IMG/VR virus record: IMGVR_UViG_3300027734_000103
Span: 1 to 51,528 of that record
Strand: one strand, 5' to 3'
DNA: 51,528 nucleotides
Source of the DNA: a virus
Taxonomy: Duplodnaviria > Caudoviricetes
This document shows positions 1 through 51,528 of this stretch, in pieces; positions within the stretch are counted from its first letter, which is position 1; every line of letters begins with the position of its first letter. The notes under the pieces are model-generated. The model was not told where the DNA came from. It ran no database searches and saw only the letters and a program-made list of their open reading frames with translations. The translations under genes were made by a program, and so were the position numbers.

Positions 1-201
1 CCTGACGGTATGGCAATCTCAGGCTCAATGGCTTGGTGGGCAAAGGCAGACTGCGGTATCACCGTTCACCGAACTAAATCGAATGACGTGGAGGTAGCGG
101 TTTGGAAGTGTCGGTACAGGTGGATTGGAACTCAAGGCGAAACCACTCTTGGATATAACAAGGCAACCGGAACTTACTTTGAAGAAACAGATGCGTTCTA
201 A
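1..201 (+). CDS. C-terminal end of a DnaB/T7 gp4 (Twinkle)-like primase-helicase (5' truncated by window)
   Basis: Frame open from base 1. PDGMAISGSMAWWAKADCGITVHR...VWKCRYRWIGTQG resembles SF4 helicase motif H4 and the K-x-R finger region. Confidence 0.7.
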   Translation, partial: PDGMAISGSMAWWAKADCGITVHRTKSNDVEVAVWKCRYRWIGTQGETTLGYNKATGTYFEETDAF

Positions 202-396
202 CCTACTGCTGTGTTTTATGTTTCTGCTGTCTACAGCAGAGCGTTTAAACGATGAAGTATAAATGTAACGGTGTAACGGTCTTTTTAGGTAGGCCCGCCA
301 AATTTTACATAGACTGTTTAAACGGCTTACTCCCAAAGGCCGGTTAATGGGAGAATCCCTACTTTGGTGGGGAATTCCCTACTTCAAATTTTAGGC

Positions 397-432
397 AAAA
401 AAAATCCCCCCGATGGTTGCCCAAGGGGGGGT
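397..432 (-). terminator. Rho-independent terminator of the leftward early operon
   Basis: Minus strand reads CCCCCC-TTGG-GCAA-CCAT-C-GGGGGG-A-TTTTTTTT, just after the last leftward ORF. Confidence 0.8.
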
Positions 433-459
433 AGAACTAGTGTCAATGCATCTTTAGTT

Positions 460-621
460 TCATGGTTCGCTCAACTCTTTTCCTAGGTGGTCTAACTGAC
501 CAATAGTAAACGTGTTGAGCGCAAGTTTTACTAAGTCATCAACGGTGTAACTAGCAAACCAGTCGTAAACTAATAACGCTCTCTCTTCACCAATCGCCTC
601 TACTAATTCTTCGTAAGTCAT
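460..621 (-). CDS. hypothetical protein (53 aa, MTYEEL...)
   Basis: AGGAGG RBS and ATGA overlap with the upstream ORF; start revised from 660 to 621. Confidence 0.7.
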   Translation of the reverse strand: MTYEELVEAIGEERALLVYDWFASYTVDDLVKLALNTFTIGQLDHLGKELSEP

Positions 622-806
622 ACCACCTCCTTTAATAAATGGTTTGCTAATACAACACATGCTTGAGCGTAGGTATCAAACAGATTATCGCCATCATGTG
701 CATGGATATAATCAGTATCATTATCTTCGTTCTCATATTCAATCATGTACCCATCGTTAGTGCTGATGATTGTGTAAGTGATAACAACATGTTCTTTAGT
801 GCTCAT
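618..806 (-). CDS. hypothetical acidic protein
   Basis: AGGAGG RBS; tightly packed operon. Confidence 0.7.
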   Translation of the reverse strand: MSTKEHVVITYTIISTNDGYMIEYENEDNDTDYIHAHDGDNLFDTYAQACVVLANHLLKEVV

Positions 807-1002
807 TTAAAACCTCCTTAAGTTTGTTTAGAAAACCCTCGTACCCATCAAAGTACCCCTCCTCGTAGAAGAGCCGGTCTTTCGAATCCTCATCATCGTT
901 GTAGTGCTCATGGTCGTAGATAGAGCGCATGTCAGGAGTGCCTCCCCTCCTGTCTGCTACCCCATCCTCATACCCTTGTTGATATGGTGGTACACGTTTC
1001 AT
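796..1002 (-). CDS. hypothetical protein with YxxGYxDG motifs
   Basis: GGAGG RBS, ATGA overlap; YQQGYEDG and YEEGYFDGY motifs typical of small phage proteins. Confidence 0.7.
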   Translation of the reverse strand: MKRVPPYQQGYEDGVADRRGGTPDMRSIYDHEHYNDDEDSKDRLFYEEGYFDGYEGFLNKLKEVLNEH

Positions 1003-1229
1003 TTTAAAACCTCCAAGTCTTCTATAGCGATTGCAAATTCTTCTTCGAGGTCTGCAATTTCATCCTCATCTAAGCCCTCGTAACATGGCGTTAAGTCGTA
1101 CTGCCAACCTAAGTTGCCATAGTCACTCTCATCGTTGGTGTATCTAACATCAACCTTTACGCCCTCAACATCCACTTCGTACAAGGCGTAAACAACCAAC
1201 TCTTTTAATACAGGTTCTTTAATTTTCAT
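999..1229 (-). CDS. hypothetical acidic protein
   Basis: GAGGA RBS, ATGA overlaps on both sides. Confidence 0.7.
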   Translation of the reverse strand: MKIKEPVLKELVVYALYEVDVEGVKVDVRYTNDESDYGNLGWQYDLTPCYEGLDEDEIADLEEEFAIAIEDLEVLK

Positions 1230-1369
1230 TTTATTTCCTCTTCTAAATTGTTTGAATCAATCTTATCTAAAAATCTTTCAACCACTTTCGCTACGTTATT
1301 CGGTATGTCGGTAACGTAATGGAACGTGCCGTCTTCTAGTCTTACTTTTATACCCCACCATTCAATCAT
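1226..1369 (-). CDS. hypothetical protein (47 aa, MIEWWGIKVRLEDG...), not in ORF track
   Basis: Hand translation; GAGGTG RBS; fills the gap with overlapping start/stop. Confidence 0.65.
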   Translation of the reverse strand: MIEWWGIKVRLEDGTFHYVTDIPNNVAKVVERFLDKIDSNNLEEEIK

Positions 1370-1556
1370 TGTTCACCTCGTCTGAGTAAGAGTTATCTTC
1401 TTGGATTTCTTGCGCCCACTTATCTAAATCTGTAAGAGGAGTCAAGTGCAACAAGTCAGCAATTAAATCGCTGACAGGCGTGTCATACAAAACATCTAAC
1501 ATGTGTTCAACAATGTAAGGATGATAGCGTTTCTTTAAGTCATTAATCGTTGCCAT
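1362..1556 (-). CDS. hypothetical protein
   Basis: GAGGAG RBS; operon packing. Confidence 0.7.
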   Translation of the reverse strand: MATINDLKKRYHPYIVEHMLDVLYDTPVSDLIADLLHLTPLTDLDKWAQEIQEDNSYSDEVNND

Positions 1557-1725
1557 TTAAACTCTCCTCGTAATCGTCAATTGATTCAACTTCGATGCTG
1601 ACCGTAGACCACTGGTCTGCCTCAATCGTGCCATGATTCTCAACCGCTTTGCTTGCCTCTTCTGCGGTCAATGCCTCTACCGTATAAATATATTCAACGG
1701 TCTTCGTTACAGTAAATTCAGTCAT
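1543..1725 (-). CDS. hypothetical acidic protein
   Basis: GGAG RBS; VEAxxAEEA motif common in small phage proteins. Confidence 0.7.
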   Translation of the reverse strand: MTEFTVTKTVEYIYTVEALTAEEASKAVENHGTIEADQWSTVSIEVESIDDYEESLNGND

Positions 1726-1891
1726 TGTATTTCTCCCAGTTAGTTAATGAAACTTCATACGCAATTTTTAAAGCATGAGCCGGACACTGTGCGTTAATAA
1801 TGAGCCGGTAGTTGATACCATCCACGATATTTAAAACCTCGTGTAAGACGTAATCCTTTAAATCATTTTGCTCAATACAGGTTGCTAACAT
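1718..1891 (-). CDS. hypothetical protein (57 aa, MLATCIEQND...), not in ORF track
   Basis: Hand translation; AAGGA RBS; overlaps the next start. Confidence 0.6.
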   Translation of the reverse strand: MLATCIEQNDLKDYVLHEVLNIVDGINYRLIINAQCPAHALKIAYEVSLTNWEKYND

Positions 1892-1929
1892 TTGATTCCT
1901 TTCTGTTAGGTAACAAGGCTTGCGCCCTG

Positions 1930-2736
1930 TTACCGTAACTCTTTGAGTAGTTTGTTGAATGATGCGGATGCGAGACCGTCTAGATTGACAACGTCCTCAC
2001 TGGCTTTGAAACATTGCTTGACCTCAGTGTTACCGATACCGATTGCGATAATCTTCACACCTAACTTGTCAGCAAGTTTCTGTAGATGTTTCATGTGCGA
2101 CTGCTCGTACCCTCCGGCATCGGTAACTAGAAACAAAATCCTACGACTCTCAGGACGTTTTGCTAACTCCTCTATCGTGATTGCAATGGAGGAATAATCA
2201 GGCGTTGAAGACTGCGCCCAGTGTCGAATAGAACCTAACTTCGCAGAGGCTTTCTGCACTGACTCACCCCACGTCTTGAACGGTACGAACGTTGGGTACT
2301 CCTGACGAAACAACGTGTCACTGGTAGTAGCACCAGTGGCCTCCACCTTGTTACGAAAGGTATCACCAAAGAATCCGTTGACTTGAAAATCAACATTGGC
2401 TTTATCTAAAATCTTTGCAAGTTGAATCGTCACAACCTCAGCGCATTGAATACGCCCATCAACGTCCATAGAACCTGAGCAGTCAATCAGGATAGAGACC
2501 GCAGACTTCTCTGCCTCAACGTAGGTGCGCTTGCTAAACACTGCGTTGCTACCGGTGGCAAAGCGTGTAAACGCCTTACGGTCTAAACGTCCTGACTCCT
2601 CGTATGAATTCCATCCAACTAAATCGAGTGAGCGCAGTAAGCGCAACAGGCTTGCACGTGTTGCACCCAGTCCGTTCGGGTTTGAGTTATAGATTGCAGA
2701 AAAATTTATCTGACAATAATCTTTATTGAGTTCCAT
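1930..2736 (-). CDS. vWA-domain protein (CobT C-terminal-like)
   Basis: MIDAS motif ILIDCSGSM, STPD, LVTDA, IIAIGIG, and an upstream ESGRLD motif. GGAG RBS immediately before ATG 2736. Confidence 0.85.
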   Translation of the reverse strand: MELNKDYCQINFSAIYNSNPNGLGATRASLLRLLRSLDLVGWNSYEESGRLDRKAFTRFATGSNAVFSKRTYVEAEKSAVSILIDCSGSMDVDGRIQCAEVVTIQLAKILDKANVDFQVNGFFGDTFRNKVEATGATTSDTLFRQEYPTFVPFKTWGESVQKASAKLGSIRHWAQSSTPDYSSIAITIEELAKRPESRRILFLVTDAGGYEQSHMKHLQKLADKLGVKIIAIGIGNTEVKQCFKASEDVVNLDGLASASFNKLLKELR

Positions 2737-2737
2737 G

Positions 2738-3766
2738 TTATCTCCAATTAAAAGTTTCAAATCGAGGTTTACCAAAACTCGGTCTTGGCGCATCTTTATC
2801 AACGGTGGATGAGTGCTTACCTAACTCGCCCTCAATGAACGTGCTAGGTTCTACATCACGTCCACCATCAAAGCCCTCATCGCCATGACCGCTACCGTTA
2901 CCATCCTCTTCGCCATCTTCTTCGCCCTCTTCTTCGCCTTGCTCATTGCTTGGCTTGTCGCTAGGCTTGTTGCCACCCTCACCCTCCTCGTCACCCTCTT
3001 CGCCACCCTCCTCGTCACCTTGCTTGTCGCTAGGCTTGTCACTGGGTTTGTCGCTAGGGTTAGTAGGCTTGTCACTAGGATTGCCATCGTCTTGCTCTTC
3101 TTGCTCATCTTGCTTGCGTTGCTTGTCTTGCTCCTTGATACGGTTGTACAACTCGACTGCAATGTCAGCGATGCGCTGAGTATTCTTTGCAAGACGTGCA
3201 GACTGCAAAGCCCAGTGCAAATGAACCGCATACGGTGAATCGTCAACGATGCTAGGCACATTGATGTTGTAACCGTTTAAACGTCTACCCTCAACTGCGA
3301 GTAGGAAAGGAATATTTTTCTTATCCTTACCACTCACGTACCCATCACGATTGAGAATCGAGTTAAGCAAATTCTCAAAGAGCGCACGACTGTTTGGCGC
3401 ACGTCCTGAGTCGATGACTAACTGCTCGATGCGTGGGTCTTCAAGACCGTTCACGAGGTTGTTAACAAACTTGACCTGTGTGTCACGCACAAAGTCCCAA
3501 GGCTCGTTGTCGGTATACCAAGCATGACCCAACTCATGCAGTGAGTACCCGATTAGATTGTTGAAAACATCGTTGGGGATGGTCTTGGTCTCATCGATGG
3601 ATGGGAAAATAAACTTCGCATCGATGCGATTCTTAGAACGTTTGAAATTAATTCCGGCAGTAGTACCGTTCCAAAATACTTCTAGTTTATTGAAACGGTC
3701 ACCGCTTGAATTAAGCACACGCTCAAGGGTTGTGGCAACGCCACGTTTAACATTGATACCTAACAT
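2738..3766 (-). CDS. CobT N-terminal-like protein with HExxH zincin motif and acidic low-complexity tail
   Basis: LHELGH...NGLEDPRIE; D/E/G-rich tail with NPSDKP repeats; lies between the AAA+ and vWA genes. Confidence 0.8.
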   Translation of the reverse strand: MLGINVKRGVATTLERVLNSSGDRFNKLEVFWNGTTAGINFKRSKNRIDAKFIFPSIDETKTIPNDVFNNLIGYSLHELGHAWYTDNEPWDFVRDTQVKFVNNLVNGLEDPRIEQLVIDSGRAPNSRALFENLLNSILNRDGYVSGKDKKNIPFLLAVEGRRLNGYNINVPSIVDDSPYAVHLHWALQSARLAKNTQRIADIAVELYNRIKEQDKQRKQDEQEEQDDGNPSDKPTNPSDKPSDKPSDKQGDEEGGEEGDEEGEGGNKPSDKPSNEQGEEEGEEDGEEDGNGSGHGDEGFDGGRDVEPSTFIEGELGKHSSTVDKDAPRPSFGKPRFETFNWR

Positions 3767-3774
3767 AACACCTC

Positions 3775-5262
3775 CTATTTGGATAAGTAAGATTGCAGTT
3801 TGTGCGTGTCGATGACTGCACTAAAGATGCCTCGCAACTCTGCCTCACAATCACTAGGAAACTTATTAATGATTGCGCTATCGAATGCGATTGCTACTGG
3901 GATGCCTTTCTTAATCGAACGTGCCCACGCTAATAACTGGCGTAGCGATGGAGGCTGAGTAAGAAGACCGGCTCTTGCTTTCTCACGAGCAGTGTTAGCA
4001 AACTTCACTAACAGGTTAGATGCATCGTGTGGTATGCCAGTACGAGAGCAGAGTAATGCAACCTCTTCCTTGTGTGGCAGATAGTTAAACTGCAACGTGT
4101 AACTGAACCTGTCAATGAACGCACTGTTCTGTTGACGAACACCTTGGAAGTTACCCGACTCATCGCCATGACCGTTCGAGTTATCAGCGCAGAAAAATAC
4201 TACATGCGATGCAACCGGAATACGTAAGCCAGTATCACTGATTGTGATAGCACGATGTGGTGACTTCTCTAACACTGGATGCAACGAGGCAAGTGACTGC
4301 GCTCTAGCAAAGCCCAACTCATCGAGCAAGACGATAGCACCGCACTGTTGAATTGCCTTGGAGATAATCCCCTCGACAAACACACACTGGGCAACACCTT
4401 TATCATCTGTTCTGATTTTGTCAGCACCGATGAAGTCGGCACGTTCGATAGCCTCATCGAATGAAACCTTAAACAACCTACGCCCAAGACGTGATGCAAC
4501 TTGTGTGACAAACTCTGTCTTGCCTGTACCACGTTCACCGGCAAGCCACACGTTGTCCGGTAGTGAATCATCGAGAGCGCATAAAGTTTGATGGAGATTC
4601 TTTGCATCGAAAATGTAATCATCCACACGTGCCGGAGCAAGAGGGTCATTCCACACATCGATAAAGTTATCACCAAAAGCAATCGTGTTGCCCTCGTGCT
4701 CGTACTCCAGTACAACATTCACAAACACATCTTTAATCTGCTTGCGTTCAAACACCGGCAGAGCGTTCGCAACAGTGGTCAACTCTTCGACAGGCGTAGA
4801 TTGCCGGAACGACTCAAACAACTTCGTTACCTGTGCACGAATCTCTACGCTCACCTTGGAGTAGTCAACGCCTTGGACAACTTTCAACTCATTGTTTAAA
4901 CGAGTAGATAAGTCTTCAAACTTCCGAGCGTTAATTGCCTCTTTCTTAAGACTCTCATCGAGCAAGCGATTAGCAACATCACGAACACGCTCAACGCTAT
5001 CGGTTGCCTTGACAATCTCAGCCTGAGCATTCACGATACTCTGCTTAATGTCATCCGGTATGCGAACCTCACTGCTTGCGTTGGTGACTGCATTTGCCTT
5101 GGTGTTGCATGCATCTTCCAAGGTAATGTAGCCACCGGCTACGAGACCATCCACGAGCGTGATTGCGTTGCTCTTCTTTGGCTCAACGGCAAGACCGTTG
5201 GCAAGTAGGATGGTGTTTAGTACTGCATGGGGTAACTTCGATATTTCTAATTTGATATTCAT
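3775..5262 (-). CDS. MoxR/CobS-like AAA+ ATPase
   Basis: Walker A GERGTGKT, Walker B VLLDE, sensor ADN, arginine-finger region NSAFIDRF; N-terminal coiled coil. Confidence 0.9.
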   Translation of the reverse strand: MNIKLEISKLPHAVLNTILLANGLAVEPKKSNAITLVDGLVAGGYITLEDACNTKANAVTNASSEVRIPDDIKQSIVNAQAEIVKATDSVERVRDVANRLLDESLKKEAINARKFEDLSTRLNNELKVVQGVDYSKVSVEIRAQVTKLFESFRQSTPVEELTTVANALPVFERKQIKDVFVNVVLEYEHEGNTIAFGDNFIDVWNDPLAPARVDDYIFDAKNLHQTLCALDDSLPDNVWLAGERGTGKTEFVTQVASRLGRRLFKVSFDEAIERADFIGADKIRTDDKGVAQCVFVEGIISKAIQQCGAIVLLDELGFARAQSLASLHPVLEKSPHRAITISDTGLRIPVASHVVFFCADNSNGHGDESGNFQGVRQQNSAFIDRFSYTLQFNYLPHKEEVALLCSRTGIPHDASNLLVKFANTAREKARAGLLTQPPSLRQLLAWARSIKKGIPVAIAFDSAIINKFPSDCEAELRGIFSAVIDTHKLQSYLSK

Positions 5263-5279
5263 TTGGTAGCCTCCAAAAA

Positions 5280-5873
5280 TTAAGAAAGAATAAAACTGGA
5301 ATTGTCATTCGGGCAGATAGGCAGATTAGGAACTTCGTTACCGTTCGCATCTGTCGTATAAGCCCACTTGCGTGTTAAGTGAATCAAGAATCCACACGAT
5401 GGGCACGTGGCTCTCAGGTTGCGAGTGCCTTGTACCTTTCGGTCAATGCCAAGGTTGAGAGGAGCGTGTGGGTACTCACCAAGTGATTCAATGAGTGCAC
5501 TAAATTCTTGCTGAAAACGAACGCCAACCTTGGTGTGTGTCGGCTTACCCTCAAGGTGTAATTTGCGTACACATTTAGGAAACCTACCACGATGACCATC
5601 ACCATCGGTAGCACTGTGCGCCAACTCATGCACGAGCACCCCAAAGACTTCGTGTGGGTCTGCAATTACCGGTGAAACAAAAATCTCATGCGTGTTGTCA
5701 CTGGATGACTTGGCAGAGTGCCACTCACCCACCGCACGATTAGCAGACCTTGCGTTGCGTGATGGATTACCACACGACACACGAATGTTGTCAGGCAGTG
5801 GGTAACCACTGGCATCGAACACCGGTCTCAATTCGTCTACTGCTTGATTAAGCCAATCTTCTCTTGTACTCAT
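5280..5873 (-). CDS. SprT-like zinc metalloprotease with C-terminal Zn ribbon
   Basis: VLVHELAH...GHRGRF; CPSC and CP motifs near the C-terminus. Confidence 0.8.
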   Translation of the reverse strand: MSTREDWLNQAVDELRPVFDASGYPLPDNIRVSCGNPSRNARSANRAVGEWHSAKSSSDNTHEIFVSPVIADPHEVFGVLVHELAHSATDGDGHRGRFPKCVRKLHLEGKPTHTKVGVRFQQEFSALIESLGEYPHAPLNLGIDRKVQGTRNLRATCPSCGFLIHLTRKWAYTTDANGNEVPNLPICPNDNSSFILS

Positions 5874-6049
5874 TTAAAAACTCCTTTTAAAATTTCACGT
5901 CCAATACAATCACCGGCATGACGTGTTCCATCCGCATGCACGAATGTTTCACCGCAACCGCCAGTCCAGTCCAGTACACCAACAACAATGAGCGCAGTTA
6001 ATAGCACCACACTTACAACAGTAATAGCAACTTCTAGTAATCGTTTCAT
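5870..6049 (-). CDS. small membrane protein (59 aa, MKRLLEVAITVVSVVLL...), not in ORF track
   Basis: Hand translation; AGGAGG RBS; ATGA overlaps both sides; N-terminal hydrophobic helix. Confidence 0.7.
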   Translation of the reverse strand: MKRLLEVAITVVSVVLLTALIVVGVLDWTGGCGETFVHADGTRHAGDCIGREILKGVFK

Positions 6050-6234
6050 GATGCCTCCTTAGTTTGATGAATGAGACCACGCTCGATTAACTCGTGAGCA
6101 GTACGTCCGAACCAACCTTGCAAACTCCAAGCGAGACCGGTATCAACGAGGTGTTGCCACGCCTCTAAAATTTGTTCTTCAGAGTCGGCATCAATGAAAC
6201 CCTCTGCAATTCCTACTGCGGTATAGTTGTTCAT
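6046..6234 (-). CDS. hypothetical phage protein, first gene of the early operon
   Basis: GGAGG RBS; WQHLVDTGLAWSLQGWFGRTA motif seen in small phage proteins. Confidence 0.75.
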   Translation of the reverse strand: MNNYTAVGIAEGFIDADSEEQILEAWQHLVDTGLAWSLQGWFGRTAHELIERGLIHQTKEAS

Positions 6235-6315
6235 AAAACCTCCAATTAAGTGATGCGATATTGCATCCTCTAGAGCACTGGTATGCAGTGCCCTATGAGA
6301 TTCAATCTCGTATGA

Positions 6316-6352
6316 GTGCCAATTATTTTTCTACGCTCTGCAATCGCACGTA
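6316..6352 (-). repeat. pseudoknot motif copy 3: TACG-TGCGA-TTGC-AGAG-CGTA-GAAAAATAATTG-GCAC
   Basis: Same spacing and conserved linkers as copies 1 and 2, different paired segments. Confidence 0.7.
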
Positions 6353-6354
6353 TA

Positions 6355-6392
6355 ACCGCATTTATTTATCGATGCTCTCGGTTCGCACATCG
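6355..6392 (-). repeat. pseudoknot motif copy 2: CGATG-TGCGA-ACCG-AGAG-CATCG-ATAAATAAATG-CGGT
   Basis: Direct repeat of 6588-6625 with compensatory stem changes. Confidence 0.8.
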
Positions 6393-6587
6393 GAAAGAAC
6401 ACGTATCGCTACGGACTGTGTCAACTCGTCACGATTAGTCGGTCTCGTGAGTCATAGTTCTCGTCCTCGCATCTCGTTCGGTTGCCTGTTCCTAATCCAA
6501 GGGGCAGAGCCTACTAGCCTTTGACGTAGAGTTTTAAGTCCTCATATTGACTGCCCTCGTTTTAAGTCTGACTGGCATCATCTGACT

Positions 6588-6625
6588 ACCGCATTTATTT
6601 ATCCACACTCTCGGCTCGCATGTGT
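6588..6625 (-). repeat. pseudoknot motif copy 1: CACA-TGCGA-GCCG-AGAG-TGTG-GATAAATAAATG-CGGT
   Basis: Direct repeat of 6355-6392 with compensatory stem changes. Confidence 0.8.
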
Positions 6626-6812
6626 CGGTGGTTTCTCACCGCTTTTAAAACAGACTAGAACGCTTTGTCTTGGTAAGTAACTGGTCTCTTACGAGGTGTT
6701 ACCGTTTCGAATATATTGAACCCATGTACTAGCGGTGTTTCAACGTTTCCCGACAAAATCTGATAAAGCCCTTTTACTGGTTTCGATATGTGCTATCACC
6801 GAAACAGACTCA

Positions 6813-6843
6813 ATACTAGCACAGATGTTTAAACACTCGTCAA
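6813..6843 (-). promoter_or_regulatory. candidate sigma70 promoter of the early operon
   Basis: TTGACG, 19-nt spacer containing TGTTTAAACA, TG-n-TAGTAT; AT-rich UP-like tract upstream. The spacer is long, hence moderate confidence. Confidence 0.55.
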
Positions 6844-7216
6844 ATATATTTAAAAATAAATTATTTTGGCTTTATATGAATTGACTGGTTCTTGAATGAA
6901 ATCAATGATTTATGAGTGTGCAAAAAAGATACACGATACGGCTGAGAAAGTGCTTGGTGCTTAAAAAATAGGCAATTATTTGATGTAGTGAATGCTACAT
7001 TGTAGCGAACGATACATGAAAATAGGATAGCGATTGAATGATGTTACGTGGTGTATTTGCGTTAGCCGGTTAGCGCAAAAATGATGCTCGTTTAAACGCA
7101 TCGAAGAGGGGATGACAACGAAGTGAAACAGACTCATTGGCGTTAAGGTAATGTAGGGATAGGAACACTAGGAGTGAGAGTGTAGTGGGTAGTAAACGAA
7201 CACACCACGAACGTGC

Positions 7217-7245
7217 TTGCAAGTAGATGTTTAAACGCTCACAAT
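7217..7245 (+). promoter_or_regulatory. candidate sigma70 promoter upstream of terS
   Basis: TTGCAA-17 nt (contains GTTTAAAC)-CACAAT. Confidence 0.5.
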
Positions 7246-7286
7246 GTGTAGAAATAATTTAAGGGTAGTGGAAAGGATAAAAGAAG

Positions 7287-7931
7287 ATGAACGATGATAA
7301 AAAGATTGATAGTGCTACTGGATTAAGCGAGTGCCTTACGAGAGCGAACGAGGCACTCACGAAAGAGGTGGGAGAGCATAACGAAGTGATACGGTCTGCG
7401 GTTGATGCTATAGACGTAAAGACAAAGAGAAATGGTTTACCTCATGGAGTGCATAAAGAAGAACTACTCACAAAGTCAGGTAAAGAAAAGAGAATCACCG
7501 GAAAGATGCAAGCGTTTGCAAGTAATGTCGTAAAGGGTATGAGTCCCAACGATGCGTATCGTACTGCCTACGACTGTTCTAACATGGCTGAGGCGAGTAT
7601 TTGTAGTGAGGCGAACCGACTATTAAAAGACCCAAGGATAACTAACCTCTTACAGTCGTTTTGGAATAGCCTAAAAGAAAATGTCATAGCAGACCAGTCA
7701 GCGACTCGAAGACACATCATGAACGAACTCTATAAGCATGCGAACAATGACAAGGCACAACTGTCGAACAGACTCAAATCACTCGAACTAATGGGACGAG
7801 CGATTGGCATGTTTACAGATAAATTAGAAAGCAAGATAGAGGAAGTGAATGTCGATTCATTGAAGAAAGAACTGGAGTCATCACTTGCATTACTCGACTC
7901 ACATAATCGAAGTCAGTCGAAGACGCATTGA
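7287..7931 (+). CDS. terS: terminase small subunit
   Basis: HTH pattern QAFA..V.KGM...DAYRTAY...EANRLLKDPRI; C-terminal LKSLELMGRAIGMFTDK; upstream of terL. Confidence 0.8.
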   Translation: MNDDKKIDSATGLSECLTRANEALTKEVGEHNEVIRSAVDAIDVKTKRNGLPHGVHKEELLTKSGKEKRITGKMQAFASNVVKGMSPNDAYRTAYDCSNMAEASICSEANRLLKDPRITNLLQSFWNSLKENVIADQSATRRHIMNELYKHANNDKAQLSNRLKSLELMGRAIGMFTDKLESKIEEVNVDSLKKELESSLALLDSHNRSQSKTH

Positions 7932-8079
7932 CGTTGTTTAAACGCCTTGATGCGATGCGATGTGGCCTAGCGATGACCCACCACTCCCCCACCCGCCCCT
8001 ATGGCGCATGCCCCCCGCCCACGCCTATACGCTCTATTTTCCACATTATCCCACTATTCCCTACTGACTGCGAACGTTC

Positions 8080-8095
8080 TGTTCCACGTGAAACA
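8080..8095. promoter_or_regulatory. parS-like site TGTTCCACGTGAAACA
   Basis: Exact 16/16 match to the bacterial chromosomal parS consensus TGTTNCACGTGAAACA, in intergenic DNA. Confidence 0.75.
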
Positions 8096-8123
8096 TGGGG
8101 GTAGGGGGTGTTATTTTTTCCGA

Positions 8124-8152
8124 TAGACAATGTTTAAACGTTCGTATAGAAT
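8124..8152 (+). promoter_or_regulatory. candidate sigma70 promoter for the terL/virion operon
   Basis: TAGACA-17 nt (contains GTTTAAAC)-TAGAAT. Confidence 0.6.
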
Positions 8153-8198
8153 ACCCCTAGTAACGTTTCTGGTTTGTTCGTAGGGGGGTATATATATT

Positions 8199-8357
8199 TT
8201 GACAAAAGATGAACTGTATCTAGAGTTAGATAAGTTGATTAAGACTGACATGAATCAGTTGTTGGACGTGATGAATTATGTCAAACGAAGAGTCATGGAA
8301 GAAGAGGCACGTAAGAAGACAAACAATTTGTTAAATCGTTTAAGGGGGCGTAAATGA
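8199..8357 (+). CDS. hypothetical protein (52 aa, TTG start), not in ORF track
   Basis: Hand translation LTKDELYLEL...LRGRK; AGGGGG upstream; ATGA overlap with the next gene. Confidence 0.5.
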   Translation: MTKDELYLELDKLIKTDMNQLLDVMNYVKRRVMEEEARKKTNNLLNRLRGRK

Positions 8358-8593
8358 AAAGGTTAAAGGAAGAGTATCCAGATGTCATGACGATGGACGG
8401 TTATGACGATGCGATTATAGGTGTCGTTGAGAGGATTGGTTTAGAGGTAGTTTGTTATGACTTAGATAAAGTTATAGAGATATTAATGAAACAAGGCATG
8501 GACGAGCAGGATGCTTGGGATTGGTATCAGTTCAATATGGTTGGTTCGTGGGTAGGAGAGAAGACTCCAGTGTTCTTACAGAGGTTCGTATGA
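8354..8593 (+). CDS. conserved hypothetical phage protein
   Basis: DGYDDAIIGV...YD..K.IE.LM...DA.DW..FN..GSW.GE.TPVF motif common in aquatic phages. Confidence 0.8.
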   Translation: MKRLKEEYPDVMTMDGYDDAIIGVVERIGLEVVCYDLDKVIEILMKQGMDEQDAWDWYQFNMVGSWVGEKTPVFLQRFV

Positions 8594-8721
8594 ATCTGAG
8601 ATATGTACAGGTACTCCAAGAGTGTTCTGAATTGTCACTCGAAGAAATGAAAGATTTAGTGATGGCGTTAAATAAACTCATAGAGGAAGAAAATGACAGA
8701 AAAACAGAAACTTGTATATGA
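8590..8721 (+). CDS. hypothetical protein (43 aa)
   Basis: GAGG RBS and ATGA overlap; start revised from 8515. Confidence 0.55.
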   Translation: MNLRYVQVLQECSELSLEEMKDLVMALNKLIEEENDRKTETCI

Positions 8722-8923
8722 CTTCATCCAGATGTTCTTAAAACTCAAGGGGTTTGCTCCTTCGTACTCCGAGATTGCTCAAGGTCTAGGAATGACCTCT
8801 AAGTCAAATATTCATCGGCATGTCCACACTCTTCGTGAGAAGGGTTTACTTCAGATAAGACCTCATATGGTTCGTTCCATGAAGGTGATAGATAACTCAG
8901 TGAAGCACGTTGTGAATCTTTAA
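8693..8923 (+). CDS. LexA-type N-terminal winged-HTH DNA-binding protein (no peptidase domain)
   Basis: MTEKQKLVYDFI.....KGFAPSYSEIAQGLG..SKS..HRHV..L.EKGLL matches the LexA DNA-binding domain pattern. Confidence 0.85.
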   Translation: MTEKQKLVYDFIQMFLKLKGFAPSYSEIAQGLGMTSKSNIHRHVHTLREKGLLQIRPHMVRSMKVIDNSVKHVVNL

Positions 8924-10428
8924 TGACTCTATTAACTCAGAAAGAGGTTAGTGATTACAGGAAGTTGTTAGATATTCTTCCTGCCAATCATAAAGATATA
9001 CCAAAGATACACGCTATCTTTGCTGAGGATAAGAAGGAACGCTGTCGTAATAACTTCATGCCGTTTGTCAAGGACATGTGGTCAGCCTTTATTGCTGGTA
9101 AACACCACAAAGACATGGCGGAAGCATTTGAAAGAGTGGCTGAAGGTTCGCTTAAACGGTTAATTATCAATATGCCGCCTAGGCACACCAAGTCTGAGTT
9201 TGCCTCTTTTCTGTTTCCCGCTTGGTACCTCGGTAAGTTTCCTGAAAAAAAAATAATTCAGACCGCCCACACCGCAGAACTAGCAGTGGGCTTTGGTCGT
9301 AAAGTGAGGAATCTGGTTGCCACCAGCGATTATCAAGCCATATTTCCCACCAAACTGTCTAGCGACAGTAAAGCAGCCGGACGATGGAACACCAACAAAG
9401 GCGGTGATTATTTTGCGATTGGCGTTGGAGGAGCAGTTACCGGTAAGGGTGCGGACGTTCTCATTATTGATGACCCACACTCCGAGCAAGAAGCCATGCA
9501 AGGCACGGCTAATGTCTATGATAGGGTTTTTGAATGGTATAACTCTGGCCCACGACAGCGACTCCAACCGGGCGGTGCCATCATTATTGTGATGACAAGG
9601 TGGTCTAAAAAGGACTTAACGGGACAAATTGTTAAAAGTGCATCTAAAAGAGAAGGGGACGACTGGGAGGTGATTGAGTTCCCTGCTCTCATGCCTAGTG
9701 GTAAACCCTTATGGCCTGAGTTCTGGTCACAAGAAGAATTAGAAGCCATTAAGGCTGAACTGCCGGTTGGTAAATGGGAAGCCCAGTATCAACAGAATCC
9801 CACCTCAGAAGAGGGCGCTATCATTAAAAGAGAAATGTGGCAGCGCTGGGAAGAAGACCGCATACCAGACTGTGACTACATTATCCAGTCATGGGATACG
9901 GCTTTTGAAAAAAACAACAGGGCTGACTACAGTGCCTGTACCACATGGGGCATCTTCTACCAACCTAATAACAAGGGTAATCCGGTAGCCAATATCATTC
10001 TATTAGATGCTATTAAAGAACGGTTAGAGTTCCCAGAATTAAAGACTAAGGCGATGGAGCAGTGGAAAGAATGGGAGCCGGATACCCTGATTGTAGAAAA
10101 AAAGGCGGCAGGTGCTCCCTTAATTTATGAATTAAGAAGAATGGGAATTCCTATTTCTGAATATACACCAAGCAAAGGAAATGATAAGATAGCCCGTGTA
10201 AACGCTATATCTGATTTATTTGCCTCTGGTTTGGTATGGTGTCCAGAAACTCGTTGGGCTGATGAAGTCATGGAAGAGTGTGCGTCATTCCCAAATGGCG
10301 ACCACGATGACCTTGTTGACTCAACCAGTCAGGCTTTATTACGGTTCCGGCAAGGAGGTTTCATTCGGCTGCACAGCGATGAAGAAGATGAGCCTACGGT
10401 GTTTAAACGCAAAGTAACGTACTACTAA
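8923..10428 (+). CDS. terL: terminase large subunit
   Basis: INMPPRHTKS (Walker A), LIIDDPH (Walker B), SWDTAF and HDDLVDS nuclease motifs. Confidence 0.95.
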   Translation: MTLLTQKEVSDYRKLLDILPANHKDIPKIHAIFAEDKKERCRNNFMPFVKDMWSAFIAGKHHKDMAEAFERVAEGSLKRLIINMPPRHTKSEFASFLFPAWYLGKFPEKKIIQTAHTAELAVGFGRKVRNLVATSDYQAIFPTKLSSDSKAAGRWNTNKGGDYFAIGVGGAVTGKGADVLIIDDPHSEQEAMQGTANVYDRVFEWYNSGPRQRLQPGGAIIIVMTRWSKKDLTGQIVKSASKREGDDWEVIEFPALMPSGKPLWPEFWSQEELEAIKAELPVGKWEAQYQQNPTSEEGAIIKREMWQRWEEDRIPDCDYIIQSWDTAFEKNNRADYSACTTWGIFYQPNNKGNPVANIILLDAIKERLEFPELKTKAMEQWKEWEPDTLIVEKKAAGAPLIYELRRMGIPISEYTPSKGNDKIARVNAISDLFASGLVWCPETRWADEVMEECASFPNGDHDDLVDSTSQALLRFRQGGFIRLHSDEEDEPTVFKRKVTYY

Positions 10429-10433
10429 GGATA

Positions 10434-12908
10434 ATGATGATTGATAAAAGTCTATACCAAGCACCTCTCGGATTAGATTCTCTAGACACCGAGACCCCAG
10501 ATATTGAAATTGAGATTGTTGACCCCGAATCCGTCATTATTGGCCTCGATGGTATTGAAATTGAAATCACTCCGGGTGACGACAGAGAGGAAGCCTTTGA
10601 TTCCAATCTTGTAGAATTCCTTGATGAGAGCGTAGTTGAGGACGTAATTAATGAATTAATGTCCGACTATGAAGATGATGTAGCCTCCCGTAGGGATTGG
10701 ATGCAAACCTATGTTGATGGCTTAGAACTCCTCGGTATGAAGATTGAAGAAAGAACCGACCCGTGGCCCGGTGCCTGTGGAGTCTATCACCCCCTACTAT
10801 CTGAAGCCTTGGTTAAGTTTCAAGCAGAAACCATCATGGAAATCATGCCAGCCTCTGGTCCGGTTAAGACTGAGATTATTGGTAAGGAAACGCCAGAGAA
10901 GAAAGAAGCAGCGGTTCGTGTACAGGCTGACATGAACTACCAGATTACCGATGTCATGACCGAGTTTAGACCGGAAACTGAACGGATGTTATGGGGTTTA
11001 GGTCTAGCAGGTAATGCGTTTAAAAAGGTCTACTACGACCCAAACATGGAACGCCAAGTATCTATTTTTATTCCCGCAGAAGATGTCGTGGTACCTTATG
11101 GGGCTTCTAATTTAGAGACCGCTGATAGGATTACCCACGTCATGCGAAAGACTGAAAACGAAGTAAGACGACTGCAAGTGGCTGGATTCTATGATGATAT
11201 TGAATTAGGCGAACCCAACAACACGCTTGATGAAGTAGAAAAAAAGATAGCAGAAAAGATGGGCTTTCGGGCTACATCCGATGACAGATACAAACTGTTA
11301 GAAATGCATGTCAATTTAGATTTGGAAGGTTATGAACATAAAGATAAAGATGACGAGCCTACTGGCATTGCTTTGCCGTATGTGGTCACGATTGAAAAGG
11401 GCAGTAATAAGTGTTTATCAATTCGTAGAAACTGGAATGAAGAGGATAAAACATTCCAAAAGCGTCAGCACTTTGTGCACTATGGCTACGTTCCGGGCTT
11501 TGGTTTCTATTGTTTTGGTCTTATCCATCTTGTTGGTGCTTTTGCCAAGTCTGGTACTTCCCTTATACGTCAACTGGTGGACGCAGGCACATTATCCAAC
11601 TTGCCGGGTGGCTTTAAAACCCGTGGCTTGCGAGTAAAAGGAGACGATACACCGATAGCGCCAGCCGAGTTCCGTGATGTGGATGTTCCGTCAGGAACCA
11701 TTAAAGATAACATTATGACCCTGCCGTACAAAGAACCAAGTCAGGTTCTCATGTCGTTACTGGGTACCATTGTTGAAGAGGGTCGTAGGTTTGCCGGAGC
11801 AGCCGATATACAAGTATCGGACATGTCGGCTAACTCACCAGTCGGTACTACCCTAGCAATTCTAGAAAGAACCATGAAGGTGATGTCTGCGGTACAGGCA
11901 AGAATTCATTATTCTTTAAAACAAGAGTTGCGTTTATTAAAAACCATTATTGCTGATTACACACCGGAGGATTACTCATATGAACCTATCGAAGGCGATA
12001 GACAGGCTAAAAAGTCCGACTATGATATGGTCGATGTTATTCCCGTGTCAGACCCGAACGCTGCTACTCTTTCGCAGAAAGTGGTCCAATACCAAGCCGT
12101 TATACAACTGGCGCAAACAGCCCCGCAAATCTATGACATGAAGTATCTGCATCGTCAGATGCTAGAAGTCTTAGGAATTAAAAACGCTGCCAAGTTAGTC
12201 AAACTAGATGACGATGAATTCCCGCTAGACCCAATCAGTGAAAACATGAATGCGGTTAACGGTAAGCCAATGAAGGCCTTTATCTATCAAGACCACGATG
12301 CCCATATTGCAGCGCACCAAGCATTTATGACCGACCCTGTGGTTACTAAGACTATTGGACAGAATCCCCAAGCCAATCAGATTATGGCGGCACTCCAAGC
12401 GCACATGGCTGAACACTTAGGATTCCAGTATCGTTCGCAAATTGAGAAACAAATGGGCGTTACCTTACCGGCTCCAGACGCACCGCTACCGGAAAGTGTG
12501 GAGGTTGAACTGTCTCGCTTAGTGGCAATAGCCAGCCAACAACTGCTAGAAATCCACAAAGGACAGGAAGCCCAGAAGAAATCCGAAGAGCAAGCAAAAG
12601 ACCCCTTGGTACAAATGCAACAGCAAGAATTGCAAATCAAAATGCAAGATGCCCAGCGCAAGATGCAAAAAGACCAAGCGGATATGCAAGCCAGAATGGC
12701 ACAGATTCAGACCGAGCAACAACGTATCCAGTCACAAGCCAACACCGATGCGATGCGTATTCAGTCTGAAGCGCAGTCATCTTCCATGCGGATACAGGCA
12801 GATATGGACAAAGCCAACGCTCAGAATGCTACCAAAACGGAACTCGAAAGATTACGAATTGGGGCAGATATAGCCAAGGCTAATGCTCAACTTAATAAAG
12901 GAAATTAA
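10434..12908 (+). CDS. portal protein
   Basis: Follows terL; 824 aa; GNAFKKVYYD motif; Q-rich C-terminal coiled-coil barrel as in P22-like portals. Confidence 0.9.
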   Translation: MMIDKSLYQAPLGLDSLDTETPDIEIEIVDPESVIIGLDGIEIEITPGDDREEAFDSNLVEFLDESVVEDVINELMSDYEDDVASRRDWMQTYVDGLELLGMKIEERTDPWPGACGVYHPLLSEALVKFQAETIMEIMPASGPVKTEIIGKETPEKKEAAVRVQADMNYQITDVMTEFRPETERMLWGLGLAGNAFKKVYYDPNMERQVSIFIPAEDVVVPYGASNLETADRITHVMRKTENEVRRLQVAGFYDDIELGEPNNTLDEVEKKIAEKMGFRATSDDRYKLLEMHVNLDLEGYEHKDKDDEPTGIALPYVVTIEKGSNKCLSIRRNWNEEDKTFQKRQHFVHYGYVPGFGFYCFGLIHLVGAFAKSGTSLIRQLVDAGTLSNLPGGFKTRGLRVKGDDTPIAPAEFRDVDVPSGTIKDNIMTLPYKEPSQVLMSLLGTIVEEGRRFAGAADIQVSDMSANSPVGTTLAILERTMKVMSAVQARIHYSLKQELRLLKTIIADYTPEDYSYEPIEGDRQAKKSDYDMVDVIPVSDPNAATLSQKVVQYQAVIQLAQTAPQIYDMKYLHRQMLEVLGIKNAAKLVKLDDDEFPLDPISENMNAVNGKPMKAFIYQDHDAHIAAHQAFMTDPVVTKTIGQNPQANQIMAALQAHMAEHLGFQYRSQIEKQMGVTLPAPDAPLPESVEVELSRLVAIASQQLLEIHKGQEAQKKSEEQAKDPLVQMQQQELQIKMQDAQRKMQKDQADMQARMAQIQTEQQRIQSQANTDAMRIQSEAQSSSMRIQADMDKANAQNATKTELERLRIGADIAKANAQLNKGN

Positions 12909-13108
12909 TGAGTGAAGACAAAGTATTAAAACATTTGGTTGAAAAACTGGATGACAAAGTGGCACAAATTCAAGAAGCACTTGGTAGCGGTTCCGCCAAA
13001 GACTACGTTGAATACAGAGCAATGGTCGGTGAAGTAAAAGGTCTCCTTACCGCCCGTTTAAACATCCTAGACCTACGCAAAAACATAGAGGAATCTGATG
13101 ACGAGTGA
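12908..13108 (+). CDS. hypothetical protein
   Basis: TAATG coupling; G.AKDY.EYR...G...GL motif typical after portal in this phage group. Confidence 0.75.
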   Translation: MSEDKVLKHLVEKLDDKVAQIQEALGSGSAKDYVEYRAMVGEVKGLLTARLNILDLRKNIEESDDE

Positions 13109-13511
13109 CATCCTACTGGCGACCAATCCAGACAAACCGATAATTATTGGCTCAATTAGTAAACCAGCAGAAGAAAAAGCAAAACAACTGCCAAGACCCA
13201 GCGGATACCACATCCTATGTGCTATTCCTGAGATAGAAGCAGAGTATGAAAGTGGTATTGTTAAAGCAGATAGCACGATTCAGTTTGAAGAAATGCTCAC
13301 TACTGTCCTTTTTGTTGTAGCAATTGGCCCAGATTGCTATAAAGACCCAACACGTTTCCCCTCTGGAGCGTGGTGTAAAGAAGGCGACTTCATCTTAGTA
13401 CGTCCCAATGCAGGTTCACGCCTTGTTATTCATGGTAAGGACTTTCGCATGATAAATGACGACTCGGTTGAAGGTACAGTAGACGACCCTAGAGGAATTA
13501 AACGCAAATAA
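13098..13511 (+). CDS. groES: co-chaperonin GroES-like protein
   Basis: P.GY.IL...SGIV...VVAIGPDCY...WCKEGDFIL...G..FRMINDDSV, the Cpn10 pattern. Confidence 0.85.
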   Translation: MTSDILLATNPDKPIIIGSISKPAEEKAKQLPRPSGYHILCAIPEIEAEYESGIVKADSTIQFEEMLTTVLFVVAIGPDCYKDPTRFPSGAWCKEGDFILVRPNAGSRLVIHGKDFRMINDDSVEGTVDDPRGIKRK

Positions 13512-13522
13512 GGAGTTTAAAC

Positions 13523-14464
13523 ATGGCTGATTTTGATAAGCAAGAGTATCGATTCCCCGATGAGGTGGAAAAAGAGACAAAAGTAGAGGTGGTTACCGAA
13601 GATTCCAACGTAGAAATTGAAATTGAGGACGATACACCCGAACAAGACAGGAATAAAAGCCCCCTACCGGACAATGTTCGTGAGGAATTGTACGAAGATG
13701 AGTTAACGGACTACTCTGCCAAGGTTAAAAACAAACTTTTGCAGATGAAAAAGTTAGCAAATGACGAAAGGCGTGAGAAAGAACGTGCCTATCGGGAGCA
13801 GCAAGAGGCAATTAACATTGCCCAGCGGTTAATGGAAGAGAATAAAAATCTCAAACGATTAGCAAACGATAATGAGAAGAGTATCTTGTTATCAGTCTCT
13901 AAAACAGTTGAATTAGAAATGGAGCAAGCCAAGAGAAACTATCGGGAAGCCTACGAAACTGGCGATACCGACAAAATCATTGAAGCCCAGCAGAAAATGA
14001 CTGAAGTTTCGATGAAAAACGACAAAGTAAAGAATTTTAGGTCTACCCCTTTACAAGTTGATGAAACTCCTGTACAAATGAGTCCAAGGGTGACCGCACC
14101 ACCTCCTGACCCAACCGCAGTAAACTGGCAGTCTCGGAATACTTGGTTTGGTGAAGATGATGAAATGACATCATTGGCTTTGGGTTTACATGAAAAACTC
14201 AAAAAGGAAGGCGTTGTAGTATCATCCAAAGAGTATTACAGACGTATTGATGAAACAATACAAAGACGGTTCCCAGAGAAATTTGAGACCGACACAGAAG
14301 AAAAGAGCGAACGCTCTACAAGACCAAGCACGGTTGTGGCACCCGCTACCCGTAGCACATCCTCCAAGAAGATTCGCTTGACTACGTCACAGCAGAGCAT
14401 TGCGAAGAAACTTGGTTTAACCAATGAGCAATATGCTCAAGCAGCATTAAAAATGGAGTCTTAA
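13523..14464 (+). CDS. capsid scaffolding protein (putative)
   Basis: Acidic N-terminus, coiled coil, C-terminal LT..Q..IAKKLGLT.EQYA; between portal and capsid. Confidence 0.75.
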   Translation: MADFDKQEYRFPDEVEKETKVEVVTEDSNVEIEIEDDTPEQDRNKSPLPDNVREELYEDELTDYSAKVKNKLLQMKKLANDERREKERAYREQQEAINIAQRLMEENKNLKRLANDNEKSILLSVSKTVELEMEQAKRNYREAYETGDTDKIIEAQQKMTEVSMKNDKVKNFRSTPLQVDETPVQMSPRVTAPPPDPTAVNWQSRNTWFGEDDEMTSLALGLHEKLKKEGVVVSSKEYYRRIDETIQRRFPEKFETDTEEKSERSTRPSTVVAPATRSTSSKKIRLTTSQQSIAKKLGLTNEQYAQAALKMES

Positions 14465-14465
14465 T

Positions 14466-14915
14466 ATGACAGCCAACAGAACACCCCGTGAACTAAATAC
14501 CCGTGCAATGGTAGAACGCCCTAAGCAGTGGAGTCCGCCAGAACTTTTGCCAGAACCTGACAAAGAACCGGGATATAGGTACAGATGGATTCGTGTCTCC
14601 AACTTAAATGTTGCTGACCCACGTAACCTTTCAGGAAAACTGAGAGAAGGTTGGGAGCCAGTCAAAGTTGAAGAACAACCGCAGTTCCAACTGCTAATCG
14701 ACCCCAATAGTCGTTTTAAAGACAACATTGAGGTTGGTGGATTATTGCTTTGCAAAACTCCAGAAGAGTTTGTTGAACAGCGTAATGCATATTATGCTAA
14801 ACAAACACAGGCTCAAACGGATGCTGTAGACAATAGTTTTATGAGTCAAAGCGACCCGAAGATGCCTCTCTTTAGAGAGAGAAAATCAACGACTAGTTTT
14901 GGTAAAGTAAATTAA
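14466..14915 (+). CDS. conserved head-module protein
   Basis: PGYRYRWIR...REGWEPV...VGGLLLCK motif; synteny. Confidence 0.7.
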   Translation: MTANRTPRELNTRAMVERPKQWSPPELLPEPDKEPGYRYRWIRVSNLNVADPRNLSGKLREGWEPVKVEEQPQFQLLIDPNSRFKDNIEVGGLLLCKTPEEFVEQRNAYYAKQTQAQTDAVDNSFMSQSDPKMPLFRERKSTTSFGKVN

Positions 14916-14933
14916 CTTTTTATGGAGTCTTAA

Positions 14934-15548
14934 ATGGCATATCCTACCGTAGCAGGACCTTATGGGTTCCAACCAATCAATCTGATTGGTGGTCAGGTAT
15001 TTGCTGGTTCCACTCGTCAAATCCCCATTGCTTCCGGCTCTGGCACTTCCATATTTTATGGTGATGTCGTGCGTCTGAACACTGGCGGAACTTTGTCCCG
15101 TGCAGCCACAGGTACTACTTCAGCAACTGACGCAGTTGGTATTTTCTTGGGTTGTGCATTCACAAACCCAACAACTTCCCAATTTTTGCAAACACAATAC
15201 TACCCCGGTGGTACTGTGGCATCTGATATTGTTGCTTATGTTTGTGATGACCCTGATGCTTTATTTAAAGTAGCAGTTCTCTCAACTAGCACAGCAATCA
15301 GCGGTTTAACCCGTGCGGCTGTTGGTCAAAACGTTGCTTTCTTCTTAACTGCTGGTAGCACAACTTCTGGCGATTCTAAAGAAGGTGTTTATAACTCAAC
15401 TGGTTCTACAACAACTTTACCTTTCCGTATCGTTGACGTTGTTCCAGAGACCGTTAACGCTTCTGGTTCGTATACTGAAGTGATTGTCAAATTCAACTTT
15501 GGCGTTCACACATATACATCAGCCACTAACGTTGTAACCGCTGCTTAA
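14934..15548 (+). CDS. capsid decoration / minor head protein (putative)
   Basis: PYGF.P, IFYGDVV, VGIFLGC, V.DDPD.LF motifs; directly upstream of the major capsid gene. Confidence 0.65.
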   Translation: MAYPTVAGPYGFQPINLIGGQVFAGSTRQIPIASGSGTSIFYGDVVRLNTGGTLSRAATGTTSATDAVGIFLGCAFTNPTTSQFLQTQYYPGGTVASDIVAYVCDDPDALFKVAVLSTSTAISGLTRAAVGQNVAFFLTAGSTTSGDSKEGVYNSTGSTTTLPFRIVDVVPETVNASGSYTEVIVKFNFGVHTYTSATNVVTAA

Positions 15549-15560
15549 AGGAGCAATTAA

Positions 15561-16475
15561 ATGGCTATTTCTCGTGCACAACTACTAAAAGAACTGCTCC
15601 CCGGCTTAAACGCATTGTTTGGCCTTGAGTACGCAACGTATGGACAGCAACATAAAGAGATTTATGAAACTGAATCATCTGAGCGTTCGTTCGAAGAAGA
15701 AACAAAACTGTCAGGCTTCTCTGCTGCTCCTGTTAAAAACGAAGGCTCCGCTATTCGTTACGACAATGCACAAGAGGCATTTACAGCCCGCTATAACCAT
15801 GAAACCATTGCTCTTGGATTTTCTCTCACTGAAGAGGCAATTGAAGACAACTTATATGACAGCCTATCGGCTCGTTATACGAAGGCATTGGCTCGTGCAA
15901 TGGCTTATACCAAGCAGGTAAAGGCGGCTGCTGTATTGAATAACGGCTTCACTAACTCTGCCGCTTATTACGGTGGTGATGGTGTACCTCTGTTCTCTGC
16001 CAGTCATCCGTTGGTTTCCGGTGGTACTAACAGCAACATTCCTACAACCGCTGCCGACTTGAATGAGACTTCTTTAGAAGCCGCAGTTATTCAAATTGCA
16101 GCATGGACGGATGAGCGTGGTCTGTTAATTGCCGCTAAACCTTGTAAATTGGTTGTTCCTCCATCACTCCAGTTCGTAGCAACTCGTTTGCTAGAAACTG
16201 AATTACGTGTTGGTACAACTGATAACGACATCAACGCTATCAAGAACAATGGTTCTGTATCAGAAGGTTACACAGTTAACAACTTCTTAACAGATACCAA
16301 TGCTTGGTTCCTAACCACTGACGTTCCTAACGGTATGAAGCACTTTGTGCGTACTCCGTTAAGCAACTCAATGGACGGTGACTTCGATACTGGTAACGTT
16401 CGTTACAAGTCTCGTGAGCGTTATTCGTTTGGTTGGTCTGACCCACTAGGTATGTACGGAAGCGCAGGAGCGTAA
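15561..16475 (+). CDS. major capsid protein (Mu gpT-like family)
   Basis: MAISRAQLLKELLPGLNALFG...FDTGNVRYKSRERYSFGWSD; strong codon bias; followed by a terminator. Confidence 0.9.
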   Translation: MAISRAQLLKELLPGLNALFGLEYATYGQQHKEIYETESSERSFEEETKLSGFSAAPVKNEGSAIRYDNAQEAFTARYNHETIALGFSLTEEAIEDNLYDSLSARYTKALARAMAYTKQVKAAAVLNNGFTNSAAYYGGDGVPLFSASHPLVSGGTNSNIPTTAADLNETSLEAAVIQIAAWTDERGLLIAAKPCKLVVPPSLQFVATRLLETELRVGTTDNDINAIKNNGSVSEGYTVNNFLTDTNAWFLTTDVPNGMKHFVRTPLSNSMDGDFDTGNVRYKSRERYSFGWSDPLGMYGSAGA

Positions 16476-16494
16476 TCTCTTTAGTTTGACAAAG

Positions 16495-16520
16495 ACCCCG
16501 CTCACAAGGCGGGGTTTTTT
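16495..16520 (+). terminator. Rho-independent terminator after the major capsid gene
   Basis: ACCCCGC-TCACAAG-GCGGGGT followed by a T run. Confidence 0.85.
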
Positions 16521-16534
16521 ATTATAAAAAAAGA

Positions 16535-16564
16535 TTGCAAGCCGTTTAAATTGCGTGTATAAAT
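16535..16564 (+). promoter_or_regulatory. candidate sigma70 promoter
   Basis: TTGCAA-17 nt (contains GTTTAAA)-TATAAA(T). Confidence 0.55.
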
Positions 16565-16570
16565 AGACAA

Positions 16571-16637
16571 CTGGGTATTTTTACTTATGCCAACCGCCCC
16601 AGCGGACGATGCAAAGATGGCATAGGGACTTTTGCAT
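16571..16637 (+). ncRNA. doubly pseudoknotted RNA element, candidate Mu-gpT-DE motif
   Basis: Pairings 16584-92/16618-26, 16594-97/16602-05, 16572-75/16598-601 and 16609-15/16631-37; located downstream of a Mu-gpT-like capsid gene. Confidence 0.55.
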
Positions 16638-16650
16638 AAAGGAAAATCAT

Positions 16651-17115
16651 ATGGGTTTCGCTACTCACCTAGGTCCTTGGTTATTAGGGACTGTTAAAAA
16701 CACTACTGGTACAACTGCTGGAACTATTCGCAACATGGGCGCAACTGTTGTTGCCCAAGAAGTTCAAGTTGTTTTTGGTACCCTAACCGGTACAGCATTT
16801 GTGCTACCTGCTGGCGCTTTAGTAACTGACGTTAAAGTTGTTACTTCTACCGTATTTAGTGCTGCAACTACTTGTAAATTAAGTATTGGCGCTGTTGATT
16901 TTACGACTACTGGTACAGTTACTTCTGTTGGTTCTGTGGCTTTGGGTGCTAATGCAACCACTCCCGGTGGTTGGTTAAACGTTGGCTCTACTGATGCTAT
17001 TGTTACCTACACATTGGCTGGTACTTCATTAACTACTGGTGCTGCAACTATTATTATTTCTTACGCAGTTTTGGGTTCTGACGGGGCTAATAACCCAACT
17101 GCATCCCAAAATTAA
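16651..17115 (+). CDS. virion structural protein (putative)
   Basis: AAGGA RBS, start MGFATHLGP (revised from 16609); T/G/A-rich beta protein. Confidence 0.75.
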   Translation: MGFATHLGPWLLGTVKNTTGTTAGTIRNMGATVVAQEVQVVFGTLTGTAFVLPAGALVTDVKVVTSTVFSAATTCKLSIGAVDFTTTGTVTSVGSVALGANATTPGGWLNVGSTDAIVTYTLAGTSLTTGAATIIISYAVLGSDGANNPTASQN

Positions 17116-17118
17116 TCT

Positions 17119-17136
17119 ACGGGGGCAACCCCGTTT
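17119..17136 (+). terminator. GNRA hairpin, weak terminator or stabiliser
   Basis: ACGGGG-GCAA-CCCCGT followed by only TT. Confidence 0.4.
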
Positions 17137-17153
17137 AAAAACTTAGGAGATTA

Positions 17154-17669
17154 ATGATGAGTATGCAATATGACGTAAAACAAGCGCACTTAAATGCGAG
17201 TGGGATTTTTGTTGTTGGGCCAACTCGTGTTAAAGGTGTGTCATTAACTGGTACGGCTACCGCTGGTCAATTAACTATATTTGATACATTAACAGCCCCT
17301 GTAACTACGGGAACTTATGCTCGTTCTACAACAACTGTTACGGTAACTCAAACAGCGCATGGATTAGCCAATGGGCAAGTTATTGGCATTGATTTTACTG
17401 CTGGTACAGGTGGTACTGCTACCAACGGAAACTATGCTGTCACGGTATTAACATCTAGTACTTTTACCATAACCGATATTAACTCTGGTTCAATTACTGC
17501 CGGTGCTGCAATGATTTATTCAACTGGCAAATGGCTAATGACATATGATGTAGCGGCTGGAGATTCGTATAACAACTCTCCAATAATTCCCGGAGAAGGT
17601 GTAAGAGCAGATACTGGTGTGTATGGTTATATATCAAACTTAACAGCAGCAAATATTTTTTACGGGTAA
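17154..17669 (+). CDS. virion structural protein with inserted beta domain
   Basis: AGGAG RBS; insert TVTVTQTAHGLANGQ...NGNYAVTV.TSSTFTI resembles the repeats in the nozzle protein. Confidence 0.7.
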   Translation: MMSMQYDVKQAHLNASGIFVVGPTRVKGVSLTGTATAGQLTIFDTLTAPVTTGTYARSTTTVTVTQTAHGLANGQVIGIDFTAGTGGTATNGNYAVTVLTSSTFTITDINSGSITAGAAMIYSTGKWLMTYDVAAGDSYNNSPIIPGEGVRADTGVYGYISNLTAANIFYG

Positions 17670-17672
17670 GAA

Positions 17673-18431
17673 ATGACAGAGCCAATCCAAGCAGCAGCCT
17701 CGTTTAGTTTGGCGGGAAGGAAAGTCATGATTGGCATTCCCTCCTACGACTTCAAGGTAACTACTAAATGGGCAATTTCTTTTGCTCATTTTTGCGTAGA
17801 GGCTCAGAAACACGGCATCCAAATACAGGTTGGTAATATCTCTGGTTGTTCTGTTGTGTCTCGTGCCCGTAACCTGATTGCTTATGATTTCCTAGAGTCA
17901 GACTGTACAGACTTGATGTTTATTGATGCTGATATTAACTTTGATGCGAATGACATCTTCCGGTTACTGGCTTGGAACAGTGACCCAAAGAAAGGTATTG
18001 TTGCTGGCATTCCGGTGGCTCGTAAAAAAGGTAAAGTCTATATTTCTACATTAGACATAGATGAAGACCAAAACGTGCATATGAATCCAATGGGTCTAGT
18101 ACGGGCTAAACGAGTTGCTACGGCATTTATGGTTATTCGTAGAGAAGTCTTTGAGACACTCAAAGAAAACCACCCTGAGTGGGCATATATTGACGACAGA
18201 ATACAAGACGGCTTGTCGTATTCATTCTTTGATTTTAAATCTACGCCAGACGGTTATGTAGGCGAAGATTATGTATTCTGTGACCGTGCTAGAGAGCATG
18301 GCTATGAGGTATGGATAGACCCAACTATTAAATTAGGACATATGGGCGTTCATGAGTTTGAAGGTTCATTTGGAGAAGACTACCTATACCCTATGTTGCG
18401 CCCCCTTGAGACTAAAAAGGATGTAGCATGA
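17673..18431 (+). CDS. GT-A fold glycosyltransferase-like protein
   Basis: VMIGIP, SRARN, FIDADI (DxD), GEDYVFC, WIDPTIKLGH. Confidence 0.8.
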   Translation: MTEPIQAAASFSLAGRKVMIGIPSYDFKVTTKWAISFAHFCVEAQKHGIQIQVGNISGCSVVSRARNLIAYDFLESDCTDLMFIDADINFDANDIFRLLAWNSDPKKGIVAGIPVARKKGKVYISTLDIDEDQNVHMNPMGLVRAKRVATAFMVIRREVFETLKENHPEWAYIDDRIQDGLSYSFFDFKSTPDGYVGEDYVFCDRAREHGYEVWIDPTIKLGHMGVHEFEGSFGEDYLYPMLRPLETKKDVA

Positions 18432-18679
18432 AGACACCAGCATGGACACGTAAGGAAGGTAAGAACCCTAAAGGTGGTTTAAACGCCAAAGGTAGGGCTT
18501 CATATAATGCTGCTAATCCGGATAAACCGGGATTAAAGGCTCCTCAACCAAAGGGCGGTTCTAGAAAAAAATCATTCTGTGCTCGTATGGAAGGTATGAA
18601 AAAGAAGTTAACCAGCGAGAAAACGGCTAAAGACCCACAGTCTCGTATTAATAAATCGTTACGAGCATGGAAATGTTAA
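18428..18679 (+). CDS. small basic protein
   Basis: AWTRKEGKNPKGGLN...RKKSFCARM...SRINKSLRAWKC, a recurrent phage family. Confidence 0.8.
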   Translation: MKTPAWTRKEGKNPKGGLNAKGRASYNAANPDKPGLKAPQPKGGSRKKSFCARMEGMKKKLTSEKTAKDPQSRINKSLRAWKC

Positions 18680-18909
18680 ATGTAATGGAATTATGGACTG
18701 GTGGGCTGACCATCTTTATGGCGGTTATTGGATATATTATGAATGAAAAGTTTGCAGAATTAGCACGTATTAGTATTTTGTTAAACAAAACAAGAGAAGA
18801 GGTGGCTCGTGATAACGTTACTAAAGCAGAAGTGGAACGCATTGTTGAACACATGGACGCAAGGTTTAACAAACTTGAAAACAAAATTGACCAACTTATT
18901 AGCAGATAA
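18667..18909 (+). CDS. hypothetical protein (N-terminal TM helix + coiled coil)
   Basis: ILLNKTREE.AR...RFNKLE.KID motif. Confidence 0.7.
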   Translation: MEMLNVMELWTGGLTIFMAVIGYIMNEKFAELARISILLNKTREEVARDNVTKAEVERIVEHMDARFNKLENKIDQLISR

Positions 18910-18911
18910 AA

Positions 18912-19547
18912 ATGCCAAGTAGTTCAAAAAAGCAGCACAATTTTATGGAAGCAATTGCTCATAACAAGGCATTTGCTAAAAAGGCTGGCGTACCACAATC
19001 GGTAGGTCAGGAATTCGCAAAAGCCGATAAAGGCAAAACTTTTAAAGAGGGTGGAATGATGAAACATAGTGATATGAAAGAAGACATGAAGATGGATAAG
19101 TCTCAGGACAAAGCCATGATTAAAAAAGCCTTTAGACAGCATGATATTCAAGAGCACAAAGGTGGTAAGGGTACTAAATTAGCCTTGAAAAAGGGCGGTA
19201 TGATGAAGTATGCTGATGGTGGTCAAGTTGACCCACGTGCGGCTGCAATGATGGCTAAGAAACGTCCAATGCCTCCGGGAAGAATGCCTCCTCCACAAGG
19301 TAATCCAAACGTTGCTGCTCCACAGTTACAAGGCAGGCCAACAATGGCTCGTCCAATGGCTCCAGCCGCTGCTCCAGCACCAACAATGCCAATGAAAAAA
19401 GGCGGACGTATTGCTTCTAAAGGTGAACACTCTGTTCAGAAGAAATCAAAGCGTGGCGCTATGGTTGTAAAAATGGCTAATGGTGGTTTTGTAAAGTCTG
19501 CTGATGGTATTGCCAAGCGTGGTAAAACACGTGGAAAGATGTGCTAA
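18912..19547 (+). CDS. basic low-complexity protein with repeated [FYLM]xxGG motifs
   Basis: MPSSSKKQHNFM.A.AHN..FAKK.G.PQSVG; five xxxGG motifs. Confidence 0.8.
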   Translation: MPSSSKKQHNFMEAIAHNKAFAKKAGVPQSVGQEFAKADKGKTFKEGGMMKHSDMKEDMKMDKSQDKAMIKKAFRQHDIQEHKGGKGTKLALKKGGMMKYADGGQVDPRAAAMMAKKRPMPPGRMPPPQGNPNVAAPQLQGRPTMARPMAPAAAPAPTMPMKKGGRIASKGEHSVQKKSKRGAMVVKMANGGFVKSADGIAKRGKTRGKMC

Positions 19548-19822
19548 TGAGAGCATCTCGTGGGATGGGTGATATAAACCCATCCAAAATGCCGGATGGT
19601 AAAAAGAAAGCCCGTAGAGATGATACGGACTTTACTGAATTTGCTAAGGGTGGAAAAGTAAATGCGGCTGGTAATTACACCAAACCAAGTCTTCGTAAAC
19701 GGATTGTTTCTCAAGTTAAATCCGCAGCAACACAAGGCACGGGTGCAGGTCAGTGGTCAGCCCGTAAAGCACAGTTAGTAGCAAAGAAATATAAAGCCGC
19801 TGGCGGGGGATATAGAGATTGA
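19547..19822 (+). CDS. small basic protein
   Basis: TAATG coupling; MRASRGMG...GQWSARKAQL..K.YK.AGGGY. Confidence 0.75.
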   Translation: MRASRGMGDINPSKMPDGKKKARRDDTDFTEFAKGGKVNAAGNYTKPSLRKRIVSQVKSAATQGTGAGQWSARKAQLVAKKYKAAGGGYRD

Positions 19823-20052
19823 AAGCGCCACAACAGTCTTTAAAAAACTGGGGAGACCAGAAATGGACTACCAAGTCAGGTAAGAAATCATCTGTAACTG
19901 GTGAGAGATACTTGCCAAAAAAGGCTATTGATGCTTTAAGCCCTCAAGAGTATGCTGCAACTACTAAAGCAAAACGAGCCGGTAAGGCAAAAGGTAAGCA
20001 GTTTGTAGCACAACCAAAGAATATAGCAAAGAAAACCGCAGGTTATAGATAA
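19819..20052 (+). CDS. small basic protein
   Basis: Q.SLK.W..QKW.TKSGK.S..TGERYLPK.AI..LS..EYAATT.AKR family motif. Confidence 0.8.
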   Translation: MKAPQQSLKNWGDQKWTTKSGKKSSVTGERYLPKKAIDALSPQEYAATTKAKRAGKAKGKQFVAQPKNIAKKTAGYR

Positions 20053-20987
20053 TGGCATACACGTCAGGAACAACCGAGTTTAATCTACCATTTAATGAAA
20101 TGGCAGAAGAGGCTTATGAGCGTTGTGGCATAGAAATGCGTACTGGTTACCAGTTACGCACGGCTAGACGTAGCCTAAATTTAATGACAATTGAGTGGGC
20201 AAACAGAGGTATTAATCTGTGGACTATTGAAGAAGGTGAGATTCAATTAGTCACCGGACAGGTTAGTTACCCACTACCGGTAGATACAATTGACCTGTTA
20301 GACCATGTTATGCGTAGGAATCAAGGCACTATAAACCAGAGTGATATTAGTATTACTCGTATTTCTGAAACATCTTACCTACAGATACCTAATAAACTAG
20401 CGCAAGGCTTTCCAATTCAGATATTTATTAATAGACAAACAGGGGAAACTAACGCCACAACTGCTACTTTGGTGGGTAATGGTACAACTGCTAACATTAG
20501 TGCTACAGATACTACAATTGAAGTCAGTTCTACGGTTGATTTAGGCGCTTCCGGTTATATCAAAATAGATTCTGAAACTATTTATTACACTAGCGTGGTT
20601 GGTAATATTCTTCAGTTATGCGCTCGTGGACAAAACAATACCACTGCCGCTGCTCATACGGCAGGGGCGGTAATATACAATCAAAACTTACCAACAGTTA
20701 GCGTCTGGCCTACCGCTAGTGCTGGTGGCAGTCCATACACATTGGTCTATTGGCGTATGCGTAGGATACAGGATGCTGGGGGAGGAACTAGTGTTCAAGA
20801 TATTCCGTTCCGTTTATTACCTTGTTTAGTTGCTGGCTTGGCTTATCATTTATCGGTAAAGAATCCAACTACTGGCGATAGAACTCAAATGTTAAAAGCG
20901 GCTTATGATGAACAATGGCTAGTTGCTTCGCAGGAAGATAGAGAGAAAGCGTCCTTGCGACTTGCTCCACGACAGACGTTTTGGTAA
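20052..20987 (+). CDS. head-tail connector / head completion protein (putative)
   Basis: EEAYERCG...TARRSLNL...EWANRG.NLWT...P.R..PC.VAGLAY; synteny. Confidence 0.65.
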   Translation: MAYTSGTTEFNLPFNEMAEEAYERCGIEMRTGYQLRTARRSLNLMTIEWANRGINLWTIEEGEIQLVTGQVSYPLPVDTIDLLDHVMRRNQGTINQSDISITRISETSYLQIPNKLAQGFPIQIFINRQTGETNATTATLVGNGTTANISATDTTIEVSSTVDLGASGYIKIDSETIYYTSVVGNILQLCARGQNNTTAAAHTAGAVIYNQNLPTVSVWPTASAGGSPYTLVYWRMRRIQDAGGGTSVQDIPFRLLPCLVAGLAYHLSVKNPTTGDRTQMLKAAYDEQWLVASQEDREKASLRLAPRQTFW

Positions 20988-20990
20988 TGT

Positions 20991-21419
20991 ATGGCTAACA
21001 ATTATGCGTCAGGTAAGTATTCAATTGCTGAGTGCGATAGGTGTGGTCAGCGGTTCATGCTTAAGCAGTTACGAAAAGAGATTATTAAGACCAAGTTATT
21101 TAATATTAAAGTGTGCCCTGAGTGTTGGGACCCAGACCAACCACAGTTATCGTTAGGTTTATATCCAGTCAATGACCCGCAAGCGGTTCGGGAACCAAGA
21201 CCAGATACCAGTTATCAAGTTTCAGGTACCACTGGTTTACAGATTATTGATACAAATAGTACAAATATAGATGCCGTAGGGTATCAAGCAGAGGGTAGTA
21301 GAGTTTTTCAGTGGGGATGGAATCCAGTAGGAGGTTCCAGAGCCTCGGATGCAGGTTTAACACCAAACGATTTAGTGTTGAACTTTCAGTTGGCAAGTGT
21401 CACAATATCAACAACATAA
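20991..21419 (+). CDS. hypothetical protein with CxxC...CxxC Zn site
   Basis: CDRCG...VCPECWD.DQPQL...DPQAVR.PRPD. Confidence 0.75.
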   Translation: MANNYASGKYSIAECDRCGQRFMLKQLRKEIIKTKLFNIKVCPECWDPDQPQLSLGLYPVNDPQAVREPRPDTSYQVSGTTGLQIIDTNSTNIDAVGYQAEGSRVFQWGWNPVGGSRASDAGLTPNDLVLNFQLASVTISTT

Positions 21420-21430
21420 GGAGTTTAAAC

Positions 21431-21628
21431 ATGGCTTTCGTTAAATCAGCAGACGGAATTGTTAAAAAAGGTAAAACACAGGGTACAAATTTAGGTAACT
21501 CCGGACCAACGGTCATGGGAGATAATGGCGGCAAGAAATCTGCTGGCGTTACATCCATGAAAATGAAACAAGTTGGACGTAATTTGGCTCGTGCTATGAA
21601 TCAAAAATCATCAGGTAGAGGTCGATAA
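21431..21628 (+). CDS. small basic protein
   Basis: AGGAG RBS; start revised from 21311; MAFVKSADGIVKKGKT...GRNLARA.NQ. Confidence 0.75.
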   Translation: MAFVKSADGIVKKGKTQGTNLGNSGPTVMGDNGGKKSAGVTSMKMKQVGRNLARAMNQKSSGRGR

Positions 21629-21906
21629 TGGGAAAATTTTCTAAAAAGGTCATGGGTAAAGAAGTTGGCGATGCCAAAGTCTATGCACAACCACACACAA
21701 TGGACGGTAAAGCCATGAAGAATGTTAAGATTGGATACCAAACAGACCCTAACTCAATGAGTGCCGTAGAGACTACTCCGGGAATGCCAGCACGTAGAGT
21801 GAGTGCCGGTAATCCAGCAAGAGAAGATGTCAAAACATCTGGTATTGCACAGCGTGGGCATGGCGCAGCAACAAAAGGCTTTACCTCACGTGGTCCAATG
21901 GCTTAA
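21628..21906 (+). CDS. small basic protein
   Basis: TAATG coupling; KTSGI..RG.GAATKG...RGPMA. Confidence 0.75.
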   Translation: MGKFSKKVMGKEVGDAKVYAQPHTMDGKAMKNVKIGYQTDPNSMSAVETTPGMPARRVSAGNPAREDVKTSGIAQRGHGAATKGFTSRGPMA

Positions 21907-21914
21907 AGGTTGAC

Positions 21915-22577
21915 ATGAACTACGCAGACTTAGTTATAGCGGTTCAAGATTATACGGAAAACACCTTTCCGACTGTAGATATGAACCGTTTTATTCAGCA
22001 AGCGGAACAGAAGATATACAATTCTGTTCAATTGCCGTCTTTGCGTAAGAATGTAGTTGGTGTTACATCCCCAGCAAACAAATATCTGTCCTGTCCTGAT
22101 GATTATCTATCTTCGTTTTCTTTAGCAGTCATTGAAAACTATGGTTTGGCTACAGAAAGGTATACATTCCTATTGAATAAAGATGTAAACTTTATTAGAG
22201 AAGGCTATCCAAGCCCGAATGATACGGGTTTGCCTCTATATTACGCCCTATTTGGGCCACAATATTCATTCCCAAATGAGTTAAGTTTCATTCTGGGGCC
22301 AACTCCAAACGCTGTTTATCGTATGGAGTTACATTATTTCTACTATCCGCAGTCAATTGTTACCGCTAGTAATACTTGGTTAAGTGATAACTTTGATACA
22401 GCCTTACTAAATGGCACATTAATGGAAGCAATTACTTATATGAAGGGTGAGCCAGACCTTGTTACCTTGTATAAAGCCCGATATGACGAGTCAATGATGC
22501 TTCTCAAACAACTTGGCGATGCCAAAGAGAAGGGCGATTCATTCCGTGATGGCGTTCCTAAGTATCCAGTCACATGA
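21915..22577 (+). CDS. tail adaptor / tail tubular protein A-like
   Basis: MNY..L...QDY.E...FI..AE..I; GPTP...Y..ELHY.YYP.S; TWLSDN...LL.G.L.EA. Confidence 0.7.
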   Translation: MNYADLVIAVQDYTENTFPTVDMNRFIQQAEQKIYNSVQLPSLRKNVVGVTSPANKYLSCPDDYLSSFSLAVIENYGLATERYTFLLNKDVNFIREGYPSPNDTGLPLYYALFGPQYSFPNELSFILGPTPNAVYRMELHYFYYPQSIVTASNTWLSDNFDTALLNGTLMEAITYMKGEPDLVTLYKARYDESMMLLKQLGDAKEKGDSFRDGVPKYPVT

Positions 22578-22984
22578 TTTCACAAACCATAACCACATCG
22601 TTTAAACAGAACATCTTTCAAGGTGTGCAAAACCTGTCAACAAACACTATTTACATGGCTTTGTACACTGGGAGTGCAGATTTAGGTGCTGATACCACGG
22701 TGTATACAACATTAGCAGAGGTAGTTGGTACTGGATATGTTGCTGGTGGCAAACCTTGCCAAAATATAACTATTAACACGTCAGGAACCACTGTTTATGT
22801 GAGTTTTAATAACGTTGTTTGGACTGGGGCAGCCTTTACTTGTAGGGGTGCGTTGATTTACAATCAGAGTCAAGGAAACAAATCAATTGCAGTACTAAAT
22901 TTTGGGGCTGATAAGACTGCAACGTCCAGTTTTACAGTGACATTACCAGCAAATTCTGCTGATAGCGCATTAATAAGAGTTTAA
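22574..22984 (+). CDS. tail-associated structural protein
   Basis: SFK...ALYT..A.L...TT.Y....EV.GTGY.AGG...RGALIYN...AVL.FG.DKT; paralog of 23194-23673. Confidence 0.7.
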   Translation: MISQTITTSFKQNIFQGVQNLSTNTIYMALYTGSADLGADTTVYTTLAEVVGTGYVAGGKPCQNITINTSGTTVYVSFNNVVWTGAAFTCRGALIYNQSQGNKSIAVLNFGADKTATSSFTVTLPANSADSALIRV

Positions 22985-22995
22985 ACGGGGGTTAT

Positions 22996-23190
22996 ATGGC
23001 ATTAGTTACCACTACCAAAGGCGAAATGGATGATTCTTTGTTAGAGAAAAAAGAAGGTTCAGTTGAAAATGATATTGAGTACACAACTTGGACAGAATAT
23101 TGGCTAGATGGTGAACTAGTCCACCGTTCTGCTCATGTAACCCTTAAAACTTCACCATTTACCGATTTAGTCGGTGCAACTATAGGATAA
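22996..23190 (+). CDS. hypothetical protein
   Basis: TTKG.MD.SLLEK.EG...W.EYWL.GELVHRS.HV.LK motif. Confidence 0.7.
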   Translation: MALVTTTKGEMDDSLLEKKEGSVENDIEYTTWTEYWLDGELVHRSAHVTLKTSPFTDLVGATIG

Positions 23191-23193
23191 ATT

Positions 23194-23673
23194 ATGGCAA
23201 ATACTCAATCAATGTGTACTTCGTTTTTGGGGGAACTGTTAAGTGCAACCCATAACTTTAGTTCGGCTAATCCAGCGCAAACTGCAAGCACAGCAAATAC
23301 ATTTAAAGCGGCTTTATATCTAGCATCTGCTACGCTAAATGCGTCAACTACGGTTTACAGTGCTACTGGTGAAGTAACAGGTACAGGATATACGGCTGGT
23401 GGCGTAGCGGTAACTGGTGCAACTAATCCAGCATCTACAAATGCATCTACAACTGCTGGCGTAGGGTACTGGACACCATCTGCTCCTATTGTTTACACGA
23501 CAGTAACATTGTCTACTGCGTTTGACACTATGTTGTTATATAACTCAACTCAGTCTAACAAGGCGGTTGCTGTATATACCTTTGGTTCGCAGACAATTAC
23601 TGCCGGTAACTTTACTTTAACAATGCCATCAAACACGACAACAACCGCTTTAGTACGCTTATCTACAACTTAA
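23194..23673 (+). CDS. tail-associated structural protein (paralog of 22574-22984)
   Basis: Same ALY/EV.GTGY.AGG/YN..Q.NK...V..FG motifs. Confidence 0.7.
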   Translation: MANTQSMCTSFLGELLSATHNFSSANPAQTASTANTFKAALYLASATLNASTTVYSATGEVTGTGYTAGGVAVTGATNPASTNASTTAGVGYWTPSAPIVYTTVTLSTAFDTMLLYNSTQSNKAVAVYTFGSQTITAGNFTLTMPSNTTTTALVRLSTT

Positions 23674-23681
23674 GGTAATGT

Positions 23682-24482
23682 ATGGCTCTGGGCTGGGGTG
23701 ATAATGCGTGGGGCGATAACGGGTGGGGTGGAACGCTTGAGTTAACTGGCGTAGTAGGTACTGGTTTATTAGGTGATGAAGTACCATCAACCACCATAGC
23801 GCTAACCGGTGTTGGCGCTAGTGGTGCAATAGGAACGGTAGTAGCAAGTGTAGATGAGAATGAAGACGGTACATTTGCTAGTGGATTTGTAGGAACAGTA
23901 GCACTAGGAATAAGCATACCGCTAACAGGTGTAAATGCAAGCGGTTTAACTGGAACGGTAGAGCACGGTAAAGAAGTAACAATTACAGGCGTTCTAGGTT
24001 CTGGTGCAGTAGGAACGGTAACTGGTGGTAAGTCTGTACCTATAACCGGTGTTTCTACAGGCGGTGAGGTTGGTTCTGTAGGAGTTGGAAAAGAAGCCCC
24101 ACTAACTGGAGTGCTTGCAAGTGGTGTTATAGAAACAATAACAGAGACTATTAGTGTAGTTTTAGCCGGTGTAAATGCAAGTGGTTTAGTAGGTACAGTA
24201 ACAAACGGTGGAATAACAGTACCATTAACTGGTGTTAATGCATCAGGTTTACTTGGTATTGTATATCCGGGACAAACAATAACCGGAGTTGCTGGACGAG
24301 GCGCAGTAGGAACGATAACAAACGGTGGAATAACGGTAGCGTTAACAGGTGTTAATGCGGTAGGAAAAGCAGGTAATTTGGGATATTATTATTGGCAAGA
24401 GATTAACAATAATCAAACGGCTAATTGGGCGCAGATTAACAACGGGGAATTACCAAATTGGACAGAAATAACAATGGTATAG
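23682..24482 (+). CDS. Gly/Val/Thr repeat structural protein
   Basis: About eleven ~21-aa repeats [LI]TGVxAxGxVGTV; N-terminal WG repeats. Confidence 0.7.
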   Translation: MALGWGDNAWGDNGWGGTLELTGVVGTGLLGDEVPSTTIALTGVGASGAIGTVVASVDENEDGTFASGFVGTVALGISIPLTGVNASGLTGTVEHGKEVTITGVLGSGAVGTVTGGKSVPITGVSTGGEVGSVGVGKEAPLTGVLASGVIETITETISVVLAGVNASGLVGTVTNGGITVPLTGVNASGLLGIVYPGQTITGVAGRGAVGTITNGGITVALTGVNAVGKAGNLGYYYWQEINNNQTANWAQINNGELPNWTEITMV

Positions 24483-24489
24483 GAATACT

Positions 24490-27114
24490 ATGAGCACATA
24501 TTCATCAAATTTAAAAATAGAATTAATTGCAACGGGCGACCAATCTGGCGTTTGGGGAACAACCACTAATTCAAACTTCTCTAACGTGTTTGAACAGTCT
24601 ATTGTGGGTCGTGTAACTGTTTCATTTAGTAACGCAGACGTTACATTAACCGCTACTAATACTGTAGCCAGCCAAGATTATCGCAATGTCTACTTAAACT
24701 GTACCGGTACCAATGCTGCTTCAAGAAACTTAATTGTACCTACATTAAATAAAAACTATATTGTAGAAAACAACACGACAGGTGGGTTTTCTATTGTTGT
24801 AAAGACATCCGCAGGTACAGGAATCACTATTCCTAATGGCTCTAAGTGTGCGGTCTATGTTGATGGTACCAATGTGGTACAAAATGACAACTATTTCCCT
24901 GCTGCTGTTTTTGCTTCTATTACAGATTCAGGATTAACAAGTGGTCGTGTTACTTTTGCTTCTACTAGTGGGTTGTTGGCAGACTCTGCTAACTTGACAT
25001 GGGATGGTTCATTTCTAACAGCCGCAAGTATTAAAGATACTGCATTAACATCTGGTCGAGTAACATTTGCAGGTGCTAGTGGATTATTAAGTGATAGTGC
25101 TAATTTAACTTGGGATGGTTCTACTTTTGGTGTTACAGGTGCGGGTACTTTTTCTACTGGTTTAACTCGCACGCACGCACAAGGAACAGATGCTTATATA
25201 ACAAATACAACAACAGGAAAAGCAAATACTGTTGTTGGATTTAATGATTCAGGCTCAACTAATGCACAAGGAGTCCCAACAGGATACGCATATTACGGAA
25301 CTTTACAAACATTCCCTGTAGCAATAACTACATCAGGTATTCTTGCTGCTACTTTTAGCACATCAGGCAACCTAGGTCTTGGAGTTACTCCTAGTGCTTG
25401 GGATACAACAGTTTATAAGGCTTCTCAAATTGGCACAGGAATAGGTGTTGGCTCTGTAGTTGGAAGAACTGATGGTGCAAATGGTGCTGGTCTTGCACTT
25501 AATGGTTATTACAGCACTACAGGTTGGAGATATATTGGTACAAGTAACGCAAGTTTGTATTTTCAAAGTAGTGGTCAGCATCAATGGTACAACGCACCAT
25601 CAGGCACAGCAGGAAACTTAATAACACTTACCCAAGCAATGACACTAGATGCTAGTGGGAATTTAGGTATTGGGCCAACTTCGCCTTCTGTGAAATTACA
25701 CGCTTCTACATCTGGCGCAGGAATACAAGAAGTTGAGTGGCTAAACAATTCGCAAGCAGTTGGTGCTGATGTTGGTTCCGCAATGGTATTTACAGGAACA
25801 TCAAGCAACAATGGTCTTGCTCGTATTAGCGGGGCATTTGCTGGTGCTACTACTGCTGACGGCGCTTACATGGCATTTAGTACCAGAGCCGTTACTACGG
25901 GAGCATTAACAGAACGGATGCGACTTGACGCATCAGGCATCCTAGGTCTTGGAGTTACTCCTAGTGCTTGGGGAAGCAATTACAAAGTTATGGAGTTTGG
26001 TGACTCTGATAATCAATCTTTTTTTTATGGACAAACAAACGCCAATGTAGTGTCGATGGGAACAAACACCTACCACGACGGCACAAATTACAAATATAAA
26101 TTTAATGGGTATGCTTCTTTTTATCTTCAATTTAACGGAGAACATCGTTGGGCTATAGCACCATCAGGCACGGCAGGAAACACAGCATCTTTTACCCAAG
26201 CAATGACACTAGACGCAATTGGTAATTTAGGTATAGGCACAAGTAGTCCACAAGGCTCTTTCAAACTTACCATTAGCGGAACTGACACCATATCCCCTGC
26301 TGTTTATCTTGAGAACACAACTAATTCTAAAGCGTATTCCATGCGAGCAACAGGCACTTCGTGGATTATTCGTGATAACACGGTAGGAGAAGATAGGATT
26401 ACTTTAAATACTAGTGGTAATGTAGGTATAGGTACCAGTTCGCCATCTAGTAAGTTGGATGTGGAGTCGTCCGCTGCCCAAACTTTAGTTAGAATTACAA
26501 GCACCGATTCAGGTGGTCGCATTTGGAATATGGGCAGTTTAGCAACAGCCAGCGGTTTAGGTACGGGTGGTAGTTTTGCTTTTCGAGACAGTACACAGGG
26601 CAATACTCAAGTTCAAATTGGTCAGTACAACCAGACTGTTTCCCTTCAAGGTGCATCTCCTGTATCTGGTACTGGTATTACGTTCCCTGCAACACAATCA
26701 GCATCATCCAACGCAAACACACTAGATGACTATGAAGAAGGTACTTGGACACCTAATCTTACACGAGCAAGTGTTAGTCCTGTTATTTCTACTACAGTTT
26801 CAGGTGGATATACTAAAGTTGGAAATGTAATAACAATTTGGGGAATTATCACCATCAATTCCATTACATCTCAAGGTACTAATGTATGGTTAGTTAGTGG
26901 AATACCATTTAATTTTACTGGGACAAGAGGTTCAATGGGAGCGGCTGGTAATTTTAGTGTTACATCAATATCAACAGCACAAAATATTACAGCAGTTGGT
27001 GATTCAAATGCTGCTGATAACTATTTTTATTTACAAAACGCAGATGGTTCGGCTTTTACTACTAACGTGCAAGCAGGTACTTTATATTTAACATTAACTT
27101 ATCAAACTAGTTAA
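24490..27114 (+). CDS. tail fibre / receptor-binding protein
   Basis: MSTYS..LKIELI..G.QSG.WG.TTN N-terminus; repeated M.LD.SGN.GIGT..P junctions; C-terminal LDDYEEGTWTP...YTKVG..V domain. Confidence 0.85.
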   Translation: MSTYSSNLKIELIATGDQSGVWGTTTNSNFSNVFEQSIVGRVTVSFSNADVTLTATNTVASQDYRNVYLNCTGTNAASRNLIVPTLNKNYIVENNTTGGFSIVVKTSAGTGITIPNGSKCAVYVDGTNVVQNDNYFPAAVFASITDSGLTSGRVTFASTSGLLADSANLTWDGSFLTAASIKDTALTSGRVTFAGASGLLSDSANLTWDGSTFGVTGAGTFSTGLTRTHAQGTDAYITNTTTGKANTVVGFNDSGSTNAQGVPTGYAYYGTLQTFPVAITTSGILAATFSTSGNLGLGVTPSAWDTTVYKASQIGTGIGVGSVVGRTDGANGAGLALNGYYSTTGWRYIGTSNASLYFQSSGQHQWYNAPSGTAGNLITLTQAMTLDASGNLGIGPTSPSVKLHASTSGAGIQEVEWLNNSQAVGADVGSAMVFTGTSSNNGLARISGAFAGATTADGAYMAFSTRAVTTGALTERMRLDASGILGLGVTPSAWGSNYKVMEFGDSDNQSFFYGQTNANVVSMGTNTYHDGTNYKYKFNGYASFYLQFNGEHRWAIAPSGTAGNTASFTQAMTLDAIGNLGIGTSSPQGSFKLTISGTDTISPAVYLENTTNSKAYSMRATGTSWIIRDNTVGEDRITLNTSGNVGIGTSSPSSKLDVESSAAQTLVRITSTDSGGRIWNMGSLATASGLGTGGSFAFRDSTQGNTQVQIGQYNQTVSLQGASPVSGTGITFPATQSASSNANTLDDYEEGTWTPNLTRASVSPVISTTVSGGYTKVGNVITIWGIITINSITSQGTNVWLVSGIPFNFTGTRGSMGAAGNFSVTSISTAQNITAVGDSNAADNYFYLQNADGSAFTTNVQAGTLYLTLTYQTS
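25361..25402 (+). repeat. tail-fibre module-boundary repeat, copy 1
   Basis: 41/42 nt identical to 25931-25972. Confidence 0.9.
25931..25972 (+). repeat. tail-fibre module-boundary repeat, copy 2
   Basis: 41/42 nt identical to 25361-25402. Confidence 0.9.
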
Positions 27115-27151
27115 TTAATGTGGATTCATTAATCAGAAAAGGAGTTTTTAA

Positions 27152-27403
27152 ATGGCATTAACTAAAGAAATCGTAGTAGACCAAATTACAGTAACAGAAT
27201 ATGGAACTGTATTGGTTCGTGAAGTAACAAGAATTATGGAAGATGGTAACGAAATATCTAAACAATATCATCGTACATCTTTTGCGCCATCTAGCGATGT
27301 ATCAGCACAACCACAGAATGTTCAAGACATTTGTAATGTTGCATGGACACAAGAAATAATTACTGCATATCAAGCACAACAAGCAGAAAGAACGGGAGTT
27401 TAA
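27152..27403 (+). CDS. tail fibre-associated protein
   Basis: AGGAG RBS; V.VRE.T.I.EDG.EIS..YHR...P..DVS...V..IC...WT motif typical downstream of such fibres. Confidence 0.7.
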   Translation: MALTKEIVVDQITVTEYGTVLVREVTRIMEDGNEISKQYHRTSFAPSSDVSAQPQNVQDICNVAWTQEIITAYQAQQAERTGV

Positions 27404-27405
27404 TT

Positions 27406-27732
27406 ATGGCAAACGTATATACATGGACAATTACTTGTATGGACTGCTCTACTACAGAAACTAATCCTGATACTGTAATTACAGCACATTGGACTTGTGC
27501 AGGGACAGATGGCACTTATAACGCCTCTGTATACTCTACTTGTTCATTCGCACCACCTGAAGGCACATTTACACCTTACGCAGACTTAACGCAAGAACAA
27601 GTCCTAGGATGGTGCTGGGCTAACGGTGTAGATAAAGACGCAACAGAAGAGGCTGTAGGAAATCAGTTGGCTAACTTAGTCAACCCTCCTGTTGTAACTC
27701 CACCGCTACCTTGGAATACACCAGCCGTATAG
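27406..27732 (+). CDS. tail fibre-associated protein
   Basis: GGGAG RBS, start revised from 27343; W.I..MD...V.TAHW...FTPYADLT.EQV.GW...PLPW. Confidence 0.7.
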   Translation: MANVYTWTITCMDCSTTETNPDTVITAHWTCAGTDGTYNASVYSTCSFAPPEGTFTPYADLTQEQVLGWCWANGVDKDATEEAVGNQLANLVNPPVVTPPLPWNTPAV

Positions 27733-27766
27733 ATTTTTAAACCGTAGTACAACCTAGGAGAATAGC

Positions 27767-28003
27767 ATGAGCGAAAACACAAAAAAGCCCGCCATAGTTA
27801 TTGATGAAGTAGAGTATTTGATAGACGATATGACCAACGAGCAGCAAATGATGGTTAATCACATTGATGATTTAAGTCGGAAAATGGCATCATCGCAGTT
27901 TAATCTTGACCAACTCAATGTGGGAAAACAAGCATTTGTTAATATGTTAAAACAGTCTTTAGTGGCTCCGATAGAAAAGGTGCCTGAAGAGACAGTGCAG
28001 TAA
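27767..28003 (+). CDS. hypothetical coiled-coil protein
   Basis: AGGAG RBS; ID..EY...DMT.EQQ...NH..DL.RK.....FNLDQL..G..AF. Confidence 0.7.
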   Translation: MSENTKKPAIVIDEVEYLIDDMTNEQQMMVNHIDDLSRKMASSQFNLDQLNVGKQAFVNMLKQSLVAPIEKVPEETVQ

Positions 28004-28034
28004 AGGCGGGGGGAAACCCCCTTAAAGGGGAGCA

Positions 28035-28181
28035 ATGGAAACAGTAGACATACTGGCAAAGATTTGGCCCCTGCTTGTGGGGTTTGTAACGCTTGTTATT
28101 GTGCTTGCCAAAATGGATAATAAAGTGTCTGTCCTAGAAGAAAAAGTGAAGACGCTGTTTGAACTTTGGAATAAGAAATGA
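28035..28181 (+). CDS. small TM + coiled-coil protein (48 aa), not in ORF track
   Basis: GGGGAG RBS; METVDILAKIWPLLVGFVTLVIVLAK...LEEKVKTLFELWNKK; ATGA overlap. Confidence 0.7.
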   Translation: METVDILAKIWPLLVGFVTLVIVLAKMDNKVSVLEEKVKTLFELWNKK

Positions 28182-28441
28182 ACATTCAAGACATTCTAAA
28201 AGCGGTATTGCCAATTGTTGTAGCGTGTTTGGCTTGGCTACTTGGTCAAGTGTCGGATTTCTCTACACGGCTGACTAAAATTGAAGGGCAGATGCCAGCA
28301 CTAATCACTAAAGAAAATGTACCGACTGACTCACCTTTGTCTGCCGAAGCAAGGCATAGACTTAAAGAAGAAGTTTATAAAGACATCCATCAACTACAGG
28401 TTAAAGTGCAGTTGCTTGAAGAACGAGAGAAGAGGAAATAA
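28178..28441 (+). CDS. TM + coiled-coil protein (lysis region)
   Basis: N-terminal hydrophobic segment; coupled start/stop. Confidence 0.65.
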   Translation: MNIQDILKAVLPIVVACLAWLLGQVSDFSTRLTKIEGQMPALITKENVPTDSPLSAEARHRLKEEVYKDIHQLQVKVQLLEEREKRK

Positions 28442-28845
28442 TGTTAGGACTTGACGCAATACTAAACATAGGCGGTAAGTTAATTGATAAGTTAATCCCT
28501 GACCCGGAAGCCAAGGCTAAGGCACAGTTAGAATTAGCAACCCTAGCCCAGAACGGTGAGTTGGCTCAGTTACAAGCAGATGTAAGCGAACAACAAGAAC
28601 TGACTAAACGATTACAAGCCGATATGATGTCAGACTCTTGGCTATCTAAGAACATTCGTCCAATGACGCTGGTATTTATCCTAATGACTTATACTACCTT
28701 TGCTATGATGAGTGCATGGGATATTGAAGTAAATAACAATTATGTAGAGTTATTAGGTCAATGGGGGATGTTAATTATGTCATTCTATTTTGGTGGTAGA
28801 ACCCTTGAAAAAATCATGGATATGAAGAAAAATGCAACTAAGTGA
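28441..28845 (+). CDS. holin (3TM, GTA-holin-like)
   Basis: KLIDKLIPDP.AKA.A...DM.SDSWLSKNIRP...FYFGGRT.EK. Confidence 0.8.
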   Translation: MLGLDAILNIGGKLIDKLIPDPEAKAKAQLELATLAQNGELAQLQADVSEQQELTKRLQADMMSDSWLSKNIRPMTLVFILMTYTTFAMMSAWDIEVNNNYVELLGQWGMLIMSFYFGGRTLEKIMDMKKNATK

Positions 28846-29260
28846 ACATTTCAGTCTTGAGGAACTTACGCACACAGACCATCGTGAATTTGACAATACT
28901 CCGAATGATGCTGAGTTGGCTAATCTTACACGTCTGGCAGAGTTTCTTGAATTGGTTAGAACGCTATTGGGCAAACCCATTTTTGTTAATAGTGCTTTCC
29001 GTAGTAAATTGGTTAATGATGCTGTGGGTTCTAAAGACTCTAGTCAACACAGGGTTGGTTGTGCTGTCGACATCCGGGTAGTTGGAATGACCCCTAATGA
29101 GGTTGTTCAAACGGTGCTTGCATCTGACCTAGGCTATGACCAAATTATTCGTGAGTTTGATAGATGGACTCACATTAGTATTCCTAACTCAATTCATAAC
29201 GCACCTAGAAAACAGGCGTTAATTATTGATAAGCAGGGAACACGGTTGTATGCCGCTTAA
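28832..29260 (+). CDS. endolysin, peptidase M15A family
   Basis: LSEHFSLEE; SAFRS...N.AVG....SQH..G.A.D; W.HIS zinc-ligand pattern. Confidence 0.9.
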   Translation: MQLSEHFSLEELTHTDHREFDNTPNDAELANLTRLAEFLELVRTLLGKPIFVNSAFRSKLVNDAVGSKDSSQHRVGCAVDIRVVGMTPNEVVQTVLASDLGYDQIIREFDRWTHISIPNSIHNAPRKQALIIDKQGTRLYAA

Positions 29261-31379
29261 AAAAATCATATTTAAACCGGGAGTCAACCGAGAAAATACT
29301 AGATACACAACTGAAGGCGGTTGGTATGAGTGTGATAAGGTTCGCTTTCGGCAAGGAACTCCAGAAAAAATAGGCGGTTGGCAACAAATATCTACCTCTA
29401 CATTCCTTGGTATATGTCGGGCTATGTGGAATTGGATTACATTGACAGGTTTAAACATCCTTGCTGTAGGAACTAACCTAAAATACTACCTAGAAGTGGG
29501 TGGTAATTACAATGATATTACGCCAATTAGGTACTCTACAGCAACGGATATAGTTAATAATCCATTTGATACGGTCAATGCTTCTCCAATTGTGACCGTA
29601 AATGATACCGGTTCTAACGTTCAAACGGGCGATTATGTGCTCATTACTAACGTTGTTTCAGCGGTAAATGGCATCCCAGCAGCCCAATTAAACGCCAAAC
29701 ATACAGTAACTAGAGTTACCGCCAATTCATACACTATTACCGTTACCACGGCAGCAACCTCTACCGGAAGCGGTGTGGGTGGTAGCGTTACATTTAAGTA
29801 CTATTACTATATTGTTGCATTAACCAATGCGTATACAACAACTAATGCATCTACAACGGTCAATGTTCTTGCCACATCTAACGGTTGTATTACAGGAGAT
29901 TTTGTTACTTTATCGCCAACTGTAACGTTTAATGGCGTTACTATTTTTGGTAATTATCAAGTAACTAGGGTTGATGCTAATAATTTTACAATTCAAGCAT
30001 CTACCAATGCGACTTCTACCGGTTCTTACACAGGTACCACTTACGCTCAGTTTGAGATTCAAACCGGCCCAGAGGTACAAATTCCTTTAATTGGCTGGGG
30101 TTCTGGTGGCTGGGGTGCTGGGGTTTGGGGGTTTGGAGTAGCCTCTCCCGTTCAATTAAGATTGTGGTCACAAAGTAACTTTGGTGAAAATTTAATATTT
30201 GCTCCAAGAGGTGGAGCAATGTATTACTGGACAGCAACAGATGGAGTTGGTGTACGTGGGATAGATATAGCCACTATTTATGGCGCATCAGACGTGCCAA
30301 CTATTGTTTTATCCGTTGGCGTTTCAGATGCCTCTCGTTTTTGTTTTGCCTTTGGTTGTAATGATTACGGAGCAAGTGCATTAGACCCCATGTTAATTCG
30401 TTGGTCTGACCAAGAGTCAGTTACGATGTGGAGTCCAGCAGCCACCAATCAGGCCGGTAGTTTACGACTTTCTCATGGCTCAGAGATTTATTCTGCATGG
30501 CAAGTACGGCAAGAAATTGTAGTATTTACTGATTCAACCGTGTACTCGTTGCAATATCTTGGACCACCAGCCATTTGGGGTTCTCAATTACTTGGTGACA
30601 ATATATCTATTATGGGGCCAAGTGCAGTTGCCTTGGCTTCCGGTGTTTTGTATTGGATGGGTAGAGATAAGTTTTATAAATACGATGGTAGCGTTGCTAC
30701 CTTATCTTGCGATTTAAGACAATATATTTTTAGTGATATTGATTTAGACCAAAACTATCAGGTATTTTCTGGAACCAGTGAAGGCTTTAACGAGGTCTGG
30801 TGGTTCTATTGTTCTAATGGTTCTACTACTGTTAACAAATATGTTGTGTTTAATTACCTTGAAAACATTTGGTTTTACGGCACAATGGATAGGTCATTCT
30901 GGTTAGATTCTGGTTTAAGAACGTACCCATTAGCCGCCACGTATAGTAAAAATGTTGTTTATCAAGAATATGGTGTAGATAATAATGAAGGCACTTCATC
31001 TGTAGCAATTGACTCGTATATTCAATCTTCAGAGTTTGATATTGAAGATGGACATAACTTTGGGTTTATATGGAGGATTCTCCCTGACTTAACTTTCCGT
31101 GGCTCTACCACTAACAATCCGTCCGTAACTATGACTATGTATCCATTACAGAACTCTGGCTCTGGTTACAATAATCCACTATCGCAAGGCGGTGATTCTT
31201 ATGGTACGGTTACAAGGACTTCAACAGTACAGGTAGAACAGTACACCGGAACTATCTATGTTCGAGTCCGTGGTAGACAAATGGCGTTTAAGATACAGGG
31301 CAATCAACTTGGTCAACAGTGGCAACTAGGCGCTCCTCGTATTGACATTCGACCTGATGGTAGAAGAGGTAACACGTGA
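29250..31379 (+). CDS. tail nozzle / tail tubular protein B-like
   Basis: Start revised to MPLKKI.FKPG; VRFR.G.PEKIGGW; IRWSDQE...NQAG..RL; C-terminal R.D..PDGRR. Confidence 0.8.
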   Translation: MPLKKIIFKPGVNRENTRYTTEGGWYECDKVRFRQGTPEKIGGWQQISTSTFLGICRAMWNWITLTGLNILAVGTNLKYYLEVGGNYNDITPIRYSTATDIVNNPFDTVNASPIVTVNDTGSNVQTGDYVLITNVVSAVNGIPAAQLNAKHTVTRVTANSYTITVTTAATSTGSGVGGSVTFKYYYYIVALTNAYTTTNASTTVNVLATSNGCITGDFVTLSPTVTFNGVTIFGNYQVTRVDANNFTIQASTNATSTGSYTGTTYAQFEIQTGPEVQIPLIGWGSGGWGAGVWGFGVASPVQLRLWSQSNFGENLIFAPRGGAMYYWTATDGVGVRGIDIATIYGASDVPTIVLSVGVSDASRFCFAFGCNDYGASALDPMLIRWSDQESVTMWSPAATNQAGSLRLSHGSEIYSAWQVRQEIVVFTDSTVYSLQYLGPPAIWGSQLLGDNISIMGPSAVALASGVLYWMGRDKFYKYDGSVATLSCDLRQYIFSDIDLDQNYQVFSGTSEGFNEVWWFYCSNGSTTVNKYVVFNYLENIWFYGTMDRSFWLDSGLRTYPLAATYSKNVVYQEYGVDNNEGTSSVAIDSYIQSSEFDIEDGHNFGFIWRILPDLTFRGSTTNNPSVTMTMYPLQNSGSGYNNPLSQGGDSYGTVTRTSTVQVEQYTGTIYVRVRGRQMAFKIQGNQLGQQWQLGAPRIDIRPDGRRGNT

Positions 31380-31696
31380 CAGAGATTGTTACGCCAGCAG
31401 TCCCCAATTTACCACTTCCTAAAGACGATTATAGTAAGTTATACTTTAATCAACTTACGAACGTTCTTAGGTTATATTTTAATCAATTAAATGCTGTGGC
31501 TGTGGAATTGGTTAATCAAACTGCTACCAATTTAGTTTTTACGGTGGCAAATTTACCTAGCGCAGCAACTTCCGGAACTGGGGCTAGAGCGTTTGTAACG
31601 GATTCTTCTGTCACTACATTTGGTACAACTGTAGCCGCTGGTGGAGCAAACAAAGTGCCGGTGTACTCTGATGGAACAAATTGGAAAGTAGGTTAA
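31376..31696 (+). CDS. tail needle/plug-like protein (putative)
   Basis: GTGA coupling; PNLP.P...Y...NVLRLYFNQL helix plus TVANLPSA...GARAFVTD...VPVYSDGTNW knob. Confidence 0.55.
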   Translation: MTEIVTPAVPNLPLPKDDYSKLYFNQLTNVLRLYFNQLNAVAVELVNQTATNLVFTVANLPSAATSGTGARAFVTDSSVTTFGTTVAAGGANKVPVYSDGTNWKVG

Positions 31697-31726
31697 TTGT
31701 GAACCAACACAAACACAGGAGAAAAA

Positions 31727-32014
31727 ATGGACTTTTTAGAACTATTTAATAAGGTAGCAAGAGTGGTTAGGCCAGCACACCAAAGTTATATTGATGTCAC
31801 TGACATGAACCAAAATTTACAGGAGTCTGGTTTAGATAGCATGGATGGCTTAATGATGGGCATATATTTTGCTGACATCTACGGCATCCCAGAAGAAATA
31901 GCCAAAGAAATGCACTTTACAACCGTGCAAGAATGCTATGACTTTATTCAAGAACACAAGACAAAAGACCCATCAGGCACGGCAGAAGAAGCCATTAAAG
32001 GGGTTGATTGGTGA
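31727..32014 (+). CDS. acyl carrier protein
   Basis: Small, acidic; L.E.GLDSMD phosphopantetheine motif; .YGIP...TV.E..DFI helix pattern; AGGAG RBS. Confidence 0.85.
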   Translation: MDFLELFNKVARVVRPAHQSYIDVTDMNQNLQESGLDSMDGLMMGIYFADIYGIPEEIAKEMHFTTVQECYDFIQEHKTKDPSGTAEEAIKGVDW

Positions 32015-33129
32015 TATATTTAACCGAAAGCAGAACCCTGTGTACGGAAAATACAGAACTAATTGATGACATATCATACCCCCAAAAGGTACACTGGTTT
32101 CCTGAGTCTTACGCTAAAAAAGATACCGGCATGGCATACGTGCCACATAAGGTAGCGGATAAAGTACTAGATGGAGAAATATTAAAGACTCTAAGGGAAA
32201 ACCCTATAAAGACTGCTTTTATATTAGCATCCGGTAATTCGCATTTTGCTGGCATTGAACCCAAGTTATGGGACAAAAACCGCTTCACTTACACGTATAA
32301 ATTTAGACCATTGGCGTTAACTCAGGTCTTTGCTGGACGAGTGGCAAGTTCATGCGGAGCCTCAGACTACGTAACTACCGATGCCTCAGCCTGTGCGTCT
32401 AGTTTAAAGGTGATGATGGATGTCCAGATTCTTATCAAGATGTACGGGTTTAAACGGGTCATTGTTCTGGCTGTAGAAGATACCATCAATACATCCGTAT
32501 TAAATTTCTTTGGAGAATCCGGAGCCTGTTTAACACAAAAACTAGAAGATACTGGGGTAATCCCTAGTGCTTTTGATGAAACAAACTACGGATTTTATGT
32601 TGGTCAAGGCGCTGCATTTGCTGTTTTTGAGACCGAAGAAAGTATGAAATTAACTGGCTTTAAACCTAAAGCACAACTGTTAGGAGCGTATACCGCTGCT
32701 GAAGAAAGCACAAATGTAATTGGTCAACGAGAAGATGGACAAGGATTCTCTAGAGCAATTGAAGGAGCGCTCTATGTATCTCAAATACAGTCCTATCAAG
32801 TACGAACAGTTAAAACACACGGAACTGGAACTAAATCAAATAATTTAGCAGAAAAGCAAGCATTAACTAGCAATTTAAAGGATTTTGTGGCAACATCGTT
32901 TAAACAGAGAATTGGGCATACAATGGGTGCAAGTGGCTTGCTAGAAACCCTATTATTGTTGGATAATGTTAAAAACGGTTTTGTGCCACAAATTGCCAAC
33001 CGTACAGACGAAGATAATGTATTTTTAAGCAAACCTGCACCTTCAGAGAAAGGTGGGGTTATTTTAAGTCTTGCGGCTGGGATGGGCAATGTATATTCCG
33101 CTGCAATTTTTAGGGATACTCAATGTTAG
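32011..33129 (+). CDS. beta-ketoacyl-ACP synthase (FabB/FabF-like, Cys-His-His)
   Basis: ASACASSL (Cys), KTHGTGT..N (His), KQRIGHTMGASG (Lys/His), GFYVGQGA, SLAAGMGN; GTGA overlap with the ACP stop. Confidence 0.9.
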   Translation: MIYLTESRTLCTENTELIDDISYPQKVHWFPESYAKKDTGMAYVPHKVADKVLDGEILKTLRENPIKTAFILASGNSHFAGIEPKLWDKNRFTYTYKFRPLALTQVFAGRVASSCGASDYVTTDASACASSLKVMMDVQILIKMYGFKRVIVLAVEDTINTSVLNFFGESGACLTQKLEDTGVIPSAFDETNYGFYVGQGAAFAVFETEESMKLTGFKPKAQLLGAYTAAEESTNVIGQREDGQGFSRAIEGALYVSQIQSYQVRTVKTHGTGTKSNNLAEKQALTSNLKDFVATSFKQRIGHTMGASGLLETLLLLDNVKNGFVPQIANRTDEDNVFLSKPAPSEKGGVILSLAAGMGNVYSAAIFRDTQC

Positions 33130-33605
33130 TGGATAGCAAAAAAAAGATGTTAGACCCGCAAGAAATTCTCTTAGAGGCTACACGTCAAATAAAATCCAAG
33201 AAATATAGCCCTGACCAAGTACTTGCTGCACTCATTGCAGAATCTAAAGAAAAAGACACTATCCTCATGCGTGAGGGTAATACATTATTTATTGTACATA
33301 ACGGTAAGAATAGAACCGCTTTGTACCGTGCTTTAAACGCTGATACAGCACAAAACTTTTTAAACAATGGCGTTGAGTACGCTAAGGCTATGTACGCCAC
33401 GGGTTTTGATGTGATGGTCACTCAGTTTGAAGACCCAACATTATTAAAAATATTTCCATATATGAAAAAGAACCGTAGCCTTATTAACAAAGATAAGGAC
33501 GGTAAACCCACAATGGGTTATGCGGTTCAAGAATCTAAAGGCGAAACAAAGCAATATCGTGTCACTACAGTTCTTGGTCCTAAACGTCAAGGAGAAAGAC
33601 AATGA
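33123..33605 (+). CDS. hypothetical protein, possibly GNAT-fold acyltransferase
   Basis: Overlaps both neighbours; 160 aa alpha/beta pattern; syntenic with P22 gp14 / T7 gp13 position. The fold is inferred only. Confidence 0.5.
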   Translation: MLVDSKKKMLDPQEILLEATRQIKSKKYSPDQVLAALIAESKEKDTILMREGNTLFIVHNGKNRTALYRALNADTAQNFLNNGVEYAKAMYATGFDVMVTQFEDPTLLKIFPYMKKNRSLINKDKDGKPTMGYAVQESKGETKQYRVTTVLGPKRQGERQ

Positions 33606-35983
33606 GTGCTGTAGTTGAAGCCGTAGCAGACGTATTTGAACCCATTGTTGAAGCGGTTGGCGATATAGCCGAAACGGTTGTTGAAGCGGCTTCTGATGTT
33701 GTTACCTTTGTTGCAGATACTGCTGAAGCCGTAGTACAAGGCGCAGTTGATGACCCATTAGGAACAATTGCCAAAATAGGTACGGCAATTTACGCCCCAT
33801 ATTTACTACCGGTAGTAAATGCTGGAGTGGTAGTTGCTAACGGTGGAAGTATTGACCAAGCCTTAACCAGTGCCGCTATTTCTATGGTAGCGCCAGCGGT
33901 TGGTGGTGAATTCTCTAGTGCTATGCAAGGTACATGGGTTGGTGATGCACTGGCTACTGCGGCTGAAGCCACTGGTATAGAAAGTCTTGCAACGGATGTG
34001 GCTAGGGGTGTTGGTTCAGCAGCCACACAAACTACTGCTGGTATTTTACAAGGGCAAGATGTAGGCGATGCTTTAGAAAGAGGTTTTCAATCAGGCGTTG
34101 GAACTACGGTTGGTAGTGTTGTTGGTGGTGAAGCAGATACAGGTAGTAATATTGCCGATAGATTAATTGGTAGTGCCGCTGGAGCCGCAACTACAGCCTC
34201 TTTAAGAGGTGGCGATGCTCAAACTGCCGCTGAACAAGCGTTAGCACAAAATATTTTAGGCGGTGGATTAAATTATGCTGGTAATGAACTGAAGAGTTTG
34301 CTACCAACTCAAAGTGAATTATTAAATTATTTACCATCAGGTGGTGATAACAGTCCAATACTTGCCGGTATGCCGGGTAGTGATGTTGAATTAACTCCTA
34401 ATGAAGTGGCTGTTCAACAATTATTAAAATCAACAGGCGCATCTGATGCGCCAGTAGACGAACAAAGTTTAAACAACCTAATCTCATCTTTGTATCCTGA
34501 TGCTGGTCAAACAGAAACTGTTGATACAAGTAAAAATATAGATGCAAGTACAGGACAAGAGATTGTTCCTAAAGCCGCAGAAGATATGTCAGATATAGAT
34601 ACATTCTTAAAGACTATGTCTGCTCAAACAGAGGCTCAAAACATAGATGCTGAAGATATTAAAAAAGTAGATGTTAATGGTGATGTTATTGACCGTGCTG
34701 GTAATAGAATAGGTAGCGCTCAAGAACTAGGAATGGTACTTGGTACAGATTCTTCCGGTAGGCCAACATGGATAACTTCTAGCGGAGAGTTTATTCCGTC
34801 TTCCGAAGCGTTTAAAGAGACTTCTTCTAGTTCTTTTGAAACCAATTTCCCAACATCAACTGATATAGGATATGGTGCTAGTCAATTAGTTAGTGAGGCA
34901 GAAGGGGACTTCCCAGACCAAATCATTAATAATGCAGACGGTTCTACTACAGTGATTGAAACAGATGGCTCATCCCGTACATTTAATGTGGATGGTTCTG
35001 TCACTCTTTACAATGCCGAGGGCGGTCAAAAGCAAGAGTATTCAGCCAAAGAAGGTGAAGGTTATGATGGCTCTAATGGCGTAGATTACAGTAAATCACA
35101 AGATAGTAGTAGTAACTTTAATTTAGGCAGTTTGGCTAATTCTCTACTCTCTGGTGTTACTGGTAATAAATCAGGAACTGCTGGCAGAACTACTGGCGGT
35201 GGTAGAAATGTAGCAAATGCTACTAATTTGGGTCTATTAGGTGGCGCTGCTGGCTTAATTGGCGGTGCAGCATCTTTAATTGGTTCAGATGGCAATGCTA
35301 CTAATAGTGATACATCTGCTAACAATTCAACTTTAGTGTGGAATCCTAACGACCCAATGGCTATCTCTAAAGCAAGAGCCTATGGTCAACAGTTTGTTAA
35401 TCCTGTATATGCAGCAGAGGGCGGTCTATTAAGTTTAACTCCTCCACCTTACATGCAACCACAAATGCCTTACATGCAACCTCAGCAAAATCAATATGGG
35501 CAACAGCAACCACAGTACGGGCAACAACCGCAATATGTTCAGCCTACAATGATTCCTAATAACTACACACCCAATGACCCTAGTGCGTTCTCTCAAGAGT
35601 ACAGCAATAGTCCTAGTCAAAATCAAGACCCAAATAATTCCGTCAATATGTACGCTGCTGGCGGTATGCCAATTGCCATGAATATGGGAGGAATCTCAAG
35701 TCTTGGTGGGTATTCAGATGGTGGGCGTTTATTAAAAGGCCCCGGTGACGGTATGTCTGACAACATCCCAGCAACTATTGCTGGTAAACAACCCGCTCGT
35801 CTTGCTAATGAAGAGTTTGTTATACCGGCAGATGTAGTTTCACATTTAGGAAACGGCTCATCTGAGGCTGGTGCAAAAGTACTATACGCCATGATGGAAA
35901 GAGTTCGCAAAGCCAGAACTGGTAATGCCAAGCAAGGTAAACAAATCCAACCTGTAAAATATATGCCAAAGGTAAGGAAATAA
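33602..35983 (+). CDS. internal virion / ejection protein (putative)
   Basis: Amphipathic V/A/D/E N-terminus, Gly/Ala-rich hydrophobic segments, C-terminal GPGDGMSD.IPA...LA..EFV.PADVVS.LGNGSS.AGA domain. Confidence 0.7.
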   Translation: MSAVVEAVADVFEPIVEAVGDIAETVVEAASDVVTFVADTAEAVVQGAVDDPLGTIAKIGTAIYAPYLLPVVNAGVVVANGGSIDQALTSAAISMVAPAVGGEFSSAMQGTWVGDALATAAEATGIESLATDVARGVGSAATQTTAGILQGQDVGDALERGFQSGVGTTVGSVVGGEADTGSNIADRLIGSAAGAATTASLRGGDAQTAAEQALAQNILGGGLNYAGNELKSLLPTQSELLNYLPSGGDNSPILAGMPGSDVELTPNEVAVQQLLKSTGASDAPVDEQSLNNLISSLYPDAGQTETVDTSKNIDASTGQEIVPKAAEDMSDIDTFLKTMSAQTEAQNIDAEDIKKVDVNGDVIDRAGNRIGSAQELGMVLGTDSSGRPTWITSSGEFIPSSEAFKETSSSSFETNFPTSTDIGYGASQLVSEAEGDFPDQIINNADGSTTVIETDGSSRTFNVDGSVTLYNAEGGQKQEYSAKEGEGYDGSNGVDYSKSQDSSSNFNLGSLANSLLSGVTGNKSGTAGRTTGGGRNVANATNLGLLGGAAGLIGGAASLIGSDGNATNSDTSANNSTLVWNPNDPMAISKARAYGQQFVNPVYAAEGGLLSLTPPPYMQPQMPYMQPQQNQYGQQQPQYGQQPQYVQPTMIPNNYTPNDPSAFSQEYSNSPSQNQDPNNSVNMYAAGGMPIAMNMGGISSLGGYSDGGRLLKGPGDGMSDNIPATIAGKQPARLANEEFVIPADVVSHLGNGSSEAGAKVLYAMMERVRKARTGNAKQGKQIQPVKYMPKVRK

Positions 35984-35984
35984 T

Positions 35985-37664
35985 ATGGGAATATTTGACT
36001 CTCCGGGTTTAAAGTCGGTACCAGATACATCTACTCAACAAACTGTATCGACCTATGCACAACCTTATGTAACTAATTTATTAGACAAAACAAAAGCATT
36101 AACCAATGCTACAATGCCAGCATATACTGGCAAATTAACGGCTGGTTATGGTGATTTACAAGAACAGGCTTGGAAAGGTCTAAGCGGATTAACTGTTCCT
36201 GATTCATTAAAAAATGCTGGTACAAACTTGTCTACAATTAGCCAAGCGCAAGCCAACTTAAAGTATGACCCTGCCACCTTTACAAACACGTATAACGCTC
36301 CTGATGCTTATCAAGGCAACACTTTTTCTAATCAGTATCAAGCAACTACGCCTTATCAAGCATCTAATATTCAAAGCGCTTACCAATCGCCAGCCAATAT
36401 GTATACGCCAACCAATGTAAGCACAGGTACATTTGACGAGGCAGCGGCTAAGAAGTACATGAACCCTTATATTCAACAGGCGTTAAATCCACAGTTAGAA
36501 GCCTTACAACGTCAACAGTCCATTAATCAACAAGGCGATATGGCTAAGTTGGCACAGGCTGGTGCCTTTGGTGGTTCTCGTCAAGCAATACTACAAGCGC
36601 AGAACAATGAGAACTTATTGCGTCAGCAGTCTGGATTAATTGGTCAAGGATACAATCAAGCGTTTACACAGGCTGGACAACAGTTTACGGCTGACCAAGC
36701 ACGTGATTTACAGGCACAACAAGCCAACGTACAACAGGCTCAGTTTGCGGCTCAACAGGGTATGACTGATGCACAGATGAAGGCTCAGTACGGTATGACT
36801 GCGGCTCAGGCTAACGAGGCTTCACGTCAATTTGGACAGAGCCAAGCGGCTAATGCGGCACAGTTGCAAGCACAGTACGGTTTATCTGCACAACAGGCCA
36901 ACGAAGCATCTAAACAGTTTGGTTATGGTCAGAAGATGACTGCCGCTCAATTGGCATCTGCTGCCGACCAAGCAAGACAACAGTCACAATCACAAGCAAA
37001 TCAATTTGCAGCGACATACGGTTTGCAAGGATTGCAAGCGGCTGCTCAGTCTCAAACTGCTGCTGCAACTGCCGGTGCACAAGCAAATCAGTATGGTTTG
37101 GCTAACTTACAAGCATTGAGTAAGGCTGGAACAGAACAACAAGGACTTGACCAACAGGCTGTAAATGCTCAGTACAACGAGTATCTACGTCAATTAAAGT
37201 ATCCGCAAGAAATGGTTAAGTTGCAAAGTGATACATTGGCTAGATTGCCAATCACTACAACAAATACATTATCTGCTCAAAAATCATTTGTACAGGGTGC
37301 CGCTGGAGCCGCAGATACCGTTCTTGGTTTAGTAGGTAAGATGAAAGAAAAAGGTATGACACCTGAAGCAATTACTAAATATATTAATGATTTAACTAAA
37401 TCTAATCCAAAAGCCACGGGTGGTATTAAATTAGATGCTAGTGGTAATTTGATATACCCAACATCGCCAGAGGGTTCTGCGCCATATGATGATACTGGTA
37501 GATTAAATCCGGGCTGGGGGTATACAGAAAATAATGACCCAGTATGGGTTGGGTCTAATTATATAGACCCAACAATAGACCCAAAATCTGATTTTTATCA
37601 ACAAGAAGATAACTCAATGGAAGACCCTGATTACTGGACAGGGCAAAGTGCAGACCAAATATAA
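35985..37664 (+). CDS. internal virion / ejection protein (putative)
   Basis: YMNPY.Q..L, AGAFGGSRQA, Q/A-rich repeats, Q..LD....Y.EY.....YP. Confidence 0.7.
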   Translation: MGIFDSPGLKSVPDTSTQQTVSTYAQPYVTNLLDKTKALTNATMPAYTGKLTAGYGDLQEQAWKGLSGLTVPDSLKNAGTNLSTISQAQANLKYDPATFTNTYNAPDAYQGNTFSNQYQATTPYQASNIQSAYQSPANMYTPTNVSTGTFDEAAAKKYMNPYIQQALNPQLEALQRQQSINQQGDMAKLAQAGAFGGSRQAILQAQNNENLLRQQSGLIGQGYNQAFTQAGQQFTADQARDLQAQQANVQQAQFAAQQGMTDAQMKAQYGMTAAQANEASRQFGQSQAANAAQLQAQYGLSAQQANEASKQFGYGQKMTAAQLASAADQARQQSQSQANQFAATYGLQGLQAAAQSQTAAATAGAQANQYGLANLQALSKAGTEQQGLDQQAVNAQYNEYLRQLKYPQEMVKLQSDTLARLPITTTNTLSAQKSFVQGAAGAADTVLGLVGKMKEKGMTPEAITKYINDLTKSNPKATGGIKLDASGNLIYPTSPEGSAPYDDTGRLNPGWGYTENNDPVWVGSNYIDPTIDPKSDFYQQEDNSMEDPDYWTGQSADQI

Positions 37665-37685
37665 CATCTAACTTGAAGATAAACT

Positions 37686-39281
37686 ATGTATAACTTAATT
37701 CAAATTCAAACTGCGCTACAAGGGCTACCTTCAGACGACATAATGAAGTATGCCAATGGCAAAAATCCTGACGTACCTTCATGGCTTGCTTTGGGTGAAT
37801 TAAACCGTAGAAAACAATTAGAAGACACTGCGTCTGAATTTTACGGTGAAGTTCCTAGTTTAAAAGACCAAATTACCAGTTCATTAACTGGCGCTACCCA
37901 AGGAGTTAATCCTACTGCCGCTCCTCAAGGAATTAATCCAGCGTCCATTCCTCCGCAATTAGCCCCCACTATTGCAGCGCCTCCTAAGATGGCTAACCCA
38001 GCAGCACCTCAAGGACAAGTAGACCCAACCGCTCCTCCTCCAATGCCAATGGCAGCAGAAGGTGGATTGATGAGTCTTCCTGTTGATATGTTTAAACAGT
38101 CTAACTATGCTGGTGGTGGTATTGTTGCGTTTGAAGAAGGTGGATTAACGCCTGAAGAAATTGCAGCAGCCAAAAAACCAGCATTTACTCCACCAAATAC
38201 TAGAAGAGCCGGTGAAGAGCCTACTAAATATGAAGATTTTAATTTTGATGCAATTAAATCTAGATTAAGTAAATTTCTATTGCCTGACTATGAGGCAGAG
38301 AAAAAGGTTGCTGATTTATCTGCAATGGATAGAGAAGATGCGGCTAGAGCACCAGTTGCTAAATTTCCAGCCGCTACAACGCCAAGAGTAGACAACAAAC
38401 CAGTAGTAAACAATAAACAATTATCTAATACTGGTTCTGGACAAATTGACAATCCTGTAGAAAAATCAGATGTGGCTAAAGTTATTCCAACAACTGCAAA
38501 AGAAAAGGCGTTGGCAGATTACTTTACTGAACACAAAGCATTACAAAAATTGGCTGGTGTATCTGATGACCCGATGGCTGACATTAAGGCTCGTTACGCC
38601 AAGATAGAAGCCAAACGTGCGGCTCAAGAAGAAGAAGACCCAATGAATTCAATTAGGTCTGGATTACGTGCTTATGCCAATGCTAATCCAACAGATAGGG
38701 CTTTATCGCAATTTGGGAAAATGGGCGAAGGCATGGCTGCTTATGACAAAGAAACCATAGCAATGCGTGATAAACAAGCGCTTGATATGGCTGGATTGCA
38801 AGCGGCAATGGCTAAAGAGGATGATGCACGTAAACGTGGTGACGTTGCTGGTGCCACTGCTGCTCGTAAAGAACAAAGAGAATACGAAAACAAATTGGCT
38901 GAACTTGGCACACAAGGCAGAATGGCAGATGCAGCAATGCGTAATGCGGCTGCTCATGAAGTTCAAGCGGGTGCATCAGTTATATCTGCCAACGCACAAG
39001 CGCAACATGTTAGAAATGAATTGCGTAAAATAGATGCAACATTAAAAGAAAATCCTCTTACTGCTATTTTGGCTAAAGAATGGGCTGGGAATATTATGTT
39101 GCAAAAAGAATATCCACAAGTTCTTGATTTTTTAGCAAAGCAGGGTTTTATACCAAACGCTAAAACAAGTGGTGGTACAGTAATGAGTATGGCTGATGTT
39201 GCAAGAACAGCAAGAGAATCAGGCAAAACTCAACAACAAGTTATAGATATGGCAAAATCCAAAGGCTTTACCATTCAATAA
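37686..39281 (+). CDS. internal virion / ejection protein (putative)
   Basis: P.VPS.LAL.EL.RR N-terminus, AEGGL.SLP, YAGGGIVAF, helical C-terminal half. Confidence 0.65.
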   Translation: MYNLIQIQTALQGLPSDDIMKYANGKNPDVPSWLALGELNRRKQLEDTASEFYGEVPSLKDQITSSLTGATQGVNPTAAPQGINPASIPPQLAPTIAAPPKMANPAAPQGQVDPTAPPPMPMAAEGGLMSLPVDMFKQSNYAGGGIVAFEEGGLTPEEIAAAKKPAFTPPNTRRAGEEPTKYEDFNFDAIKSRLSKFLLPDYEAEKKVADLSAMDREDAARAPVAKFPAATTPRVDNKPVVNNKQLSNTGSGQIDNPVEKSDVAKVIPTTAKEKALADYFTEHKALQKLAGVSDDPMADIKARYAKIEAKRAAQEEEDPMNSIRSGLRAYANANPTDRALSQFGKMGEGMAAYDKETIAMRDKQALDMAGLQAAMAKEDDARKRGDVAGATAARKEQREYENKLAELGTQGRMADAAMRNAAAHEVQAGASVISANAQAQHVRNELRKIDATLKENPLTAILAKEWAGNIMLQKEYPQVLDFLAKQGFIPNAKTSGGTVMSMADVARTARESGKTQQQVIDMAKSKGFTIQ

Positions 39282-39290
39282 AGGGATGTT

Positions 39291-42200
39291 ATGGCAAGAG
39301 ATTTTAGTGCCGAATTGTTTGGCTCACCCACCAGTAGTCAAGGCACAGACTTTAGTAAAGAACTTTTTGGTTCCAAACCTAAAGAAAGAACTTATGGCGA
39401 AGCCTTTACTGACGTAGGGGCTGGTGTTGTCTCAGGCATTGGTTCACTTGTACAACTACCCGGACAACTCTATGGTTTAGCAACTGGAGATTTTGAAGAC
39501 ACAGGACTACTCGGTCTTGGTAAGTCAATTAGAAAATCTGGCGAAGAAATGAAGTCAGATGTATTAAAACAAAGAGAAGAACAACGTGCACAAAAGATTG
39601 CCGAGGCAGAGCAAAAAGGCACATTTGAAGCATTTAAAACTGCTTTTGGTGAAACAGTTAAAGACCCAGCATTAGTTACAAGTTTTCTTGCAGAACAAGT
39701 GCCACAGTTATTGGTACCTTTTGGTGCCGGTAAAGCCGGTTCTGCTATTGTTGCTGGTAGACAGGCTCTGGCTGGTGCCACTGCCAAAGAAGCCGCATTG
39801 GCTGGCGGTAAGGCTGGTGTTACAACTGCCGTTGGTGCTGGTGGAGTACAACAAGGTGCTGATATTGGCGCTCAGTCCTATGAAGACATCTACAAGTATT
39901 TAGTTAAAGATGGTATGCCTCCAGACCAAGCAAAGAGCGAGGCATTAAATCTTGCCCGTGCCTCTGGAGCCGGTGCTTTTGTTATTTCTTTATTAGCACA
40001 ACGATTACCCGGAGCCAAAACGCTTGAAGAGTCGTTTGTTGGCGTACCCGGTGTTGGTGGTAAGGTTGCTCGAATTGGTAAGGGTATTGCCGGTGAGACA
40101 GGTAGTGAGATTTTTGAAGAGGGTGGCGGTAAGATTGGGCAGAATATTGCTATGCGTCAGGTTAATCCTGAGCAAGCGCTCATGGAAGGCGTTGGTGCAA
40201 CGGCTGGTCTAGCCGCTGTAGGCGGTATCGGCATGGGTGGTCTTGGTGGTGCATTGCAAAAAGGGCTACAACCAACAACAATTACACCTCCGGAAACAAA
40301 AACAACCACTGACAAATTACTTAGCCAATCTCAATTACTATTACCGGCTCCTGATGAGCAGATTATTAATGATAAGCAGTATGACCCATTAAGAAACCCA
40401 CTAGGTAATTTCTTAGAGGGAGAACTCACTCCTGAGCAGATTGCTTACATCAACAAAGACCGCTCTGATAACAACAAGCCTCGTTTAAACTCTTACTCAT
40501 TAGAAGACTATGTAGATGCTTTACGCCATAGTTCTGATACCGATATTGCTAAACAAGGTGCTTTAGATAACATTCTCACGTTCAAGACCGGCTATGATGG
40601 CATGGTTGAAACAACGGTTGACCAAGTATTAAATGCCGCTTTAGATAAAAACATTGAAACAGGTACTCAAGGATTTAAAGACTTTTTAACTAGAGCAACC
40701 GGCACAGACAACCTTGAAGTCATGAGTCCAGTGCAACTGTACTCTGCGTATGAAGCCTTGGTTTCTCCGAACGTTCCTAGGTCTGACACGTTACAAATCT
40801 TGCCCGAAGGTACAAACGCAACTCGGTTTACGCAAAAGCAATACGACCAAGCGCTTAACAACCTACAGGCTGAGTACAACTTTTTAGATACAGATTCTCT
40901 TGGAAGAACTAGTGTCATTAATGATATTAAAGACACCACTGGGTTAAAGGATGACACAGATGCAAAGGCTCTCTTACGCCATGCAATCAACAGGGGTGAC
41001 TTAGAAGAAAGAATCTCTACCACTAAGGTGGATGGCAAAGATGTTAACGTGGTTAACATTGCTTTTGCTGGGAAATCCGAGCCGCTGCCTAGCGGCCTAG
41101 ACATTCGTTTCCAAACGTTTAAACAGGGTTCTGTTCCTGAAAACTATGAAATCAAGAACGGTTCAGTTGTTTTAGATAGAGTTTCTACAGAAGAAGAGGC
41201 TAAGGTTGCTCTTGAAAAGCAGACCGCTATTGCTGAGAAGAAAGCCTTAGACATAGAGAAAGACATAGAGAAGATTCAATCAGGCGTTGATAAATTGGAA
41301 TACTCGTTAGATGAGAAGAAGACTCTTGGTCACTTTGGTACACCAGCGTACAACAGAATGGCAACAGATATTGGCGCTCAGATACGTCAAGCCAAGGATA
41401 GGATTAACGCTAAACTCAACGATATTCGTAACCTACGCAATCCTTTTACAATTGTTCCGGTTGGAGAAAAGCCAGTTACCGCCAAGAAGTATGTGTTCTA
41501 TGACAACGATACACCGCTTGCATCGTTTGCTAACAAAGACTTGGCTGAACAGTATGGCTTGATGAGGCAGAATGCCAAGGGCGAGTATGCAGTTACAGAT
41601 GAAACTCTCCAACAGATTATTGATTCCGCTCCCACAACCAAGGGCACACTACCTAAACGCTATGCATCCTACGCTAAGAAAGAACTAGCAAGACGTAAGG
41701 GTGAAGCGCCACAGGGTATTGAGGTACGTAAGAGTGTGTACCAGCCCAAGGTTGAAGAAGACTTTGATAAGATTCGTCAGAATCTATTGCCAGCCTTAAA
41801 GAGGTTTGGTTTGGAGAAAGTTGGACTACGTATTGTAAAAAGTATTGCAGATGGCAAAGCAGACGGTTCTTATGTACAGGAACTCATTAAGATTGCTTAT
41901 AACGCCAAGAATCCAATGGGAACTCTACGCCATGAAGTGATTCATGCGTTAAAAGAATTGGGTGCGTTTACTCAACAAGAATGGAAAATCCTTGAGAACA
42001 AGGCTAAGTCTGAGTGGATAGATAAATACATTAAGAAGGTTGGAACTTACAAAGCATATCAAGATGCGTATAAACAGTCCAACGGTGACCTAAAAGGTTT
42101 TGATGAGTACATTGCTGAAGAAGCAATTGCTGAAGCATTTAGAGATTTTGCTAATACTAAACCACCCGTAGGATTGATTGGTAACCTGTTCTTCCGTTTA

Positions 42201-45200
42201 AACAAGATGTTTGAAGCCCTTGGTAACACGTTTAAACGACTAGGCTATGCTACAGCAGGTGACATATTCCAGAAAGTTGAACGTGGTGAAGCCAAACCAA
42301 CGAGAGTGGCAACATCTACACAGGAAAAGTTATCTCGTCAAAAACAACCAATTAGCGATGAAGAATACTTTGCTCAGGAAACTGCTAAACCTAAAGCCAA
42401 GAAAGTAATTTTTGAAGTTGCACCAGACCCCAACAATAAAGATTTAACTGAAAGATGGAACTCACTCTCATCCGAAGAAAAACTGGTTATTAGTAAGAAG
42501 GTTGCTGACTACGTTGTCAAGGATGCACTAGAGACTTTTGATAGTGAGGGTAAGATTTCTGACCAGATTGGTAGTTATGGCGAGTTTACTAATCCATCGC
42601 TATCCCTGTTTGTAGATAGTGGTGATTCAATTGAGATTGCTAAATATCTTGGATATGCGTTATCTCAAGACAGTATGGTTGTCATTTCTCCAAGAGATAA
42701 AAAAGGCTTTGATAAAACAGGCGCAGTTGTTATTGACGTTGGCAACAAAAACGAAAAAGAAATTGATGACATTTATCAAACGCTACGTGCCATTAACTTA
42801 AATGGTGAAAACCCAGTTGGTGGTCAATCCACCATCAATGGTAAGATGGTTGTGTTGAATTATTCAAACAGTACAACACAAGATTTAGCGGTAGCGATTG
42901 ACGATGCGTTAAAACAAAAATACAATGTAGCAACAAATGAAGTTTATACTGCATTCCCTGAGAAGAAAGATTACGATTATGGCGATAAGACAAATGACCC
43001 AAGAGGAATCGGACGAGTTGTTCGGGAACGGAGTCGTGCTATTCGGAGTGAAGCCGCAGCCCTCATCGAATCAGAACTCAAGCAAGTCGGAAAAGGAAAG
43101 ACAGAATCCGCAAGTTCCGGCATCAACATCCTCGACAAACGAGTAGACAATCCTAATTTAAAGAAGCCTACTGTCAATGATGTAGGAAAATACTTTGATG
43201 GTCTTTACGACAAAAAACGTGACTTTTCTGATGTAGAAGATTTTAATCGTGCAGTAAAGATTGCTACAGAAGAAATTGCATACCAGTTAGAAAATGAACG
43301 CTCCGGTTTAGATTGGTATGACGAGGACATATCTAAAGCGTTTAAACTTACTGCAAAGATAATCCCTAAACTGAAGCAGAGTAATAGCAGATTCTTGTTT
43401 AGCGTCATGGCTGGCATTATGTCGCCACAAACTAACGCCCGTGATAACTGGGTTATCGCTGCTCAGAACTTCCAGAATTATATAAAGACAGGAACTATAT
43501 CAGGCGTTAATCCCCAAACTGGTGGGTTATGGCAAGGTGGAACGCAGTCTATTAACAAGCGGACGCAATTAAACCTATTGAATAATATGGTTCAAGATAT
43601 GGGGGAAAAAGGAGCGATTGCTTGGCTAGTCTCCAACCGTACTGTTAAAGAAATTAATGATTTCCGTATGAAGTATGGAAACATTAAGAGTGGTATTGGC
43701 GGTAAGATGACTGACATTGTGCCAGCACTGTATACATTTGGTCCTAAAGTTGGCCCATTTGTATCCAATTTAAACGGCATCTATGATGTTACCGTTGACA
43801 AGTGGATGACAAGAACTTTTAATCGTTACTTTGGAACAATGCTTGGTAAAGATAAAAATATTATTGATGCCCCAACAGAGAAACAAAGAACTGCTATTAA
43901 AAATTTAATTAATGAGGTGGCAAAAGATGCAAACATTAAACCGTACCAAGCCCAATCTTTACTCTGGTTCTTCGAACAAAGACTCTTTAGAGAACTCGGA
44001 ACTCCAAGCCCCTCCTACGGATTCGGGGACGGAGCAAGGAAATTTTCTGAACAAACTTCCAAAGGAGGAGATAGAGGCGGTGTCGAGGGCGATGGAAAGA
44101 ATAAGCCAGCAACTAAAACTGGATTAAAAAAAGGCGAACTTTTACAAATACGTGCGCCTGAGACTGAAGAATTTCAAGAATGGATTGGAGATTCAGTTGC
44201 TATTGATAAAAATGGCGACCCAATTGTTTTCTATCACGGCACCAATCAAGACCTTAAAGAGTTTAGACCTAGCAAAGAGGGCGTTCTAGGAAAAGGTATT
44301 TACATTACGCCTGACGCAGAGTATGCAAGCAGTTACGCAGAAGAAAGTGCGTTTGGTGATAAGCGTGGCACTGGCGGTAATGTTATTCCATTATTTGTAA
44401 GAGTCACTTATCCGCTTATTGTTAAATATAAACAAGGTTATGACCCTGCAATCCAAGCATTAGAAGCGCTTGGTGTAGATACCGATAAGGCTTATCAGAT
44501 TGTAGAGAAGTCCCAAGAAGAATTTGGGAACATGACTAATCAAATCATGTCTCGTGCTAAGAAGTTAGGTTACGATGCAATATTTTATAACAATGAGGAT
44601 GGCTCAATTCGTGAAGCAGTTGTATTTGAACCTAACCAAGTTAAGTCAGCCTTTAATCAAAAGCCGACTGCATCTAAAGATATACGTTATCAAATCCGTG
44701 CTCCAGAGACTAAAGAGTTTAAACAATGGTTTGGTGACAGCAAGATAGTTAACGAAGACGGAACTCCAAAAGTAATGTATCACGGAACTGCTAGAGACAT
44801 TTCTGAGTTTAGACCTAAACAGGCTAATGCTATATTTTTAACTGAATTCCCAAAATTTGCTCAAAGTTTTTCTGACTCTAGTGAAGATTATTTGATTCGT
44901 GAATTTATAGAAAATGCTACACCAGAACAAACATCTAAAATTATTACAAAAGCAATTAAACAAGGCTTAAAAGAAAAAGATATTACTTCTTCTGCTGTAA
45001 AAAATATACGTCAAATGACTTTAAAACAGGCATCTCTTACCTCTGGCATTGGTTATCTTATACGTGGTTATGTAAAAGAAAGTTTGCCAACTGGACAAAA
45101 TATTTTACCTGTATTTGTTAAAGCAGAAAATCCATTTGATTATGAAAATCCACGCCATATAAATAGAATGTCTATGATATTTGGCGAAGATGAAACAATG

Positions 45201-48050
45201 ATGGAAGAACTAGCAGATGGAAATTGGAATGTTATTGAAAGCGAAGATGTTCAAGAAAACTTACGTGATATGGGATATGATGGTTTTTACGTTAAAGAAG
45301 GTGGCACTAAAAACTTAGCCGTATATAACTCTAATCAAATTAAATCAGCCACAGGTAACCGTGGTACATTTGATGAAACAAACCCTGACATCCGTTATCA
45401 AATACGTAACATCATGGATGAGGTTGACCCTGACATTAACTCTCGTGTTAATGCTACAACTAGAGTACGTGAAGAGAAGGGTTTTGTTGAGCGTTTAGTA
45501 GATGCTATTTCCCCTACCAGTTTTGCAAAATATCGCCAAGCATTTGTTAATAAATACGAAGCCATTGAACTTCTATCTAGACAGGTTGCTAGAGAACACG
45601 GCTCTGACCGATTACTAGCAAACACATCTGCTATTGCCGCAGCGTTACAGTCTGACAGGGCCGCTGGTGTTGCAGCAGCATCGTTTAAACAGGGTATCCC
45701 AGTGTACCGGGACGGATTCTTTACAGTTGACCCAGATACAAAAGGCTTGATTCCTATTCTTGAGCCGTTGATGGCTTACAACGACCCATACATTTTCCAA
45801 TTATTTCAGTACTACGGTGCAACTCGTAGAGGTAAACGACTAGACGCTGAAGGTAGAGAGCGTACCTTTACGAAGGAAGACATTGCTTATGGCGATAAAT
45901 TAGAGAAACAGTTCCCTGAGTTTAAACAGGTATTCAATGAGTACCAGACATACAACAAAGGACTGGTTGACCTGATGGTAGACCGTGGTGTTATCACTAA
46001 AGAAGAAGGTAGAATCTGGACTCAAAACTGGGATTACATTCCTTTTTATCGTCAAATGGATGGCGAGACCACGGCTGGTCCTAAAGTGTTTTCTTCCTTT
46101 ACTTCAGTTGCTAAACCTAAAGAATTAAAAGGCGCTGGGTACTACTCAGTATTGGATGCCAATGGTCAAGAAATTGGTAAGTATCTAGACCCAATCATTG
46201 CTCAGAAGAAGGCTGATGAAGCCAACGGAACTGTTGAACAGGTGGGTGCACCTATCACCGACTTCTTAGAGACTGTGGTTCGTAACGCACGTGCGGCTAT
46301 CGAAGCCAGTATGAAAAACGAGGCGGGAAATCGTATCATTCGTGATACGTTAGAAATGGGATTAGCCCAAGAAGTGCCTCTAGGAACTAACGATAGCGCA
46401 AGAGAAATTGTTACTATCAAACAAGATGGCAAGAACAAATATTTCCGTGTTGCAGACCCCCTGCTGTACGAAGCATTAAAGGGTTTAAACACTCCACAGA
46501 TGCAATGGCTATCTTGGTTAGCCGCTCCGGCAAACTTATTACGTAACTTTGTAACAAAAGACCCCGGCTTTATGATTGCCAACTTAGGTCGTGATTCGCT
46601 ACAGGCTTGGATTACCAGCGGAACTGACATGAGGCCTGTGATAGATACGTTTAAACAGTTTAGCAAGACGTTAACCAACTCATCCCCAGAAGCACAGGCT
46701 TTGGCTATGGCTGGTTTAACCGGCTATGATTTCTCCGGTGATGTAAAAGGTACGTCTAAAGGTGTGGCTAAAGAGTTACGTAAGATGGCTGGTCAGAAGA
46801 CTAAGTTAGAATCGCTTACTACATTTTGGGATATGTTGGAACAAGGTTCTCACGCATCTGACATGGCTACTCGTGCAGAAATTTATAAGCGTACTCTTGA
46901 AAGAACTAAGTCGCCTGAGTTTCCTAACGGTAACGAGGCAGAAGCATTCTATCAAGCGATGGAAGTTCTTAACTTCTCACGCAAGGGTAACTCCGCTATT
47001 ATTCAAATCGTATCAGCAGTCGTGCCTTTCTTTAACGCCCGTGTGCAAGGTTTAGATGTCTTGTACCGTTCCGGTTGGGGTAAGATGGCTACCGAGAACG
47101 CAGACGTTCAGAAGAAAGCATTCGCCAATAGAGCATTGATAATGATGGGTCTATCGATGGCGTACTGGTTCATGATGACTGATAGCGATGAGTACAAGAA
47201 GTTATCAAAAGAAGAGCGTGATAACTACTGGATTATTCCAGCGCTATCCATTAACGATAAACCATTCAGGTTCCCAATCCCGTTTGAACTAGGCGTAGTC
47301 TTTAAAGTTCTCCCTGAGCGAGTTCTTGAGGCCATGTTTGGTAACGATACCGGTAAAGACTTACGTGAGTCTATCTTCCGTAACATGACTAATACTCTAC
47401 AGTTCAACCCAATACCACAGGCGTTCATACCAATTGTTGAGAACGTAACTAACCATTCTTTCTTTACTGGAGAAAACATCGTTGGTCGTGGCATGGAAGA
47501 TTTAGCCCCTCAGTTTCAATACACACAGAGCACATCCCAGTTTGCTAAAGACATTGGAGCAACATTTGGTTCATCGCCAATTAAAATTGAAAATCTAATT
47601 CGTGGCTACACAGGTACGATGGGTACGTATGCCCTACAGATGTTAGATGCCGTTTACAGAACACAGGGTGACGATGTAAGAGCATCGATGCGTTTAGAGC
47701 AGATGCCGGTTATCAAACGATTCTTCTCCGGTGACTCAGGTACAATCTCAGCCTACTATGATTTAAAACAGGAAGTAAATACCGTGGTTCGTACACTCAA
47801 TCTATTAGAGAAGTCAGGCGATATTGATGCCTACATGGATTATATGAAAGAAAACGGTAGCCTCTACAATATGCGTGGCTACATCAATTCCATTGATAAG
47901 AATATGAAACAAGTGCGTGAGGCTCGTAAATATATTAACGATGCTAAAGGTTTATCTCCTGATGAAAAGAGAGAACAGTTAGACAGTCTGCATAACATTG
48001 AGATTAGCCTAACTGAGAATATTAAACAGTTAAGAAAAGAGTACCGCTAG
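39291..48050 (+). CDS. large polyvalent virion protein (zincin HExxH, HhH-like domain, two ART-PolyVal-like domains, LPD38-like C-terminus)
   Basis: RHEVIH at ~41931; DWY...SPQ...GPKV..F...VTVDKWM.R...Q..LW at ~43310-43980; two YHGT...P.FV...GYD[AG] units at ~44145-45400; PFFNA..QG...IP.PFELG..F at the C-terminus. Confidence 0.85.
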   Translation: MARDFSAELFGSPTSSQGTDFSKELFGSKPKERTYGEAFTDVGAGVVSGIGSLVQLPGQLYGLATGDFEDTGLLGLGKSIRKSGEEMKSDVLKQREEQRAQKIAEAEQKGTFEAFKTAFGETVKDPALVTSFLAEQVPQLLVPFGAGKAGSAIVAGRQALAGATAKEAALAGGKAGVTTAVGAGGVQQGADIGAQSYEDIYKYLVKDGMPPDQAKSEALNLARASGAGAFVISLLAQRLPGAKTLEESFVGVPGVGGKVARIGKGIAGETGSEIFEEGGGKIGQNIAMRQVNPEQALMEGVGATAGLAAVGGIGMGGLGGALQKGLQPTTITPPETKTTTDKLLSQSQLLLPAPDEQIINDKQYDPLRNPLGNFLEGELTPEQIAYINKDRSDNNKPRLNSYSLEDYVDALRHSSDTDIAKQGALDNILTFKTGYDGMVETTVDQVLNAALDKNIETGTQGFKDFLTRATGTDNLEVMSPVQLYSAYEALVSPNVPRSDTLQILPEGTNATRFTQKQYDQALNNLQAEYNFLDTDSLGRTSVINDIKDTTGLKDDTDAKALLRHAINRGDLEERISTTKVDGKDVNVVNIAFAGKSEPLPSGLDIRFQTFKQGSVPENYEIKNGSVVLDRVSTEEEAKVALEKQTAIAEKKALDIEKDIEKIQSGVDKLEYSLDEKKTLGHFGTPAYNRMATDIGAQIRQAKDRINAKLNDIRNLRNPFTIVPVGEKPVTAKKYVFYDNDTPLASFANKDLAEQYGLMRQNAKGEYAVTDETLQQIIDSAPTTKGTLPKRYASYAKKELARRKGEAPQGIEVRKSVYQPKVEEDFDKIRQNLLPALKRFGLEKVGLRIVKSIADGKADGSYVQELIKIAYNAKNPMGTLRHEVIHALKELGAFTQQEWKILENKAKSEWIDKYIKKVGTYKAYQDAYKQSNGDLKGFDEYIAEEAIAEAFRDFANTKPPVGLIGNLFFRLNKMFEALGNTFKRLGYATAGDIFQKVERGEAKPTRVATSTQEKLSRQKQPISDEEYFAQETAKPKAKKVIFEVAPDPNNKDLTERWNSLSSEEKLVISKKVADYVVKDALETFDSEGKISDQIGSYGEFTNPSLSLFVDSGDSIEIAKYLGYALSQDSMVVISPRDKKGFDKTGAVVIDVGNKNEKEIDDIYQTLRAINLNGENPVGGQSTINGKMVVLNYSNSTTQDLAVAIDDALKQKYNVATNEVYTAFPEKKDYDYGDKTNDPRGIGRVVRERSRAIRSEAAALIESELKQVGKGKTESASSGINILDKRVDNPNLKKPTVNDVGKYFDGLYDKKRDFSDVEDFNRAVKIATEEIAYQLENERSGLDWYDEDISKAFKLTAKIIPKLKQSNSRFLFSVMAGIMSPQTNARDNWVIAAQNFQNYIKTGTISGVNPQTGGLWQGGTQSINKRTQLNLLNNMVQDMGEKGAIAWLVSNRTVKEINDFRMKYGNIKSGIGGKMTDIVPALYTFGPKVGPFVSNLNGIYDVTVDKWMTRTFNRYFGTMLGKDKNIIDAPTEKQRTAIKNLINEVAKDANIKPYQAQSLLWFFEQRLFRELGTPSPSYGFGDGARKFSEQTSKGGDRGGVEGDGKNKPATKTGLKKGELLQIRAPETEEFQEWIGDSVAIDKNGDPIVFYHGTNQDLKEFRPSKEGVLGKGIYITPDAEYASSYAEESAFGDKRGTGGNVIPLFVRVTYPLIVKYKQGYDPAIQALEALGVDTDKAYQIVEKSQEEFGNMTNQIMSRAKKLGYDAIFYNNEDGSIREAVVFEPNQVKSAFNQKPTASKDIRYQIRAPETKEFKQWFGDSKIVNEDGTPKVMYHGTARDISEFRPKQANAIFLTEFPKFAQSFSDSSEDYLIREFIENATPEQTSKIITKAIKQGLKEKDITSSAVKNIRQMTLKQASLTSGIGYLIRGYVKESLPTGQNILPVFVKAENPFDYENPRHINRMSMIFGEDETMMEELADGNWNVIESEDVQENLRDMGYDGFYVKEGGTKNLAVYNSNQIKSATGNRGTFDETNPDIRYQIRNIMDEVDPDINSRVNATTRVREEKGFVERLVDAISPTSFAKYRQAFVNKYEAIELLSRQVAREHGSDRLLANTSAIAAALQSDRAAGVAAASFKQGIPVYRDGFFTVDPDTKGLIPILEPLMAYNDPYIFQLFQYYGATRRGKRLDAEGRERTFTKEDIAYGDKLEKQFPEFKQVFNEYQTYNKGLVDLMVDRGVITKEEGRIWTQNWDYIPFYRQMDGETTAGPKVFSSFTSVAKPKELKGAGYYSVLDANGQEIGKYLDPIIAQKKADEANGTVEQVGAPITDFLETVVRNARAAIEASMKNEAGNRIIRDTLEMGLAQEVPLGTNDSAREIVTIKQDGKNKYFRVADPLLYEALKGLNTPQMQWLSWLAAPANLLRNFVTKDPGFMIANLGRDSLQAWITSGTDMRPVIDTFKQFSKTLTNSSPEAQALAMAGLTGYDFSGDVKGTSKGVAKELRKMAGQKTKLESLTTFWDMLEQGSHASDMATRAEIYKRTLERTKSPEFPNGNEAEAFYQAMEVLNFSRKGNSAIIQIVSAVVPFFNARVQGLDVLYRSGWGKMATENADVQKKAFANRALIMMGLSMAYWFMMTDSDEYKKLSKEERDNYWIIPALSINDKPFRFPIPFELGVVFKVLPERVLEAMFGNDTGKDLRESIFRNMTNTLQFNPIPQAFIPIVENVTNHSFFTGENIVGRGMEDLAPQFQYTQSTSQFAKDIGATFGSSPIKIENLIRGYTGTMGTYALQMLDAVYRTQGDDVRASMRLEQMPVIKRFFSGDSGTISAYYDLKQEVNTVVRTLNLLEKSGDIDAYMDYMKENGSLYNMRGYINSIDKNMKQVREARKYINDAKGLSPDEKREQLDSLHNIEISLTENIKQLRKEYR
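42898..42926 (+). promoter_or_regulatory. internal sigma70-like promoter within the polyvalent gene
   Basis: TTGACG-17 nt-TACAAT, 52 nt upstream of a nested +1-frame ATG. Confidence 0.6.
42979..43146 (+). CDS. nested +1-frame small ORF (55 aa, MAIRQMTQEESDELFGNGVVLFGVK...)
   Basis: Internal promoter upstream; host-frame codons turn atypical (CGA, CGG, CTC, GGA) over this span; RBS weak. Confidence 0.5.
   Translation: MAIRQMTQEESDELFGNGVVLFGVKPQPSSNQNSSKSEKERQNPQVPASTSSTNE
43927..44127 (+). CDS. nested +1-frame small ORF (66 aa, MQTLNRTKPN...EEIEAVSRAMERISQQLKLD)
   Basis: GAGGTG RBS 7 nt before the ATG; atypical host-frame codons; TTGACA-17-TTTAAT at 43795-43823. Confidence 0.55.
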   Translation: MQTLNRTKPNLYSGSSNKDSLENSELQAPPTDSGTEQGNFLNKLPKEEIEAVSRAMERISQQLKLD

Positions 48051-48352
48051 AATATATTTTTACTGTCTTGCATTTCTTGGGCTAACTTCTGTACTTGCTC
48101 TAGGAGTTCCCACTCAGTTCCGTAACGTTTCTCGAATTCCTTTTTCCAAGGATGTCGGGAAACAAGTAACTGATTATTCTCCCCCAATCGATGATGCGAT
48201 GGACAAAGAGGAAGAGTGTGGAAATCATCTATCCTACCTTTACCCCTTAAAATGTGATGAATATCTGGCTCGCTGCGTACACCAAAGGTGTTTAAACATA
48301 CTATGCAACCAATGTCTTGTAGAAGCAAAAACCATTTTTGACGTTCATTCAT
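48047..48352 (-). CDS. Ref-like HNH nuclease (recombination enhancement family)
   Basis: GCIVC...DIHH...LPLCP.HHR...FE..YGTE.ELL; start revised to MNERQK. Confidence 0.8.
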   Translation of the reverse strand: MNERQKWFLLLQDIGCIVCLNTFGVRSEPDIHHILRGKGRIDDFHTLPLCPSHHRLGENNQLLVSRHPWKKEFEKRYGTEWELLEQVQKLAQEMQDSKNIF

Positions 48353-48518
48353 CAAACATTTGTTTCCATACATCCATCGTTACTTCGATGGTACTGAATC
48401 GATTCTTGCATTCTAGACACGCTCTTCTTCGTTGAGTAAATATAAAATCATTGTTCTCTTCTTTGTAGGTACGTGTCTCTAATATCTCTGTCTTCTCGCC
48501 ACACTCATCGCATCCCAT
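48345..48518 (-). CDS. NrdR-N-like Zn-ribbon protein (57 aa), not in ORF track
   Basis: MGCDECG..T.ILETR...RRRACLECKNRFSTIE, matching the NrdR N-terminal ribbon pattern. Confidence 0.75.
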   Translation of the reverse strand: MGCDECGEKTEILETRTYKEENNDFIFTQRRRACLECKNRFSTIEVTMDVWKQMFDE

Positions 48519-48519
48519 A

Positions 48520-48723
48520 TTATTGTTCCCTGTTTTCTATGTCTCTAAGAATGTACCAAACCGCCTTCTTTAAATCCTGTATAGCAGTACCCTTGTGGTC
48601 AGCCCTAGAAATATATTTAACCGCATTTCCTAGGTGGTAGTTCAAACCCTTTGCCTCTATGAAGTCAATCGTTTCTATACCGCCAATTTTGTAATGCGAT
48701 GGGTGGTTTACCAAATCTTCCAT
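48520..48723 (-). CDS. DUF3310 / SaV-like protein
   Basis: D.VNHPSHY..GGIETIDFI...GNAVKYISRA.HKG...QDL.KA.WY. Confidence 0.85.
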   Translation of the reverse strand: MEDLVNHPSHYKIGGIETIDFIEAKGLNYHLGNAVKYISRADHKGTAIQDLKKAVWYILRDIENREQ

Positions 48724-48875
48724 CAACACCTCCCGTCAATATCAATCTTGTCTTGCTGCGCCCGGATTTCTAGCAATGCGTTTAAACGGTCTATTTCTTG
48801 CTGCAAGACCCGTAACTGTTCCCGCAAATCTTTTACTAAGTTCTCCATGTCTTCGTAATCTACAAGTGTTTTCAT
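48723..48875 (-). CDS. hypothetical coiled-coil protein
   Basis: Start revised to MKTLVDY; EIDRL motif; TGATG coupling. Confidence 0.55.
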   Translation of the reverse strand: MKTLVDYEDMENLVKDLREQLRVLQQEIDRLNALLEIRAQQDKIDIDGRC

Positions 48876-48880
48876 ATAAG

Positions 48881-48952
48881 TTATCCAGTAATCATTAAAA
48901 TAAAGGCCAGTAATAACCACAACCCAACTACCCAGTAAATCTCTTTACTCAT
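48881..48952 (-). CDS. 23-aa hydrophobic micro-protein (MSKEIYWVVGLWLLLAFILMITG)
   Basis: Hand translation; GGAAGAGG upstream; fills the gap; single TM. Confidence 0.4.
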   Translation of the reverse strand: MSKEIYWVVGLWLLLAFILMITG

Positions 48953-49430
48953 CCTCTTCCCTTTTAAAGTTTGTACTTAGTTTATCTTTAGTTATTTTGT
49001 AGTAATCACCCTTGACACCTTGCACAATATTCTCAGGTATTAAAAACTGATTACCATAAATCCACCCAACAATGTCACAACCATCAGGCTCTAATACGCA
49101 CAACACATAAATATCAAACTTCTTGTTAACAGAAGTTAACGTTGCATTTAAGTCCCCCCTTCTTGAACGAGTTGTTTTTACATCGATAGTTCTACCTTCA
49201 TGCGTAACTAAATCTGCACCCCACTCAACACGCAAGTCGGTGTTTAAACTGAAGTGTAAATTTAATTGCTTCGCTACGCAGTATTCACCAATCACACCAT
49301 CTATACAGATAGTCTCAGGATTAAGTTCTGATTGAATTTGTTCTTCGCATACACTACTCGTTGTTTGGTAACGCATCTTCCCAACAAGTTTGCAAAAGAT
49401 TAATTCAGATTTAGTTAATTGAATTCGCAT
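48945..49430 (-). CDS. PD-(D/E)xK nuclease-like hypothetical protein
   Basis: G..GE..VA...GADL......IDVKTT...D.YVL...I.GW pattern. Confidence 0.6.
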   Translation of the reverse strand: MRIQLTKSELIFCKLVGKMRYQTTSSVCEEQIQSELNPETICIDGVIGEYCVAKQLNLHFSLNTDLRVEWGADLVTHEGRTIDVKTTRSRRGDLNATLTSVNKKFDIYVLCVLEPDGCDIVGWIYGNQFLIPENIVQGVKGDYYKITKDKLSTNFKREEDE

Positions 49431-49438
49431 TAATTTTT

Positions 49439-49516
49439 TTATTTATAACAATACGGGCATCTGACCAGTATGGTTAGTATTTTGGACTTGCAGTGTACAC
49501 AAATGTAGTTGGTCAT
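49439..49516 (-). CDS. 25-aa CxxC-CxxC micro-protein (MTNYICVHCKSKILTILVRCPYCYK)
   Basis: Hand translation; ATGA overlap with the upstream stop; two CxxC motifs. Confidence 0.55.
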   Translation of the reverse strand: MTNYICVHCKSKILTILVRCPYCYK

Positions 49517-49707
49517 TTCTTACTCGCTTTTCGTTCACGAACAGTCTTTAAATAATCTTCTATTGTGTAGTCATTCATGCACTTCCAAAAATACTCAAGA
49601 CTTTCTCTTATTGAAAAATGTTCGCCTGTTACGAATTGCATATAGAAATCAACAATCTCTTGTATGTCTTTTTCCATTTGCTCCGACATTTTTCTATGTT
49701 TTTTCAT
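49513..49707 (-). CDS. hypothetical protein
   Basis: ATGA coupling; ends RKASKK like its neighbours. Confidence 0.65.
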   Translation of the reverse strand: MKKHRKMSEQMEKDIQEIVDFYMQFVTGEHFSIRESLEYFWKCMNDYTIEDYLKTVRERKASKK

Positions 49708-49904
49708 TTCTCATTTGCCTTTTTTAGTATTGCTCTGATACATTCAAGATGTAACCAGTCACAATTCTTAACATCAAAATATTTGCCATAAACTTCTTTA
49801 ATTTTCTCATCGGTTAGTTCATGTTGCTTAACCATTTTGCAAATTAATTTCCACTCTTTTTGTGTAGGCAATATGTCAGGATTCATAACAATTTCTTTAT
49901 TCAT
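49704..49904 (-). CDS. hypothetical protein (ELTDE.I...RAIL.KA.EK family)
   Basis: Shared C-terminal motif; ATGA coupling. Confidence 0.7.
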   Translation of the reverse strand: MNKEIVMNPDILPTQKEWKLICKMVKQHELTDEKIKEVYGKYFDVKNCDWLHLECIRAILKKANEK

Positions 49905-50122
49905 TTCTCACTCGCCTTTCTTAGTATTGCTCTTGCAAATAATATATAGGCCTCTTCCATCGTTGCACCATCTATGGTTGGCATTGTCTTAGCAGTGTCT
50001 AGGATTTCGTCATCAGTTAGTTCACGCAACTTATAAAGAGGAGTTAACTCAAACATAGGGTTTGGTGGCAGTTCTTTAAACAACACGCCTTCTTCTGACA
50101 TATACGCTACTGATTCAGTCAT
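49901..50122 (-). CDS. hypothetical protein (ELTDDEI...FARAILRKASEK family)
   Basis: Shared motifs; ATGA coupling. Confidence 0.7.
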   Translation of the reverse strand: MTESVAYMSEEGVLFKELPPNPMFELTPLYKLRELTDDEILDTAKTMPTIDGATMEEAYILFARAILRKASEK

Positions 50123-50370
50123 TTCTCACTCGCTTTCTGTAATTCTATAAAAGGACTACTATAATCATGCACAAATTGAGTTTTGCCACACCAAATTTTT
50201 ATTTGTTGCAATTCTTTTCTCAACGCTTCTATTTCAGCCTGTTGTTGCCGTAGCATAGCGGATGCTTGTTCTTTAAAATACTTATCGTTGTCATGTTGTT
50301 CATGGGTGCAACTACCCCAAGACACAGAATTGCTTTCCACTAATTTATCAGCCAGTTCATTCGCAGTCAT
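50119..50370 (-). CDS. hypothetical protein (MTANELADKL...MLRQQQAEIEAL)
   Basis: Shared KASEK end; ATGA coupling. Confidence 0.7.
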   Translation of the reverse strand: MTANELADKLVESNSVSWGSCTHEQHDNDKYFKEQASAMLRQQQAEIEALRKELQQIKIWCGKTQFVHDYSSPFIELQKASEK

Positions 50371-50540
50371 TTCTCACTCGCTTTATTTAGTATTGCTCTT
50401 GCAAATTCAAGAGGGTCGTTATTGCTTGTCATACAATACAATTCCATTATTTCTCTGTCGGTTAACTCACGTTGAGTGTTACCACAAACACACTGGCTTG
50501 GTATTCTATGACATTTTGTACAAAAACTATTTTGATTCAT
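50367..50540 (-). CDS. hypothetical protein (Cys cluster + ELTD.EI...FARAIL.KASEK)
   Basis: Start revised to MNQNSF (ATGA overlap). Confidence 0.65.
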   Translation of the reverse strand: MNQNSFCTKCHRIPSQCVCGNTQRELTDREIMELYCMTSNNDPLEFARAILNKASEK

Positions 50541-50818
50541 TTCTCTTGCCTCCACGTTACAAAATGCTCACGCAAGTTTTGTTCCTGTAAATACTTTTGC
50601 ATTAGCGTTACCTCTTCTCTTAGCAAAACTATTAAGTCTGTCTGTGGTTCGCTCCAATGTTGTTTCAACCCCTCAATCTCTACAACTTGTTCTATAACTA
50701 AGTTATGCAACGCTTGTATTTCTGCTGACGTATATAACGGATTTAGTTTAAGTATTGAATCAGGTGGTGACTCTTTAAACAATATACCGCCATCTGATAT
50801 GTATGCACTTGGTTTCAT
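50537..50818 (-). CDS. hypothetical protein
   Basis: GAGGAG RBS; N-terminus paralogous to 49901-50122. Confidence 0.65.
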   Translation of the reverse strand: MKPSAYISDGGILFKESPPDSILKLNPLYTSAEIQALHNLVIEQVVEIEGLKQHWSEPQTDLIVLLREEVTLMQKYLQEQNLREHFVTWRQEK

Positions 50819-51012
50819 CTATCGCTCCTCATTGACCGTTTAGCCTCTTCACACAACTTAGCATAATCCTTGGGTACATCAGGATGCCAACCGCCAAGCA
50901 GTAGTTCGCAATTTAATTTGTAGACTTCTTCTCTTCGGCTCACTTCGGTCAGATAGATAATGAATCCGCAAAATATAATCCACATGCATGCAAAAAATTG
51001 GATAGACTTCAT
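50815..51012 (-). CDS. hypothetical membrane protein
   Basis: N-terminal TM; C...GGWHPDVP......C motif. Confidence 0.7.
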   Translation of the reverse strand: MKSIQFFACMWIIFCGFIIYLTEVSRREEVYKLNCELLLGGWHPDVPKDYAKLCEEAKRSMRSDR

Positions 51013-51266
51013 TTCTTCTTACTCATCAGTCTACCCATGTCATCGTATTTAAACGTCTGATACGTGCCATCACTTTTCCGTATTGAAGATATTCTATCCT
51101 TGGCCTTACCCTTCTGCACGTACTCGTGCTCAACCCACTCACCCCAAGATGTTGTACGTTTAATCAAAGTAAGGTTTTTGTTAAAAACCTCCTTTGACCA
51201 AACGCCATCATCATCCCTGTAGGATAAGACACTCTTATCTTTATTCCAAGTTACCTTGTGTGTCAT
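51009..51266 (-). CDS. small protein with YD/RHS-like beta-hairpin repeats
   Basis: GGGGG RBS; DG.W, G.W.E.EY, DG....FKYDDMGRL periodicity. Confidence 0.55.
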   Translation of the reverse strand: MTHKVTWNKDKSVLSYRDDDGVWSKEVFNKNLTLIKRTTSWGEWVEHEYVQKGKAKDRISSIRKSDGTYQTFKYDDMGRLMSKKK

Positions 51267-51439
51267 GACCCATCCCCCTTACGGTGTTTTTTAGTCTTGA
51301 TTGCTAGGATGCCCTCCTCTTGCGGAAGTCTTTTGCTAACTTCTAACATGTCATCGGCAAATTTAAAACAATCTTCTGCGTTTGCGCCTGTTAAAGATTT
51401 AAACATGGCAAAACAATTTCTTAGGTCTTTCTCGTCCAT
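51263..51439 (-). CDS. hypothetical protein (58 aa, MDEKDLRNCFAM...ADDML), not in ORF track
   Basis: Hand translation; DLR..FA...AD.ML phage family motif; coupled at both ends. Confidence 0.65.
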   Translation of the reverse strand: MDEKDLRNCFAMFKSLTGANAEDCFKFADDMLEVSKRLPQEEGILAIKTKKHRKGDGS

Positions 51440-51528
51440 TAACGTTCCCTCAAGTATTGTTCAATCTCACCACAAACAAGTTGGGCAAATGACTTACCCG
51501 ATGGAAACATCATCTTTGCGCCATCAGT
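51439..51528 (-). CDS. 3' end of a hypothetical gene (truncated by window)
   Basis: Open frame ...AKMMFPSGKSFAQLVCGEIEQYLRER*; TAATG coupling. Confidence 0.5.
   Translation of the reverse strand, partial: TDGAKMMFPSGKSFAQLVCGEIEQYLRER

Follow-up and report, generated by a model that had tools for sequence, protein, structure and literature searches.

The described systems closest to the RNA reported here are the following. Pseudo-ToxI of phage PhiTE is a phage non-coding RNA decoy whose repeat number can change and matters (PMC3475682), and like the type III antitoxins ToxI, CptI and TenpI it consists of small tandem H-type pseudoknots with an A-rich strand along stem 1. STAXI (RF01728) is an orphan pseudoknot in UUCG-capped repeats, found two or three times in a row near mobile-element genes of Enterobacterales, as a single family whose function is not known (PMC2864571). 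PreQ1-I is about 35 nt long, with a firm P1, a weak P2, short L1 and L2 and an A-rich L3, and its conserved bases cluster where the helices join (PMC7641330). Finally, H-type pseudoknots stacked coaxially in a 5' leader impede scanning by RNase E, independently of their sequence and increasingly with stem length, 8 coaxial bp being weak and 15 potent (PMC9943677).

The leader described here lies on the minus strand of a tailed phage genome, analysed as one window of 51,528 nt (84% complete according to CheckV). It is a mosaic of abutting modules, about 560 nt long, and the promoter-like site ahead of it is conserved. At the point where infection is predicted to begin, at least three compact pseudoknot families, not catalogued so far and with unusually clean covariation, are packed into a shuffled array; the carriers are an uncultured group of lake phages. 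The tandem arrangement and the A-rich strand recall the type III antitoxins, and a phage RNA with changeable copy number recalls pseudo-ToxI. Unlike the type III antitoxins, however, the unit termed type A below has neither conserved single-stranded tails nor a cleavage site between repeats; the repeats are not near-identical, L1 and L2 differ, and several unrelated families stand in one RNA. The leader shares with STAXI the repetition of an orphan pseudoknot, but it is found in phages and is a mosaic, and type A has no UUCG loops, no RF01728 match and another sequence. Type A also matches the above description of preQ1-I in size, stems, loops and junction, whereas it has no Rfam match and different junction bases and was found only in phages, and the leader has neither an expression platform nor a metabolic gene downstream. 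Like the RNase E obstacles the leader would place coaxial H-type pseudoknots in a 5' leader, but its stems are short and its loops fixed. By analogy, the leader may work like a phage RNA decoy, yet it belongs to none of the families with which it was compared.

A compact pseudoknot with covariation in both stems

An earlier note on this DNA had proposed three minus-strand copies of an unrecognised H-type pseudoknot. Its consensus matches the minus strand three times without mismatch (6592-6620, 6359-6387 and 6320-6348), against 0.02 matches expected by chance, and none of 100 shuffles reached three; the P1 and P2 pairings of the three units are as given there. The complete type A units, each identified by consensus, covariation and a model match, occupy 6588-6624 (copy 1; 53.2 bits with the model built from these units), 6354-6392 (copy 2) and 6316-6352 (copy 3, with the start codon 81 nt further on), all on the minus strand, and copies 2 and 3 are separated by 1 nt. 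A degenerate fourth unit near 6460, which the note had offered only as a possibility, did not hold up. These letters have no P1 and no model match, model R1 finding only three units in the window, and they belong to the flank of other modules (module W/H, see below).

The covariation of both stems, with near-fixed linkers, extends well past the three copies. Among 44 distinct units from related uncultured phages, both stems are paired in 307 of 308 cells, two-sided changes occur at all 7 pairs (94 cells), none of 500 shuffles matches this pairing and slid registers are 23-42% paired; here the structure was read from the same sequences, and the statistics ignore kinship. In several of the loose-scan patterns that contributed units, one or two P1 pairs, the innermost, were already specified. 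We also picked 42 distinct units by their loop letters alone, inside leaders defined by other modules, and in these the four P1 and three P2 pairs are each standard in 42 of 42 units. Outside leaders the same pairs are standard in 14-22 of 38 cases, of which three are true units in loci that have no markers.

The unit consists of two short stems, invariant junction loops and an A-rich minor-groove strand. P1 comprises 4 bp and, where it meets the junction, an invariant U-G, and P2 comprises three firm pairs plus a loose fourth that is paired in 23 of 42 units; these 4/3 bp lengths are constant in 44 of 44 units. L1 is GCGA or GAGA plus one variable base and L2 is AGA. L3 is usually 12 nt long and ends in AARUG (lengths of 7, 12, 14 and 20-21 nt were seen), and only its 3' end is fixed, the 5' half being 2-9 nt or a hairpin. 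Eleven of 40 alignment columns are invariant, all of them in loops or at the junction U-G, while the flanks of the units vary. Since the P2 pairs take two to five standard pair types across units and the loop columns are invariant, sequence-specific contacts to P2 would not explain the invariant L1 G-A and L2 G.

Seven of the 42 units, against 35 of type A, belong to a subtype that we call type B. Here five junction positions (L1-2, L2-3 and L3-7/8/11) change jointly, in what may be a single event. We infer that the subtypes differ at the L2-3/L3-11 pair, A-U against U-A, which would lengthen P2 over an A-G pair and a bulged G.

Two observations favour the minus-strand RNA as the functional strand. 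The invariant U-G, together with a G-U at the edge of P2, would turn into mismatches on the opposite strand. Moreover, a generic pseudoknot descriptor, written after the motif had been seen and hence partly circular, finds four knots on the minus strand of the leader and none on the plus strand. With the same circularity, this count exceeds those of all 200 shuffles (mean 0.25) and is at the top of 182 genome windows. When the leader is folded by plain MFE nothing stands out (z -0.89), which is to be expected from a method that ignores pseudoknots.

The fold is also unrecognised, as had been claimed. Rfam gives no match at gathering thresholds in the whole window, so that no ribozyme or riboswitch model is matched either, no match at E<=10 in 6200-6900, and no match for the motif in 20 homologous loci. 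The three units are thus a real, selected RNA fold that is uncatalogued in Rfam.

Homologous leaders in uncultured phages

The exact pattern was found in eight viral loci, six of them homologous leaders and two unrelated matches. A scan that did not rely on the pseudoknot, but on another motif close by, recovered 25 leader loci, and further ones came from looser scans. When metagenomes were scanned, the first match had both stems complete in 36 of 37 loci, and 19 of these 36 have flanks not previously met. Fixing P1 and leaving L3 free gave 117 matches in 104 loci, among which four new true units (L282, L315, L328 and L348) come from the same phage group; the other new matches looked like chance.

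Outside these phages the searches were negative. None of 12 bacterial matches of the GTDB pattern search has both stems, and model R1 has no match in 151 genomes of one bacterial family (a weak test, with 44 candidates scored per genome). Neither set contains a host sequence that the units might mimic. In cultured phages there is no blastn match to the leader, no R1 match near terL of HTVC027P, DSL-LC04 and 023Pt_psg01, and no comparable array in seven stretches scanned with the descriptor, where the highest count is 5 in 561 nt (L269), mostly dissimilar matches inside genes. The literature searched, which included few subscription papers, describes neither the motif nor an array of mixed pseudoknots in the leader of a phage. 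One study predicts 8495 candidate viral structured RNAs from IMG/VR (PMC10690425; Fremin et al. 2023); our motif and contig terms are absent from its supplementary files 3-6, the part of the material covered, and a piece of the leader could be among its candidates.

The leader is a mosaic of modules

Between copies 1 and 2 lie two pseudoknots of other families, which the earlier note had missed. Type C (6552-6587, minus strand) adjoins copy 1 and has two 4-bp stems, of which S1 is paired in 20 of 20 and S2 in 19 of 20 cells over five distinct variants, a count that omits one row, the window unit, which is out of register. With type B it has in common an L2 of AGU and an L3-terminal AG. Type D (6529-6552, minus strand) is a mini-pseudoknot of 4 bp, 5 nt, 3 bp, 0 and 5 nt, a ToxI-like geometry. 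In 11 distinct variants its S1 is paired in 44 of 44 and its S2 in 31 of 33 cells with two-sided changes in both stems, and it is also picked up by the generic descriptor.

The remaining modules, all on the minus strand, are hairpins and multi-stem elements. A 5'-terminal hairpin (6780-6805) stands at the predicted transcript start, and a short hairpin present in most relatives (6626-6641) precedes the first pseudoknot. Module Y (6473-6519; 21 distinct variants) has an AGUA/GAA internal loop below a variable stem. The first two pairs above the loop are paired in 21 of 21 variants, the second being GC in 14 and CG in 7. We take this loop to be of the bulged-G type, like the sarcin-ricin motif, and module Y could be a decoy for ribosome-targeting nucleases. 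Module W/H (6394-6462) is variable and seems to have several stems, among them a hairpin with a GCGA tetraloop at 6402-6413. Modules Y and W had been considered as pseudoknots as well, an idea dropped once more variants were compared.

Across 29 leaders the order of the modules is kept while their content varies, with zero to four A or B units. Module Y is the most constant element, but its frequency is partly by choice, as Y was among the markers that defined this set. The different families are retained in fixed slots, and A and B replace each other in one slot. A, C and D adjoin with a linker of 0 nt and A-A with 1 nt, and in many leaders such stacks stand on both sides of Y/W. The parts also occur separately: Y/W is present with no pseudoknot in L150 and L155, and type A with no Y in L129, L032 and L223. 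Further modules or pseudoknot variants stand beside A or B in divergent leaders (L032, L204, L172, L223, L232, L234, L245, L064 and L315). An insert of about 135 nt at the 5' end of the leader (6645-6780, minus strand) is shared only with the closest relatives, L001 and L221, and lies under the RNA contigs of runs X2 and X4.

Promoter, expression and downstream genes

On one side of the leader is the plus-strand gene for the terminase small subunit. On the other is a minus-strand operon in which small ORFs are accompanied by genes for a SprT-like protein, a MoxR-type ATPase and a vWA protein, a layout that suggests an early operon. The terminase is closest to those of HTVC023P-type pelagiphages, 023Pt_psg01 and DSL-LC04 (54-59%). 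A predicted early promoter (6813-6843, minus strand) comprises a -35-like hexamer (6838-6843), the palindrome GTTTAAAC (6827-6834) and an extended -10 (6813-6821). It was not picked up by a sigma-70 scan, and its GTTTAAA...TGCTA arrangement also precedes homologous leaders. The transcript is predicted to start near 6805.

Parts of the region are covered in four metatranscriptome runs, and DNA in the RNA libraries is possible for all of this cover. Contigs from three freshwater- or lake-labelled studies cover 6524-6795, 6519-6663 and 6643-6792. Their ends at 6795 and 6792 have no loose end and lie 10-13 nt inside the predicted start, whereas runs of unrecorded library type go on to 6819 and 6834. 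Being contigs alone, which carry neither strand nor level, they give a weak hint of transcription from the predicted promoter. The fourth run, X1, may represent DNA, as one of its contigs also spans the upstream intergenic region. Runs X2-X4 have no cover outside the leader, which we do not take as evidence of abundance. Contig stops at 6519-6524 were considered as processing sites and rejected, runs X5-X8 breaking at 6524-6528 too. The conserved promoter-like site at 6813-6821 and the contig ends agree with the earlier placing of the fold at the start of the first, early transcript, which itself is predicted.

The first early ORF with its Shine-Dalgarno sequence (6239-6243) occupies 6046-6243 on the minus strand and encodes 62 aa (DUF7417 / phrog_3908), but the gene in this position varies among relatives: 36 first downstream ORFs, two of them probably miscalled, fall into 15 BLAST clusters. 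The leader is thus independent of the downstream gene. From the last unit found to the first start codon the distance is 49-333 nt in relatives, as measured with a unit finder that misses type B and some type A units and was used for downstream genes and distances only.

A putative processing site between the leader and the first gene

Between the last unit and the ribosome site lies module Z (6252-6309, minus strand), a long irregular hairpin predicted to be an RNase III-like processing site (the identical element in L001 has an MFE of -24.9 kcal/mol). In 12 relatives module Z is found again in front of other early genes (second copies in L018, L035, L064, L077, L132, L142, L146, L148, L153, L154, L221 and L231). 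Covariation links its 5' segment to the loop of a 3' hairpin that could form instead, a two-state fold, and module Z is possibly an RNase III site or a new ribozyme.

In two relatives the slot of module Z is occupied by hammerheads. L155 has two type II hammerheads (3273-3332 and 3579-3638, plus strand; 39.8 and 37.4 bits, above gathering) directly before the ribosome sites of two early genes. L223 has one of type III (1264-1320, minus strand; 36.4 bits, E 3.7e-4, below gathering) after two type A units and before the ribosome site. Because hammerheads fill this slot in relatives, we read it as a putative processing site at which cleavage would free the leader from the mRNA.

Possible functions of the array

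The explanation that we put first, tentatively, is that the leader acts as a free early decoy or sponge RNA whose units titrate a host factor. The host RNA polymerase would start near 6805 at infection, each 35-40-nt unit would fold while being made, and hairpin Z (a hammerhead in some relatives) would free a nuclease-resistant RNA of about 500 nt. The invariant loop bases of each family would form a binding surface or pocket, through which each unit would bind and titrate its factor; a defence protein or its signal molecule is the most likely candidate. Types A, B and C would be specificity variants, and copy number would set the dose. We chose this reading because the RNA is tied to the promoter and not to a gene, seems separable from the mRNA and varies in copy number, and because stem sequence is free while stem length and junction bases are fixed and several families stand side by side. 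It is a point in its favour that in our searches (GTDB pattern, 151 genomes) the units were found only in phages. The ligand- or protein-binding module suggested in the earlier note therefore survives as the best reading, as one element of a mixed array, in which binding itself is presumed from the pattern of conservation.

Several points count against the decoy. The bacterial searches described above revealed no host sequence for the units to mimic, and ToxN is rare (1 of 401 genomes) in the one candidate host order examined, itself a guess. The invariant loop bases may be required for folding and nothing else. The units adjoin each other on either side of the Y/W core, an arrangement that fits protection of the ends equally well, and the swapping of A and B in one slot fits a generic job.

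The strongest rival, possible though on balance unlikely, is that the units are nuclease barriers, as the earlier note had also considered. Head-to-tail pseudoknots would stack coaxially and block 3'-5' exonucleases as well as RNase E that scans from the 5' end, so that the early mRNA is stabilised or a functional core RNA (Y/W) is capped. In addition to the RNase E precedent, the abutting A-C-D and A-A units would form stacks of about 23 and 15 bp if stacked coaxially, and in many leaders stacks stand on either side of Y/W. However, longer stems would block better, yet P1 and P2 are kept short at 4/3 bp throughout, and the array retains several different families next to each other, each with fixed loops. 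Moreover, in L223 a hammerhead parts the units from the mRNA, and the leaders described above that have Y/W and no pseudoknot, or type A and no Y, speak against it too. If the units were nuclease barriers only, they would still be natural, portable RNA stabilisers.

A more specific variant of binding, distinctly unlikely in our estimate, is that the leader is a natural array of RNA aptamers, each family binding a different host immune signal or alarmone, for example a cyclic nucleotide. If this were true, the first transcript, acting as the RNA equivalent of a protein sponge, would disarm signalling before any phage protein is made, and types A, B and C would differ in their pockets; such a small-molecule sponge made of RNA would be without precedent in the literature searched.

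We consider it quite improbable that the leader is a cis-acting transcription element, in which the nascent RNA would bind host RNA polymerase or Nus/Rho and render early transcription processive. HK022 put is an RNA element of this kind. The leader is always promoter-proximal and ahead of the long early operon, whatever the first gene. On the other hand, its variable copy number and position and the swapping of families fit a fixed polymerase-docking RNA poorly, and no strong terminators are conspicuous in 4000-10000 (5 found, 5.0 expected).

That the units mimic type III antitoxins (pseudo-ToxI/CptI/TenpI) and neutralise ToxN-family nucleases seems very improbable. Type A has the core of a type III antitoxin, an H-type pseudoknot with an A-rich minor-groove loop, as the covariation of both stems indicates. 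Its L3 end resembles the A-minor strand of CptI (PMC4627078) and TenpI repeats can be non-identical (PMC13682666). However, ToxN recognises the single-stranded tails and does not bind a core without them (PMC8860590), whereas type A flanks are variable and the units adjoin, so that type A fails as a mimic on its tails. L1 is 1 nt in CptI and TenpI (PMC13682666) against 4-5 nt in type A. What also speaks for the suggestion is the neighbouring 24-nt type D, which has the 4/4-5/3/0/4-5 geometry of the ToxI in L267 and shares its stem and loop lengths, not its sequence. L267 (2049-2150; G541) is a toxIN locus whose 35-nt repeat is present 2.9 times. It comes from the candidate host order, itself a guess, but within that order ToxN was found in only 1 of 401 genomes. 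No toxN/cptN/tenpN-type family occurs among 30 ORFs (PHROGs) or 28 ORFs (Pfam) of the window. In a cognate system the repeats are followed by a terminator and the toxin gene, whereas the first ORF here encodes DUF7417; a mimic would not require this arrangement.

To tandem riboswitch aptamers controlling the early operon in cis we give hardly any weight. The preQ1-I-like geometry and the conserved junction would suit them, but copy number lies anywhere between 0 and 4, and the gene downstream is freely exchanged, its start codon being 49-333 nt away. The units do not overlap the ribosome site or a terminator, and there is no bacterial copy in the GTDB pattern matches or the 151 genomes and no Rfam match. 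The riboswitch-like aptamer that had been suggested is thus unlikely, having neither a fixed downstream gene nor an expression platform.

Least of all do we credit a new class of small self-cleaving ribozymes that would cut the leader into pieces: the core is invariant and hammerheads occur in the same gene neighbourhood, but up to four copies stand in a row, and contigs of two studies (6524-6795 and 6519-6663) span copy 1, C and D intact, weak evidence as DNA carry-over is possible.

To our knowledge, RNA-based phage counter-defence comprises few cases, each a single mimic. If the decoy reading is true, an array of mixed families with variable copy number would give such counter-defence a new format. 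With 24-40 nt, the units are easily made, probed and crystallised, and the proposal is testable even without a host.

Other features of the window

The palindrome GTTTAAAC is by far the top 8-mer of the window, with 34 occurrences against about 3.4 expected under a third-order model. It is found in genes and promoters alike (for example at 243, 6827, 7090, 7229, 13056 and 49242) and precedes most homologous leaders, while GATATC is absent from the window. GTTTAAAC is possibly a binding or methylation site, and 41 genomes of Burkholderiales, one candidate host order, show no enrichment of it.

Just before terL, a gene at 8693-8923 (plus strand) encodes a stand-alone LexA DNA-binding domain of 76 aa; a LexA-like protein search for the host returned no taxa. 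A beta-ketoacyl synthase-like gene (32008-33129, plus strand) lies among the virion genes. Finally, a protein of 2919 aa (39291-48050, plus strand) contains three ART-PolyVal ADP-ribosyltransferase domains and LPD38.
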